Numbered from the stretch's first letter, positions 1-56,751 are shown. The stretch: DNA of 56,751 nucleotides from Rhodanobacter sp. (GCA_044463365.1 JBIQMK010000002.1:1-56751), one strand, 5' to 3'. Notes: a model not told the origin generated them from the sequence alone. Translations and numbers: made by a program.

Positions 1-930
1 CGCGAGGTGGCGGTGGTGCAGGACTTCACCAACTCGTCCACCAGCAAGCGCTACAACAAGGTGCTGCCCAGCTTCAACGTCGCCTGGACCATCGCCGACA
101 ACTTCGTGCTGCGCGCCGCCGGCTCGCAGGCGATGGCCCGCGCCAACTACACCGACCTGGCCCAGCTCGGCAGCCTCACCAACAACACCCAGGACTACTA
201 CAACGACCGCAAACAGTTCGGCGCACCGCTGCCGGGCTGGTACGGCAGCGGCGCGAACGCCGACCTGAAACCGTTCACCGCGACCCAGTTCGACCTGGCC
301 GGCGAGTGGTACTACGGCCCGCACTCGGTCGTGGGTATCGACCTGTTCCAGAAGAAGGTGAAGAACTTCGTGGTGCCGGTCACCGTCAACAACATCGACG
401 TGAACGTGGGCGGCACGCAGCAGAACTTCATGCAGTACAGCACCAATGCCAACGGCCGCTCGGGCACGTCCAAGGGCATCGAGCTCTACGCGCAGCACAC
501 ATGGGACATGGGCTTTGGCTACATCGCCAACTACACGCTCAACAAGACCAACGAAACACCTGTCTCGCTGGGCGACACGCAGGTGGGCAAATCGGAGCTG
601 ATCGGCAGCGCCAAATATGCCGCCAACGTGTCGCTGTTCTATGAAAAGAACGGGTTGCTGCTGCGCGCCAGCAACAACTGGATCGGCCGCACCATGCAGG
701 GTCTGGCGTCGGGCCTGCCCATCTACTCGCAGCCGTATCACCAGATCGATCTGAACGGCGACTACGAGTTCACCAAGCACTTCATGCTGACCGCGTCGAT
801 CATCAACCTGACCAAGTCCACCCCGCATTCCTACCTGGGCTCGGACACCAGGGCGCGGTTGAACCTGCTGGAATACGCCGGCCGCCAGTACTACCTGGGA
901 GTCACCTACAAGTTCGGCGAAGGCGGTTGA
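1..930 (+). CDS. TonB-dependent receptor, C-terminal part (5'-truncated by window)
   Basis: Beta-barrel motifs LPSFNVAW, RAAGSQAMAR, GANADLKPF, EWYY, GIEL and terminal GRQYYLGVTYKF; frame open from base 1. Confidence 0.92.
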   Translation, partial: REVAVVQDFTNSSTSKRYNKVLPSFNVAWTIADNFVLRAAGSQAMARANYTDLAQLGSLTNNTQDYYNDRKQFGAPLPGWYGSGANADLKPFTATQFDLAGEWYYGPHSVVGIDLFQKKVKNFVVPVTVNNIDVNVGGTQQNFMQYSTNANGRSGTSKGIELYAQHTWDMGFGYIANYTLNKTNETPVSLGDTQVGKSELIGSAKYAANVSLFYEKNGLLLRASNNWIGRTMQGLASGLPIYSQPYHQIDLNGDYEFTKHFMLTASIINLTKSTPHSYLGSDTRARLNLLEYAGRQYYLGVTYKFGEGG

Positions 931-932
931 AG

Positions 933-1005
933 AACGGACGGGCGGGGCCGGGCTGCGGCCCGACCCCGCGTGATGGCGGGCGGTCCGGCCCGCGTTTCCG
1001 TTTTT
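933..1005 (+). terminator. Branched GC-rich hairpin with T-run after the TBDR (terminator or mRNA-stabilising structure)
   Basis: Stems 942-953/958-969 and 976-981/988-993, closed by aacgga/tccgtt and followed by ttttt. Confidence 0.45.
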
Positions 1006-1019
1006 CACAGGAACAGCCC

Positions 1020-3380
1020 ATGAATCCACCAACCCTCAACCGGCGTGCCGTCCTCGCCGTGATAGCGGCGTCCTTCGCGTTCGGAAGCATCGGCGCAAGC
1101 CATGCCGGCAATCGCAGTTCACCGCCGTCCACCGCATCGCCTGTCGATGCGGCCAATCCGCTGGTCGGCACCGCGCCGCTGGACCGGCAGGAGCTGATCG
1201 GCAACGCGCCGCCGCCGGGCGAACCGTTGTATTCCGGCATGACCTCGCCGGGCGCCAGCCTGCCGTTGAGCGCGACCGAGGCGGCGCCGGTCAACATCAA
1301 TGCCGACCTCGGCTTCGCCACCGGCGTGCCGGTGTCCTACGGCTATGGCCGCCCCGCGATGATCGGCTTCACCAGCGGCGGGTCCACCTACGGCGCGCGC
1401 GGCGAGCCGATGATCATGCCGGTGGTGGGCGACTGGACGGTACCTCCCGATTACGCGACCTCGTATTACGACAAGGCCAGCGAGAAAGCGTCGCCCGGCT
1501 ATTACGCGGTCGACCTGGCCACGTTCCACACCCGCGTCGAACTCACCGCCACGCAGTGGACCAGCCTGATGCGTTTCACCTTTCCGGCCAGCCATCGCGC
1601 GAACGTGGTGGTGAACCTGCGCCGCGCGGGCGGCGACGTGGAGGTGGTGGGCGACCACATCTTGCGCGGCGTGGCGGCCGAAGGGCGCGGCGACCACGAC
1701 GGCAACGGGCGATTCTTCACCGCGGAGTTCTCGCGGCCGTTCACCCGCTTCGGCACCTTCCACTCGACGGTCGACCACAAGGGCGAAGGCCTGGGGCGCG
1801 AAGATGTGCAGGCCGGCCGACGCACGGTCTCGGGCAGCTATGCCGGCGCCTACGTCAGCTTCGATACGCGAGCCGGCGAACAGGTGCTGGTTCGGGTGGC
1901 ACATGGCCACACGGCCGACGAGGCCGACCAGCGGCTGCACGCGGCGGAGGGCGATTTCGATCGCGCGCACGCCCAGGCGCGGGCCGTGTGGTCGCAGCTG
2001 TTCGACCGCGTGGCCGTCGACGGCGGCACGCCGAAACAGCGCATGCTGTTCTACTCCACGCTCTATCACTCCTTCGCCAGCCCGCGCCTGCTTGCGCGCA
2101 AGGGCGAGCAGTACATCGATGCCAACGGCCATGTCCACGTCGCCGGCTACGACCGCTACGGGCCGGTGCCGTACTGGGATACGGGGCGCAACCAGATCGC
2201 CCTGCTGATGCTGCTCGAACCGCCGGTGGTGCAGGACATCATGCGTTCCGAGCTGGACCGCGCCCACGAGCGCGGCTACATGAACACCTCGTTCCACGGC
2301 GACCACGCGGTGCTGCTCTACGACGGCGCGATGCGCAGCGGCATCGCGTTCGACTACGCCAGCGCCTACGAGGCGCTGCGCAAGAACGCGATGGACCCGA
2401 AGGGACCGCGTGGTTACCTGGCCGAGTACATGAAGAACGGCTGGATCGCCGACATCGTGCCGCCGGGAAATCCCAGCCCGCCCTATGCGGGCGGCAAGGC
2501 CGGCGTCGCCACCACCCTGGAATACGCCTGGGACGATCACGCGCTCGCCGATGTCGCCCAACGGCTCGGCAGGAAGGACGACGCGGCGATGTTCCTGCGC
2601 CGCGCCGCGAACTGGCGCAACGTGTTCGACCCCTCCACTGGTTTCATGCGCGGCAAAACCGCGGACGGCCAATGGATCTCACCGTTCGATCCGGCCGAGC
2701 CGTACTACAACTTCATGATGAAGGAGGCCTCCGGCTGGTCCACGCTGTGGCTGGTGCCGCATGACGTGCAGGGCCTGATGGACGTGCTTGGCGGACGCGA
2801 TGCGTTCAATGCCAAGCTCGATGCCTTCTTCTCCACGCCGTACCAGCCCAAGGGCATCTGCCGCGATTGCACGGGCGTGATCGGGCAGTACGTGCAGGGC
2901 AACCAGCCGGATCAGCAGGCGGCGTATCTCTACGCATGGAGCGGCCAGCCGTGGAAGACGCAGGCGCTGACCCGCCGCATCCTCGCCGAGCTGTACGGCA
3001 GCGACGCCACCGGCTACGGCTATCCCGGCATGGACGACCAGGGGTCCACCTCGTCCTGGTACGTGCTCAGCGCGATGGGCTTCTATCCGGTCGATCCGGC
3101 CAGCGCGGATTACATCATCGGCAGTCCGATCTTCGATCGCGTGCGGCTGCGGCTGGGCAACGGCAGGGTGTTCGAGATCGTGGCGCGCAACAACTCGGAT
3201 CGGAACATCTACATCCAGTCCGCCACCCTCAACGGCAAGCCATGGACCAAGCCCTGGTTCAGCCATGCGGACATCGCCGACGGCGCCACGCTGGTGCTCA
3301 CGATGGGACCCGCACCGAACAAGACGTGGGGCGCCGACGCGGCCGATGCGCCGCCGTCGATGTCCACGCGCGCTCCCTGA
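1020..3380 (+). CDS. GH92 family alpha-mannosidase (divergent), exported; possible Tat signal
   Basis: ATG 1020 after caggaa; N-terminus NRRAVLAVIAA; motifs ASPGYYAV, FYSTLYHS, WDT, TTLEYAWDD, FDPSTGFMR, GNQP, GMDDQG, WYVLSAMGFYPV, YIQSATLNG. Confidence 0.9.
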   Translation: MNPPTLNRRAVLAVIAASFAFGSIGASHAGNRSSPPSTASPVDAANPLVGTAPLDRQELIGNAPPPGEPLYSGMTSPGASLPLSATEAAPVNINADLGFATGVPVSYGYGRPAMIGFTSGGSTYGARGEPMIMPVVGDWTVPPDYATSYYDKASEKASPGYYAVDLATFHTRVELTATQWTSLMRFTFPASHRANVVVNLRRAGGDVEVVGDHILRGVAAEGRGDHDGNGRFFTAEFSRPFTRFGTFHSTVDHKGEGLGREDVQAGRRTVSGSYAGAYVSFDTRAGEQVLVRVAHGHTADEADQRLHAAEGDFDRAHAQARAVWSQLFDRVAVDGGTPKQRMLFYSTLYHSFASPRLLARKGEQYIDANGHVHVAGYDRYGPVPYWDTGRNQIALLMLLEPPVVQDIMRSELDRAHERGYMNTSFHGDHAVLLYDGAMRSGIAFDYASAYEALRKNAMDPKGPRGYLAEYMKNGWIADIVPPGNPSPPYAGGKAGVATTLEYAWDDHALADVAQRLGRKDDAAMFLRRAANWRNVFDPSTGFMRGKTADGQWISPFDPAEPYYNFMMKEASGWSTLWLVPHDVQGLMDVLGGRDAFNAKLDAFFSTPYQPKGICRDCTGVIGQYVQGNQPDQQAAYLYAWSGQPWKTQALTRRILAELYGSDATGYGYPGMDDQGSTSSWYVLSAMGFYPVDPASADYIIGSPIFDRVRLRLGNGRVFEIVARNNSDRNIYIQSATLNGKPWTKPWFSHADIADGATLVLTMGPAPNKTWGADAADAPPSMSTRAP

Positions 3381-3424
3381 TTTGCCGGATGTCGACTTCG
3401 TTTCTTCCGCTCGAGAGGACGGTC

Positions 3425-5398
3425 ATGACCATGAATCCGAAGATGCAAGCCCCGTTGATGTTCCGCTCGCGCAAGGTCCCGAAGAAAGCCGCTGCAGGCA
3501 TCGCCGGGCGGGCAGGGTTCCTGGCGGCGCTGGCCGTTGCCGCGCTGCTGGCCATCGCGCTGGCGCCGACCGCCAAGGCCGGGACGGGCCCGGCGAGCCC
3601 GCGCGCCGACGGCTCGACCGCGGTGGCGCGCGCCCGCGTGGCGGCGGACGTGCTGATGGCCTCGTACGACCCGGACAAGGCCTGGTTCCCGTCCAGCTGG
3701 TGGAACTCGGCGGTGGCGCTGCAAACCATTGGCGATTACATGCAACGCACCGGCGACCGTCGTTACCTCGGTCAGCTGGACAACACGTTCGAGAAGGACA
3801 AGGGCGCGTTCCCGCCCGGCGTGCTTTCGGGCGACCCGCTGCTTGGCAACTTCACCAGCCGCGCCATCGACGATTCCGAATGGTGGGCGCTGACCTGGCT
3901 GCAGGCGTACGACCTCACCGGCAACCGCAAGTACCTGGACATGGCGGTCACCATCGCCAACTTCGTGTACGGCTACTGGGATACCGGCACCTGCGGCGGT
4001 GGCGTGTGGTGGAACGCCGAACGCACGTACAAGAACGCCGTCACCAACGGCTTGTGGATCAGGCTCACGGCCGAGCTGCACAACCGCATGCCGGGCGACC
4101 GCGAATGGCTGGAACGCTCGCGCACCGCCTGGGCCTGGTTCCAGGGCAGCGGCATGGTCAACGCCCAGGGCGTGGTCAACGACGGCCTCACCGATGCCTG
4201 CACCAACAACGGCCAGACCGTGTGGAGCTACAACCAGGGCCTGGCGATCGGCGCCGGTCTGGAGTTGTGGCGCGCCACCCGCGACCCGTCCATCCTGGCG
4301 ACCGTGCGCCATCTGGCGGATGCCGCGATCGGTGCGGATGGCCTCGTCATGGACGGCATCCTCACCGAACGCTGCGATGCGCTGGACCAGACCTGCGACG
4401 ACAACGGCAAGCAGTTCAAGGGCATTTTCATGCGCTATTGGACCGACCTTGTCGACACCACCCGCGATCGCCGCTACGCCGATTTCCTCGACCGGCAAGC
4501 CGAAAGCATCTGGAACGCGGACCGCGATGCGGCCGGCCGCCTGGGTACGCGTTGGTCCGGCGCCACCAGCGACGCCCACCCCAATGTGTTCGACTGGCGG
4601 ACGCAGGCTAGCGCGCTCAGTGCGCTGATCGGCGACGTGCCGATGCCGATGCCGCAAGAGTCGCTGGCCGCGACCCTGTCGCCGGCGCAGCCGGTGGTCA
4701 TGCCGGCGGCGTCCGCTCCGTCGGCCATCCCGCTGGCATTGAAAACCTCGGCCACGGGGTACCTGCCGCTGCATGTGCTCGCCGTGATCGATGCGCCCGG
4801 CGGCTGGGACGTGTCGCCGCGCGCCACCCAGTTGCGTCTGCGTCCCCACGGTACGGCGCTACCCGTCGACGGCAGCATGCCGCTGACACTCCGCGTGCCG
4901 AGCCTGGCGACGGATGGTCACCACAGGCTCACCGCCAATGTCATGGCGGCCGGCTTGCGCTTCAGCGCCGAAGCCGACGTGCTGGTGGCGCATGCGATCG
5001 ACTTCGACACCGGCACCGCGGACGAGAACCCGTGGCTGTGGGACCCCGATGGCTCGCAGAGCAACGGCGTGCAGAACCGTTTCGCCGATGGCAACGCCCA
5101 CTTCACCTACCGTTTCCCGTTCCCGTCCGACACCACCTCGGCGCAGGTCATCCTCACCATCGACGCCGAATACGTGGTGCAGGCCAGCGCCGACGGCCAG
5201 CACTGGACCACCGTGCTGCAGGAAAACCAGCGGGTCACCGATGGCTCGAACAAGGCCGACCAAACCATCGACCTGACGCCGTACCTCGACGCCGGCAGCG
5301 ACGGCTCGAAGCCGGTCTACCTGAAGGTGTCCGACGCGTTCCCCGACGACGGCTGGGGCGGGCGCGTGTACCACGTCAGGGCGAACATCATCGAGTAG
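3425..5398 (+). CDS. GH76 endo-alpha-1,6-mannanase-like protein with C-terminal Ig-like and putative carbohydrate-binding domains
   Basis: RBS gagagga before ATG 3425 (3431 alternative); signal peptide; GH76 motifs WWNSA, catalytic DD pair (IDDSEWW), CGGGVWW, YKNAVTN, WSYNQG, FKGIFMRY. Confidence 0.88.
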   Translation: MTMNPKMQAPLMFRSRKVPKKAAAGIAGRAGFLAALAVAALLAIALAPTAKAGTGPASPRADGSTAVARARVAADVLMASYDPDKAWFPSSWWNSAVALQTIGDYMQRTGDRRYLGQLDNTFEKDKGAFPPGVLSGDPLLGNFTSRAIDDSEWWALTWLQAYDLTGNRKYLDMAVTIANFVYGYWDTGTCGGGVWWNAERTYKNAVTNGLWIRLTAELHNRMPGDREWLERSRTAWAWFQGSGMVNAQGVVNDGLTDACTNNGQTVWSYNQGLAIGAGLELWRATRDPSILATVRHLADAAIGADGLVMDGILTERCDALDQTCDDNGKQFKGIFMRYWTDLVDTTRDRRYADFLDRQAESIWNADRDAAGRLGTRWSGATSDAHPNVFDWRTQASALSALIGDVPMPMPQESLAATLSPAQPVVMPAASAPSAIPLALKTSATGYLPLHVLAVIDAPGGWDVSPRATQLRLRPHGTALPVDGSMPLTLRVPSLATDGHHRLTANVMAAGLRFSAEADVLVAHAIDFDTGTADENPWLWDPDGSQSNGVQNRFADGNAHFTYRFPFPSDTTSAQVILTIDAEYVVQASADGQHWTTVLQENQRVTDGSNKADQTIDLTPYLDAGSDGSKPVYLKVSDAFPDDGWGGRVYHVRANIIE

Positions 5399-5411
5399 CC
5401 GACCGAACGCA

Positions 5412-5441
5412 GGCCTCCGTTTCCCGTGGGAGACGGAGGCC
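5412..5441 (+). terminator. Intercistronic hairpin
   Basis: ggcctccgtttccc-gt-gggagacggaggcc, 14-bp stem with one G-U pair; no clear U-tract. Confidence 0.4.
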
Positions 5442-5480
5442 GCTTCGAATCCCACCCCGACCTTTACCGACGAGTTGCCC

Positions 5481-6356
5481 ATGCACCTGTTGCCACGTCT
5501 ACTGCTGATTTCCGGATGGCTGATCTCCGCCGCGGCGTTCGCCAACTCCGCCACGCCGCCCGGCGCCAGCACGCACGACCTTCGCGTGATGACCTTCAAC
5601 GTGCGTTACAGCGAGGCGGATGACGGCATCAACGCGTGGCCCAAGCGTCGCGACCTGATGGTGGAGGTGATCCGCCGGGAGCACCCCGACATCCTGGGGA
5701 CGCAGGAGCTGCTGTTGCCGCAAGCGGACTACCTGCAGAAGCACCTGCCCGGTTACACCTGGTTCGGCAGGGGCCGCAACGGCAACGAGATCGACAAGAA
5801 CGACAACGAACACATGGGCGTGTTCTACGACAAGGCACGCCTGAAAGTGCTCGAGTCCGGCAATTTCTGGTTGTCCGCTACGCCGGACAAACCGGGCAGC
5901 ATCGGCGCAGGCCAGGTGATGCCGCGCATGGTCACCTGGGCGCAATTCCAGGACCGGCGCAGCGGCAAGCGGTTCTACTACTACGACACCCACTTTCCCT
6001 ACCAGGACGGCGAGGCGGCCGAGGCGGTGCGTGAGCGATGCGCCCGGGAAATCCTGCAACGGCTGGCCCGCTTGCCCGCGTCGGCGCCGTTCATCCTGAC
6101 CGGCGATTTCAACACCACCCCCGGGAGCGCAACCCATGCGGCGTTGACCAGCGAGCTGCGCGATGCACGCACGTCGGCGCCGCGGCGCGAGGGCCCGGAC
6201 GCCACCTTTCACGACTTCACCGGCAATGCGAGCAAGCGGATCGACTGGATTCTCTACCGCGGCATGACCGCCGACCGCGTGCGCACGATCACCACGCACC
6301 ACGGCAAGGTTTATCCATCCGACCACTTTCCCGTGGTCGCCGATTTCAGCTGGTAA
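5481..6356 (+). CDS. Endonuclease/exonuclease/phosphatase (EEP) family protein, exported; candidate sugar-phosphate phosphatase
   Basis: Signal peptide; motifs VMTFNVR, PDILGTQE, GNFWLS, THF, LTGDFN, IDWI, PSDHFPV. Confidence 0.9.
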   Translation: MHLLPRLLLISGWLISAAAFANSATPPGASTHDLRVMTFNVRYSEADDGINAWPKRRDLMVEVIRREHPDILGTQELLLPQADYLQKHLPGYTWFGRGRNGNEIDKNDNEHMGVFYDKARLKVLESGNFWLSATPDKPGSIGAGQVMPRMVTWAQFQDRRSGKRFYYYDTHFPYQDGEAAEAVRERCAREILQRLARLPASAPFILTGDFNTTPGSATHAALTSELRDARTSAPRREGPDATFHDFTGNASKRIDWILYRGMTADRVRTITTHHGKVYPSDHFPVVADFSW

Positions 6357-6379
6357 CGCATGACGCAGAGGACTACCGA

Positions 6380-8248
6380 ATGACAGGCGACTCCAAAATG
6401 CATCGCGCGATCACCGCAATGGCCATGACCGTGGCGATGGGGCTGGCCCCGATGGCGATGGCCGCGCCGGCACAAACCGCCGTCTGGAACGGCAAGCCCG
6501 CGCCCCTGGCTACACCGTGGACAGCCGAGGTGTCGCCGCACAACGCCTTGCCCGAATACCCGCGGCCGCAACTGGCGCGCCCATCGCTGGAGCATCCTCG
6601 CTGGATGAGCCTCAACGGGCTGTGGCAGTACGCGGCAAGCGACACGCAGGGCGCGCCGCCGTTTGGCCGCACGCTGAAGGACAAGGTGCTGGTGCCGTAT
6701 CCGGTCGAGTCGGTGCTCTCGGGCGTGCAGAAGCATGCGGATTTCATGTTCTATCGCCGACTGGTTGAGATACCCGCGGACTTCACCACACATGGCCAGC
6801 ATGTGCGGCTTAACTTCGGCGCGGTCGCCCAGGACGCCACGGTCTACGTCAACGGCAAGAAGGTGGCGAATCATATGGACGGCTATACGTCCTTCGGCGC
6901 GGACATCACCTCGGCGCTTCGGCCCAAGGGTCCGCAGGAAATCATCGTCGCCGTGCACGCGCCGGTGGACGGCGCCAACGTGATGGTGGGCAAGCAGCGA
7001 CTGAAGCCCGAGGGCATCTTCTACACCGCGGCCTCGGGCATCTGGCAGTCGGTATGGCTGGAGCCGGTGCCGGCCACCAGCCTGGCGCAACTGACCTTCA
7101 CCCCGGTACGCAGCCTCGACGCCTTCACGGTGACGTCGAGATTGCAGGGCGAGAGTGGTGACGCGACCCTGCACGTCACCGCCTACGCGGACGGCAAGCC
7201 GGTGGGCGAGGCGAGCGGGCCGGCCGATGAACCGCTGCATCTGGCCATCGCGCATCCGCACCTGTGGAGTCCGCAGGATCCCTTCCTCTACACCTTCAAG
7301 GCCAGCCTGGTGCAGGGCGATCAGCATGACGCTGTCACCAGCTATGCCGGCCTGCGCAGCATCGGTATCGAGAAAGTGGGCGGACTCAACCGCATCGTAC
7401 TCAACGGCAAGCCGACCTTCCTGCTGGCCACGCTGGACCAGGGCTACTGGCCCGACGGCATCTATACCGCGCCCACCGACGCGGCACTGAAGTTCGACAT
7501 CCAGAAGACGAAGGACCTGGGCTTCAACACCATCCGCAAGCACATCAAGGTGGAGCCGGCGCGCTGGTATTACTGGGCCGACCGCATCGGCCTGATGGTG
7601 TGGCAGGACATGCCGTCGGTGCCCACCGGTCGCAACGACAAGCTCAGCGATGCCGACAAGGCCCGCTTCCGCCGCGACGTCACCGCCATCGTGGAACAGC
7701 TCAAGGGCGAAACCTCGATCATCGGCTGGGTTGCGTTCAACGAAGGCTGGGGCCAGTGGAGCATCCCGGCCGCTGCCGAGCTGGCGACGCAGATCAGGCA
7801 ACTGGATCCCTCGCGTCTGGTCAACGCGCGCAGCGGCGCCAACTGCTGCGACACCAAGGGCGACCCGCATGCCGGTGACGTCATCGACGTGCACGACTAC
7901 CAGGGCCCCGGCCTGCCGCGCCCGGACGCCACGCGCGCTTCCATGGACGGCGAACACGGCGGCCTGACGCTGGGCATTCCCGGCCACGTGTGGCCCAACA
8001 CCGCCATCAATCCCTACGGCGCGGTGAAGGATCGCGCCGCGTTGAACGATGGCTACGTCGCCAATACCGCGGTGTTGCGCGACAAGGGGCCGGGCGTCGG
8101 CCTGTCGGGCAGCGTCTATACCCAGATCACCGATGTCGAGGGTGAGCACAACGGCCTGTTTACCTACGACCGCAAGGTGGAGAAGGTGGACGAGGGCCGG
8201 GTGCGTGCGATCAACGAAGCGACGATCCGCGCCAACGGACAACACTGA
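6380..8248 (+). CDS. GH2 glycoside hydrolase, beta-galactofuranosidase-like type
   Basis: RBS gagga; signal peptide; TPW..PEYPRPQL, SLNGLWQY, VPYPVES.LSG, SGIWQSVWLE, LDQGYWPDGIYTAP, GFNTIRKHIKVE, FNEGWGQ, YTQITDVEGEHNGLFTYDR. Family is secure; specificity is inferred. Confidence 0.85.
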   Translation: MTGDSKMHRAITAMAMTVAMGLAPMAMAAPAQTAVWNGKPAPLATPWTAEVSPHNALPEYPRPQLARPSLEHPRWMSLNGLWQYAASDTQGAPPFGRTLKDKVLVPYPVESVLSGVQKHADFMFYRRLVEIPADFTTHGQHVRLNFGAVAQDATVYVNGKKVANHMDGYTSFGADITSALRPKGPQEIIVAVHAPVDGANVMVGKQRLKPEGIFYTAASGIWQSVWLEPVPATSLAQLTFTPVRSLDAFTVTSRLQGESGDATLHVTAYADGKPVGEASGPADEPLHLAIAHPHLWSPQDPFLYTFKASLVQGDQHDAVTSYAGLRSIGIEKVGGLNRIVLNGKPTFLLATLDQGYWPDGIYTAPTDAALKFDIQKTKDLGFNTIRKHIKVEPARWYYWADRIGLMVWQDMPSVPTGRNDKLSDADKARFRRDVTAIVEQLKGETSIIGWVAFNEGWGQWSIPAAAELATQIRQLDPSRLVNARSGANCCDTKGDPHAGDVIDVHDYQGPGLPRPDATRASMDGEHGGLTLGIPGHVWPNTAINPYGAVKDRAALNDGYVANTAVLRDKGPGVGLSGSVYTQITDVEGEHNGLFTYDRKVEKVDEGRVRAINEATIRANGQH

Positions 8249-8368
8249 AGCATTCGTGCCGCGACGGCATGGCCGTTCCCGCTGATCGCTGATCGAGCAC
8301 CGTCTGTCCAGTCGCGCCACGGTGCCGTCGCTTGATTCCCCCGGCCTTCGCGCGCCGGTGGTGTCGTG

Positions 8369-8401
8369 TTGACTTCAATAAATCGGTTGGGTAACGTTAC
8401 C
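8369..8401 (+). promoter_or_regulatory. Sigma70-type promoter overlapped by a LacI-type operator
   Basis: TTGACT (8369-8374), 17 bp, TAACGT (8392-8397); the perfect palindrome GGTAACGTTACC (8390-8401) covers the -10. Confidence 0.72.
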
Positions 8402-8532
8402 AAGACTCGCGCAGCGCTCGAATCCGTGCGCTCTTTCGTTGCATTCATTGGCGCGGCGTGGACGGGCAGGGGAAAGCGCCTGCGGGACGCGTCACGCACA
8501 CATAAAAATCGAAAGGTCTGGGGGAGGTCCGA

Positions 8533-11500
8533 ATGCTGAACAGAGAGTCCGGCAGCGTGCGTCGTCGCATGGCCCGCATCCTCGTGATGGCCGCGCTGAG
8601 CATCGCCGTGCTGCCTCTGTCCGCGACGACTTACGGCCCCTGGAACGCCCGGGTGCTGCAAGGGGGCATCGGGCTGGACACGCCGATGCCGGAACAGGCT
8701 TCCGCACTCGGCGCCGGCGCGGATTGGAGCGCCTATGCCTGGGTGTATCCGAGCCAGGCGTCGCAGGCCAGACAGTTGCTGGCCGGTTTCGGCGATACCG
8801 CCGGCGCGGCGCGGTATTTCCTGATCGATCGCGGCCGGCTGGGCTTCTGGTGGGGAGCTTCGGCGACCACCTCGTCGCGGGCCGCCGTGAGTGCCGGGCA
8901 GTGGCATTTCATCGCGGCCGTTTCCGACGGCGGCGGATTTTCGCTGTACCTGGACGGCAAACGGGTGGCGTCCGCCGCGGCTCCGCAGGTCGCGGTGGCC
9001 GCGAAGATGGCCATCGCGCCCGTCGCGCCGTGGCCCGGTGCGGACCACTTCGGCGGCAAGGTGGCGGGCTTCACCGTGCAGGATGGCGCCCTCGACAGCC
9101 GGCAACTGGCGGCCATGGCGAAGCGGCCGCCCGATCCGCAACTGACCCGGTTCGCCGACGCCTCGCCGCACTGGCCGGTGCAGGTGAAGCAGATGGCCGG
9201 ACAGGTGGTGCCGCAGCCGCCGGCGACCTTGCCGGTCAGTCGCGCGCCATTTTCCGCACCCACCGAAAAAGCGTTGGGCGACCGCACGGCCTTGAAACCT
9301 GACGGCGTTCGACAGTGGGAACTGGGGCGGTGGCAGCTCGCTTCCGCCACGGAACTCGATGACGCAGAAGGCGCCGCCATTTCGTTGCCGGCTTACGCGA
9401 CCGGCAAGCCATGGATGAAGGCGACGGTGCCGGGCACCGTGCTGACCACGCTGATCGACCGCGGCGTCTATCCCGATCCGTCGTATGGCCTGAACAACAT
9501 GGCTATCCCCGAGTCGCTGCACCAGCACGACTGGTGGTATCGCACCACGCTTACCCTGCCGGCGGAACTTGCCGGCCAGCCGTTGCGGCTCACGTTCGAC
9601 GGCATCAACTACGCCGCCGAGGTGTGGGTCAACGGGCAACGCGCGGGGCAGGTCGTGGGTGCTTTCATCCGCGGGCAGTTCGACGTCACCGATTTGCTGA
9701 AGCCCGGTCAGGACAACGCGATCGCGGTGCGTGTCTCGCCGCCGCCGAATCCCGGCGTGCCGCACGAGCAATCGATCGTCGCCGGCGCCGGCCCCAACGG
9801 CGGCATGGAGGCGCTGGACGGCCCCACCTTCATCGCCAACGAGGGCTGGGACTGGATCCCGGCCATCCGCGATCGCGACACCGGCCTGTGGCAGAAGGTG
9901 GTGCTGAGCGCGGCCGGCCCGGTGCGCATCGGCGACACCCACGTCGTGACCCGCCTGCCGGATGCCGACCATCACCAGGCGGACATCGACGTCGACGTGC
10001 CGCTGGAAAATGCCGGTGCCACGCCCATCCAGGGCCAGCTGCATATCGCGTTTGGCGACGTCGCCGTGGACAAGACGGTAACCGTGCCGCCCGGTGGCAC
10101 CACGGTCAAGCTGCGCCCGGCCGAATTCCCGGCGCTGCGGGTGCAGCACCCGCTGCTGTGGTGGCCGAACGGTTACGGCGAGCCGTACCTGTACGACATG
10201 AAGGTCAGTTTCGCGACGGACGGAAGGACGTCCGATCAATCGCAGTTCCAGTTCGGCATCCGCCAGATCAGCTACGAGCTTTCGCTGTTCGACGCGCAGG
10301 GGAGTCTGCGCCGCGTGCTGGTGACGCCGGACATGACGCGCGCGCCCGGCGAGCGCCTGGTCGACGTCACCCACAACGGCATCCGCGAAACGCCGGACGC
10401 ATGGGCCTACTCCCTGCTGCCTGCGGCGGAACACTCGCCGGCAGTGACCGAGCTGACCGACAAACGGCTGGCGCCGTATCTGATCCTGCGCGTCAACGGC
10501 GTGCGCATCGCGGTGAAGGGCGGCAGCTGGGGCACCGACGATTTCCTCAAGCGCATCTCGCGCGAGCGGCTGGAGCCGTACTTCAAGCTGCAACGCGACG
10601 CCCACATCAACGTGGTGCGCAACTGGGTGGGGCAGAGCACCGAGCCGGTGTTCTACGAGCTGGCCGACAAATACGGCCTGCTGGTGTTCAACGATTTCTG
10701 GCAGTCCACCCAGGATTACAACCTGGAGCCGCAGGATGATGCACTGTTCCTGCGCAACGCCGCCGACACCATCAAGCGCTACCGCAACCACCCCAGCGTG
10801 GCGCTGTGGTTTGGTCGCAACGAGGGCGTGCCGCAGCCATTGTTGAACCAGCGGCTGGACAAGTTGATCGCGGGCCTCGACGGCACCCGGCTGTACATGC
10901 CCAGCTCAAACCGCATCAACCTGTGGAACAGCGGCCCCTACAGCTACCAGCCGCCCGCGTCGTACTTCACCACGCTGGCCAAGGGTTTCGCGGTCGAGGT
11001 GGGTACGCCGTCATTCCCCACGCTGGAAGCGTTCGAGGCGATGATGCCCAAGGCCGACCAGTGGCCGATCAGCGACAGCTGGGCATACCACGACTGGCAC
11101 CAGTCCGGTAACGGCGACGTCGGCAGCTTCATGGCCGCCATGCGCACGGCGTTCGGCGAGGCCACCAGCCTGGCGGACTTCGAGCGCAAGGCGCAGCTGA
11201 TGAACTACGTCAGCTATCGCGCGATCTTCGAAGGCCTGAACGCGGGCCTGTGGACGCAGAACAGCGGCCGGCTGTTGTGGATGAGCCACCCGGCGTGGCC
11301 CAGCACCACCTGGCAGATCTACAGCAGCGATTACGACACCCAGGCGTCGTACTACGGCGTCAAGGAGGCGTCCGAGCCGGTGCACGTGCAGATGAACCTG
11401 CCCGATTATCGCCTCGTGGTGGTCAACAACACCGCTGAAGCGCTGCATGGCCTGACCGTCTCCGCGCACGTCTTTGCGCCCGATGGCAGTGCCCACCGCG

Positions 11501-12039
11501 AACTGGCCACCGGCACCGCCACGTTGGATGCCCCGGCCGTCGCGGTCACGCCGGTGACTATGGCAACGGCCGACATCGGCCGCCTGTCGGGCGAGCACGG
11601 CCTGGTGTTCGTGCAGCTGCAACTGAGCGATGCCGACGGCAAGCTGGTGTCGCGCAATTTCTACTGGGTGGCGCACGAGCCGGCCGACCTGCGAAAACTT
11701 GGCGATCTGCCCGAGGTGAACCTGGACATGCGTGCACGACGCGACGCCAACGGCAGCATCCGCGTTTCCCTGCGCAATCCCTCCATGCATGCCGCGCTCA
11801 GCACCAAGCTGACCGTGGTCGATGCGCACGGGCAGCGTGTGCTGCCGGCGTACTACAGCGGCAACTACCTCAACCTCGCGCCCGGCGAGACGCGCGACAT
11901 CACCATAACGGGCGATACCGCCACCGCGCTGGACGGTGCGGCGAACGTCGAGGTGCGCGGATGGAATGTGCGCCCTCGGGCAGTGCCGTTCGGCGTTCCG
12001 GACCCGGTGCCAACCGCACCGCCAACCAGCGACCGCTGA
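8533..12039 (+). CDS. GH2 beta-mannosidase-like glycoside hydrolase with N-terminal LamG/ConA-like domain
   Basis: RBS ggagg; signal peptide; LamG-like GQWHFIAAV..LYLDG; ATVPGTVLTTL, FDGINY, GWDWIP, LWWPNGYG, RNHPSVALWFGRNE, EVGTPSFP. Confidence 0.87.
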   Translation: MLNRESGSVRRRMARILVMAALSIAVLPLSATTYGPWNARVLQGGIGLDTPMPEQASALGAGADWSAYAWVYPSQASQARQLLAGFGDTAGAARYFLIDRGRLGFWWGASATTSSRAAVSAGQWHFIAAVSDGGGFSLYLDGKRVASAAAPQVAVAAKMAIAPVAPWPGADHFGGKVAGFTVQDGALDSRQLAAMAKRPPDPQLTRFADASPHWPVQVKQMAGQVVPQPPATLPVSRAPFSAPTEKALGDRTALKPDGVRQWELGRWQLASATELDDAEGAAISLPAYATGKPWMKATVPGTVLTTLIDRGVYPDPSYGLNNMAIPESLHQHDWWYRTTLTLPAELAGQPLRLTFDGINYAAEVWVNGQRAGQVVGAFIRGQFDVTDLLKPGQDNAIAVRVSPPPNPGVPHEQSIVAGAGPNGGMEALDGPTFIANEGWDWIPAIRDRDTGLWQKVVLSAAGPVRIGDTHVVTRLPDADHHQADIDVDVPLENAGATPIQGQLHIAFGDVAVDKTVTVPPGGTTVKLRPAEFPALRVQHPLLWWPNGYGEPYLYDMKVSFATDGRTSDQSQFQFGIRQISYELSLFDAQGSLRRVLVTPDMTRAPGERLVDVTHNGIRETPDAWAYSLLPAAEHSPAVTELTDKRLAPYLILRVNGVRIAVKGGSWGTDDFLKRISRERLEPYFKLQRDAHINVVRNWVGQSTEPVFYELADKYGLLVFNDFWQSTQDYNLEPQDDALFLRNAADTIKRYRNHPSVALWFGRNEGVPQPLLNQRLDKLIAGLDGTRLYMPSSNRINLWNSGPYSYQPPASYFTTLAKGFAVEVGTPSFPTLEAFEAMMPKADQWPISDSWAYHDWHQSGNGDVGSFMAAMRTAFGEATSLADFERKAQLMNYVSYRAIFEGLNAGLWTQNSGRLLWMSHPAWPSTTWQIYSSDYDTQASYYGVKEASEPVHVQMNLPDYRLVVVNNTAEALHGLTVSAHVFAPDGSAHRELATGTATLDAPAVAVTPVTMATADIGRLSGEHGLVFVQLQLSDADGKLVSRNFYWVAHEPADLRKLGDLPEVNLDMRARRDANGSIRVSLRNPSMHAALSTKLTVVDAHGQRVLPAYYSGNYLNLAPGETRDITITGDTATALDGAANVEVRGWNVRPRAVPFGVPDPVPTAPPTSDR

Positions 12040-12049
12040 AACGAGGGAT

Positions 12050-12074
12050 CGTTGCCGCCCGTCGGGCGGCAACG
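12050..12074 (+). terminator. Hairpin downstream of GH2
   Basis: Perfect 11-bp stem cgttgccgccc-gtc-gggcggcaacg. Confidence 0.45.
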
Positions 12075-12135
12075 TGGTGCAAGGGCAATCGATCTCCAAC
12101 GCAGCATCGGCAGGGGGAGACTGGCGGCTCGGCTA

Positions 12136-12147
12136 GGTAGCGTTACC
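12136..12147 (+). promoter_or_regulatory. Second copy of the LacI-type operator
   Basis: GGTAGCGTTACC, 11/12 identical to the 8390 palindrome, 53 bp upstream of the TBDR start. Confidence 0.65.
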
Positions 12148-12200
12148 AGAAGAACAAGGTCAAACAACGAAGGTGCGGATCAAACCACGGAGGAGAAGGC

Positions 12201-15200
12201 ATGAGTCGTTTCAATTACGGTAATTTTCAGATGAAGCCCCTGGTAGTGGCGGTTGCCACCAGTCTGGCGATTGGATGCTCCGCTGCGGCATGGGCAGCGC
12301 CCGCCAGCGGTGCCGCGCCGTCGGCCACGCCGGAACAGTCCACGCCTGCCACCGGGCAGGACCAAGGCGCCCAGGACACTGCGGATGGCAAGAGCACGGC
12401 GGACCAGCGCGGGGCGACACGCCTGCAGGCCGTCGTGGTCAGCGCCGGCATCCGTGCATCGGAGCAGCGCTCGGTGGAACTGAAGCGCAACGCCACGTCG
12501 ATCCAGGACAGCATTTCCGCCGTGGACATCGGCAAGCTGCCCGACGTGACGATCGCCGACTCGCTGCAGCGCATCACCGGCGTGCAGATCAACCGCTCCG
12601 GCGGCGAGGGCAGCTCGGTCAACGTGCGTGGCCTGCCGCAGGTGGGCACCACCTTGAACGGCGAATCGTTCCTCACCGCCGGCTCCATCGTGTCGGTGCA
12701 ACCCAACTTCACCGACATTCCCTCGCAGCTGTTTTCCGGTGCCGACGTGATCAAGTCGCCCACCGCCAGCCTGCTGAGCAGCGGCATCACCGGCACGATC
12801 AACCTGCGCACGCGCCGCCCGTGGGATCTGGAATCGGGCTGGACGTTCGCCGGCGCCGCGGACGGTTCGCACGGCTCCAAGGTGGACAAGTGGAACCCGG
12901 AGGCCAACGGCCTGATCGGCTTCAACGACGAGGGCAGGTGGGGCGTGCTGGTTTCGGCCGCCTACTCCGACGACACGCTGGAGAACTCCACCGACGGCAT
13001 GGACCAGTACGGCGGCAAGTTCTACGGCGAGAACGCCGCCAGCGCCACCGACGGCAGCGGTTTCCTCGGCGGCTTCAACACCGCACCGATTCCCTCGGCC
13101 ATCCATCAGCTCGGTGGCGGCAATGTGGACGTGAACGGCAACGGCAACGCTGGCGATGCGTTCTACGGCAGCCAGAATTTCACCGCCATCGACCGCCAGC
13201 TCGAGCGCAAGCGCTTGGGCATCAACGCCTCGGCGCAGGCCGACCTGGGCGCGGGTTTCACCCTCACCAGCGATGCGTTCTTCACCCGCCAGAAGCAGTT
13301 CAACCGGCAGACCGGCTACCAGCTCAACTCGGCCAGCTGGATGGGCGGCACCTTCGTGCCCGTGGTATCGCGCGATACCGGCAAGACGATCCAGGGCGCG
13401 TACAACGGCGACGAGGGTTGGAACCAGCGGCTGTACACCACGCAGGTGTACCAGAAGTGGCTGGGCGACCTGGAGACCTACGCCGAGAACGACGTCACCA
13501 ACACCATCTCGCGCAACTTCAACCTGCAGCTGGACTACGACAACGGCGGCAATTTCACCGGCAGCGTTCGCGGCATCACGGCCAGCGCGCATGAAACGCT
13601 GATGCAGAGCTACGTGCAGTTCGCCGACGCCGATGGCACGGCGTGGCCCAACGATCCGGTCGATGCGGCGCCGCCGGGCACCTTCATCTATCCGGGCGGC
13701 AACCGGGTGTTCAACCCGAACGGCTTTGCGCCCAACGTGGTGCCGGTCACCGTCGACATGCGCGGCGACCATCTGGCCATCACGCTGCCGCAGGCCTTGC
13801 AGACTTTCCTCTCCGACCCGAACAACTACGCGTTGAAGACGGTATCCAGCGAAGGCAACCACGAGCGCGAAAGCAGCATGAACATCCTGCGCGCCGATGG
13901 CCACTATCGCTTCGACGACTCCGGCTTCAAGCTCGACTTCGGCATCCGCAGCAGCATCCGTTCGGCATCGAACATCAACTTCAACATGGTCGCGCCGGTG
14001 TATGCCGGCAACGGTGCCAGCGATCCGAATGGTTGCCTGGTGCGCTGGAAGGCCGCCGACGTGGTGCTGAATGGCGGCGGCATCGACGGCGCCTGCACGG
14101 CGGGCAACGCGCAGGGCTTCTACCGCGCCGGCGTCATTTCCGCGCAGAACCCCAGCCAGCTGCCCGGCATCATTGGCAACAACATGCGGCACGACAACAG
14201 CCTGGCCGGTGTCAGCGGCGTGAGCATCTACAACCTCGACCCCAAGGCGATGGACAACCCGCTCGCCTTCCAGGAAGCGCTGTATCCGGGTGAGCAGCGC
14301 AACGTCGATCCGGGTGGCACCTGGGCCGTGCGCCTGAAGGAGCGCACCGCCTACCTGCAGGCCGGTTTCGACAGCGACGGCGAAGTGCCGATCAGCGGCA
14401 ACCTGGGCCTGCGCATGGTGCGCACCACGCTGGATGTCACCCAGCACGCGGTGGGTGACGCCGCGCCGTACGGCCTGCTGGCCGCGGACAACGGCACCAT
14501 CCGCAGCTCGCGTACCTACACCGACTACCTGCCGGCGCTGAACCTGGCATTCGACTTCACCCCGGAGCTCAAGCTGCGCCTGGCGTACTCGAAAAACATG
14601 ATGCCGCTGAACCTCGACCAGTGGGGCGGTGGCCTGACCCTCAACTACGGCATCGACACCTCCACGCCCGGCTCCACGCTGTTCCGCGTGCTGGGCGGCA
14701 ACTCCTCGGGCAACCCCAACCTCGATCCGTGGCGCTCGTCCAACTACGACGCCTCGCTCGAGTACTACATGAGCCCGTCGACGATGGTCAGCGTGGCCGC
14801 GTTCTACATCGACGTGGACAGCTTCATCAACAACGGAAGCGTGCAGAACTGCGCCTTGCCCGACCAGGATGGCGTGGTGCGCAACCATTGCGTGTCGATC
14901 AACGGGCCGGTGCAGGGCGGCGGCAACTGGCTGCACGGCTTCGAGTTCGGCCTGAAGCAGGACTTCAAGTTCCTGCCCGGCATCTGGTCGAACTTCGGCG
15001 TCGGCGCCAACTTCACCTTCTCGCCCAGCAACACGGGCACCGACCTGGCCGGCAACGACATCCCGTTCCAGGACAACTCCAAGAAGCAGGCCAACCTGGT
15101 CGTCTGGTATCAGGACGACAGGTTCGAGGCACGTGTTGCGGGCAACTACCGCTCGAAGCGGGCCGTGTCGCAGAACTTCGGCGGCATCCAGGGCATGGAG

Positions 15201-15392
15201 ATGTACCAGGAGCCCACGTTCTACGTCGACGCCTCGGTCAGCTACAAGGTGACGCCGAACCTCGAGGTGTACGCGCAGGGCTCCAACCTCACCAACGAGC
15301 ACGAGCGCTACTACCTGGTGTGGCCCGACCAGGTGGCCAACACGACGCAGTTCGAGCGTCGCGTGATGCTGGGTGTGCGCGCCCACTTCTGA
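12201..15392 (+). CDS. TonB-dependent receptor (glycan-uptake type)
   Basis: RBS ggaggag; signal peptide; TonB box VVVSAGIRAS; plug DSISAVDIGKLPD..IADSLQRITGVQI; GNPNLDPW; C-terminal Phe (GVRAHF). Confidence 0.95.
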   Translation: MSRFNYGNFQMKPLVVAVATSLAIGCSAAAWAAPASGAAPSATPEQSTPATGQDQGAQDTADGKSTADQRGATRLQAVVVSAGIRASEQRSVELKRNATSIQDSISAVDIGKLPDVTIADSLQRITGVQINRSGGEGSSVNVRGLPQVGTTLNGESFLTAGSIVSVQPNFTDIPSQLFSGADVIKSPTASLLSSGITGTINLRTRRPWDLESGWTFAGAADGSHGSKVDKWNPEANGLIGFNDEGRWGVLVSAAYSDDTLENSTDGMDQYGGKFYGENAASATDGSGFLGGFNTAPIPSAIHQLGGGNVDVNGNGNAGDAFYGSQNFTAIDRQLERKRLGINASAQADLGAGFTLTSDAFFTRQKQFNRQTGYQLNSASWMGGTFVPVVSRDTGKTIQGAYNGDEGWNQRLYTTQVYQKWLGDLETYAENDVTNTISRNFNLQLDYDNGGNFTGSVRGITASAHETLMQSYVQFADADGTAWPNDPVDAAPPGTFIYPGGNRVFNPNGFAPNVVPVTVDMRGDHLAITLPQALQTFLSDPNNYALKTVSSEGNHERESSMNILRADGHYRFDDSGFKLDFGIRSSIRSASNINFNMVAPVYAGNGASDPNGCLVRWKAADVVLNGGGIDGACTAGNAQGFYRAGVISAQNPSQLPGIIGNNMRHDNSLAGVSGVSIYNLDPKAMDNPLAFQEALYPGEQRNVDPGGTWAVRLKERTAYLQAGFDSDGEVPISGNLGLRMVRTTLDVTQHAVGDAAPYGLLAADNGTIRSSRTYTDYLPALNLAFDFTPELKLRLAYSKNMMPLNLDQWGGGLTLNYGIDTSTPGSTLFRVLGGNSSGNPNLDPWRSSNYDASLEYYMSPSTMVSVAAFYIDVDSFINNGSVQNCALPDQDGVVRNHCVSINGPVQGGGNWLHGFEFGLKQDFKFLPGIWSNFGVGANFTFSPSNTGTDLAGNDIPFQDNSKKQANLVVWYQDDRFEARVAGNYRSKRAVSQNFGGIQGMEMYQEPTFYVDASVSYKVTPNLEVYAQGSNLTNEHERYYLVWPDQVANTTQFERRVMLGVRAHF

Positions 15393-15408
15393 ACGAAGTG
15401 AGGCTGTT

Positions 15409-15443
15409 GCGCCGGGGAGTCGCCACCAACGGCTTCCCGGCGC
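15409..15443 (+). terminator. Hairpin after TBDR
   Basis: gcgccggggagtcg ... cggcttcccggcgc imperfect stem. Confidence 0.35.
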
Positions 15444-15633
15444 CGCCACACGGATGGAAGGATGGCGCGGATGCGTATTCGTCGCGCTTTCCCATCGTCC
15501 CGAACGCCGAGAAGTGGCGTACTACACTCGGTCGACATTGGCCACAGGTTCGATCATCCCCGAGCGCGAGCGGCACAGCCGGCGGAATCCGAGCGTCGAG
15601 AGCCGACCATCACTAACCCACGGTGAGAGCGCC

Positions 15634-17991
15634 ATGTCTTCAACCCGAATTCTCATCCGCAGCCATTGGTGCCGGTTCGCCATCGGCCTGCTGACCCTGT
15701 CCTGCCTGTCGGGCGCGTACGCCGCGCCGGCTGAAGGGGTGGATGCCTGGTCGTCGGTCGATCCGCGTATCGGCACCGGCGGCGACGGCCACACGTTTCC
15801 CGGCGCCACGGTGCCTTTCGGCATGATCCAGCTGAGCCCGGACACGGCGATGCCGGATTTCAAGCATGCGTACAAATGGGCCGCCGGTTACCAGTACGGC
15901 GACAGCAGCATCATGGGCTTCTCGCATACGCATTTTTCCGGCTCCGGCCATTCGGATATGGGCGACGTGTTGCTGATGCCGATTGCCGGTGAGGTGCGGC
16001 TGGAGCCGGGCGATCCGGCCAGGCCGGGCAGCGGCTATCGCTCGCGCTACTCGCACGACAGCGAGGTGGCGCAGGCCGGTTATTACGCGGTGACGCTGAG
16101 CGATTACGGCGTGCGCGCCGAACTCACCGCGGGGCGCCGGGTCGGCTGGCATCGCTACACTTTCCCGGCGGGCAAGCCGGCGCATGTGCTGCTGGACCTG
16201 CGCCCGAGCATCTACGACTACGCCGGCAAGGTGCTATGGGCCAGAGCGCGCGTGCACGACGACGGCACGGTCACCGGTTGCCGCACCACGCGCGGCTGGG
16301 CACCCGGAAGGGAACTGTGCTTTGCGATGCGTTTCTCGCAGCCGATGACCTCGCGCCGCTTGCTCAACCGCGAAACCGATGTCGTCTACAAGGGCTTCAA
16401 GGGGCCGGGCAACCAGCCCGTGGACAACGATGCGCAGAACGGCCGCGCGCTGGTCGGCGTGTTCGATTTCGGCGCGTTGAAGAAGCCGCTGGAGGTGAAG
16501 GTGGCGATCTCGCCGGTGAGCGAGGCCAACGCCGTCGCCAACCTGGACAAGGATGGCACCGGTTGGGATTTCGACGCCCGCCGCGCGGAGGCGAAAGCCG
16601 CCTGGGCCAAGGCGCTGGCCGTGGTCGACATCGATGCGCCGAAGACGGCCCGGACGCAGTTCTACACCGCGCTGTACCACGCGATGCTGTCGCCGACGCT
16701 GAGCATGGACGTCAATGGCGATTACCGCGGGCCGGATCATGCGGTGCACCGGGCCAAAGGCTTCGAGTTCTATTCCACCTGGTCGCTGTGGGACGTGTAT
16801 CGCGCGCAGCAGCCGTTGATGGTGTTGCTGCATCCCGCGCGCAGCACCGATTTCATCCGCTCGCTGATCGCCGCACGCGAGGCCAGCCCGTTCGGCATCC
16901 TGCCGGTGTGGGCGTACCAGGGCCTGGAGACGTGGTGCATGATCGGCTACCACGCGGTGCCGGTGATCGCCGACGCGTACATCAAGGGCGTGCGCGGTTT
17001 CGATGCGGCCAAGGCGCTGGAGGCCATGGTGGCCAGCGCCAGCTACGGCTCCTACGGCGACCTGGCCGATTACATGAAGCTGGGCTACGTACCGATCGAC
17101 AAGGAGCCCGAAGGCGCCTCGAAGACGCTGGAATACGCCTACGACGACTGGTCGCTGGCGCAGATGGCGAAGGCGATGGGCAAGACCGATGTCGCCGCCA
17201 CGTTCGAAAAGCGCGCCGGCAACTGGAAGAACGCGTGGGACCCGCAGACCGGCTTCATGCGCGCCCGCCTCGCCGACGGCACGTTCCGCGAGCCGTTCGA
17301 TCCCACGGCGGCTGGCTACGGCAGCGATTTCACCGAGGGCAACGCCTGGCAATACTCGTGGTACGTGCCGCAGGATGTGGCCGGCCTGATCGGCGCGATG
17401 GGCGGCGATGAAAAATTCGTGGCCAAGCTCGATGCCCTGTTCGACGCCAAGGTCGACCCCGCGCACTTCAAGCACGTGGAGGACATCACCGGCCTGATCG
17501 GCTGGTACGCCCACGGCAACGAGCCCAGCCACCACATCGCCTACCTCTACGATTACGCCGGCGCGCCGTGGAAGACGCAGGCGCGGCTGAAGCAGATCAT
17601 GGCCAGCCAGTACGCGGCGCGCCCCGATGGCCTCAGCGGCAACGACGACCTGGGCCAGATGTCGGCCTGGTACGTGTTCACCGCGCTGGGGTTTTATCCG
17701 GTGGCGCCGGGTAGCGATGAATACGCGATTGGCCGCCCCTTCGTGGCGCGTGCCAGCCTGCATGTCGGCAACGGCCGCACGTTCACGGTCAGCGCCTCGC
17801 CGCTGGATGACGCCCACCCTTACGTGGGCGCAGTGACGCTCAACGGCAAACCGCTGGCGCGCACCTTCCTGCGTCACGCCGAGATTGTCGCGGGCGGCGA
17901 GTTGCACTTCACCATGCAGGCTCAGCCCGACAAGCAGTGGGGCATGGATGTTTCGGCGCGTCCCGCCGCGATGAGCGCCTACGGGCGATAA
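15634..17991 (+). CDS. GH92 alpha-mannosidase (putative alpha-1,2)
   Basis: VDPRIGTGGDGHTFPGATVPFGMIQLSPDT, GFSHTHFSGSG, SLWDVYR, CMIGYH, SKTLEYAYDD, TEGNAWQY, HGNEPSHH, GNDDLGQMSAWY. Confidence 0.95.
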   Translation: MSSTRILIRSHWCRFAIGLLTLSCLSGAYAAPAEGVDAWSSVDPRIGTGGDGHTFPGATVPFGMIQLSPDTAMPDFKHAYKWAAGYQYGDSSIMGFSHTHFSGSGHSDMGDVLLMPIAGEVRLEPGDPARPGSGYRSRYSHDSEVAQAGYYAVTLSDYGVRAELTAGRRVGWHRYTFPAGKPAHVLLDLRPSIYDYAGKVLWARARVHDDGTVTGCRTTRGWAPGRELCFAMRFSQPMTSRRLLNRETDVVYKGFKGPGNQPVDNDAQNGRALVGVFDFGALKKPLEVKVAISPVSEANAVANLDKDGTGWDFDARRAEAKAAWAKALAVVDIDAPKTARTQFYTALYHAMLSPTLSMDVNGDYRGPDHAVHRAKGFEFYSTWSLWDVYRAQQPLMVLLHPARSTDFIRSLIAAREASPFGILPVWAYQGLETWCMIGYHAVPVIADAYIKGVRGFDAAKALEAMVASASYGSYGDLADYMKLGYVPIDKEPEGASKTLEYAYDDWSLAQMAKAMGKTDVAATFEKRAGNWKNAWDPQTGFMRARLADGTFREPFDPTAAGYGSDFTEGNAWQYSWYVPQDVAGLIGAMGGDEKFVAKLDALFDAKVDPAHFKHVEDITGLIGWYAHGNEPSHHIAYLYDYAGAPWKTQARLKQIMASQYAARPDGLSGNDDLGQMSAWYVFTALGFYPVAPGSDEYAIGRPFVARASLHVGNGRTFTVSASPLDDAHPYVGAVTLNGKPLARTFLRHAEIVAGGELHFTMQAQPDKQWGMDVSARPAAMSAYGR

Positions 17992-18037
17992 GCGGCCACA
18001 CCCGGACTCCCACGCTGCGGAAAGCCTGGTTTTTTGT

Positions 18038-18119
18038 TCGTCATTCCAGCGAACGCTGGAATCCAGTGCCTTCAGGGAGACAAAGAGGCGCTGGGTCCCA
18101 GCGTTCGCTGGGATGACGA
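18038..18119. repeat. Palindromic repeat doublet (GTCATTCC..GGAATCCA family) between convergent genes
   Basis: tcgtcattccagcgaacgctggaatccag (18038-18066) and inverted copy ctgggtcccagcgttcgctgggatgacga (18091-18119); each arm is itself a hairpin. Confidence 0.85.
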
Positions 18120-18141
18120 GCAAAGGTAACCAGGCCTTCCT

Positions 18142-18684
18142 CTAGGCGCTGCCCGGCCGCGTCTTGCGTGGACGCCGCGGCCCGGGCGCGGATTGCCGGC
18201 CCTGGGCCGCGTCGATGGCGTCGATCCATCCCGCGCGCGCCGTGGGGAAGGCGTCGGCATAGGGCACGTAGGGCTTGATGTCGAGGATCGGCGTGCCGTC
18301 GAGAAGATCCATGCCGCGCACGCGCAGCCGCGTTTCCTCCACCGCCACCAGTTCCACCGCCGATAGCCCGATCGCATTGGGCCGGTGCGGCGAACGGGTG
18401 GCCAGCACGCTGCGCTTGCCGCCGCCGCGCGGCGGTTTCACTTCGGCCTTCCAGCCCTCGCTGCGATGAAACGCGAACACCAGCCAGATCCGCTCGAACC
18501 CGGCCAGGTCGCGAAACGCGGTCGTCGGGAAAGCCTCGACGAATTCGATCGAGGCCTCGGCCGCCGCCGCCGTGGCCGTGCCCGCCACCACGGTGGACTG
18601 GTGGGGCGCGTCGATGCGCTGCGTGTATGGCGACCGCGCGTAGGCGATCGCATGGCAGGGCAGAAAGTAGGGCGTATCGGGCAT
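18142..18684 (-). CDS. trmO: tRNA (t6A37)-N6-methyltransferase TrmO/TsaA
   Basis: DLAGFERIWLVFAFH, VKPPR, ATRSPHRPNAIGLS, DLLDGTPILDIKPYVPYAD; start placed at MPDTPY. Confidence 0.9.
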   Translation of the reverse strand: MPDTPYFLPCHAIAYARSPYTQRIDAPHQSTVVAGTATAAAAEASIEFVEAFPTTAFRDLAGFERIWLVFAFHRSEGWKAEVKPPRGGGKRSVLATRSPHRPNAIGLSAVELVAVEETRLRVRGMDLLDGTPILDIKPYVPYADAFPTARAGWIDAIDAAQGRQSAPGPRRPRKTRPGSA

Positions 18685-18896
18685 GGTGGCAGCGGGCGCA
18701 AGGGGAGGGCGATTATTCCACGGTCGGCGGAATGGCCGATGGTCGAGGCGTTCAGGCGCGCGGGTTGCGGAACGGGCTAATCTTGGGACCGTGAATCCGC
18801 GCAGGGTCGGCAACGCCCGCGCGGATTGACGCCGTAGTCACGTCGGGCAGGGACGCGATGTGGCATCGTGGATCGCGGCTTCGAAGGGTTCCGCGC

Positions 18897-20666
18897 ATGG
18901 TCGACGTCCCTCAACCTGCAGATGAAAACGCTTCCGCGGAGCGGCTCAGGGCGCTGTCGGCGCTCGATATCGATGCCGAGCCGCTGTTCGATGCGCTGGC
19001 CCGCACCGCCGCCATCGCGACCGGCTCGCCAATCGCGCTGATCACCCTGATCGACGGCGAGCACCAGTGGTTCAAGGCCAACATAGGCTTCACCGGCCCG
19101 CGCGTGACGCCGCGCGATGTGGCGTTCTGCGCGCAGACCGCCCTTGGCTCCGAGTTGATGGAGGTCACCGACACCGCTAGCGATCCGCGCTGGGCGGAAA
19201 ACCCGCTGGTGACCGGTGAGCCGGGCATCCGCTTCTATGCCGGCGTGCCGCTTACCTTGCACGATGGCGCGCGGGTGGGTGCGTTGTGCGTCCTCGATCG
19301 CACGCCGCGCAAGTTGAGCCAGGAACAGCGTCAGCTGCTGGAAGCGCTGGCGACCAGTGTGGCCGAGGCGCTGGAGCTGCGCATGCAGACCTTGCAAGGG
19401 CAGGCCGCGCAGCAGGTACAGCGGGATGAGGTTCTGGCGGAGCTGGAGGCCGCCAGGGCGGCCGCCGCACTGGTCGCGCGCACCGACCGGCTGATGGGCG
19501 CGGGTCGCTGGTCGCTCGATCTGGAGACCCGGCAGCTGTGCTGGTCCGAGGAGACCTGCGCTATCCACGACGTGCCACCCGGTCATCGCCCGACCCTGAC
19601 GGAGGCGTTCAACTATTACACGCCCGAGGCCAGGCCAAAGATCGAACGGGCGGTAAAGGCGGCCATGAGCGGTTCGCATGGAAGCTGGGATCTGGAACTG
19701 CCCATGCTTACCGCCAAGGGGCGCAAGATCTGGGTGCGTGCCGTCGGTTTCGTCCAGATGAAGCCGGCGCCCGCGCGGCTGGTGGGCCTGTTTCAGGACA
19801 TCACCATCCGGCGGCGTGTCGTCTCGGCGCTGGAAGCCAGCGACCGCCGCTTTCGCAAGCTGTTCGAGTTCAGCCTGGGCCTGATCTGCACGCACGACTA
19901 TGAAGGGGTGCTGCTGTCGGTGAACCCCGCCGCGGCGGCGTCGCTGGGCTACTCGGTGGGCGAGCTGCTGGGGCGGCCGTTGACCGACTTCATCCCTGCC
20001 GAAAGGCATGCGGCGTTCCGCAGCTATCTGTTGCAGTTGATGACCAAGGATCGCCATGCGGGCATGCTGGAGCTGGTGGCCAAGGACGGCAGTCGGCGCG
20101 TGTGGCAATACCAGAGCGTGCTGGATGACCAGAGCGACGAACCGTACGTGCTGGGGCACGCGCTGGACATCACCGAGCGCTACCAGCACGAGCTGAAGCT
20201 GTGGGACGAGGCCACCCGCGATCCGCTCACCAAATGCTTCAACCGCCGCTACCTGGAAAACCTTTCCGACGCGTTCGCGTCCGAGGCATGGGGTTGCATC
20301 GCCATCGACCTGGATCACTTCAAGCAGGTCAATGACCGCTACGGGCATCAGCGCGGCGACGAGGTGCTGGTGGCGATGGCACGGTTCCTGTTTCGCCATG
20401 CCCGGCGCGACGACCCGGTGGTGCGCCTCGGCGGCGATGAGTTCCTGCTGTTGCTGCGCGGCGCGGATGACGAGGCAACCGCGCGGGTGGCGCGCGAGAT
20501 CGAAGCGGATCGCGACACCGCACCGATCGGATTCACCCTGGGCGCGGCCAGTTTCGGCCACGGCGTGTCGCTGTCCGACGGGCTGGGCGAGGCGGATCGG
20601 CGGCTTTACCAGCGACGCGCGATCGATCGCGCACCGCCTGCGGACGCCGCCGACCGGGTCAGCTGA
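18897..20666 (+). CDS. Diguanylate cyclase, GAF-PAS-PAS-GGDEF
   Basis: GAF (ENPLVTGEPGIRFYAGVPL..GALCVLD), two PAS, DPLT..NRR, DLDHFKQVNDRYGHQRGD, I-site RRDD five residues before GGDEF. Confidence 0.92.
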   Translation: MVDVPQPADENASAERLRALSALDIDAEPLFDALARTAAIATGSPIALITLIDGEHQWFKANIGFTGPRVTPRDVAFCAQTALGSELMEVTDTASDPRWAENPLVTGEPGIRFYAGVPLTLHDGARVGALCVLDRTPRKLSQEQRQLLEALATSVAEALELRMQTLQGQAAQQVQRDEVLAELEAARAAAALVARTDRLMGAGRWSLDLETRQLCWSEETCAIHDVPPGHRPTLTEAFNYYTPEARPKIERAVKAAMSGSHGSWDLELPMLTAKGRKIWVRAVGFVQMKPAPARLVGLFQDITIRRRVVSALEASDRRFRKLFEFSLGLICTHDYEGVLLSVNPAAAASLGYSVGELLGRPLTDFIPAERHAAFRSYLLQLMTKDRHAGMLELVAKDGSRRVWQYQSVLDDQSDEPYVLGHALDITERYQHELKLWDEATRDPLTKCFNRRYLENLSDAFASEAWGCIAIDLDHFKQVNDRYGHQRGDEVLVAMARFLFRHARRDDPVVRLGGDEFLLLLRGADDEATARVAREIEADRDTAPIGFTLGAASFGHGVSLSDGLGEADRRLYQRRAIDRAPPADAADRVS

Positions 20667-21192
20667 CGTCGCTGCCCAGGCGCAGGTTGATGCCCAGCGC
20701 GGTGGCCAGTTCGCGCATCGGCTCCGCGTCGCGGGTCAGCGTGATCCAGCCGGCGTGGCTGTCGTTGTCGGCTTCCCACGTCCACAGCGTGTAGCCGTAT
20801 TCGGCGAGGCAGTCGTAGGCGGTGCCCAGCAGCGAGGCGCCATCCATGTCCTCGAAGAAGTCGTCATCGGCCGGGTCGCCGTTCCAGTCGATGGACAGGT
20901 TCCAGCGGGCGCACAACTCGTCGATCACCTGCACCAGCGCCCGCGAATCTCCGACGTCGATGTGAAAGCCGGAGCGCCAGTCGATCACGTGGGCCATCAT
21001 GTGGACCGGTTCGTAGCTGCCCTCGGCCAGCGGCGCCACGGTCTCGCGGTAATCGTCGAACTGCTGCAGCGCCGTGTCCTCGTCGCCCGGATTGATCAGC
21101 TGCAGCAGCTGCCAGACCAGCGTTTCCACGGAGGCATCCTCGATGTCGTCGAACGCGTCGTCCGCATCGTAGTCGTCGTCGGAAACACTCAT
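20659..21192 (-). CDS. Acidic hypothetical protein (tentatively DUF6630-like)
   Basis: 177-aa ORF with typical codon usage, very Asp/Glu-rich, motif IDWRS; the family guess is from memory only. Confidence 0.65.
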   Translation of the reverse strand: MSVSDDDYDADDAFDDIEDASVETLVWQLLQLINPGDEDTALQQFDDYRETVAPLAEGSYEPVHMMAHVIDWRSGFHIDVGDSRALVQVIDELCARWNLSIDWNGDPADDDFFEDMDGASLLGTAYDCLAEYGYTLWTWEADNDSHAGWITLTRDAEPMRELATALGINLRLGSDVS

Positions 21193-21384
21193 GGCGCACG
21201 TCTCTCGGTAAGGATGCCTATGGTTGCGCGTGCGGGCGGGATTGGAAAGCCGGTCCGCCCGCCCGCCGGTGGCGATCTAAGCCGATCCTAACTTCCCCAT
21301 TGCACACTGCCGCATTCCCGTAGCATCCCGGCCTCGATCACGCCGGTGTTTGCTAAAGTCCCGGCGCAGACAACGGACCGACGA

Positions 21385-23076
21385 ATGACAACGATTGATG
21401 ACGGCGATACGCGCGCCGGACGCATGTTCTGGTGGTTCATGCTGGCGGCGCTGGTGGTGCTGGCCGCCGGTATCGGCCTGCGTGATCCCTGGCCGCCGGA
21501 CGAACCGCGCTTCGCGCTGGTCGCGCACCAGATGCTGACGTCCGGTCAATGGCTGTTTCCGCACCGCGGGATCGAGCTGTATTCGGACAAGCCGCCGCTG
21601 TTGATGTGGTGCGAGGCGATCACCTTCTGGCTCACCGGCGGCTGGCGCGGTGCCTTCCTGCTGCCCTCGCTGCTGGCCGGGCTGGGCAGCCTGCTGGTGG
21701 TCTATCGCACCGGGCGGCGGCTGTGGAATGCGCGCATCGGTTTGCTGGCGGCGGTGCTGCTGCTGGCGGCGATCCAGTTTGTCGATGTGATCAAGCACGC
21801 GCAGATCGATCCGCTGCTGCTGTTCTGGGTGACCGCGGGCAACGCCGGCCTGCTGGTGCACTGCCTGCGCGGACCGGACTGGCGCGCGTATTGGCTGGGC
21901 TGCTTCGCGGCGGGGCTGGGCGTGATCACCAAGGGCGTCGGCGTGCTGGTGCTGCTGATGCTGCTGCCGTATCTGTTTGCGCGGCTGCGGCACTGGCCGG
22001 GGGTGACGCAAACCCGTGGCGATGGCTGGCGCTGGGCCGCGGGTGCGCTGGCGTTCCTGTTGCCGATCGGCTTGTGGTTGGTGCCGATGCTGGTGGCGGC
22101 CTACGGCTTCAATACCCCCGAATACATCGCCTACGTGCAGGATCTGCTGTTTCGCCAGACCGCCCAGCGCTACGCCAATTCCTGGGCGCATGCGGAGCCG
22201 GCCTGGTTCTTCCTGCTGGTGGTGGCGCGCGACTGGTTTCCGGTCTGCCTGCTGATCCCGCTGCTGTTGCCGGCGTGGCGCGACGCGTTGCGCGGCCGCG
22301 AGGCACGCGTGTTGCTGCCGTTGGCGTGGTGGCTGCTGGCCTTGCTGTTTTTCAGCATCCCCTCGGGCAAGCGCGAGATCTACCTGTTGCCGGCGTTGCC
22401 GATGGTGGTGCTGGCGATGGCGCCGTTCGTGGACGGGCTGCTGGCCAAACGCTGGTTTTCCCGCGCCGCGTTCGCGTTGGGCGTGCTGATGGGCGCGGTC
22501 TTTCTGGCGGCCGGCGCGTGGGCGCTGCTGGCTCAGCCGCGCGCCGCGCAGCGTATCGCCGCCGGTTACGAACTGCCCGATGGTGGCGCCACGCTGTGGT
22601 GGTGCGCGATCGGCGTGGGCGTACTGTTTGTGCTGGCGGCGGCGTGGTTCCGTCCCCGTCGCGGCGTGCTGGCGCTGCTGGTGGGGCTGGGCGCGGCGTG
22701 GGTGGGCTGGTGCGTCAGCACGTATCCGCTGCTCAACGACAACCAGTCGGTGCGCTCGCTGATGCGCAGCGCGGATGAGCGGATTGGCCCCGACGGCGAA
22801 CTGGCGCTGGTGCAGTGGCGCGAGGAGCTGCTGCTGCAGGCGCGGCGGCCGCCAGTGGAATTCGGCTTCTCGCGGCCCCCGGCGGCGCAGATGCACGATG
22901 CGCTGGCATGGCAGGCGCAGGCGCCGCAGCGGCGCTGGATCCTGGTCGACAGCGATGCGCTCGGCCCCTGCGTGGATCCGGCGCGGGTGATCCGGCTGGG
23001 CGTGGCCAACCGCAATGCCTGGTGGCTGTTCGACGCGGCGGCGGTGAAGCCGGGTTGTTCGATGGCGCCGCAATGA
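21385..23076 (+). CDS. ArnT/PMT-family (GT-C) membrane glycosyltransferase
   Basis: WPPDEPRFA, YSDKPPL, AQIDPLL, LGVITKGVG, SGKREIYLLPALP; many TM segments. Confidence 0.88.
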   Translation: MTTIDDGDTRAGRMFWWFMLAALVVLAAGIGLRDPWPPDEPRFALVAHQMLTSGQWLFPHRGIELYSDKPPLLMWCEAITFWLTGGWRGAFLLPSLLAGLGSLLVVYRTGRRLWNARIGLLAAVLLLAAIQFVDVIKHAQIDPLLLFWVTAGNAGLLVHCLRGPDWRAYWLGCFAAGLGVITKGVGVLVLLMLLPYLFARLRHWPGVTQTRGDGWRWAAGALAFLLPIGLWLVPMLVAAYGFNTPEYIAYVQDLLFRQTAQRYANSWAHAEPAWFFLLVVARDWFPVCLLIPLLLPAWRDALRGREARVLLPLAWWLLALLFFSIPSGKREIYLLPALPMVVLAMAPFVDGLLAKRWFSRAAFALGVLMGAVFLAAGAWALLAQPRAAQRIAAGYELPDGGATLWWCAIGVGVLFVLAAAWFRPRRGVLALLVGLGAAWVGWCVSTYPLLNDNQSVRSLMRSADERIGPDGELALVQWREELLLQARRPPVEFGFSRPPAAQMHDALAWQAQAPQRRWILVDSDALGPCVDPARVIRLGVANRNAWWLFDAAAVKPGCSMAPQ

Positions 23077-23107
23077 GCCGGCGGCGCCTCACGCAACGCC
23101 GGTGGCG

Positions 23108-23707
23108 TCAGGTCACGCCGGCCTGGCAACGGCGCACCAGCCGCTCGAATTTCCGGCGGTTGACGGTGGCGTTGTGGCGGCGGCTCATGGAGCGGTGCGG
23201 GATGATGTTCTTCTCGCCGAAGCCGTCGATCATCATCAGTCGCGGCGCGGTACCGTCGTTGCTGCCGTAGACCATGTTGAACGCGTGCAGGTCGGTGGCG
23301 ATCACGTTGTGCCGCAGCAGTGCGGCGAGCAGGTCATCCAGCGCCTGCCGCATCGCGTCGGTGAAGCCGTCGCGGCCCAGCCAGGTCGCCAGCGTGGGTG
23401 CCAGCGCGCCATCGGCGCCAATGATCTTTTCCACCACCAGGCCCACGCCCAGATCGGTGTCGGCCAGGCCGATGACCGCCGCCAGCGGGGTGGGGCCCGG
23501 GTCGGCGTGGCGCGAGGCCAGGTATTCCTTGAACTCGCGCACGTAGCCGCGATACGGACCGGTGCGCGGCCACCGTGCCGTCGCGGCGGCGTTCTCGATC
23601 AGGTCGGCGCGGATCACCTTCACCAGCTGCCCCGGTTGTTCCGGGTGCTGGTAGACCTGCCGGTGCTTGCCGGTGGCAATCGGCGTGGCCTGGCTGAGTT
23701 GAAGCAT
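23108..23707 (-). CDS. YrbL-family kinase-like protein
   Basis: PIATGKHRQVYQHP..LVKV, DTDLGVGLVVE, DLHAFN, MIDGFG. Confidence 0.75.
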   Translation of the reverse strand: MLQLSQATPIATGKHRQVYQHPEQPGQLVKVIRADLIENAAATARWPRTGPYRGYVREFKEYLASRHADPGPTPLAAVIGLADTDLGVGLVVEKIIGADGALAPTLATWLGRDGFTDAMRQALDDLLAALLRHNVIATDLHAFNMVYGSNDGTAPRLMMIDGFGEKNIIPHRSMSRRHNATVNRRKFERLVRRCQAGVT

Positions 23708-23822
23708 GCGTGGCATCCCTGTGCTTTCAAGGCGGCCATTGTGCGGCAGCGCCGCACCGATCGCATCCCGCGGCGCGTCCACGTCGCTGCGCTAAACTGC
23801 ACGACCTCACCGGAGACTTCGT

Positions 23823-25814
23823 ATGCGACGGCTTTCCTGGCGTTTTTTTGCGGCCACCCTGGTTCTGCTGACGCTCAGTCGGCTCGGTCTGTCGGTGTGG
23901 TTGTGGTCGCGGGTGCAGCCGGCTGGTGGGCTGTGGCCGATCCTGTTCGGCGGCTGGCGCATCGACCTGAGTTTCCTGGCGATGATCTGCGCGTTTCCCC
24001 TCCTGCTGTCACCGTGGCTGGGCCATCTGGCCTGGCCCACGCGCATCACCGCGTGGTGGTACCGCGTGTGGTGGCTGCTGTTCGTGCTGCTGGAAGTGTC
24101 CACGCCGCAATTCATCCTGGAATACGACACGCGCCCGAACAGGCTCTACATCGAATACCTCACCAGTCCGCGCGAGGTGTCGGCGATGTTGTGGCACGGC
24201 TACAAGGGCGTGCTGTTCTTTGGCCTGATCGTGCTGGGCCTGCTGGGCTGGTGGGGGTTCCGCTGGTTGCGCACGCAGCCGGTCGATGCGCGCATGAAAC
24301 TGGCCTGGCGGCCGGTGGTGACGGCGGTGGCGTTCGCCGTGCTGTTGCTGGTGGCGCGCGGCACGCTGGAGCATCGCCCGCTCAACGCGTCGATGGTGGC
24401 CTTCAGCGACGACAGCATGGTCAACACGCTGCCGCTGAACTCGCTCTACAACGTGGCCAACGCGATCCGCGGCATGAGCAACGAGCGCTCCGCCGCGGCC
24501 GTCTACGGCAAGATGCCGGAGCCCGAGATGCAGCGCATCGTGCGCGAGGCGGCGGGCCTTAATGGCCCGATGCTCGATCCGAAGTACCCCAGCATGCATC
24601 GCCAGCAGGCCAGCGCGAAGCCGGCCAAGCCGCTGAACCTGGTGATCATCATGGAAGAGAGCCTGGGCGCGCAGTTCATCGGCACGCTGGGCGGTCAGCA
24701 GCTGTCGCCGCAGTTCGATGCGCTGTCGAAACAGGGCTGGCTGCTGGCACGCACCTACGCCACCGGCACGCGTTCGGTGCGCGGGCTGGAAGCGGTCAAT
24801 ACGGGCTTTCTGCCGACGCCGGCCGAGGCGGTGCTTAAGCTGCCGCGCAGCCAGCGCGGCTTCTTCACCATTGCCGGCCTGCTGGGTGAATTCGGCTACC
24901 ACTCGCGCTTCATCTACGGTGGCGAGGCGCATTTCGATAACATGAAATCGTTCTTCCTGGGCAACGGCTTCGACGAGGTGATCGACCAGCCGAAGTTCGA
25001 GGTCAAGCCCGGCTTCACCGGTTCGTGGGGCGCGTCCGACGAGGACATGTTCAACGAGCTGCATCACCGCTTGATGCAGGACGGCGACAAACCCAACTTC
25101 ACACTGGCCTTCAGCGTCTCCAACCACACGCCGTGGGAATATCCGGCCGGCCGCATCAAGGCCACGGAGCCGGCGGCCAGCGTGCAGAACACCGTGCGTT
25201 ATGCCGACTGGGCGATCGGGCAGTTCTTCGAGCGGGCGAAGAAATCGCCGTACTGGGATCACACCGTGTTCCTGATCGTGGCCGACCACGACGCCCGCGT
25301 GTTCGGCGCGAGCCTGGTGCCGGTGCGGCATTTCCACATTCCCGCGCTGATCCTGGGCGCCGGCGTGCCGGTGCAGCGCGACGAGCACATCGTCAGCCAG
25401 ATCGACCTGGCGCCCACGTTGCTGTCGCTGATCGGCATCAGCAGCGTGCATCCGATGCTGGGCGCCGATCTCACCCGGCGTTATCCGGACCGGGCGATCA
25501 TGCAGTACGGCGACAACTACGGTTACCTGAAATACGACCAGCTGGTGGTGCTGCAGCCGCACCAGGGCGCGAAGCAATTCCACTACGACGTGGGCGCCGA
25601 AACGCTCACCCCGGTGCCGCTCGACCCGACGCTGGACAAGCTGGCGCTGGCGCACGCGTTGTGGCCGAGCTGGGCCTACTTCAACCAGCGCTACGTGTTG
25701 CCGCCGACCAGCGAGCAGCATGCGGTGCCGGCCAGCGCCGGCAGCGCGGCCAAACCAGCGGTGGTGCCGATCAAGGTGAACACGCCCGATTGCTGCGTGA
25801 CACGGCAGCTTTAG
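23823..25814 (+). CDS. LTA-synthase/phosphoglycerol transferase-like sulfatase-fold membrane protein
   Basis: About five N-terminal TMs; NLVIIMEESLG, ATGTRSVRG, SNHTP, VADHD, SQIDLAPT. Confidence 0.9.
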   Translation: MRRLSWRFFAATLVLLTLSRLGLSVWLWSRVQPAGGLWPILFGGWRIDLSFLAMICAFPLLLSPWLGHLAWPTRITAWWYRVWWLLFVLLEVSTPQFILEYDTRPNRLYIEYLTSPREVSAMLWHGYKGVLFFGLIVLGLLGWWGFRWLRTQPVDARMKLAWRPVVTAVAFAVLLLVARGTLEHRPLNASMVAFSDDSMVNTLPLNSLYNVANAIRGMSNERSAAAVYGKMPEPEMQRIVREAAGLNGPMLDPKYPSMHRQQASAKPAKPLNLVIIMEESLGAQFIGTLGGQQLSPQFDALSKQGWLLARTYATGTRSVRGLEAVNTGFLPTPAEAVLKLPRSQRGFFTIAGLLGEFGYHSRFIYGGEAHFDNMKSFFLGNGFDEVIDQPKFEVKPGFTGSWGASDEDMFNELHHRLMQDGDKPNFTLAFSVSNHTPWEYPAGRIKATEPAASVQNTVRYADWAIGQFFERAKKSPYWDHTVFLIVADHDARVFGASLVPVRHFHIPALILGAGVPVQRDEHIVSQIDLAPTLLSLIGISSVHPMLGADLTRRYPDRAIMQYGDNYGYLKYDQLVVLQPHQGAKQFHYDVGAETLTPVPLDPTLDKLALAHALWPSWAYFNQRYVLPPTSEQHAVPASAGSAAKPAVVPIKVNTPDCCVTRQL

Positions 25815-25837
25815 GAAAGGTCTGGGCGATCGGGTTT

Positions 25838-25960
25838 TTGCCCGTCATCCCAGCGAAAGCTGGGATCCAGCGCCTCCGAGTCACGGAAAGAAAAGACGCT
25901 GGATTCCTGCTTGACCGGCCTTTCGGCCGTTGAAAAGCTCCTCGCAGGAACGACGGGCAA
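25838..25960. repeat. Second GTCAT(T/C)CC-family palindromic doublet, right arm with expanded loop
   Basis: ttgcccgtcatcccagcgaaagctgggatccagcg ... cgctggattcctgc[33 nt]gcaggaacgacgggcaa; lies between convergent genes. Confidence 0.8.
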
Positions 25961-25996
25961 GATCAACGGATCTTTTTTGTTTACGGCCAGAGCGAT

Positions 25997-26464
25997 TCAA
26001 CGCAGCAGCGAGCGCAGCATCCACGCGGTTTTCTCGTGCTCCTTCAGGCGGCCGGTGACCATGTCGGCGGTGCCCTCGTCGCCCGCCTTGTCGGCGACCT
26101 TGATGGCGTCGCGAGCGGTGGCAGCGGCGATCTCGTGGCCTTCCACCAACTGGCCGACCATCTCCTTCCATTCCGGCACGCCGGGCTCTTCCTTGATCGA
26201 GGTGAGCTTGCCGAACTGGCTGTAGGAACCGGGCGCGAACACGTCCAGCGTGCGGATGCGCTCGGCCACCTCGTCGGCGGCCAGCCACAATTCGTTGTAC
26301 TGCGTCTCGAACATCGCATGCAGGCTGTTGAACTGCGGGCCGGTGACGTTCCAGTGGAAGCTGTGGGTTTTCAGGTAGAGCGAATACGTGTCGGCCAACA
26401 GCTTGGACAGGTTCTTGGCGACTGCTTCGCGATCCTTTTTGGCGATACCGATGGAAATGGCCAT
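25997..26464 (-). CDS. dps: Dps DNA-protection/ferritin-like protein
   Basis: RBS aaggag; [49 protein letters not shown]; 155 aa. Confidence 0.95.
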
Positions 26465-26500
26465 GTGTTGCTCCTTCTTGGTGATCGATGCGATGGACCC

Positions 26501-26566
26501 ACAGTAGCGGGACGATCGTTGTTGGTGAAATGAAACCTTTATATGCCGCCGATAGCTTTCGACTAT
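26501..26566 (-). promoter_or_regulatory. OxyR-type binding site abutting the dps promoter
   Basis: Minus strand ATAG-N7-CTAT-N7-ATAT-N7-TCAT (26566-26530), then TTCACC, 17 bp, TACTGT (26506-26501). Confidence 0.7.
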
Positions 26567-26600
26567 CAGGCCGTCGCCAGCAGTTATCATGCGCGGTTCG

Positions 26601-29600
26601 ATGAATGCCTCCGACCCGCCCACTCCCGAATCCGCCGCCGATCCCGGCCTGCGCAAGCTGCGCCGGCAGCTGGATACCGTGGCCAGCCGCGACTTCGGCC
26701 GCCTGCTGGGTCGCTGGCGCACGCTGTCGCGCAAGCCCGATGAACACAAGGTGGCGGCGTTGCGCGCGGATATCGAGCGCTCGGCGGCAAAACGCCGCGC
26801 CCGCGTCGCCGCCAAGCCGGCGATCCGGCTGGATGAATCGCTGCCCATCAGCGTCCGCGGCGACGACATCGTCAAGCTGATCCGGGAGCACCAGGTGGTG
26901 GTGATCGCCGGCGAGACCGGCTCGGGCAAGACCACCCAGCTGCCCAAGCTGTGCCTGGCCGCCGGCCGCGGCGAGGCGGGCATGATCGGCTGCACCCAGC
27001 CGCGCCGGCTGGCCGCCCGTTCGGTGGCGCGCCGCGTGGCCGAGGAGCTGGGCACGCCGGTGGGCGACATCGTGGGTTTCCAGGTGCGCTTCAACGACCA
27101 GGTGTCCGAGCGCAGCCTGATCAAGTTCATGACCGACGGTATCCTGCTGGCCGAAACCCAGGGCGATCCGTGGCTCTCCGCGTACGACACGTTGATCATC
27201 GACGAAGCCCACGAACGCAGCCTCAACATCGATTTCCTGCTGGGCTACCTGAAACAGCTGGCGGCAAAGCGGCCGCAACTGAAGATCATCGTCACCTCGG
27301 CCACCATCGACACCGCGCGCTTTGCCGAACACTTCGGCGGCGCGCCGGTGGTGGAAGTGGAAGGGCGCGCCTACCCGGTCGAAACCCGCTGGCGCCCGGT
27401 GGACGCTGTAGGAGCGACTTCAGTCGCGACAGGCGGCGAGAGGGAATCCGGGTCGCGGCTGAAGCCGCTCCTACAGAAAACCTCGTTGCAGCAAGGCAGC
27501 GCCGAGCACGTCGCCAGCGTGCTGGACGAAATCACCCACGACGATCCCCGCGGCGACGTGCTGGTGTTCCTGCCCGGCGAACGCGAAATCCGCGACGCGC
27601 ACCAGCTGCTGTCGCGTCGCCAATACCGCGAAACGGAAATCATGCCGTTGTACGCACGGCTTTCCGCCGGCGACCAGGACCGCGTGTTCAGGCCCGGCAC
27701 CAAACGTCGCGTGGTGCTGGCCACCAACGTGGCCGAAACCTCGCTCACCGTGCCGCGCATCCGCTACGTGATCGACACCGGCACCGCACGGGTGAAGCGC
27801 TACAGCCAGCGCAGCCAGCTCGAACGGCTGCACGTGGAGCCGGTTTCCCGGGCCGCCGCCGACCAGCGCAAGGGCCGCTGCGGCCGCGTGGGGCCCGGCA
27901 TCTGCTACCGGCTGTACGACGAGGTGGATTTCGCCGGCCGCGCCGCGTTCACCGATCCGGAACTGCTGCGCTCGTCGCTGGCCAACGTGATCCTGCGCAT
28001 GCTGGCGCTGAAGCTGGGCGACGTGGAGCAGTTCCCCTTCCTCGACGCCCCCGATCCCCGCGTGGTGGCCGATGGCTATCGCCGCCTGGCGGAGATCGCC
28101 GCGATCGACGACGGGCGCAAGCTCACCGCCATCGGCCACACTCTGGCGCGACTGCCGATCGACGTGCAACTGGCACGCATGCTGGTGGAAGGCGAGAAGC
28201 TGCACAGCCTGCGCGAGCTGCTCACCATCGTGTCGTTCCTCAGCATCCAGGACCCGCGCGAACGCCCCGCCGACGCGCGCCAGCAGGCTGATACCGCGCA
28301 TGCGCTGTTCGCCGATCCCAAGTCCGATTTCATCGGCGTGCTGAACCTGTGGCGGGCCTATCACGATGCCCACGAGGAACTCACCCAGTCGAAACTGCGC
28401 GACTGGTGCTCACGGCATTTCCTCAGCTTCATGCGGATGCGCGAATGGCGCGAGTTGCATCGGCAGTTGCTGCTGGTGGTGGCCGAATTGGGCTGGAAGC
28501 TGGATGCCTTGGCTCCTCCCCCTGCAAGCAGGGGGAGGTTGGGAGGGGGTAACGCTCTTCGCGCTGATGCACAAAGTCAAAAGCGCACCCCTCCCCAACC
28601 CTCCCCTGCGAGCAGGGGAGGGAGTGAGAGCGACGCTGATCGTCGCTACGAATCCATCCACCGCTCCCTGCTCGCCGGCCTTCCCACCCAGGTCGGCCGC
28701 AAGGACGAGAAGGGCATCTACCAGAGCACGCGCGAGCGCAAGTTCCACGTCTTCCCCGGCTCGGCCTTGTCCAAAACGCCGCCGAACTGGATCTTCAGTG
28801 CGCAGATCCTGGACGTGGGCGGGCGCGTGTGGGGCATGAGCAATGCGCGGGTCGAGCCGCTGTGGATCGAGCAGCAGGCCGCACACCTGCTGCGCAGCAG
28901 TTGCCGTGAGGCGCACTGGTCGAAAAAGCGTGGCTGCGTGGTGGCGTACGAGCAGGTGAGCCTGTTCGGGCTGGTGCTGGTGGAGAAGCGGCCGGTGACG
29001 TTCCAGCGGCAGGACCCGGCGCTGGCCCACGCGATCTTCCTGCGCGAGGCGCTGGTGCGTGGCGACATCGACAGCAAATCTGATTTCGTGCGGGCCAACC
29101 AACGCGTGCTGGAAGAAGCGCTGGGCATCGAGGCAAAGCAGCGGCGCGAAGGTCTGATCCGCCACGAAGACGATCTGGTGGCGTTCTTCGAAGGCAAGCT
29201 GCCCGAGGACATCGCCAGCAGCCGCGCGCTGGATGCCTGGTATCGCAAGGCGCGGCCCGCCGAGCAGGCGGCGCTGCGCTGGTCGCTGGATGACGTGATG
29301 GCCGGCGGCGCGGGGCTGGATGCGAAGGCGTTTCCCGCCGTGCTGGAAATTCCACCCCAACGCTACCGTCTCGAATACCGCTTCGTGCCCGGCGACGAGG
29401 CCGATGGCGTCACCCTGCACCTGCCGCTGGCGATGTTGAATGCGTTGCCGGCCGCGCGTTGCGAGTGGCTGGTGCCGGGCCTGCTCGGCGAAAAAGTGGC
29501 CGAGCTGATCCGCGGCTTGCCGAAAGCCCTGCGCCGCAATTTCGTGCCCGCGCCGGATTTCGCCCGCGCCTTCGTCGAGGCCGAAGCGCCACGCGACGCA

Positions 29601-30677
29601 CCCTTGGCGAATGCGCTGGCCGGTTTCCTGAAACGCACCACCGGCGTCGACATCGACGCGGCGGCGTTCGACGCGGTGGAGTTGCCGGCGCATTTCCTGA
29701 TGCGCTATCGCCTGCACGAGGGTGATGCCGCAAAACCTGGCAAGACCCTGGCCAGCGGCCGTGATTTGGCCGAGCTGCGTGGTCGCTGGGAAGGCCAGGC
29801 GCGCGAGGCGTTCTCGCGCAAGACCGACATCGAGTTGACCCGCGAGGACGTGGCCAGCTGGGATTTCGAGGAAATCCCCGCGCAGGTGCGCTCCGAAGGC
29901 GGTCTGGCTGCATTTCCCGCCCTGGTGGACCTGGGCGAGACCGTGGCGCTGCGCGTGTTCGAGCGCAGCGACGAGGCGCGCGCGGCCCACCGGCAAGGCG
30001 TGGTGCGATTGCTGCGCAACGCGCTGGCCAGCGAGGCGAAGCAGGCGCGCCGCCGCTTGCCGATCGCCAACCCGCTGTCGCTGAAATACACGCCGCTGGG
30101 CAGCATCGACAGCCTGCGCGAGGATCTGGTGGAAGGCGGCTTCACCGACCTGCTGGCGCGCCACGAGCTGAATGCGCGCACGGCCGGCGATTTCGAAAAA
30201 CTGCGCACGCAGTTGTCGCGCGAACTGTTTGGCGCGGCGGTGGAGCGCCTGAAACTGGCCGAGCCGATCATCGAGGCGCAAGCCGATCTGAAGCCCTGGC
30301 TGCAGCCTCCGCTGATGGGCTTTGCCCGCGCCAGCTACGACGACCTGCACGAGCAATTCGATGCGCTGCTTACGCCCGGATGCCTGCGCGAGTTGTCGCT
30401 GGAACGGTTGGCCCACTACCCGCGCTACCTGAAGGGCATGCGGCTGCGCGCCGAGCGGCTACGCCAGGACCCGGCCAAGGATCAGCAACGCATGCTGCAG
30501 GTGACGCCGTACTGGCGCGCCTACCTGCAACACCGCGCCGCCGGCGTCGATGCGCAGGTGTTGGCCGAATTGCGCTGGCTGATCGAGGAATGGCGCGTGT
30601 CGCTGTTCGCGCAGGAACTGAAGACCGCCGAGCCGGTGTCGGCCAAGCGCCTAGCCAAAGCGCTGGGGGTTCTGTAG
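26601..30677 (+). CDS. hrpA: ATP-dependent RNA helicase HrpA with two in-frame repeat insertions
   Basis: [58 protein letters not shown]. Confidence 0.96.
27406..27476. repeat. GTAG-family REP doublet (REPIN-like) in-frame inside hrpA
   Basis: ctgtaggagcgacttcagtcgcgac ... gtcgcggctgaagccgctcctacag; encodes [23 protein letters not shown]. Confidence 0.9.
28512..28624. repeat. CTCCCC..GGGGAG-family palindromic doublet in-frame inside hrpA
   Basis: gctcctccccctgcaagcagggggaggttgggagggggt and inverted acccctccccaaccctcccctgcgagcaggggagggag; encodes [26 protein letters not shown]. Confidence 0.88.
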
Positions 30678-30740
30678 GAGCAGCTTCAGCCGCGACGGGA
30701 AGTGCAGCGGTGCGTGGTCGCGGCTGAAGCCGCTCCTACA
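30673..30740. repeat. GTAG-family REP doublet overlapping the hrpA stop codon
   Basis: tgtaggagcagcttcagccgcgac ... gtcgcggctgaagccgctcctaca; TAG 30675-30677 is the TAG of GTAG. Confidence 0.9.
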
Positions 30741-30750
30741 AGTGGGCGCG

Positions 30751-32115
30751 TTATCCCCGTTGCGACTTCAGCCGCTTCAGGATCTCCCCGCGCGCCTCGC
30801 GCAGGATCGAGTCGCGGTCCAGGCTGGCCACGATGTCGGCGACGGCGCGCTTGGCGCCGGCATCGCCCCAGGATTTGCCGCCGACCAGGTAGCGTTCGGC
30901 GGCGCGACCGATCAGCACCGTGGCATACCAGCCCAGCGCACCCTGCGCCGCGGCGGTGACGAAAACCGACAGGCCGGCGCTCATGCCCTTGAGCGCGGAA
31001 GCCACCAGTTGCATGCCCCAGATCGCGCCCATCAAGGCGGCCAGTTGCGCCGAGATCACCGCCACCAGCCGGCCGGATTCGGCGCGCGTCAGCGGCAGGC
31101 CGTAAATGCGCGACAGCTGCACCACCATCGCCGCGTCCAGCCCCGCCGCGGCCAGCAGGTCCGCCACCGGAATCGGGTTCAACGCCACCGCCACGCCCTT
31201 GGCCAGGCAGTAATGGCGGATCAGCCGCGTGGCCACTTGCTGCCGTGTCTGCGCGATGCGGGCGCTGACCTGGTCGGTGAGCCGGCCCGCGTAGAGGCCG
31301 GCGTTGATGGCCGACAGCGTCTTGCCCTCGTGCGCGGCGATCGCCAGCAGACGCTCGCGCAACGCCACCACGTCCGGGGCGGGAGCGTGTTGGTGGACGG
31401 TTTCCTTGCCCTGCGCGTCGACGTCGACCACGCGTTGCGCGGCGGGTAACGCGGCCGCGGCCAGCACGTCGTCGGGACGCACCAGGCCGGCCACGCGCTG
31501 GCGCAGATGATCGAGCAGGCTGGCCAGTTCATCGGCGCCGTAGCGGTCGGCCTTGTTCAGCGCCAGCAGCAGCGGTCGCTGGGTGGCGGCCAGGGTTTTC
31601 AGCGCGTCCAGCTCCTGCCGGGTGAGGTCGCCATCGCAGACGAACACCACCAGGTCGGCGATCTCGGCCACGTCGAAAGCCAGCCGCTCGCGCGCCTCGC
31701 CGTCGAGTTCATTGATGCCCGGCGTGTCGATCAACAGCAAGCCGTCGTGTTGCGCCTCGTCCAGCGCGGCGTGGCCGGCTTCGGTGGTGGTGCCGTGCAG
31801 TACGCCCACGGGAAACGCCTGGCGACCGAGCAAGGCATTGCCCAGTGCCGACTTGCCCGCCGACACGCGGCCGAACACGGCGATGTGCAATTCGCCGCGC
31901 TCCAGTTTCGCCAGCATGCTTTCGATGCGAGCGAAATCCGTCGCCAGTTCGCTGCGTACCGCGGCGGGGATGGTGGGGTCGTCCAGCAGGCTGCGCAGGC
32001 TGTCGGCCACACGCGACGACCCGCTGGACGTGCGGGCTTGCGGCACCACCTCCGGATCGCGCGGCGTTGGCCGGACGAGTCCGCGCAGGCGCTGCCACAA
32101 GCTGTCGATAGCCAA
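30751..32115 (-). CDS. Era-like GTPase with C-terminal DUF697/YcjF-like membrane domain
   Basis: G1 GRVSAGKS, G2 HGTT, G3 DTPG, G4 NKAD; hydrophobic C-terminus LNPIPVADLL; TTG start uncertain. Confidence 0.82.
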   Translation of the reverse strand: MAIDSLWQRLRGLVRPTPRDPEVVPQARTSSGSSRVADSLRSLLDDPTIPAAVRSELATDFARIESMLAKLERGELHIAVFGRVSAGKSALGNALLGRQAFPVGVLHGTTTEAGHAALDEAQHDGLLLIDTPGINELDGEARERLAFDVAEIADLVVFVCDGDLTRQELDALKTLAATQRPLLLALNKADRYGADELASLLDHLRQRVAGLVRPDDVLAAAALPAAQRVVDVDAQGKETVHQHAPAPDVVALRERLLAIAAHEGKTLSAINAGLYAGRLTDQVSARIAQTRQQVATRLIRHYCLAKGVAVALNPIPVADLLAAAGLDAAMVVQLSRIYGLPLTRAESGRLVAVISAQLAALMGAIWGMQLVASALKGMSAGLSVFVTAAAQGALGWYATVLIGRAAERYLVGGKSWGDAGAKRAVADIVASLDRDSILREARGEILKRLKSQRG

Positions 32116-32127
32116 CGCCGCGCGCCG

Positions 32128-32688
32128 TTATTTCGCGGTCAGTTGCAGGTGCGCGCCGACCTTTACGTCGGCACCGATCACCGACGTATCGGCGTACTCG
32201 CCACCGCCCACGCCGAAATCGAGCCGGTGCAGCGTGCCCTTGACGTCCAGCGTGGCGCCGCCAGCGGTGGGGTGGAAATCCACGTCGAGGCTGACCGGGC
32301 GGGTGACGCCGCGCAGGGTGAGCTTGCCGTCGGCTACCACCTGCCCGCCGTTGCGGCGAAAGCCGGTGGTGACGAAACGGGCGGTGGGGAATTTCGCCAC
32401 GTTGAAGAAATCGCTGCCCGGCAGGGCGTCATCGCGATCGCTGTCGCCGGTTTTCACGCTGGCCAGCGTCACCGTGACGTCGAACGCGGCGTGGGCCAGG
32501 TCGGCGGCGTCGTAGCGGATCGCCGCGTTCCACTTGTCGAAATGGCCGTTGAAGGTTTCGCCCTGGAACGTGCCCGTGAAGCCCAGCGTGCTGGCGGCCG
32601 GTTGCACGGCGTAATCAGTGGCGGCGGCAAGGCCGGGCAAGGCCAGCGCCAGCAGCAGGACGGTTGATGACAGGATGGAGCGTTTCAT
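32128..32688 (-). CDS. yceI: YceI-family periplasmic polyisoprenoid-binding protein
   Basis: Signal peptide; STLGF, ASVKTG..RDD, FFNVAKFPTARF, GKLTLRGVT, RLDFGVG; ATGA overlap with the upstream cytochrome b. Confidence 0.9.
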   Translation of the reverse strand: MKRSILSSTVLLLALALPGLAAATDYAVQPAASTLGFTGTFQGETFNGHFDKWNAAIRYDAADLAHAAFDVTVTLASVKTGDSDRDDALPGSDFFNVAKFPTARFVTTGFRRNGGQVVADGKLTLRGVTRPVSLDVDFHPTAGGATLDVKGTLHRLDFGVGGGEYADTSVIGADVKVGAHLQLTAK

Positions 32689-33266
32689 CGGCGATCTCCT
32701 TCGGCATCCGGAGGCTGGCGCGGGCGGCCGAACGGCAGCATCCGGCGCAGCACATTGTCGTGGTCGAACACATGGTGTTTCAACGCGGCGCCCACGTGCG
32801 CCACCAGCACCAGCAGCAGAAACCAGAACAGGTATTCGTGCACGCCGTGCGCGAGGTGGCGCAGCGTGTCGTCCTTCGGCGCCAGCGCCGGCAGGTTGAA
32901 CTGCTTGAACCATTGCAGCGGCTTGCCGGTGACCGAATTGAACCACCAGCCGCTGAGCGGTATCGCCACGATCAAGGCGTACAGCAAGGCGTGCACCGCC
33001 CGCGCCGACCACTGCTGCCAGCGCGGCGCCGGCTCTTCGCGTGGCCGGCCATCGAACCATCGCCACAGCAGGCGCAGCAGCGCCAGCGCCAGCACGGTGA
33101 GGCCGATGGACTTGTGCAGCGCCAGCCAGTTGATCTTCTGCATCGGCGAGCGGGAAAGGTCCATCAGCAGGCCGAACACGCCATTGCCCAGGATGGCCAG
33201 CGCGATCGTCCAGTGGAAGGTCTTGGCGATCGCACCCCATCGATCGGTGTTGCTGCGCAGTTTCAT
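32685..33266 (-). CDS. Cytochrome b561 (YceJ/CybB family)
   Basis: FHWTIA, HKSIGLTVL, HALLY..PLSGW, HVGAALKHH..DNVLRRM. Confidence 0.92.
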   Translation of the reverse strand: MKLRSNTDRWGAIAKTFHWTIALAILGNGVFGLLMDLSRSPMQKINWLALHKSIGLTVLALALLRLLWRWFDGRPREEPAPRWQQWSARAVHALLYALIVAIPLSGWWFNSVTGKPLQWFKQFNLPALAPKDDTLRHLAHGVHEYLFWFLLLVLVAHVGAALKHHVFDHDNVLRRMLPFGRPRQPPDAEGDRR

Positions 33267-33356
33267 GCGATGTCCGGCAGGCGGGAATGAGTGACCGAAG
33301 TCTGGCCGATGGCTGGTGATGGTGCCAGTAGCAGATCGACGAACGGTGCGTTCCCC

Positions 33357-33374
33357 CTGAAGTCGCTCCTACAG
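33357..33374. repeat. Truncated single GTAG REP
   Basis: ctgaagtcgctcctacag matches the end of the REP arm; directly after the GTPase stop. Confidence 0.65.
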
Positions 33375-33375
33375 G

Positions 33376-34842
33376 CTAGGGTGGCGGCGGGTTGTCGCGC
33401 ACGGCGTCGAGGGTGAGCGTGGCCAACTGGCGCAGGCGCGGGCCATCGGCGTCGGTGAGCAAGGTCTTCAGGCGGGCGCTGGCATCGTGCTGGTCCAGGG
33501 TGTGGCGCTCGGCCAGCGAGGCGGACAAGGCGCGGCCCATCGCATCGAAAATCAGCGCGTAGGCGAAGGCGTGCAAGACGCCGCCACCCAGCGTGCCCAG
33601 GCCGGGAAACGCCTTCAGCGCATTGCCCGCCACGGCCAGCACGATCGAGCTGCCGGTGCGCAGGGTGAGCCGGGCCTGGCGCAGGAAATCCTCGATCTGC
33701 ACCTCGCTGACCGGCACCTCGTGCAATTGCGCCAGGGCGCGGACGAGGCCGGTGGCGAGCACGCCCTGGATCACCAGGTCGCTGCCGGGCGCCACCGCGG
33801 CCAGCGCCCCCACCACGGCGCGGCCGGCGTACTTGCGCACGATGCGTTCGGCTTCCTCGGCGCGGCTTTGGGTTTCCAGCGCGCCGGTGCGCTGGTGCAG
33901 GTCCGCCAGCACGGCGTTTTCGCGCTGGCTTTCCAGGCCCTCGGCGCCGCTCGCGGTGAGCCGGGCCAGCGCGCGCAGCAGCGGGTCGATCTCGGGCTGG
34001 CGCTGTCGCTCGACAGTTTCCGTGCGGCCGTCGGCCAGCGTGCGCTGGAAGCGTTCGCTGCCGCCGGCGCTGATCGCCAGCACCGCGCTGGCGATGCCGC
34101 GCGACAGTTGACGCAGGTGGGCCAGCAACTGCTCGCGCTCGGCCGTGTTCCATTGGTCGGCCTTGTTCAGCACCAGCAGCAGCGGCTTGCCGAAGTCGGC
34201 CAGCCAGAGCAGTTCGTCGGCCTGCTGGCGGTTGAGATCGCCGGCGCACAGATAGATCACCGCATGCGCCCGCAGCGCTTCCTCGCGGGCCAGGGCTTCG
34301 TGCGCTTCGCCGCCGGCCTCGCGGCTGCCGGGCACGTCGGCCAGCACCAGCGTGCGCCCGTCGGGCAGGCGGCCGTCGTGGTGGCGTATCTCGCGGGTGG
34401 TGCCGCCGCGCACGTCGCTGGCGGCGATCGCCTGTGGCGCCAGCGCGCGGATCAGGCTGGATTTGCCGGTGGAGATTTCGCCGAACAACGCCACGTAGAC
34501 GCGCTGGCTGGCGCGTCGCCGATCCAGCTCGGCCAGCTCGCTGCCCAGCGCGTCGGTGTCGGCGCCGCGGCGGCGCAACTGGTCGATCCGTTGCTCCAGG
34601 CTGCCGCGATCGGGCACGGGCATGGGCCGGCGCTTGCGTCGTGGCCGCAGCAGCCACCACAGCACCGACACGCCGGCCGCGGCGAAGATCGCCAGCGCAC
34701 CGCCCAGCGTCCATTGCAGCGCGGGGGGCAGGGCCAGAAAACGTTGCGCCAACGCCAGCGCGCGCTCGGCGGCGGCGAACAGCAACCAGAGCAGCGCCGC
34801 CAGCGCCAAGGCAGTGAGCAAAAGTCGGAAGCGTCGGGGCAT
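33376..34842 (-). CDS. Second Era-like GTPase/DUF697-like protein with two N-terminal TM helices
   Basis: G1 GEISTGKS, GGTT, DVPG, NKAD; C-terminus AVAPGSDLV..LKAFPGLGTLGGG. Confidence 0.82.
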   Translation of the reverse strand: MPRRFRLLLTALALAALLWLLFAAAERALALAQRFLALPPALQWTLGGALAIFAAAGVSVLWWLLRPRRKRRPMPVPDRGSLEQRIDQLRRRGADTDALGSELAELDRRRASQRVYVALFGEISTGKSSLIRALAPQAIAASDVRGGTTREIRHHDGRLPDGRTLVLADVPGSREAGGEAHEALAREEALRAHAVIYLCAGDLNRQQADELLWLADFGKPLLLVLNKADQWNTAEREQLLAHLRQLSRGIASAVLAISAGGSERFQRTLADGRTETVERQRQPEIDPLLRALARLTASGAEGLESQRENAVLADLHQRTGALETQSRAEEAERIVRKYAGRAVVGALAAVAPGSDLVIQGVLATGLVRALAQLHEVPVSEVQIEDFLRQARLTLRTGSSIVLAVAGNALKAFPGLGTLGGGVLHAFAYALIFDAMGRALSASLAERHTLDQHDASARLKTLLTDADGPRLRQLATLTLDAVRDNPPPP

Positions 34843-34977
34843 GCCGGCATTCTAGGGTACGTGCGCCGCGGCAAGGGGTCGCCGGACCTGCCACCCGATG
34901 TCGGCCCCCGCGTCGTGGGCGTCGGCGCTCGCCGCATGCCACCGCTTTTGGCATGATGGCCGCCGGGGAGGGTATCC

Positions 34978-37900
34978 ATGTTGGCAATGTTCCTGCGACG
35001 CGCAGCGCATGCGGCCGCCTTGCTGGCGCTTGCCGCGAACGTTGCGCATGCGGACCCGGCCTCCGGATCGCGGAGTCCGGCGGCGGCACCATCGTCTGCC
35101 AACCCGTTGCCGACGCCGCAGTTCCGTCGCTACGGCGTGGCCGACGGGCTGCCCAGCGGGCCGGTGTATTCGGTGGCGCAGGATCGCAACGGGCTGATGT
35201 GGTTCGGCTCGGCGGCCGGCCTGGTGCGTTACGACGGTGTCAGCTTCAAGACGTTCCGCCATTCGGACGCCGACCCCGCGTCGCTGCCGGCGAACCCCAC
35301 CTATGCGTTGTTCGTGGATTGCGAAAACCGGATCTGGGCGGGCGGCATTTCCAGCGGGCTGATTTCCTACGATCAGCGCAGCGGCCGTTTTCGCCAGTGG
35401 CAGCACGACGAGGCCAAACCGGACAGCCTCTCCAGCAACGAGGTATGGAGCATCTCGGAAACCACTGACGGCACGCTCTGGGTGGCCACCGACGACGGCC
35501 TGGACCGGATGCGGCCCGATGGCAACGGCTTCGACCATCTTGCGTTGGACAGCGTGGGGGAGCAGGCGCCGTCGTTCGGCCAGACCCGCGCCTTGTTGGC
35601 CGATGCGAACGGCAAGTTGTGGATCGGCGCCAAGCGCGGCCTTTACCTGCGCCGTGGTGACGGCACGGTGAGCCGGGTGCCGATCGATCCGGCGTTCCAG
35701 GGCGACGTGGGTACGGTGTGGCACATCGACGGCGGCCACGGCGAGGTGCGGGTGGCCGTCACCGGCGGGCTGCTGATCATCGGCGCCGACGGTGTGGCGC
35801 GCCCGGTGGCGAACGCTCAACTGGCCTCGCGCCGCGTTCCCAGCAGCACGCGCGATGCACAGCGGCGGCTGTGGATCGGCACCGTGGACGGCCTGTTGCT
35901 CGATGCCGGCGACGGCAAGCTGCAGGCCATTCCCGGTCAGCCGCTGCTGCCGGGCGGACTCCCGGGCAGCAAGATCTGGCAGACCGCGCTGGACCATGAA
36001 GGCGGCCTGTGGATCACCTTCGAGCAATCCAGCATCGCCTACCTGCCGCCGGGCTGGAACGGTTTTGCCCGCTTCACCCACGTGCCCGACGATCCGGCCA
36101 GCCTGTCCAACATCGCGGCCTCGGCGATCCTGCTGGCGCGCGACGGCCAGCTGTGGGTCGGCGGCGAAAACGGCTGGGTCGACAAACTGGACGCCACGAC
36201 CGGCAAGGTCCAGCACGTGGTGCGCGGCGTGCGCGGTCAGATCGTGTGGCTGGCGGAGGATTCGCGCGGACGGCTGTGGATCGCCAGCCCGGGCGAGCTG
36301 CACCTGTTCGACCACGGCACGCTGATGGCGATCGACCTCAGCCAGGCGAAACTGACCCGTCCGGTGATGCTCTGCGCCGCGCCTGACGACCGCATCTACG
36401 TGGCTTCCTGGGGCGAAGGGTTGTTCGTGATCGATCCGCGCAGCCATGCGATATCGCCGGTCCCGCTGGAGGATCCGACCGACGAGGCGCAGTTCGTCGA
36501 CCAGATCGTCTGCGCCGCCGACGGGCTGTGGTACGCCAGCGCCGACGGGCTGCGACGCTGGGACCCGGCGCAGCAGCGGATGGCGTTGATCGCCGGGGTG
36601 CCGCGGCGGGAAATCCTCACGTTTGCACGGGACGCTGACGGCTTATGGCTGGCCATGCGCGGCAGCCTTGGCCATTATCGCTACGTGGGTGGCAAGGCCG
36701 AACGCGACGACAGCGTCGACATCAGCGCAACGCCGTTCGCGTCGGTGCTGACCGACCTGCGGATCGATCGAAGCGGGAATTTGTGGATATTTGCCAACCC
36801 CGGTCTGTGGCAACTCGGCAAGGGCAGTCGGCAACTGAAATCGTTTGGCCCGGCGCAGGGTTTGACGAACGCCGATTTCAGCAGCGGCGCCGTGGCCATC
36901 GCGCCGAACGGAATGGTTTTCGCCGCCAACAGCGGTGGCGTGGTGGCGTTCCAGCCGGGGCGTTTCCCCGCGTCGGTGCCTGCCGGTTCACCGCCGCCGT
37001 TGACCCTGGCGAACCTCAGCGTGCAGCGCGATGGCGCGCTGCAGGCGTTGCCACGCGATCGTTCCGTGGTGTCCCTGGGTTGGCGCGATCGCGATCTGCG
37101 CGTGGAGATGCGGGTGGCGTCCTACGTCAATCCGGATGCCAACCGCTACCGCTTCAAATTGACCGGGTTCGACACCGGCTGGGTGGACGTGGACCATCGC
37201 GGCGAGCGCGATTTTGCCGGCCTGCCGGCGGGCGATTACAAGCTCGAGGTGATGGCTGCCGGCCCGAACGGCATCTGGGGGCATCTGGCCACGCCGCTGC
37301 ATATCCACGTGCAGGCGCCACCGTGGGCGCGCTGGTGGGCATGGGCGATCTACGTGGCGGTGCTGGCGCTAGGGGGCGGTCTGGCCCTGCGCGGATGGCG
37401 CAACCGCATGGCGCAGCGCTACCGCCTGCAGCTCATCGAGCAGCAGCGCGAGCTGGCCGAGCAGGCCAGTGCGGCCAAGACGCAGTTTCTGGCCACGCTC
37501 AGTCACGAGATACGCACGCCGATGACCGGCGTGATGGGCATGGCCGAGTTGCTGTTGAGCACGCCGCTCAATGCGCAGCAGCACGACTACGCGCAAGCCA
37601 TGCAACGTTCCGGCGGCATGCTGCTGAAGCTGCTCAACGACGCGCTGGACCTTGCCCGCATCGAGGCCGGTCGGCTGGAGCTGGAACTGGCGCCGTTCGA
37701 CCCGCGCCAGCTGGTCACCGACGTGGCGCAGCTGGAGCAGGGGCTGGCGCAGGCGAAAGGCCTGCGCTTCGTGCTGCAGGTCGATGACGACCTGCCCGAG
37801 CGGGTGATCGGCGACGCGGTGCGGGTCAAGCAGATCCTGCTCAACCTGGCCAACAACGCGTTGAAGTTCACCCAGCGCGGCAGCGTCACGGTGCGGGCGC

Positions 37901-38598
37901 AACGCGCGGCCGATGGCCTGCTTTTCAGCGTCAGCGACACCGGCCCCGGCATTCCCGAGGCCAGTCAGGCGCGGCTGTTCGAGCGGTTCGAACAGGAAGC
38001 GGGACCGCAGCGGCGCGCCGGCAGCGGACTGGGCCTGGCCATCTGCCGCGAGCTGGCGGACATGATGGGCGGCAGCATCGAGCTGGAATCACGGCTGGCG
38101 CACGGCAGCATCTTCCGCGTGCGCCTGCCGCTGCCCGAGCCGCCACCGCTGGCCCCGCCGGCCACCGCCAGCAGCGGCAACGATCCCGCGCGCCGGATCC
38201 TGATGGTCGAGGACGACACCATCGTCGCCGCCGTGCTGCGCGGGTTGCTGGAACAGCAGGGCCACGAGGTCTGTCACGTGGCCAACGGGCTGGCGGCGCT
38301 GGCCGAACTGCCGCAGGCGGATTTCGACGTGGTGCTGCTGGACCTGGACCTGCCCGGTGTGGACGGTTTCCAGATCGCGCGACTGATCCGGCAACGCGAG
38401 CCGGCCGGGCGGCGTCTGCCGATCGTGGCGGTGACCGCGCGCTCGGGCAGCGGGGATGAAGCGATGGCGCGCGCCGCCGGCATGGACGGCTTTTTGCGCA
38501 AACCGGTCAGCGGCGAGCAACTGGCCGATGCGCTGGCCCGGTTCGCCACTGTCGACGTCGACACCGATGCCGACGAAGCCGAGCCCAGCCCGGCCTGA
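34978..38598 (+). CDS. Hybrid sensor histidine kinase/response regulator with periplasmic beta-propeller and Y_Y_Y domains
   Basis: Repeated D..G.LW(I/V)G blades; YRFKLTGFD..W; PPW + TM; FLATLSHEIRTPM; NNALKFT, DTGPGI, GSGLGL; receiver LLDLDLPGVDG, KP. Confidence 0.93.
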   Translation: MLAMFLRRAAHAAALLALAANVAHADPASGSRSPAAAPSSANPLPTPQFRRYGVADGLPSGPVYSVAQDRNGLMWFGSAAGLVRYDGVSFKTFRHSDADPASLPANPTYALFVDCENRIWAGGISSGLISYDQRSGRFRQWQHDEAKPDSLSSNEVWSISETTDGTLWVATDDGLDRMRPDGNGFDHLALDSVGEQAPSFGQTRALLADANGKLWIGAKRGLYLRRGDGTVSRVPIDPAFQGDVGTVWHIDGGHGEVRVAVTGGLLIIGADGVARPVANAQLASRRVPSSTRDAQRRLWIGTVDGLLLDAGDGKLQAIPGQPLLPGGLPGSKIWQTALDHEGGLWITFEQSSIAYLPPGWNGFARFTHVPDDPASLSNIAASAILLARDGQLWVGGENGWVDKLDATTGKVQHVVRGVRGQIVWLAEDSRGRLWIASPGELHLFDHGTLMAIDLSQAKLTRPVMLCAAPDDRIYVASWGEGLFVIDPRSHAISPVPLEDPTDEAQFVDQIVCAADGLWYASADGLRRWDPAQQRMALIAGVPRREILTFARDADGLWLAMRGSLGHYRYVGGKAERDDSVDISATPFASVLTDLRIDRSGNLWIFANPGLWQLGKGSRQLKSFGPAQGLTNADFSSGAVAIAPNGMVFAANSGGVVAFQPGRFPASVPAGSPPPLTLANLSVQRDGALQALPRDRSVVSLGWRDRDLRVEMRVASYVNPDANRYRFKLTGFDTGWVDVDHRGERDFAGLPAGDYKLEVMAAGPNGIWGHLATPLHIHVQAPPWARWWAWAIYVAVLALGGGLALRGWRNRMAQRYRLQLIEQQRELAEQASAAKTQFLATLSHEIRTPMTGVMGMAELLLSTPLNAQQHDYAQAMQRSGGMLLKLLNDALDLARIEAGRLELELAPFDPRQLVTDVAQLEQGLAQAKGLRFVLQVDDDLPERVIGDAVRVKQILLNLANNALKFTQRGSVTVRAQRAADGLLFSVSDTGPGIPEASQARLFERFEQEAGPQRRAGSGLGLAICRELADMMGGSIELESRLAHGSIFRVRLPLPEPPPLAPPATASSGNDPARRILMVEDDTIVAAVLRGLLEQQGHEVCHVANGLAALAELPQADFDVVLLDLDLPGVDGFQIARLIRQREPAGRRLPIVAVTARSGSGDEAMARAAGMDGFLRKPVSGEQLADALARFATVDVDTDADEAEPSPA

Positions 38599-38599
38599 G

Positions 38600-39019
38600 C
38601 TACATGTCGAACTTGCGCACCTCGAAGCCGCGCCGCTGGTATTCCTTCCAGCGCGTGCGCGAACCCTCGCGCGCGGACGGATCGGCGGGCACCACCTCCA
38701 GCACCCGCTCGTAGTTGCCGGGCGCGCAGGTGTCGCGCAGGTTCAGCACCAGCGGCCGGTCGGCGGTTTCCAGGCCCAGCGGCACGATCAGCACCGCGGT
38801 GGTCGCATCGTCCTCGTCGCCGGCCAGCTGGTGCGGGATGAAACTGTCCTCGTCGAACGACCACAGCAATTCGTCGACCGCCTCGGCCTGGGCGAAATCG
38901 CGGGTCAGGATCAGCAGCGGCTGCTGCGCCGCAAACGCCTTCTTGGCCAACTCGCACACCAGCAACAGCGGCTGCTCGCGGAAACGGGGTTTGTCGATCA
39001 GGTAGAAATCGGCGCGCAT
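38600..39019 (-). CDS. holC: DNA polymerase III subunit chi
   Basis: MRADFYL, DELLWSFDEDSFIPH, RVLEVV, RTRWKEYQRRG; downstream of pepA. Confidence 0.93.
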   Translation of the reverse strand: MRADFYLIDKPRFREQPLLLVCELAKKAFAAQQPLLILTRDFAQAEAVDELLWSFDEDSFIPHQLAGDEDDATTAVLIVPLGLETADRPLVLNLRDTCAPGNYERVLEVVPADPSAREGSRTRWKEYQRRGFEVRKFDM

Positions 39020-39025
39020 TGGGCA

Positions 39026-39116
39026 GGGAATCGGGAATGGGGAATCGGGAATAGTAAACAACAATCCCGCCGTCACCCCGGCTTTTCCCATTCCCTATTC
39101 CCCATTCCCTATTCCC
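39026..39116. repeat. Inverted arrays of GGGAATN heptamers
   Basis: gggaatc gggaatg gggaatc gggaata (39026-39053) and cattccc tattccc cattccc tattccc (39089-39116). Confidence 0.88.
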
Positions 39117-40593
39117 TATCCAGCAGCCACTGCGCTAGCAACGCCACCGGCCGGCCTGTGGCCAGACCCTTGCGACCTTCATCCCAGGCGGTGCCGGCGA
39201 TGTCCAGATGGGCCCAGCGCTGGCCTTCGGTGAAGCGCGACAGGAAGCAGCCGGCGGTGACGGCACCGGCGCTCTTGCCGCCGATGTTGGCGACGTCGGC
39301 GAAGCCGGAGTCGAGCTGGCTCTGGTAGTCGTCCCACAGCGGCAGGCGCCAGGCGCGGTCGAGGGTTTCCTCGCCGGCGGCCAGCAACTCGGCGGCCAGG
39401 TCGTCGTGTTTGCTCATCAGGCCGCTGGCGTGTTTGCCCAACGCCACCACGCAGGCGCCGGTGAGCGTGGCCGCGTCGACGATGGCCTGTGGCTTGAATT
39501 GCTGCGCCGTCCAGGTCAGCGCGTCGCACAGGATCAGCCGGCCCTCGGCGTCGGTGTTGAGCACTTCGATGGTGAGGCCGGACAGGCTGGTGAGTACGTC
39601 GCTGGGGCGGTAGCTGTCGCCGCCGGGCATGTTCTCCACGCTGGGCACCACGCAGACCAGGTTGAGCTTCAGACCCATCTTCACCGCGGCCACGAACGCG
39701 CCCAGCACGCCGGCGGCGCCGCCCATGTCGAACTTCATTTCCTCCATGCCGGCGCCGGGCTTCAGGCTGATGCCGCCGGAATCGAAGGTGACACCCTTGC
39801 CGACCAGCGCGTAGGGCTTGTCGCCCTCGCTGCCCCCCTTGTATTCCAGCGCAATCAATCGCGGCTTGTTGACCGAGCCGCGGGCCACCGCCAGCAACGA
39901 CCCGAAGCCCAGTTTCTCCATCTCCACTTCATCGAGCACGGTGCAGCTGACCTGCGCCTGCCCGTTGGCGAAGGCCTGCGCCTGCTCGGCGATATGGACG
40001 GGGTTGCAGATGTTCGGCGGCAGGTTGGCCAGGTCGCGCGCGAAACGCACACCTTCGGCGATGGCGCGCGCCTGATCCAGTCCGGCCTGGGCGTCGTCGT
40101 TGGCGGCGAAGGTGACCGTGGCCAGCTTGGGCAGCGGGTTCTTGTCGCGCGGCTTGAATGTGGCGGTGTAGCGGTACGCGGCGTAGTCGGCCGCCAGCGC
40201 CGCGATGCGCACGCGCCAGGCGCTGTCGCGGCCGGGCACGTCCACTTCGGTGAGATAGGACACCGCGTCGGTCACCGGCGACTTCGCCAGCGCACGCACC
40301 GCATCGACACAGGCCTTGCGGAAGCGGGCGCCGTCGAACGATTTCTGCGCGCCCAGGCCCACCACCAGCACGCGTTTCGCGCTGATGCCCGCCGGCGCGA
40401 AAATCAGCACACAGCTGCCGGCCTTGCCGCTGATGTCGCCGCTCTCCACCTGGTGCCGGATGGCGCCGGCCGCGGCGGCATCGAGCCGCGCGGCGGCGTC
40501 GGTAAGCACTCCTTGTTCGTAGACGCCCACGATCACGCAGGCGCTGTCGACGGTTTCGGGCGCGGTGGCGCCAAGGCTGAACTGCAATGTCAT
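39109..40593 (-). CDS. pepA: Leucyl aminopeptidase (M17)
   Basis: [46 protein letters not shown]. Confidence 0.97.
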
Positions 40594-40691
40594 CGGAAGA
40601 TTCCTGCGTGGGACCGGCGTGGGCCGGACAGGCTAAACTCGCGGTTTGCCGGCCGGTCTGGGCACGGCTGGAGAGCGGATTAGTCTATCGC

Positions 40692-41807
40692 ATGCTGAGC
40701 ATCCTCGACCGCTATTTCCTGCGTGAACTGGCGCAGACCGTGGCCGCCACCGTGGTGGTATTGCTGGTGATCGTGGCCGGCAGCGCGTTCGCCCGCGTGT
40801 TGCAGCAAGTGGCCGGCGGCAGCTTTCCCGCCAGCGTGATGTTCCAGGTGCTGGGGCTGCGCACGCTCGACGGGCTCACCAACATGCTGCCGCTGGCCAG
40901 CTTCATCGGCGTGCTGATGGGCCTGGGCCGGATGTACCGCGAAAGCGAAATGCACGTGCTGGCGTCGTCGGGCATGGGCGCGGGCGGCTTGTTGAAACCC
41001 GTGCTGTTGCTGAGCGGCGTACTGGTGGTGATCACCGCCGTGGTGTCGCTGTGGCTGGGGCCGTGGGCGGTGCGCACCAGCGACCTGATGGTGGCCGCCG
41101 CCAATCGTTCGGTGATCGCGGTGGGGCTGGACGCGGGCCGCTTCACCGATCTGCCGGGCAAGGGCGGCATCATTTTCGTCGAGAGCCTGAACCGCGATGG
41201 CAGCCAGTTGGGACGCACGTTCGTGGCCACCCAGCGCGACGGCGAGGGCCAGCCGCACATCAAGCTGATCAGCGCGGCCAGCGGCCGGTTGTACCAGGAA
41301 AGCGATGGCGGCAATCGCTTCATCGCCTTCGAGAAGGGTTGGCAATACGACATTCCGCTGGGCACGGACGACTGGCGCAGCATGCACTACGCGCGCAACG
41401 ACACCGCGCTTTCCGACGTGCAGGGCGATGAGGACGACGATCCCGTACACGCGCTGGACAGCTGGGCGCTGGCCCGCAGCGACGCCCCCGACGCGCGCGC
41501 CGAATTCGCCTGGCGCTCCAATGCGCCGGCGTTGACCCTGGTGCTGTTGCTGCTGGCGGTGCCGCTGTCGCGGCAGAACCCGCGCGAGCCACGCTACGGC
41601 CGGCTGCTGCTGGCTGTGATCATCTTCTACCTGTACTACCTGCTGCTGGCCATGGGCCGCGCGCAGATCGGCAAGGGCCACTGGCACAACCAGGCGCCGT
41701 TGTGGGGGCTGCACCTGCTGGTGGTGCTGTTCGCCGCATGGTTGCTGTGGAAGCAGTACAGCCCGCGCAAAACCGCCACCTTGCGGCCCGCCGCGGGCAA
41801 CGCATGA
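40692..41807 (+). CDS. lptF: LPS export ABC permease LptF
   Basis: ILDRYFLRE, LGRMYRESEM, PLSRQNPR; divergent from pepA. Confidence 0.93.
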   Translation: MLSILDRYFLRELAQTVAATVVVLLVIVAGSAFARVLQQVAGGSFPASVMFQVLGLRTLDGLTNMLPLASFIGVLMGLGRMYRESEMHVLASSGMGAGGLLKPVLLLSGVLVVITAVVSLWLGPWAVRTSDLMVAAANRSVIAVGLDAGRFTDLPGKGGIIFVESLNRDGSQLGRTFVATQRDGEGQPHIKLISAASGRLYQESDGGNRFIAFEKGWQYDIPLGTDDWRSMHYARNDTALSDVQGDEDDDPVHALDSWALARSDAPDARAEFAWRSNAPALTLVLLLLAVPLSRQNPREPRYGRLLLAVIIFYLYYLLLAMGRAQIGKGHWHNQAPLWGLHLLVVLFAAWLLWKQYSPRKTATLRPAAGNA

Positions 41808-42895
41808 GCGCGTTCACGATCAAGCGGGTGGATCGGCTGGTGGGCATGAGCGTGCTCGGCTCGCTGCTGATGGTGTGGCTGGTGCTGACCGGTTTCGACG
41901 CCATGACCCAGCTGGTGCGCCAGCTGCACAACGTGGGCAAGAACGGCTACACGCTCGACAACGCCATCGTCTACGTGCTGGTGACCTTTCCCCGCCGCGC
42001 CTACGAGATGTTCGGCAACGCCGCCCTGATCGGCGGCCTGCTCGGTCTGGGCGGGCTGGCGTCCACCGGCGAGCTGACGGCGCTGCGGGCGGCAGGCATG
42101 TCGCGCCTGCGCATTGCCGCGTCCGCCGCCGGCGTCGTTGCCGTGCTGATCGTGGGTGTGGTGCTGCTGGGCGAAACGGCTGCGCCGTGGGGCGACCAGC
42201 AGGCGCAGGCGATGCAGCTGCGGCTGAAAGCCGGCAACCTGGGCATGGCCACCAACAGCGGCCTGTGGGCGCGCGACGGCAACAGCATCGTCAATGCCAA
42301 GGCCGCCATGCTGAGCGCACGGGGCACCGTGCAACTGGCGGACGTACGCGTGTTCACCATGGCGGACGACGGCCAGCTCCGCCGCTTCGACTGGGCGCGC
42401 ACGGCCGAGCACGAAGGCCGCCAGTGGATGCTGCACGACGTGCGCACCAGCGTGCTTGATGCGCAGGGCGTGCACAGCCGCAAGAGCGACAGCCAGCCAT
42501 GGCAGTCGAACCTCGACCCGCAGGTGCTGGCGCAGAACATGATCCAGCCGCAGTACCTGTCGATGCGGGATCTGCTCAGCAACATGGCCTACAAGGAGCG
42601 CAACGGCGAAAGCCCCGGCAGCTACGCGGTGGCGTTCTGGGGCCGCGCCCTGTATCCGCTCAACGTGCTGGTATTGGTGCTGTGCGCGATGCCGTTCGCG
42701 TTCGGCACCTTGCGTTCGGGCGGCCTGGGGAAGCGCATGTTCGTGGGCATGCTGCTGGCCATCGGCTGGTATTTCCTGCAGCAGGCGCTGGTCAACTTCG
42801 GCACCGTCTACGGCGTGCCCGCGCTGCCGGCCAACCTGCTGCCGGCGATCGTGCTGGCGTTGGGCGCCTGGTTCTATTTCCGCCGCAGCGCCTGA
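41804..42895 (+). CDS. lptG: LPS export ABC permease LptG
   Basis: LGGLASTGELTALRAAGMS, GLWARDG, FGTLRSGG; ATGA overlap with lptF. Confidence 0.93.
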   Translation: MSAFTIKRVDRLVGMSVLGSLLMVWLVLTGFDAMTQLVRQLHNVGKNGYTLDNAIVYVLVTFPRRAYEMFGNAALIGGLLGLGGLASTGELTALRAAGMSRLRIAASAAGVVAVLIVGVVLLGETAAPWGDQQAQAMQLRLKAGNLGMATNSGLWARDGNSIVNAKAAMLSARGTVQLADVRVFTMADDGQLRRFDWARTAEHEGRQWMLHDVRTSVLDAQGVHSRKSDSQPWQSNLDPQVLAQNMIQPQYLSMRDLLSNMAYKERNGESPGSYAVAFWGRALYPLNVLVLVLCAMPFAFGTLRSGGLGKRMFVGMLLAIGWYFLQQALVNFGTVYGVPALPANLLPAIVLALGAWFYFRRSA

Positions 42896-42918
42896 TCGCA
42901 CGGCCCGGCGATAGCTCA

Positions 42919-42931
42919 CAAGCCATTGAAA
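42919..42931 (-). promoter_or_regulatory. Possible IHF site upstream of the T6SS operon
   Basis: Minus strand TTTCAA-TGGC-TTG versus consensus WATCAANNNNTTR (one mismatch), in an A-rich patch. Confidence 0.3.
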
Positions 42932-43288
42932 AACAAGTGAAAAGAAGGCGGTTAGCGCCTTCTCGACGCCGCTTGCATGGCTTTCGTCCATGAATGTAAG
43001 CTAAACGAGTCGTGGGGAGCTGACCGGATTCTGGCCGGATACGCGCAGTAGCAGGTGGAGCGACATTTTTGCGTGAAGCCGCTCTCTTGCGGCACGTTCC
43101 GCGGGCCGCCAACGGCGGTTTGCGGTGCGGACGTGATGTAGACGCATAGAACGAGGGGACATCGGGGGGACTGGCACGTCGAGAGTGTGGTCGCGGACGC
43201 ATGGCGCCGCGCCGCGGGTCCATGCGCCCGAATGCCGGAAGCCCCGCCCCCAGCAACAAGTTGCCCTTCCTCTGAGGAGACAAAAAGC

Positions 43289-43801
43289 ATGGCCAAGCAG
43301 AGTAGTCAGAAGTTCATCGCCAGAAACAGGGCGCCGCGCGTGCAGATCGAGTACGACGTCGAGGTCTACGGCGCGCAGAAGAAAGTCCAGGTGCCGTTCG
43401 TGATGGGCGTGATGTCGGACCTGTCCGGCGTCAACAACAGCGAGCTGCCGTCGATCGAGGAGCGCAAGGCACTGGAGATCGACGTCGACAATTTCGACAA
43501 CCGCCTGCAGTCGATGAAGCCGCGCGTGTCCTTCGCCGTACCCAACACGCTGACCGGCGAGGGCAACCTCAACGTGGACATCACCTTCGAGAGCATGGAC
43601 GACTTCTCGCCCGCCGCCGTGGCCCGCAAGGTCGCGCCCGTGGCCAAGCTGCTGGAGGCACGCACCCAGCTGGCCAACCTCGGCACCTACATGGACGGCA
43701 AGGCCGGTGCGGAGAAGCTGATCGCCCAGGCCATCAACGACCCCGCATTGCTGCAATCGCTGGTATCGGCGGCCAAGCCCGCCGACACGGACGGAGAGTA
43801 A
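43289..43801 (+). CDS. tssB: T6SS sheath small subunit TssB
   Basis: RBS gaggag; SSQKFIARNRAPRVQIEYDVE, PFVMGVMSDLSG, DDFSP. Confidence 0.96.
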   Translation: MAKQSSQKFIARNRAPRVQIEYDVEVYGAQKKVQVPFVMGVMSDLSGVNNSELPSIEERKALEIDVDNFDNRLQSMKPRVSFAVPNTLTGEGNLNVDITFESMDDFSPAAVARKVAPVAKLLEARTQLANLGTYMDGKAGAEKLIAQAINDPALLQSLVSAAKPADTDGE

Positions 43802-43805
43802 ACAC

Positions 43806-45299
43806 ATGGCAACCGAAACACAGGCCGAACAGGGCGGCGCCACCGAAACCCTCGAAGCGGGCGACTTCGCCGCGCTGCTGAGCAAGGAATTCAAACCCAA
43901 GAGCGAGCGCGCCAAGGAGGAAGTCGAATCCGCCGTGCGCACGCTGGCCGAGCAGGTGCTGAACAAGGCCGACATCGTCTCCGACGACGTCACCCAGACC
44001 ATCAACGCCTACATCGCCGAGATCGACCGCAAGCTCAGCGAGCAGATCAACCAGATCATGCATCACGCCGATTTCCAGAAGCTGGAAAGCGCCTGGCGCG
44101 GCCTGCACCACCTGGTCAACAACACCGAGACGGACCAGCAGCTGAAGATCCGCGTGATGAACATCTCCAAGAAGGAGCTGGGCAAGACGCTGAAACGCTA
44201 CAAGGGCACCGCGTGGGACCAGAGCCCGATCTTCAAGAAGATGTACGAAGAGGAATACGGCCAGCTCGGCGGCGAGCCGTACGGTTGCCTGGTCGGCGAC
44301 TACTACTTCGACCACAGCCCGCCCGACGTGGAGCTGCTCAGCGGCATCGCCCAGGTGGCGGCGGCGGCGCATGCGCCGTTCATCGCGGCGGCCAACTCGA
44401 CGCTGATGGGCATGGACAGCTGGAACGAGCTCTCCAACCCGCGCGACCTGGCCAAGGTGTTCTCGACGCCCGATTACGCCGCCTGGCGTTCGCTGCGCGA
44501 ATCGGATGATTCCAAGTACCTGGCCCTGGCCATGCCGCGCACGCTGTCGCGCCTGCCGTACGGCGCGGCCACCAACCCGGTCGAGGAGTTCAACTTCGAG
44601 GAGGACACCGCCGGTGCCGATTCCTCCAAGTACACCTGGCAGAACGCGGCGTATTCGATGGCGGTCAACATCAACCGCTCGTTCAAGGCCTACGGCTGGT
44701 GCTCGCGCATCCGCGGCATCGAGTCCGGCGGCGCGGTGGAGGGCCTGCCGGCGCATACCTTCCCCACCGACGACGGCGGTGTGGACATGAAGTGCCCCAC
44801 CGAGATCGCGATCACCGATCGCCGCTCGGCCGAACTGGACAAGATGGGCCTGATGCCGCTGGTGCATCGCAAGAACTCCGACATGGCCGCCTTCATCAGC
44901 GCGCAGTCGCTGAACAAGCCGGAGGAGTACGACGATCCCGACGCCACCGCCAACGCCGCCCTCGGCGCGCGCCTGCCGTACATGTTCGCCTGCTGCCGCT
45001 TCGCGCATTACCTGAAGTGCATCGTGCGCGACAAGATCGGTTCGTTCAGCAGCCGCGAGCAGATGCAGAACTGGCTGACCAACTGGGTCACCAACTACAT
45101 CGACGGCGACCCGGCCAACTCCAGCGAAGAGACCAAGGCACGCAAGCCGCTGTCGGCGGCCGAGGTGGTGGTGGAGGAAGTGGAAGGCGCGCCGGGGTAC
45201 TACACCTCGAAGTTCTACCTCAAGCCGCATTACCAGCTCGAGGGCCTGACGGTGTCGCTGCGACTGGTTTCGCGCCTGCCCTCCGCGGCCAAGGCCTGA
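43806..45299 (+). CDS. tssC: T6SS sheath large subunit TssC
   Basis: FQKLESAWRGL, EEYGQLGGEPYG, AHAPF, KCPTEIAI, RDKIGS, PHYQLEGL. Confidence 0.97.
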   Translation: MATETQAEQGGATETLEAGDFAALLSKEFKPKSERAKEEVESAVRTLAEQVLNKADIVSDDVTQTINAYIAEIDRKLSEQINQIMHHADFQKLESAWRGLHHLVNNTETDQQLKIRVMNISKKELGKTLKRYKGTAWDQSPIFKKMYEEEYGQLGGEPYGCLVGDYYFDHSPPDVELLSGIAQVAAAAHAPFIAAANSTLMGMDSWNELSNPRDLAKVFSTPDYAAWRSLRESDDSKYLALAMPRTLSRLPYGAATNPVEEFNFEEDTAGADSSKYTWQNAAYSMAVNINRSFKAYGWCSRIRGIESGGAVEGLPAHTFPTDDGGVDMKCPTEIAITDRRSAELDKMGLMPLVHRKNSDMAAFISAQSLNKPEEYDDPDATANAALGARLPYMFACCRFAHYLKCIVRDKIGSFSSREQMQNWLTNWVTNYIDGDPANSSEETKARKPLSAAEVVVEEVEGAPGYYTSKFYLKPHYQLEGLTVSLRLVSRLPSAAKA

Positions 45300-45418
45300 T
45301 ACCCGGCGTCGAGCCACGGTTCAAATGATGTACCCGCGACAGGAGCATCGATCGCGTCGAGCGCAGGTCTCGGTCGGACGGTAATCCTTTATCAAACAGG
45401 AAACAGAGGAGAGGTTTC

Positions 45419-45919
45419 ATGGCATTTGACATGCACATCAAGTTCGGCAAGGGCAAGGTCGAGATCAAGGGCACTTCCACCCATGCCAAGCACAAGGACG
45501 AGATCCCGGTGTTGGCGTGGTCGTGGGGTGCGTCCAACTCCGGCAACCTGCACCAGGGCGGTGGCGGTGGCGGCGGCAAGGCCAACGTCCAGGACATTTC
45601 GCTCACCAAGTACGTGGACGGCAGCTCCAACGTGCTGTTGAACGCCGTCTGCACCGGCGCCCGCGTCGAGCAGGCCTGGCTGTACGTCACCAACGCCACC
45701 GGTGAGCAGACCGACTTCCTCACCATCGAGCTGAGCGAAGGCGTGCTGATCACCTCGTTGAGCACCGGCGGCAGCGGCGGCGAAGACAAGCTGACCGAAA
45801 ACATCACCCTGCACTTCGGCAAGTTCAAGTTCATGTACCAGCCGCAGAAGGACGACGGCTCCAAGGATGGCGGTACCAAGGACTTCACCTACGACATGCA
45901 GAAGGTCGCCGCGGCCTGA
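45419..45919 (+). CDS. hcp: T6SS tube protein Hcp (TssD)
   Basis: IKGTS..HKDEI..WSWG, GGGGGKANVQDISLTKYVD, ENITLHF. Confidence 0.95.
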   Translation: MAFDMHIKFGKGKVEIKGTSTHAKHKDEIPVLAWSWGASNSGNLHQGGGGGGGKANVQDISLTKYVDGSSNVLLNAVCTGARVEQAWLYVTNATGEQTDFLTIELSEGVLITSLSTGGSGGEDKLTENITLHFGKFKFMYQPQKDDGSKDGGTKDFTYDMQKVAAA

Positions 45920-45926
45920 TGTACCA

Positions 45927-45962
45927 CCCTGCTGGCCCGGCTTCGGGCCAGCAGGGCGTTTG
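45927..45962 (+). terminator. Hairpin after hcp (partial terminator/stabiliser)
   Basis: 13-bp perfect stem ccctgctggcccg-gctt-cgggccagcaggg followed by cgtttg. Confidence 0.6.
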
Positions 45963-45999
45963 TCCCGACTTCGTTCTCCCTATCCAGTGGTGATTGATC

Positions 46000-46797
46000 G
46001 TGGATGCAGACCCCCAGAACCTGCTGCAAGCCGGCCGGGTAAACGAGGCATTGCAGCAGCTGACGGCGCAGGTGCGCGGCAAGCCTGCCGATGCCAAGTC
46101 CCGCGTGTTCCTGTTCCAGTTGCTTGCCTTGCTGGGCCAGTGGGAGCGGGCGCAGAACCAGTTGAACGTCAGCGGCGAGCTCGATCCCGGCAATACGCTG
46201 ATGGTCAATGCCTACACCCAGGCGCTGCAGGGCGAGCTGATGCGCGCGCAGGTCGTGGAAGGCGAGCGTTCGCCCTCGTTGATTGGCGAACCCGAACAAT
46301 GGATGGCGCTGCTGCTGCAGGCGTTCAAGCTGGATGCCCAGGGCAGGCACCCGCAGGCGGCACCGCTGCGCGAGCAGGCGTTCGAGCAGGCGCCGGCCGT
46401 GGCCGGCCGTATCGATGACACGCCGTTCGAGTGGATCGCCGATGCCGATCCGCGGTTTGGCCCGTGCCTGGAGCTCGTCGTCAACGGCGGCTACGCCTGG
46501 GTCCCGTTTGCGCGTTTGCAGACGCTGAAATTCGAATCGCCCACCGATCTGCGCGACAAGGTGTGGGCGCCGGTACAGATCACCTGGACCAACGGCGGCC
46601 AGGCCGTGGGCTTCATCCCTTGCCGCTATCCCGATTCGGAGCGCTCCGCCGACAGCGACGTGGTGCTGGCGCGCAAGACGGACTGGCTGAGCCCCGCCGA
46701 CGACTTCTACGTGGGCTCCGGACAGCGCATGTTCGCCACCGATGCCGGCGAATACCCCTTGCTGGACGTCCGCACCATTTCCTTCGACAGCGTTTGA
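46000..46797 (+). CDS. tagJ: T6SS accessory protein TagJ (ImpE/SciE)
   Basis: LFQLLALLGQWERA, FEWIADADPRFGP, DLRDKVW, IPCRYP, GSGQR; GTG start chosen (TTG 45994 alternative). Confidence 0.9.
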   Translation: MDADPQNLLQAGRVNEALQQLTAQVRGKPADAKSRVFLFQLLALLGQWERAQNQLNVSGELDPGNTLMVNAYTQALQGELMRAQVVEGERSPSLIGEPEQWMALLLQAFKLDAQGRHPQAAPLREQAFEQAPAVAGRIDDTPFEWIADADPRFGPCLELVVNGGYAWVPFARLQTLKFESPTDLRDKVWAPVQITWTNGGQAVGFIPCRYPDSERSADSDVVLARKTDWLSPADDFYVGSGQRMFATDAGEYPLLDVRTISFDSV

Positions 46798-46815
46798 CCA
46801 GGGCGTACGCGAGCC

Positions 46816-47319
46816 ATGGCCGAACTGACTACCCAGGAACGATTGCAGCCCTCGCTGCTCGACCGGCTGACCGATGACGAGCCGGGCAAGGCGGACGAGA
46901 GCCGCGAAAAAAGGGTGATCTCGGCCACGCGTTTGCGCGACTGCGTGACGCGGGACATCTCCTGGCTGCTCAACTGCGTGCACCTGGACAACGATATCGA
47001 CCTGGAGCTCTACCCGGAGGTGGCGCGGTCGGTGCTGAATTTCGGCATTCCCGACCTTACCGGCATGGTCCTGGCCGGCATGGACGCCAGTGCGCTGCAG
47101 CGCCAGATCAAGGACGCCATCGTGGCCTTCGAACCGCGGCTCACCAGCAGCACGTTGCGGGTGACGGTACAGGCCGATCGCGCGCGGATGGATCACCAGT
47201 CCCTGGTGTTCAACATCGAATCGGAAATGTGGGCGCAGCCGATTCCGCTGAATCTCTACCTGAAAACCGAAGTGGACCTGGAAACAGGCAAGTTCAACGT
47301 TTCTGAAAGTTTTGGCTGA
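46816..47319 (+). CDS. tssE: T6SS baseplate TssE
   Basis: LQPSLLDRLTD, WLLN, SVLNFGIPD, FEPRL. Confidence 0.93.
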   Translation: MAELTTQERLQPSLLDRLTDDEPGKADESREKRVISATRLRDCVTRDISWLLNCVHLDNDIDLELYPEVARSVLNFGIPDLTGMVLAGMDASALQRQIKDAIVAFEPRLTSSTLRVTVQADRARMDHQSLVFNIESEMWAQPIPLNLYLKTEVDLETGKFNVSESFG

Positions 47320-47324
47320 CCCCG

Positions 47325-49208
47325 ATGGACCCGCGCCTGCTGCGTTACTACAACCGGGAATTGCAGCACGTCCGCGAGATGGGCGGCGAGTTCGCGCGCG
47401 AGTATCCGAAGATCGCCGGCCGCCTGGGCATGGAAGGCTTCGAGTGCGCCGACCCGTACGTGGAGCGGCTGCTGGAAGGCTTCGCGTTCCTGGCCGCGCG
47501 CGTGCAGTTGAAGCTCGATGCGCAGCAGCCGGTGTTCACCCAGCACCTGATGGAGATGATCTATCCGCACTACCTGGCGCCGGTGCCTTCGATGGCCGTG
47601 GTGCAGTTGCAGGCGGACCTGAAGGACAGCGCGCTGGCGACCGGGCATACCGTGCCCCGCGATACGGCCATGCGCAGCCTGATCGGGCGCGACGACCGCA
47701 CCGCCTGCGAATACCGCACGGCGCACGACGTCACCCTGTGGCCGCTGCAGATCACCGAAGCGAAGTATTTCGAAACGCCCGCCGCCATTGCCGCCGCGGG
47801 CGTACCGATGCCGTCGAACGCGACGGTGCGCTCGGGCCTGCGCCTGAAGTTCCAGGTGACCGCCGGCGCGCAGGCCAACATGCTGACGCTGGACGAGCTG
47901 CCGCTGTTCATCGCCGGCGCCGACGAACTGCCCAAGCGGCTGTACGAACAACTGCTGGCCAATGCGGTGGGCGTGGTGGTGCGCACGCAAGGCGCCAGCG
48001 GCCCGATCGATGAGCATCTCGATGGCGCCAGCATCCACAGCAAGGGTTTCGACGACAGCGAGGCACTGATTCCGTACAGCGGCCGCTCCTTCAGCGGCTA
48101 TCGCCTGCTGCAGGAATATTTCGCCTGTCCGGAACGCTTCCTGTTTGCCGTGTTCACCGGCCTGCGCAAGGTGCTGGCGCGCTCCAACAGCAGCGAATTC
48201 GAGATCGTGGTGCTGTTCGACCGCAGCGTGAACCGGCTGCACAACGCCGTGGATGCGGGCAACTTCCGCCTGTTCTGCACGCCGGCGATCAATCTGTTTC
48301 CGCGCCGCGCCGATCGCATCCATCTGCAGCAGGGCAAGACCGAATACCACGTGCTGGCCGACCGCACCCGGCCGATGGATTTCGAGGTCCACAGCGTCAG
48401 CAACGTCGAGGGTTTCGGCGACCGGCAGGAGCCCGAGCAGCGCTTCCAGCCGTTCTACGGCGGTGACGAGCGCACCTGGCACAGCGGCAACGCGGCGTTC
48501 TACACCGTGCGCCGCGAGCCGCGGTTGCTGTCGTCGCGGCAGAAGCTGCATGGCGCACGTTCCAGCTATGTCGGCAACGAGATGTTCATCTCCCTGGTCG
48601 ACGCGGCCGATGCGCCGTACTCCACCCAGTTGCGGCAGATCGGCATGCAGTTGCTGTGCACCAACCGCGACCTGCCGCTGCAGATGCCGGTGGGCAAATC
48701 GCATACCGATTTCACCCTGGACGTGGGCGCGCCGGTGCAGTCGATCCGCTGTGTGGCCGGCCCGACCAAGCCGCGGGCGTCGGTGGCGGTGGGCGAAACC
48801 GCCTGGCGATTGCTGAGCCACCTGCAGCTGAACTACGTCTCGCTGCTGGGCGACGGCAACGAGGATGGCGCCGCCGCGCTGCGCGAGATGCTGACGCTCT
48901 ACTGCGACGAGTTCGATTCCGGCGCCCGGCGCCAGGTCGAGGGCATCAAGGCGGTCCGTTCGCAGCCGATCGTGCGGCGCATTCCGGTGCCCGGACCGAT
49001 CACGTTCGGGCGCGGCCTGGAGATCACGCTCACCTGCGACGACGGCGCCTTCGAGGGCACCGGCGCCTTCCTGCTTGGCTCGGTCATGCAGCACTTTTTC
49101 GCGCGCTACGTTTCGGTCAATTCGTTTACCGAAACCGTACTGCGCACCCTGGAACGCAACGAGGTGGCCCGATGGCCGGTGCGGCTCGGCAAACGACAGA
49201 CGCTGTAG
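47325..49208 (+). CDS. tssF: T6SS baseplate TssF
   Basis: YYNREL..EFA..YPKIA, DPYVERLLEGFAFL, GYRLLQEYF, CTPAINLF, SVNSF. Confidence 0.96.
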   Translation: MDPRLLRYYNRELQHVREMGGEFAREYPKIAGRLGMEGFECADPYVERLLEGFAFLAARVQLKLDAQQPVFTQHLMEMIYPHYLAPVPSMAVVQLQADLKDSALATGHTVPRDTAMRSLIGRDDRTACEYRTAHDVTLWPLQITEAKYFETPAAIAAAGVPMPSNATVRSGLRLKFQVTAGAQANMLTLDELPLFIAGADELPKRLYEQLLANAVGVVVRTQGASGPIDEHLDGASIHSKGFDDSEALIPYSGRSFSGYRLLQEYFACPERFLFAVFTGLRKVLARSNSSEFEIVVLFDRSVNRLHNAVDAGNFRLFCTPAINLFPRRADRIHLQQGKTEYHVLADRTRPMDFEVHSVSNVEGFGDRQEPEQRFQPFYGGDERTWHSGNAAFYTVRREPRLLSSRQKLHGARSSYVGNEMFISLVDAADAPYSTQLRQIGMQLLCTNRDLPLQMPVGKSHTDFTLDVGAPVQSIRCVAGPTKPRASVAVGETAWRLLSHLQLNYVSLLGDGNEDGAAALREMLTLYCDEFDSGARRQVEGIKAVRSQPIVRRIPVPGPITFGRGLEITLTCDDGAFEGTGAFLLGSVMQHFFARYVSVNSFTETVLRTLERNEVARWPVRLGKRQTL

Positions 49209-50194
49209 CGCTGCAGAACGCGCTGCGCGACCGGCCGGAGGACTTCGAATTTTTCGAAGCCATCCGCCGGCTCGAGTGCGCCTATCCGGAGCAGCCGCGC
49301 GTGGGCGAATCCACCAAGCCCGCCGAGGACATGGTGCGCCTGTGCCACACGCCGTCGCTGTCGTTCGCGCCGCGCGCCATCGACCGTTTCGAGCCCGGCG
49401 GGGAAGGCGCGCCCGCGCGCATGCACGGACTGTTCTTCGGCCTGTTCGGCCCCAACGCGCCATTGCCGCTGCACCTGACCGAATACGCGCTGGATCGCCA
49501 GCACAACGCGAAGGATTCCACCTTCATCGCGTTCGCCGACATTTTCCATCACCGCATGACCAGCCTGTTCTATCGGGCGTGGGCCGATGCGCAACCGACG
49601 GTGCAGTTCGATCGCCCGCAGGAGGATCGATTCGGCACCTACATGGGTGCGCTGGTGGGCCTGGCCACGCCCGGCCTGGGCGACCGCGACGCGATGCCGG
49701 ACCAGTACAAGCGCTTTTTTGCGGGACGGTTGCTGGTGCAGGCGCGCAACGCCGAGGGTTTGCGCGCACTGCTGCAGGATTTCTTCCGCATCCCGGTGCG
49801 CATCGTGGAATTCGTGGCCGAGTGGATGCGTCTGCCGCCGACGGCGCACCTGCGGCTGGGTCGCTCCGGCGAGGTGGCCGGGCTGGGCCTTACCGCGGTG
49901 ATGGGCGAATACGTGTGGGGCGCGCAGCAGCGCTTCCGGCTGCGGCTGGGCCCGCTCGATCGCGTGCAGTTCAACAACTTCCTGCCCGGCGGCGAAGCGC
50001 TGCGGCAACTGGTGGCGGCGGTGAAAACCTACATCGGGGAAGAGAAAGCGTGGGACGTGCAGCTGGTGCTGAACCGGGACGAGGTGCCGGTGACGCGCCT
50101 GGGGCAGGCCGGCCGATTGGGCCTGACCACCTGGATGGGCCGGCGCCAGCACGACGGCGATGCCGACCAGGTGGTGCTCAGGCCGGCGGGATGA
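49172..50194 (+). CDS. tssG: T6SS baseplate TssG
   Basis: FFEAIRRLE, GLFGPNAPLPLHLTEY, DIFHHR, FLPGG; overlaps the tssF end. Confidence 0.94.
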   Translation: MAGAARQTTDAVALQNALRDRPEDFEFFEAIRRLECAYPEQPRVGESTKPAEDMVRLCHTPSLSFAPRAIDRFEPGGEGAPARMHGLFFGLFGPNAPLPLHLTEYALDRQHNAKDSTFIAFADIFHHRMTSLFYRAWADAQPTVQFDRPQEDRFGTYMGALVGLATPGLGDRDAMPDQYKRFFAGRLLVQARNAEGLRALLQDFFRIPVRIVEFVAEWMRLPPTAHLRLGRSGEVAGLGLTAVMGEYVWGAQQRFRLRLGPLDRVQFNNFLPGGEALRQLVAAVKTYIGEEKAWDVQLVLNRDEVPVTRLGQAGRLGLTTWMGRRQHDGDADQVVLRPAG

Positions 50195-50290
50195 CACGGC
50201 GCGGGGCGCCACTCGATCAAGGCGGTAGCCGCGGCGCGTCCATCGACGACGGCGGACACCGATGACCAATCAACCGAAGGGATAAAAGTC

Positions 50291-53029
50291 ATGGCGGAAA
50301 TCACTCGCAGCGCGCTGTTCGGCAAGCTCAACAAGCTGGCGTACCGGGGCATCGAAAGTGCCACCGTGTTCTGCAAGCTGCGCGGCAATCCCTATGTCGA
50401 GCTGGTGCACTGGATCCACCAGATCCTGCAGCTGCAGGATTCGGACCTGCACCGCATCATCAAGCAGTTCAACCTCAACCCGTCCAACCTGGCGCGTGAC
50501 GTCACCGATGCGCTGGACCGGTTGCCGCGCGGCTCCTCTTCAATCTCCGATCTCTCCAGCAACGTGGAGGAGGCGGTGGAGCGCGGCTGGGTGTTCGCCA
50601 CGCTGATGTTCGGCGAGGCGCAGGTACGTACCGGCTACCTGATCGTGGGCGTGGTGCGCACGCGCCACCTGCGCAACGCGCTGGTGGCCATCTCGGCGGA
50701 GTTCGACAAGATCAAGCCCGAGGCACTGGTGGAGAAATTCGCCGAGGTGGTTGCCGGCTCGCCCGAGGACGGCCAGAGCGCAAGCGACGGCTTCCATCTC
50801 GGCGGCGCCGGCGCGCCGGGCGAAGCCAGCGGCGCCATGGGCCCGGCACAGATGGGCAAGCAGGAGGCGCTCAAGCAATTCACCGTCGACCTCACCGAGC
50901 AGGCTCGCAGCGGCAAGATTGACCCGATCGTTGGCCGCGACGAGGAGATCCGCCAGGTGGTCGACATCCTGATGCGCCGCCGCCAGAACAATCCGATGCT
51001 GGTCGGTGAAGCCGGTGTCGGCAAGACCGCCGTGGTCGAAGGCTTCGCGCTGCGCATCGCCAACGGCGACGTGCCGCCGCCGCTGAAAGACGTGGAGCTG
51101 CGCACGCTGGACGTGGGCCTGCTGCAGGCCGGCGCCAGCATGAAGGGCGAGTTCGAGAACCGCCTGCGCCAGGTGATCGAGGAAGTGCAGGCCAGCCCCA
51201 GGCCGATCATCCTGTTCATCGACGAGGCACACACCCTGGTGGGTGCCGGCGGCGCGGCCGGCACCGGCGACGCCGCCAACCTGCTCAAGCCCGCGCTGGC
51301 GCGCGGCAACCTGCGCACCGTGGGCGCCACCACCTGGGCCGAGTACAAGAAACACATCGAGAAGGACCCCGCGCTCACCCGCCGCTTCCAGACCGTGCAG
51401 GTCGACGAGCCCAGCGAGGAGAAGGCCATCCTGATGATGCGCGGCGTCGCCAGCGTGATGGAGAAGCACCATCGCGTGCAGATCCTGGACGAGGCACTGG
51501 AGGCGGCGGTCAAGCTGTCGCACCGCTACATTCCCGCGCGCCAGTTGCCGGACAAGTCGGTGAGCCTGCTGGACACCGCCTGCGCCCGCGTCGCCATCAG
51601 CCAGCACGCCGTGCCTGCCGAAGTGGATGACACCCGCAAGCGCATCCAGGCGCTGGAAGTGGAGCTGGGCATCATCGCCCGCGAGAAGACCGTGGGCGTG
51701 GACGTGGCCGAGCGCGAAGCGGCCGCCAGCGAGAAGCTGGCCGACGCGAAGACACGGCTGGAAACGCTGGAGGTCAACTGGCAGGTGGAGAAAGGCCTGG
51801 TCGAGAAGATCCTTGGCCTCCGCGCCCGCCTGCGCGGCGACGGTGCACCGGTCGAGGGCACCGGCAGCGCGCTGGAGCAGGCGGCCGACGCCGAAGCCGG
51901 CGAGGTGGCCGTGGCCAGTGCCGCGCTCACCGAGGCCGAGCGCGTCGCCGCGCTGGACGAGCTGAAAAGCCTGCAGGCCCAGCTCGCCGAATCCCAGGGC
52001 GAGAACCCGCTGATCCTGCCCACCGTCGACTACGTGGCGGTCGGTTCGGTCGTTTCCGACTGGACGGGCATCCCCGTGGGCCGGATGGTCAAGAGCGAGC
52101 TGGAAACCGTGATGAGCCTGGCCTCCATCATGGGCAAGCGCGTGATTGGCCAGGACCACGCGATGGAGATGATCGCGCGCCGCATCCAGACCTCGCGTGC
52201 CGGTCTGGACAACCCCAGCAAGCCGATCGGCGTGTTCATGCTCGCCGGCACCTCCGGCGTGGGCAAGACCGAAACCGCGCTGGCGCTGGCCGAGGCGCTG
52301 TACGGCGGCGAGCAGAACCTCATCACCATCAACATGAGCGAATTCCAGGAGGCGCACACCGTCTCCACGCTCAAGGGCGCGCCGCCCGGCTACGTGGGCT
52401 ACGGCGAAGGCGGCGTGCTCACCGAAGCCGTGCGCCGCAAGCCGTATTCCGTGGTGCTGCTGGACGAGGTCGAGAAGGCCCACCCCGACGTGCACGAGAT
52501 CTTCTTCCAGGTGTTCGACAAGGGCGTGATGGAAGACGGCGAAGGCCGCCAAATCGACTTCAAGAACACCCTGATCCTGCTCACCACCAACGCCGGCACC
52601 GACCTCATCGCCAGCATGTGCAAGGACCCGGAGCTGATGCCCGAACCCGAAGGCATGGCCAAGGCGCTGCGCGAGCCACTGCTGAAAATCTTCCCGCCTG
52701 CGCTGCTGGGCCGCCTGGTGACGATTCCGTATTACCCACTCAGCCCCGAGATGCTGGGCAAAATCGTGGAGTTGCAGATCAACCGCATCAAGAAACGCGT
52801 CGAAGCTCGCTACAAGATTCCGTTCGATTGCAGCGAGGACGTGGTCAAGCTGGTGGTCGAACGCTGCACCGAGACGGAATCGGGCGGTCGCATGATCGAC
52901 GCCATTCTCACCAATTCCATGCTGCCGGATATCTCGCGGGCATTTTTGACCCGGATGATAGCGGGCGAGGGGATTGCGAAGGTGGATGTGACTGTTGAAG
53001 ACGGCGAATTTTCGTACCGGTTTGCCTGA
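50291..53029 (+). CDS. tssH: T6SS AAA+ ATPase TssH/ClpV
   Basis: LFGKLN, DILMRRRQNNP, GEAGVGKT, GTSGVGKTET, INMSEFQEAH, ESGGR. Confidence 0.97.
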   Translation: MAEITRSALFGKLNKLAYRGIESATVFCKLRGNPYVELVHWIHQILQLQDSDLHRIIKQFNLNPSNLARDVTDALDRLPRGSSSISDLSSNVEEAVERGWVFATLMFGEAQVRTGYLIVGVVRTRHLRNALVAISAEFDKIKPEALVEKFAEVVAGSPEDGQSASDGFHLGGAGAPGEASGAMGPAQMGKQEALKQFTVDLTEQARSGKIDPIVGRDEEIRQVVDILMRRRQNNPMLVGEAGVGKTAVVEGFALRIANGDVPPPLKDVELRTLDVGLLQAGASMKGEFENRLRQVIEEVQASPRPIILFIDEAHTLVGAGGAAGTGDAANLLKPALARGNLRTVGATTWAEYKKHIEKDPALTRRFQTVQVDEPSEEKAILMMRGVASVMEKHHRVQILDEALEAAVKLSHRYIPARQLPDKSVSLLDTACARVAISQHAVPAEVDDTRKRIQALEVELGIIAREKTVGVDVAEREAAASEKLADAKTRLETLEVNWQVEKGLVEKILGLRARLRGDGAPVEGTGSALEQAADAEAGEVAVASAALTEAERVAALDELKSLQAQLAESQGENPLILPTVDYVAVGSVVSDWTGIPVGRMVKSELETVMSLASIMGKRVIGQDHAMEMIARRIQTSRAGLDNPSKPIGVFMLAGTSGVGKTETALALAEALYGGEQNLITINMSEFQEAHTVSTLKGAPPGYVGYGEGGVLTEAVRRKPYSVVLLDEVEKAHPDVHEIFFQVFDKGVMEDGEGRQIDFKNTLILLTTNAGTDLIASMCKDPELMPEPEGMAKALREPLLKIFPPALLGRLVTIPYYPLSPEMLGKIVELQINRIKKRVEARYKIPFDCSEDVVKLVVERCTETESGGRMIDAILTNSMLPDISRAFLTRMIAGEGIAKVDVTVEDGEFSYRFA

Positions 53030-53082
53030 AGCAAGGCGAACCCGATTGTGAATTTCAGTTTCCCTATCTAGGAGTCGAGCTT

Positions 53083-54165
53083 ATGGCGGGGTTTGGAGCT
53101 TTTGCCAACAAGCGCTTGTGTGACGTGGTATTCCCGGGTACGCATGACGCGGGTATTTACGGCAACGATCTTGGCGGCGTGATCAAGACACAGAATCTGA
53201 GCATTGGCGAGCAGGCGAAGGCGGGCGTGCGCTATTTCGACCTGCGCATCATCAACGTCAAGACTGGGAACAAGCTGGAGCAAAAGGCTTACCACGCCCC
53301 TGGCTTCAGCCGGAAGGAGGACAAGAAGCTCGGTTCGTATCAGACGCCGGCTACAGGCGGTGGCGTGGGTAGCGACCGCCTGACGCAGATGCTCGACCAG
53401 GCTCGCGAATTCGTGATGAAAAACCCGGAGGAGTTTCTCATCCTGCGCTTCTCCAAGTGCGGTGACATGGTAGAGGTGGCCAACCAGTGCATTTTGAAAC
53501 TGGGTGACCAGCGGTTCGCGAGCAACGTCAACCTCAACGTGGCCACGATCGCCTCGCTGCAGGGCAAGGTCATCGTGGTTTTCGACAGCGGTGATTTCAA
53601 CAAATTTCCCGCACTGCTCAAGAGCACGCCCGGAATCCTTCCGGTCAAGGCCATGTTCAACAAGTCCGGCGATGGGCACGCCGAATACAGTCCGCATATG
53701 TGGGGCTTGCAGTATTTCGGCAGCTACTCCAACACCGGCGACAAGAAGAAGAACATCAAGAAGCAGCTGAACATCCTTTCGCAGGGGCCGATCAGCAGCC
53801 CGGAACTGCTGGGCATGATGTACTGGACGCTCACCAGCAACTGGAAAGAGGGCCTGCACAAGCTCTTCTACAGCATCGAGAACCGCGACAAGGGTATGTG
53901 GACGTCGTCGCAGAAGGCACTGACCGATGCGTGGAAAGCCGGCGTAAAGCAGCACATCATCGCCAGGGCCGGCGTGTTGCATCAGCAGTGGCGTGCCAAC
54001 GGATTCCCGCCGCAGGCTGTCGATCGGGTGTCCAAGTCATTCATGCCCAACATCGTCATGATCGATTTCGCCGATCCCAATCGTTGCGCCACGATCTGGA
54101 ACCTCAATCTTGCGACCGAGGACATGATTGGAAAATTGCGCGATGACCTGCTGGTGACAGGGTGA
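53083..54165 (+). CDS. PI-PLC-like phosphodiesterase (X-domain), no signal peptide; candidate T6SS effector
   Basis: RBS aggag; FPGTHDAG, TQNLSIGEQ..GVRYFDLR, YH, NPEEFLILRFS, GKVIV, C-terminal NIVMIDF. Confidence 0.8.
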   Translation: MAGFGAFANKRLCDVVFPGTHDAGIYGNDLGGVIKTQNLSIGEQAKAGVRYFDLRIINVKTGNKLEQKAYHAPGFSRKEDKKLGSYQTPATGGGVGSDRLTQMLDQAREFVMKNPEEFLILRFSKCGDMVEVANQCILKLGDQRFASNVNLNVATIASLQGKVIVVFDSGDFNKFPALLKSTPGILPVKAMFNKSGDGHAEYSPHMWGLQYFGSYSNTGDKKKNIKKQLNILSQGPISSPELLGMMYWTLTSNWKEGLHKLFYSIENRDKGMWTSSQKALTDAWKAGVKQHIIARAGVLHQQWRANGFPPQAVDRVSKSFMPNIVMIDFADPNRCATIWNLNLATEDMIGKLRDDLLVTG

Positions 54166-54324
54166 CCGGCGAGAACGCCATGCGTACGCACCGGCTTGCC
54201 TCCAGGTCGCACCAGGTTCCGCTGGCAACAGGATCGGGATCAGCTGTTTCGTCCACGGCCGTCGATGGCTGCTGGCGACAACGGTCGCAGGGAGGCCAGG
54301 GGCGCTTTTGAGCGTTGTTGTGCG

Positions 54325-54366
54325 ATTGGGCAATCGGGCGAGGTCCGCTTCTCCCGATTGCCCAAT
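54325..54366. other. Long hairpin upstream of PAAR
   Basis: attgggcaatcggg / cccgattgcccaat, 14-bp perfect stem with an imperfect extension. Confidence 0.6.
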
Positions 54367-54395
54367 TCTTCAAATGAATTTTCCGGGAGTCGACC

Positions 54396-54683
54396 ATGCA
54401 ACCTGCCGCCCGCCTTACCGACATGCACACCTGTCCGATGACCACCGGGCCGGTGCCGCACGTGGGCGGGCCGATTTCCGCGCCCGGTGTGCCGAAAGTG
54501 CTGATCGGCGGCCTGCCTGCCGCCTGCATGGGCGACATGGCGGTTTGCGTCGGGCCGCCGGATTCGATCATCAAGGGCTCCACGAAAGTGCTCATCGGCG
54601 GCAAACCGGCCGCGCGCATGGGCGACAGCACGGCGCACGGCGGCGTGATCGTATTGGGTTGCATGAAGGTGTTGATAGGTTGA
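54396..54683 (+). CDS. PAAR-repeat spike-tip protein (stand-alone)
   Basis: MQPAARLTDMHTCP, PHVGGPI, PAACMGD, GKPAARMGDSTAHGG; 95 aa. Confidence 0.95.
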   Translation: MQPAARLTDMHTCPMTTGPVPHVGGPISAPGVPKVLIGGLPAACMGDMAVCVGPPDSIIKGSTKVLIGGKPAARMGDSTAHGGVIVLGCMKVLIG

Positions 54684-56074
54684 TGGCAAGGGGAAGAGGC
54701 GTGGCATCGAAGAACGCGAACGTGAGCTGGCGCGCGCCGGCACCGGCGCAGCCGGCGTATGCGGCGGTGCTGGAGCGCGCGATGAAGGCACATCAGGCCC
54801 ACGACCTGGACACGGCCGAGCGGCTGTACGGCGAGGTGCTGGAGCTGCGCGCGGCGCAGCCCGATGCGCTGCATTACCTGGGCGTGCTGATGCACCAGCG
54901 CGACCGCAGCGACGAAGCCGTGGCGCTGATCCAGACCGCGCTGAAGATCACCCCGAAACACCCCGACGCGCACAACAACCTGGGCAACATCCACAAGGAG
55001 TGCGGTCGCCTGGCCGAAGCCGAGGCGTGCTACCGGCGCGCGCTGGAGTGCGGTCCCACGCATTACAACGCGCTCAGCAACCTAGCCTTCGTGCTGGAAG
55101 TGCAGGAGCGGCCCGACGAGGCATTCGAGGCCTATGCCCGACTGTTGCGCGAGGCGCCGACGTTCGCCCACGGGCAATACATGATGGGCCTGTTCCTGCG
55201 CAATTTCGCCCAGAACGTGGAACACGTCGAACAGTCGATCGAATGTTTTCGCGAGGCCTACCGGCTGGATCCGCGCAACGTGCGTGCGCTGGAAGGGCTG
55301 GGGGTTTCGCTGTACACGCTGGGCCGCCACGACGAGGCCCGGGATGTCTACCGCAGCTGGCTCGGGCGCGAGCCGGACAACCCGATACCGCGCCACATGC
55401 TGGCGGCCACCGGCGGCGCGGAAATTCCGCCGCGCGCGGACGAGGCCTACGTGCGCAACGTGTTCGACGGCTTCGCCGACAGCTTCGACGAGCAGTTGCT
55501 GAAGAACCTCGACTACCGCGCTCCGGAGGTGCTGACCGACGCGCTGGGCAGCGTGCTGCCCGCGGCCGACGGCAGCCTCGACGTGCTCGACGCCGGTTGT
55601 GGCACGGGCCTGTGCGCGCCCTTGTTGCGCCCGCGCGCCCGCACGCTGGTGGGCGTGGACCTTTCCGGCGGCATGATCGAAAAGGCGCGCGCCCGCGGTG
55701 GCTACGACGAGTTGGTGGTGGCGGAACTCACCGCGTATCTGCAGACACATCCCGCGGCCTACGACGTGGTGATCTCGGCCGACACGCTGATCTATTTCGG
55801 CGACCTGGCGCCCGTGCTGAAAGCGGCGCACGGTGCCTTGCGGCCGGGTGGCTGGCTGGCCTTCACGCTGGAGGTGCTGGAGGGCGAGGGCGACCGCTAC
55901 GAGTTGTCCTCCAGCGGGCGCTACCAGCACACCCGCGACCACACGCAGGCGATCGTCGAGGCCGCGGGTTTCGACCGCATCACGATCGGCATGGACATGT
56001 TGCGCAAGGAGCACGGCAAGATCGTGTCGGGCTGGGTGGTGCTGGCACGGCGCGGAGGGAACGACATGCGCTGA
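54683..56074 (+). CDS. TPR-repeat protein fused to class I SAM-dependent methyltransferase (COG4976-like)
   Basis: TPRs (PDALHYLG, PDAHNNLGN); YVRNVFDGFADSFDEQL..LDYRAP, VLDAGCGTG, GVDLS..M, ADTLIYFGDL, GRYQH; TGATG coupling to PAAR (GTG 54701 alternative). Confidence 0.88.
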   Translation: MARGRGVASKNANVSWRAPAPAQPAYAAVLERAMKAHQAHDLDTAERLYGEVLELRAAQPDALHYLGVLMHQRDRSDEAVALIQTALKITPKHPDAHNNLGNIHKECGRLAEAEACYRRALECGPTHYNALSNLAFVLEVQERPDEAFEAYARLLREAPTFAHGQYMMGLFLRNFAQNVEHVEQSIECFREAYRLDPRNVRALEGLGVSLYTLGRHDEARDVYRSWLGREPDNPIPRHMLAATGGAEIPPRADEAYVRNVFDGFADSFDEQLLKNLDYRAPEVLTDALGSVLPAADGSLDVLDAGCGTGLCAPLLRPRARTLVGVDLSGGMIEKARARGGYDELVVAELTAYLQTHPAAYDVVISADTLIYFGDLAPVLKAAHGALRPGGWLAFTLEVLEGEGDRYELSSSGRYQHTRDHTQAIVEAAGFDRITIGMDMLRKEHGKIVSGWVVLARRGGNDMR

Positions 56075-56155
56075 TGCGGATTCCCGTATCGGCGCCGGCG
56101 CCGACCACCACGCGCACGCAGTTCAGTGCGCACAGATTCCCCGGAGACGCGACAC

Positions 56156-56751
56156 ATGGCACACGCGATGACCCTATCCACCGACCTTGGCGACAAGCTG
56201 CTGTTTGTGCGCCTGGTCGCCAGCGAGCAGCTCGGGCGGCTGTTCGACTATCGCGTGGACATGCTCTGCCAGGATGAGCACGTGGACCTGCGCAAGCTGC
56301 TGGGTACGCCGATGACGGCGACGCTGAAGACCGAGGACGGCTATACGCGTCACTTCAACGGCATCGTGCGCGACGCGGCGCAGACGGGATTCCAGACCAT
56401 CGAAAACGTGCGCTATGCCACCTACAGCGCCACGCTGGTACCCAAGCCCTGGTTGCTGACGCGCAAGGTGGATTGCCGCATCTACACCAAGATGAGCGTG
56501 CCCGAGATCATCAGCACGGTGCTGGGCGAGATCGGTTATGCGGACGTCAAGAAGAGCCTCAGCGGCAACTACCCCAAGCGCGATTATTGCGTGCAGTACC
56601 GCGAGGACTACTTCAGCTTCCTCAGCCGGCTGATGGAGCAGGAGGGCATCTACTACTACTTCACCCATGCCTCCGGCACGCACACCATGGTGCTGGCCGA
56701 TGCGCTGGGTGCGCACGCACGCACGCGCGGGATCGAGAAGATTCCGTATTT
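56156..56751 (+). CDS. vgrG: T6SS spike VgrG (TssI), 3'-truncated by window; absent from the ORF track
   Basis: Hand translation from ATG 56156 (RBS ggag): EQLGRLFDY..RHFNGIV..PWLL..DCRIY..RDYCVQYRE..RLMEQEGIYYYF. Confidence 0.95.
   Translation, partial: MAHAMTLSTDLGDKLLFVRLVASEQLGRLFDYRVDMLCQDEHVDLRKLLGTPMTATLKTEDGYTRHFNGIVRDAAQTGFQTIENVRYATYSATLVPKPWLLTRKVDCRIYTKMSVPEIISTVLGEIGYADVKKSLSGNYPKRDYCVQYREDYFSFLSRLMEQEGIYYYFTHASGTHTMVLADALGAHARTRGIEKIPY

Follow-up and report, generated by a model that had tools for sequence, protein, structure and literature searches.

Bacterial Ca-independent PI-PLCs (EC 4.6.1.13), such as PlcA of Listeria monocytogenes (2plc/1aod) and the enzymes of Bacillus cereus (1ptd) and Staphylococcus aureus (3v18), share a catalytic set of His, Asp, Arg, His and Asp. 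In the B. cereus enzyme, His32 acts as general base and catalysis also needs His82; when present in the cytosol this PI-PLC kills mammalian cells, and the His32Ala exchange abolishes killing (10.1101/677229). Its inositol contacts are D198, R163, K115, W178, S234, D180 and Y200, and the catalytic His and Arg act on the inositol 2-OH (PMC4934513). The lipid-attacking cargo described for type VI secretion systems (T6SS) is of another kind: Tle1-5 are PLA1 or PLA2 alpha/beta hydrolases or PLD, and the Tle effectors described there come with Tli genes (PMC12421835); the lipid toxins named in the accessible text of PMC3482391 are GDPD, CAPTase and PLA2. At the phagosome, Francisella OpiA, a kinase making PI3P, acts on PI and PI3P (PMC7641602), and the CoVes of Vibrio coralliilyticus, T6SS effectors lacking immunity genes, are toxic to yeast but not to E. 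coli (PMC11371242). According to a 2019 review, group 3 T6SS clusters have a variable region besides TagJ, the system of X. citri acts against amoebae through elusive effectors, and a Dyella branch of the group is possibly antibacterial (PMC6653060). Among extracellular contractile systems, accessory cluster 568 of Photorhabdus/Xenorhabdus eCIS (at least 8 rows of the PMC8213781 supplement) is listed as PI-PLC-like and is not linked to T6SS. In the accessible T6SS literature no effector with PI-PLC, phospholipase C or FYVE character is described, although survey supplements and subscription papers could hold such a family; neither 'PLC' nor 'inositol' appears in the main text of PMC12994826, PMC10433429, PMC11297309 or PMC11371242.

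Here we analysed a window of 56,751 nucleotides, the whole stretch of Rhodanobacter sp. DNA under study, in which an open reading frame for a 360-aa protein lies inside a T6SS cluster (Table 1). The frame starts with ATG, has AGGAG ahead, and sits 53 bp 3' of tssH and 230 bp 5' of PAAR; downstream of PAAR come a TPR-methyltransferase gene and then vgrG. A preliminary description had placed the gene between tssH and PAAR, and the profile matches of both borders confirm this. The GC content of the gene is 0.574, compared with 0.61-0.69 in its neighbours. By TagJ, FHA and gene order, the T6SS is assigned to group 3. The closest named relative is Rhodanobacter caeni, with 92% protein identity and the same gene order, and the cluster of the window goes on at contig C110 of the same assembly, which matches the downstream part of the R. 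caeni cluster (blastn, 91.6% over 5.6 kb). Neither a promoter nor a terminator was found at 52900-54500. Expression data consisted of three runs with small shares of the region, of which the two labelled as RNA correspond to contigs of relatives that barely touch the gene and so carry no information on it. The TPR and SAM-methyltransferase gene is itself conserved between PAAR and vgrG across Gamma- and Betaproteobacteria with the same T6SS type.

Table 1. Features of the locus (window coordinates) and FYVE proteins in the corresponding slot of related loci (locus coordinates)
Feature	Position	Strand	Basis or remark
tssB, tssC, hcp, tagJ, tssE, tssF, tssG of TagJ-bearing (group 3) T6SS	43187..50194	+	tssB PF05591, tagJ PF07024, tssF PF05947; tssC, hcp, tssE and tssG presumably, judged by their sequence features and order
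tssH (ClpV), upstream border of cargo slot	50291..53029	+	TIGR03345, 1258 bits
PI-PLC-fold gene, candidate T6SS cargo effector	53083..54165	+	360-aa product with pI 9.4 and without signal peptide
His21-Asp22, counterparts of B. cereus His32 (general base) and Asp33	53143..53148	+	PI-PLC alignment, invariant 119/119
Asp53-Leu-Arg55, matching B. cereus Asp67 and Arg69	53239..53247	+	alignment, invariant 119/119
His71, matching B. cereus His82	53293..53295	+	alignment, invariant 119/119
Basic beta-hairpin insertion after His71, residues 72-99	53296..53379	+	model strands 75-80, 84-89, 94-99; gap relative to Listeria
Q210-Y211-x-G213, likely at B. cereus Q197-D198-K-Y200	53710..53721	+	invariant; placed from motifs and the order of strands
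Asp328, counterpart of B. cereus Asp274	54064..54066	+	alignment including hhalign, invariant 119/119
Gap without conserved ORF, no immunity gene	54166..54395	.	230 bp
PAAR, downstream border of cargo slot	54396..54683	+	PF05488
TPR + SAM-methyltransferase gene	54683..56074	+	kept in T6SS clusters of the same type
vgrG, cut by contig end	56156..56751	+	PF05954
Slot FYVE protein, L163	5781-6674	-	
Slot FYVE protein, L164	4154-5041	-	
Slot FYVE protein, L166	738-1649	+	
Slot FYVE protein, L153	6512-7492	-	
Slot FYVE protein, L160 (G115)			

The 360-aa protein is predicted to form the distorted TIM barrel of metal-independent bacterial PI-PLCs. Relatives number 371 at E<=0.001. A single-sequence search matched the Listeria PI-PLC with E 1.3e-4, and a profile of 119 sequences, run against PI-PLCs of the PDB, reached E 8e-12 for S. 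aureus and E 3e-7 for B. cereus. An AlphaFold model (pLDDT 89.4, pTM 0.90) gave E 1.2e-10 to 1aod in Foldseek, with the top 24 rows made up of Listeria, Staphylococcus and Bacillus PI-PLCs and no others. In structure comparison (VIA), the best Z scores were 21.9, for Listeria PlcA (rmsd 3.3 over 253 residues), and 21.6, compared with at most 14.2 for Ca-dependent PLCs (13-14 for eukaryotic PLC, Streptomyces 3h4x and Pseudomonas 5fyo) and at most 12.1 for PLD and GDPD folds, GDPD and sphingomyelinase D folds lying at Z 9-12. In Ca-dependent PI-PLCs calcium takes the place of the catalytic Arg, as the title of 1t6m hints; in the present family this Arg is invariant. Nor does the structure match the alpha/beta hydrolase or HKD phospholipase D folds of Tle1-5, its matches being to TIM barrels only. 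Structural identity to the Ca-independent PI-PLCs is low (12-20%) and, unlike those enzymes, the protein is tied to T6SS and has no Sec signal peptide. Pfam and NCBIfam scans of the window protein gave no match; PF00388 likewise does not match it, and matches 30 of the 119 aligned members weakly (best E 1.3e-4).

The motifs G-T-H21-D22, D53-L-R55, Y-H71 and I-D328-F contain the residues that align with the B. cereus catalytic set, and all six (H21, D22, D53, R55, H71, D328) are invariant in 119/119 aligned relatives. The motif set, the missing signal peptide and the PI-PLC likeness that had been read from the sequence at the outset thus all hold: a signal peptide is excluded because the first catalytic His already stands at residue 21, and in 189/197 full-length relatives it stands at residue 16-26. 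The family also has extra C-terminal helices and a hairpin insertion ~20 residues longer than in Listeria PlcA and net positive in 114/119 members, which we infer to be a candidate membrane- or phosphate-binding element; the proteins are basic overall, with a pI above 8.5 in 118/121. Among 7993 scored candidates no full-length member was fused to VgrG, PAAR or Rhs, and 11 distant proteins were found. Two relatives bear an N-terminal domain of the eCIS_core/DUF4157 type (P0062 by Pfam, P0168 by likeness), a marker of injected toxins (PMC11297309). A shorter sister family of 320-346 aa (P0254, P0261, P0268, P0271) has the same GSHD, YWT and NVxMYDF motifs.

The gene occupies a hypervariable slot for cargo between tssH and PAAR; it is an exchangeable accessory and does not belong to the core machinery. 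When Rhodanobacteraceae loci are compared with the window, identity is 84-90% for TssH and 34-92% for the PLC. In all 20 sampled PLC-less clusters with the same TssF type, the slot holds 1.7-6.7 kb of other, toxin-like ORFs, and 15 of 34 ORFs picked from these slots have Pfam matches: M35 protease, Tse2-type ADP-ribosyltransferase, non-specific endonuclease, deaminases and Ntox30, as well as C58 protease, Tle1-like, NlpC/P60, FYVE and two DUFs. Lipase_3 with DUF6795 is also among the slot cargo of relatives. The slot thus brings together FYVE proteins, which lend the anti-eukaryote proposal of the preliminary description indirect support, and antibacterial-type cargo, which speaks against it; the proposal stands in part.

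Linkage of the family to T6SS extends well beyond Rhodanobacter. A GTDB scan yielded 145 relatives, and 80 of these loci, from six phyla, were taken for the locus counts. T6SS genes are present in 78 of the 80 carriers, within 8 kb in 36 and elsewhere in the genome in 42. In the 36 cluster-linked loci the gene mostly follows directly on tssH; of the 44 carriers with no T6SS gene within 8 kb, 41 encode TssF elsewhere and one more TssC, which leaves two carriers, both metagenome bins, with neither. The background is far lower: TssF occurs in 11/151 Gemmatimonadota, 19/201 Acidobacteriota and 98/221 genomes of the window's family, compared with 13/13 TssF-positive Gemmatimonadota carriers and 9/9 Acidobacteriota carriers with a T6SS marker. 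In blind samples, the PLC family was found in 3/151 Gemmatimonadota, all TssF-positive and two of them already known as carriers, and in 1/201 Acidobacteriota, this being the centre genome itself. Within the window's own family, full-length members are encoded in 17/98 TssF-positive and 0/123 TssF-negative genomes, a count that leaves out 13 genomes with weak or partial matches, among them G163 (a split copy); in each of the 17, the gene and tssF are no more than about 10 kb apart. Related genomes are not independent samples, and these co-occurrence counts and the Fisher tests on them therefore overstate significance. In a quick tree, from which L008 was left out for its stops, cluster-linked and orphan copies interleave, with 12 changes. 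The expectation that homologues would co-occur with T6SS is borne out.

An immunity gene next to the effector is a trait of Tle1-5, and the present family differs on this point. Clustering of neighbours across the same 80 loci disclosed no conserved partner following the PLC gene, and hence no adjacent cognate immunity gene. The 230-bp gap in the window contains an ORF of 43-49 codons and out-of-frame overlaps and nothing else; the equivalent gap in R. caeni is 98 bp with no ORF of at least 40 codons, and the gaps between the PLC gene and the core genes are 52/98 bp in L001, 121/63 bp in L029 and 4/88 bp in L057. Other cargo in the same slot does come in pairs, Lipase_3 with DUF6795 and M35 with a small secreted protein, so pairs are visible where present. 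The absence of an immunity ORF downstream, noted from the window at first, therefore holds across these loci. Three candidate partners were rejected: the c14 family, present in 7/80 loci, also occurs in 13/20 PLC-less clusters; DUF6795 is the partner of Lipase_3; and a small protein, c24, is mostly paired with M35. In lacking immunity genes, the family resembles the CoVes.

On endosomes and phagosomes, PI3P is the ligand of FYVE fingers. In the window's family a FYVE finger scored above the cut-off in 5/221 genomes, and all five lie in the tssH-PAAR slot (Table 1); in G079 the FYVE gene directly follows the PLC gene, and in G071 it directly precedes PAAR on a contig without tssH. No FYVE protein was found in the window's own genome. 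The slot proteins have ~300 aa and a C-terminal finger with intact WxxD, RHHCR and RVC motifs, behind at least three different N-terminal domains with no Pfam match; they are candidate T6SS effectors that may be targeted to the phagosome. Prokaryotes very seldom have the domain, which accounts for 50 of 252 million domain counts (PMC8213781 supplement), and its presence in the same slot is a pointer to eukaryotic phagosome membranes.

We propose that the PI-PLC-fold protein is a T6SS cargo phospholipase C that enters eukaryotic cells by injection and would cleave inositol lipids there. That it travels as non-covalent T6SS cargo we regard as very probable, and a eukaryotic target as probable. 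After loading, the protein would be injected into a eukaryotic cell, most probably a grazing amoeba or another phagotroph, or else a neighbouring eukaryote. There the basic protein would dock on anionic leaflets facing the cytosol, and the acid-base pair His21/His71, together with Arg55, would cleave an inositol lipid much as the Bacillus PI-PLC does, yielding diacylglycerol and a cyclic inositol phosphate; granted cargo status and a eukaryotic target, docking and cleavage of this kind are rather probable. Either the PI/phosphoinositide pool needed for phagosome maturation would be drained or the cell would die. For the chain as a whole, we hold the case for and against to be about evenly balanced.

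The headgroup pocket bears on which lipid is cut. Mapping of the pocket relies on motifs and strand order because hhalign against seven annotated PI-PLC domains aligned the N-terminal half and Asp328 and left residues 170-320 unplaced. On this mapping, D198 of B. cereus corresponds to invariant Y211, Y200 to invariant G213 and S234 to invariant T249, whereas R163 falls at variable residue 168 (Glu in Listeria) and K115 at D/S124; at the Arg of the 'IMRLK' strand of Listeria the family likewise has a basic residue, R/K122. The pocket thus looks remodelled relative to the B. cereus PI-PLC. That plain PI is the substrate is not assured, because the inositol-binding D198, Y200 and R163 appear lost; and surface GPI anchors, also named in the preliminary description, are a poor fit because an injected protein would act in the cytosol, with the anchors at the surface. 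The same changes, together with the new invariant aromatics, would suit an anti-eukaryote T6SS cargo with a substrate other than an inositol lipid, be it a sphingolipid, a lipid with a choline or ethanolamine headgroup, or a soluble phosphodiester, bound in an aromatic-rich pocket (Y211, Y247, W248, W273). Such a substrate would also accord with the many carriers that probably make PI unharmed, and the superfamily does include GDPD and sphingomyelinase D folds. Nevertheless, PI-specific enzymes are by far the nearest in fold (Z 21.9, compared with 12.1), His21 and Arg55 are kept, as is the likely S234 equivalent T249, and if the substrate were a lipid common in bacteria, the producer would need immunity. 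We consider this alternative unlikely.

The preliminary description had explained the lack of an immunity gene by a producer free of PI. This agrees with the window's own genome, in which (at 89% completeness) inositol-1-phosphate synthase was sought and not found. It is not general, because 32 of 80 carriers have the synthase, some beside a gene resembling PIP synthase. The synthase is absent from 32 of the 36 cluster-linked carriers and present in 28 of the 44 orphan carriers, and a CDP-alcohol transferase adjoins it in 10 of 12 inspected loci. Among Gemmatimonadota, 13/13 carriers have the synthase, and the four inspected loci (L125-L128) all have a PIP-synthase-like neighbour scoring 155-170 bits, at or below the cut-off of 170, which suggests that these genomes may make phosphatidylinositol. 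Alphaproteobacterial CDP-alcohol transferases match PIP synthase weakly, and one has a neighbour resembling inositol-phosphate cytidylyltransferase. A signal-less canonical PI-PLC would harm a cell that makes PI; as many carriers probably do so, and given the apparent remodelling of the pocket, the enzyme likely acts on an inositol lipid specific to eukaryotes, such as a phosphorylated PI, or else likely needs a host activator.

These counts bear equally on a second alternative, an antibacterial effector aimed at PI-containing bacteria (Actinobacteria, some Bacteroidota) and harmless to producers without PI. Soil is a habitat common to producers and actinobacteria, the slot also holds antibacterial cargo, and neither the window's genome nor most cluster-linked carriers have the synthase. 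The Gemmatimonadota carriers, with synthase, PIP-synthase-like neighbours and no immunity gene, argue against it, and sister cells would be at risk; we think it distinctly unlikely.

Another possibility is that the protein accompanies the T6SS without ever being secreted, as an accessory or regulatory phosphodiesterase of the cytoplasm. Such a role would fit the lack of a signal peptide, of an immunity gene and, in most members, of a known loading domain, and the TPR-methyltransferase gene provides a precedent for a non-core gene riding with the cluster. It fits poorly with the missing PLC gene in 20/20 sampled clusters of the same type, with a PLC divergence decoupled from that of TssH, with the interleaving of cluster-linked and orphan copies in the quick tree, and with the DUF4157 fusions, and is improbable on these grounds. 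Least plausible, and very improbable, is a scavenging enzyme, not a toxin, exported by the T6SS to release phosphate or inositol phosphate from GPI anchors or from lipids of prey or the environment. There are T6SSs that serve nutrient acquisition (PMC6653060), such an enzyme could do without an immunity gene, and an alpha-mannan locus lies 35 kb upstream. Against this, the 8-kb flanks contain no conserved gene for a transporter or for inositol use, the mannan locus lies outside those flanks, the slot mates are toxins, and Sec export would presumably be simpler for this purpose.

Returning to an injected phospholipase C that acts on eukaryotic inositol lipids, one may extend the proposal to the slot as a whole. 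It might serve as a phosphoinositide-directed toolkit against phagocytes, with a PLC retooled for phosphorylated inositides such as PI3P or activated by the host, beside FYVE-targeted enzymes homing to the phagosome. We offer this extension tentatively and regard it as doubtful; if it were true, bacteria from soil and fresh water, belonging to at least five phyla, would share a way to survive being eaten. The PLC would differ in chemistry from OpiA, a kinase where the present protein is a predicted hydrolase.

As the T6SS lipase effectors described in the accessible literature are PLA or PLD, an enzyme of phospholipase C type on a TIM barrel would add new chemistry, and the T6SS-linked PI-PLC-fold family, if injected and active as proposed, would represent a type VI lipase toxin of a new kind. 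Together with the slot FYVE proteins it supplies concrete candidates for the elusive anti-amoeba effectors of group 3 T6SS. The family further marks T6SS use in the little-studied phyla Gemmatimonadota and Acidobacteriota, and its carriers include the cultured, harmless strains Rhodanobacter caeni JCM 16242 and Frateuria terrea CGMCC 1.7053. Should the pocket prove to recognise lipids in a new way, cell biology could gain a tool from it, like the Bacillus PI-PLC (10.1101/677229).

Several further genes were observed in and around these loci. In endofungal Mycetohabitans, a PI-PLC-like gene ends an eCIS locus (L113 3905-4999) and a PI-PLC-like Rhs tip stands beside SpvB/TcaC (L112 3940-6888); only the N-terminal 60-70 residues of the two proteins align with the window family, and neither is linked to T6SS. 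Within the window, positions 927-17991 hold an alpha-mannan utilisation locus of two GH92, GH76, two GH2 and a TonB-dependent receptor, which may be a sign of feeding on fungal cell wall; a tie to the PI-PLC-fold gene was considered, and no link was shown. Two stand-alone ORFs precede the PLC gene at about 6250-7930 (+) in L018 and L019, one with a papain-like Cys/His pattern and the other with a HExxH motif, and neither has an obvious immunity gene. In G207 (L167 6066-7001 (-)), the ORF after the PLC gene has no Pfam match and begins with 'IISWN', which we take to be an EEP-like motif. EEP proteins have been flagged near group 3 vgrG genes (PMC6653060). The c14 family, finally, comprises Lys-rich proteins of 340-450 aa with hydrophobic stretches that occupy the same slot, in L006 (9373-10383 (+)), in L004 (4985-6229 (+)) and among the PLC-less loci L137-L156. 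It has no Pfam or useful NCBIfam match, and its nearest Atlas clusters are unnamed, with a weak look-alike of RTX haemolysin at 0.86; c14 is possibly a pore-forming effector.
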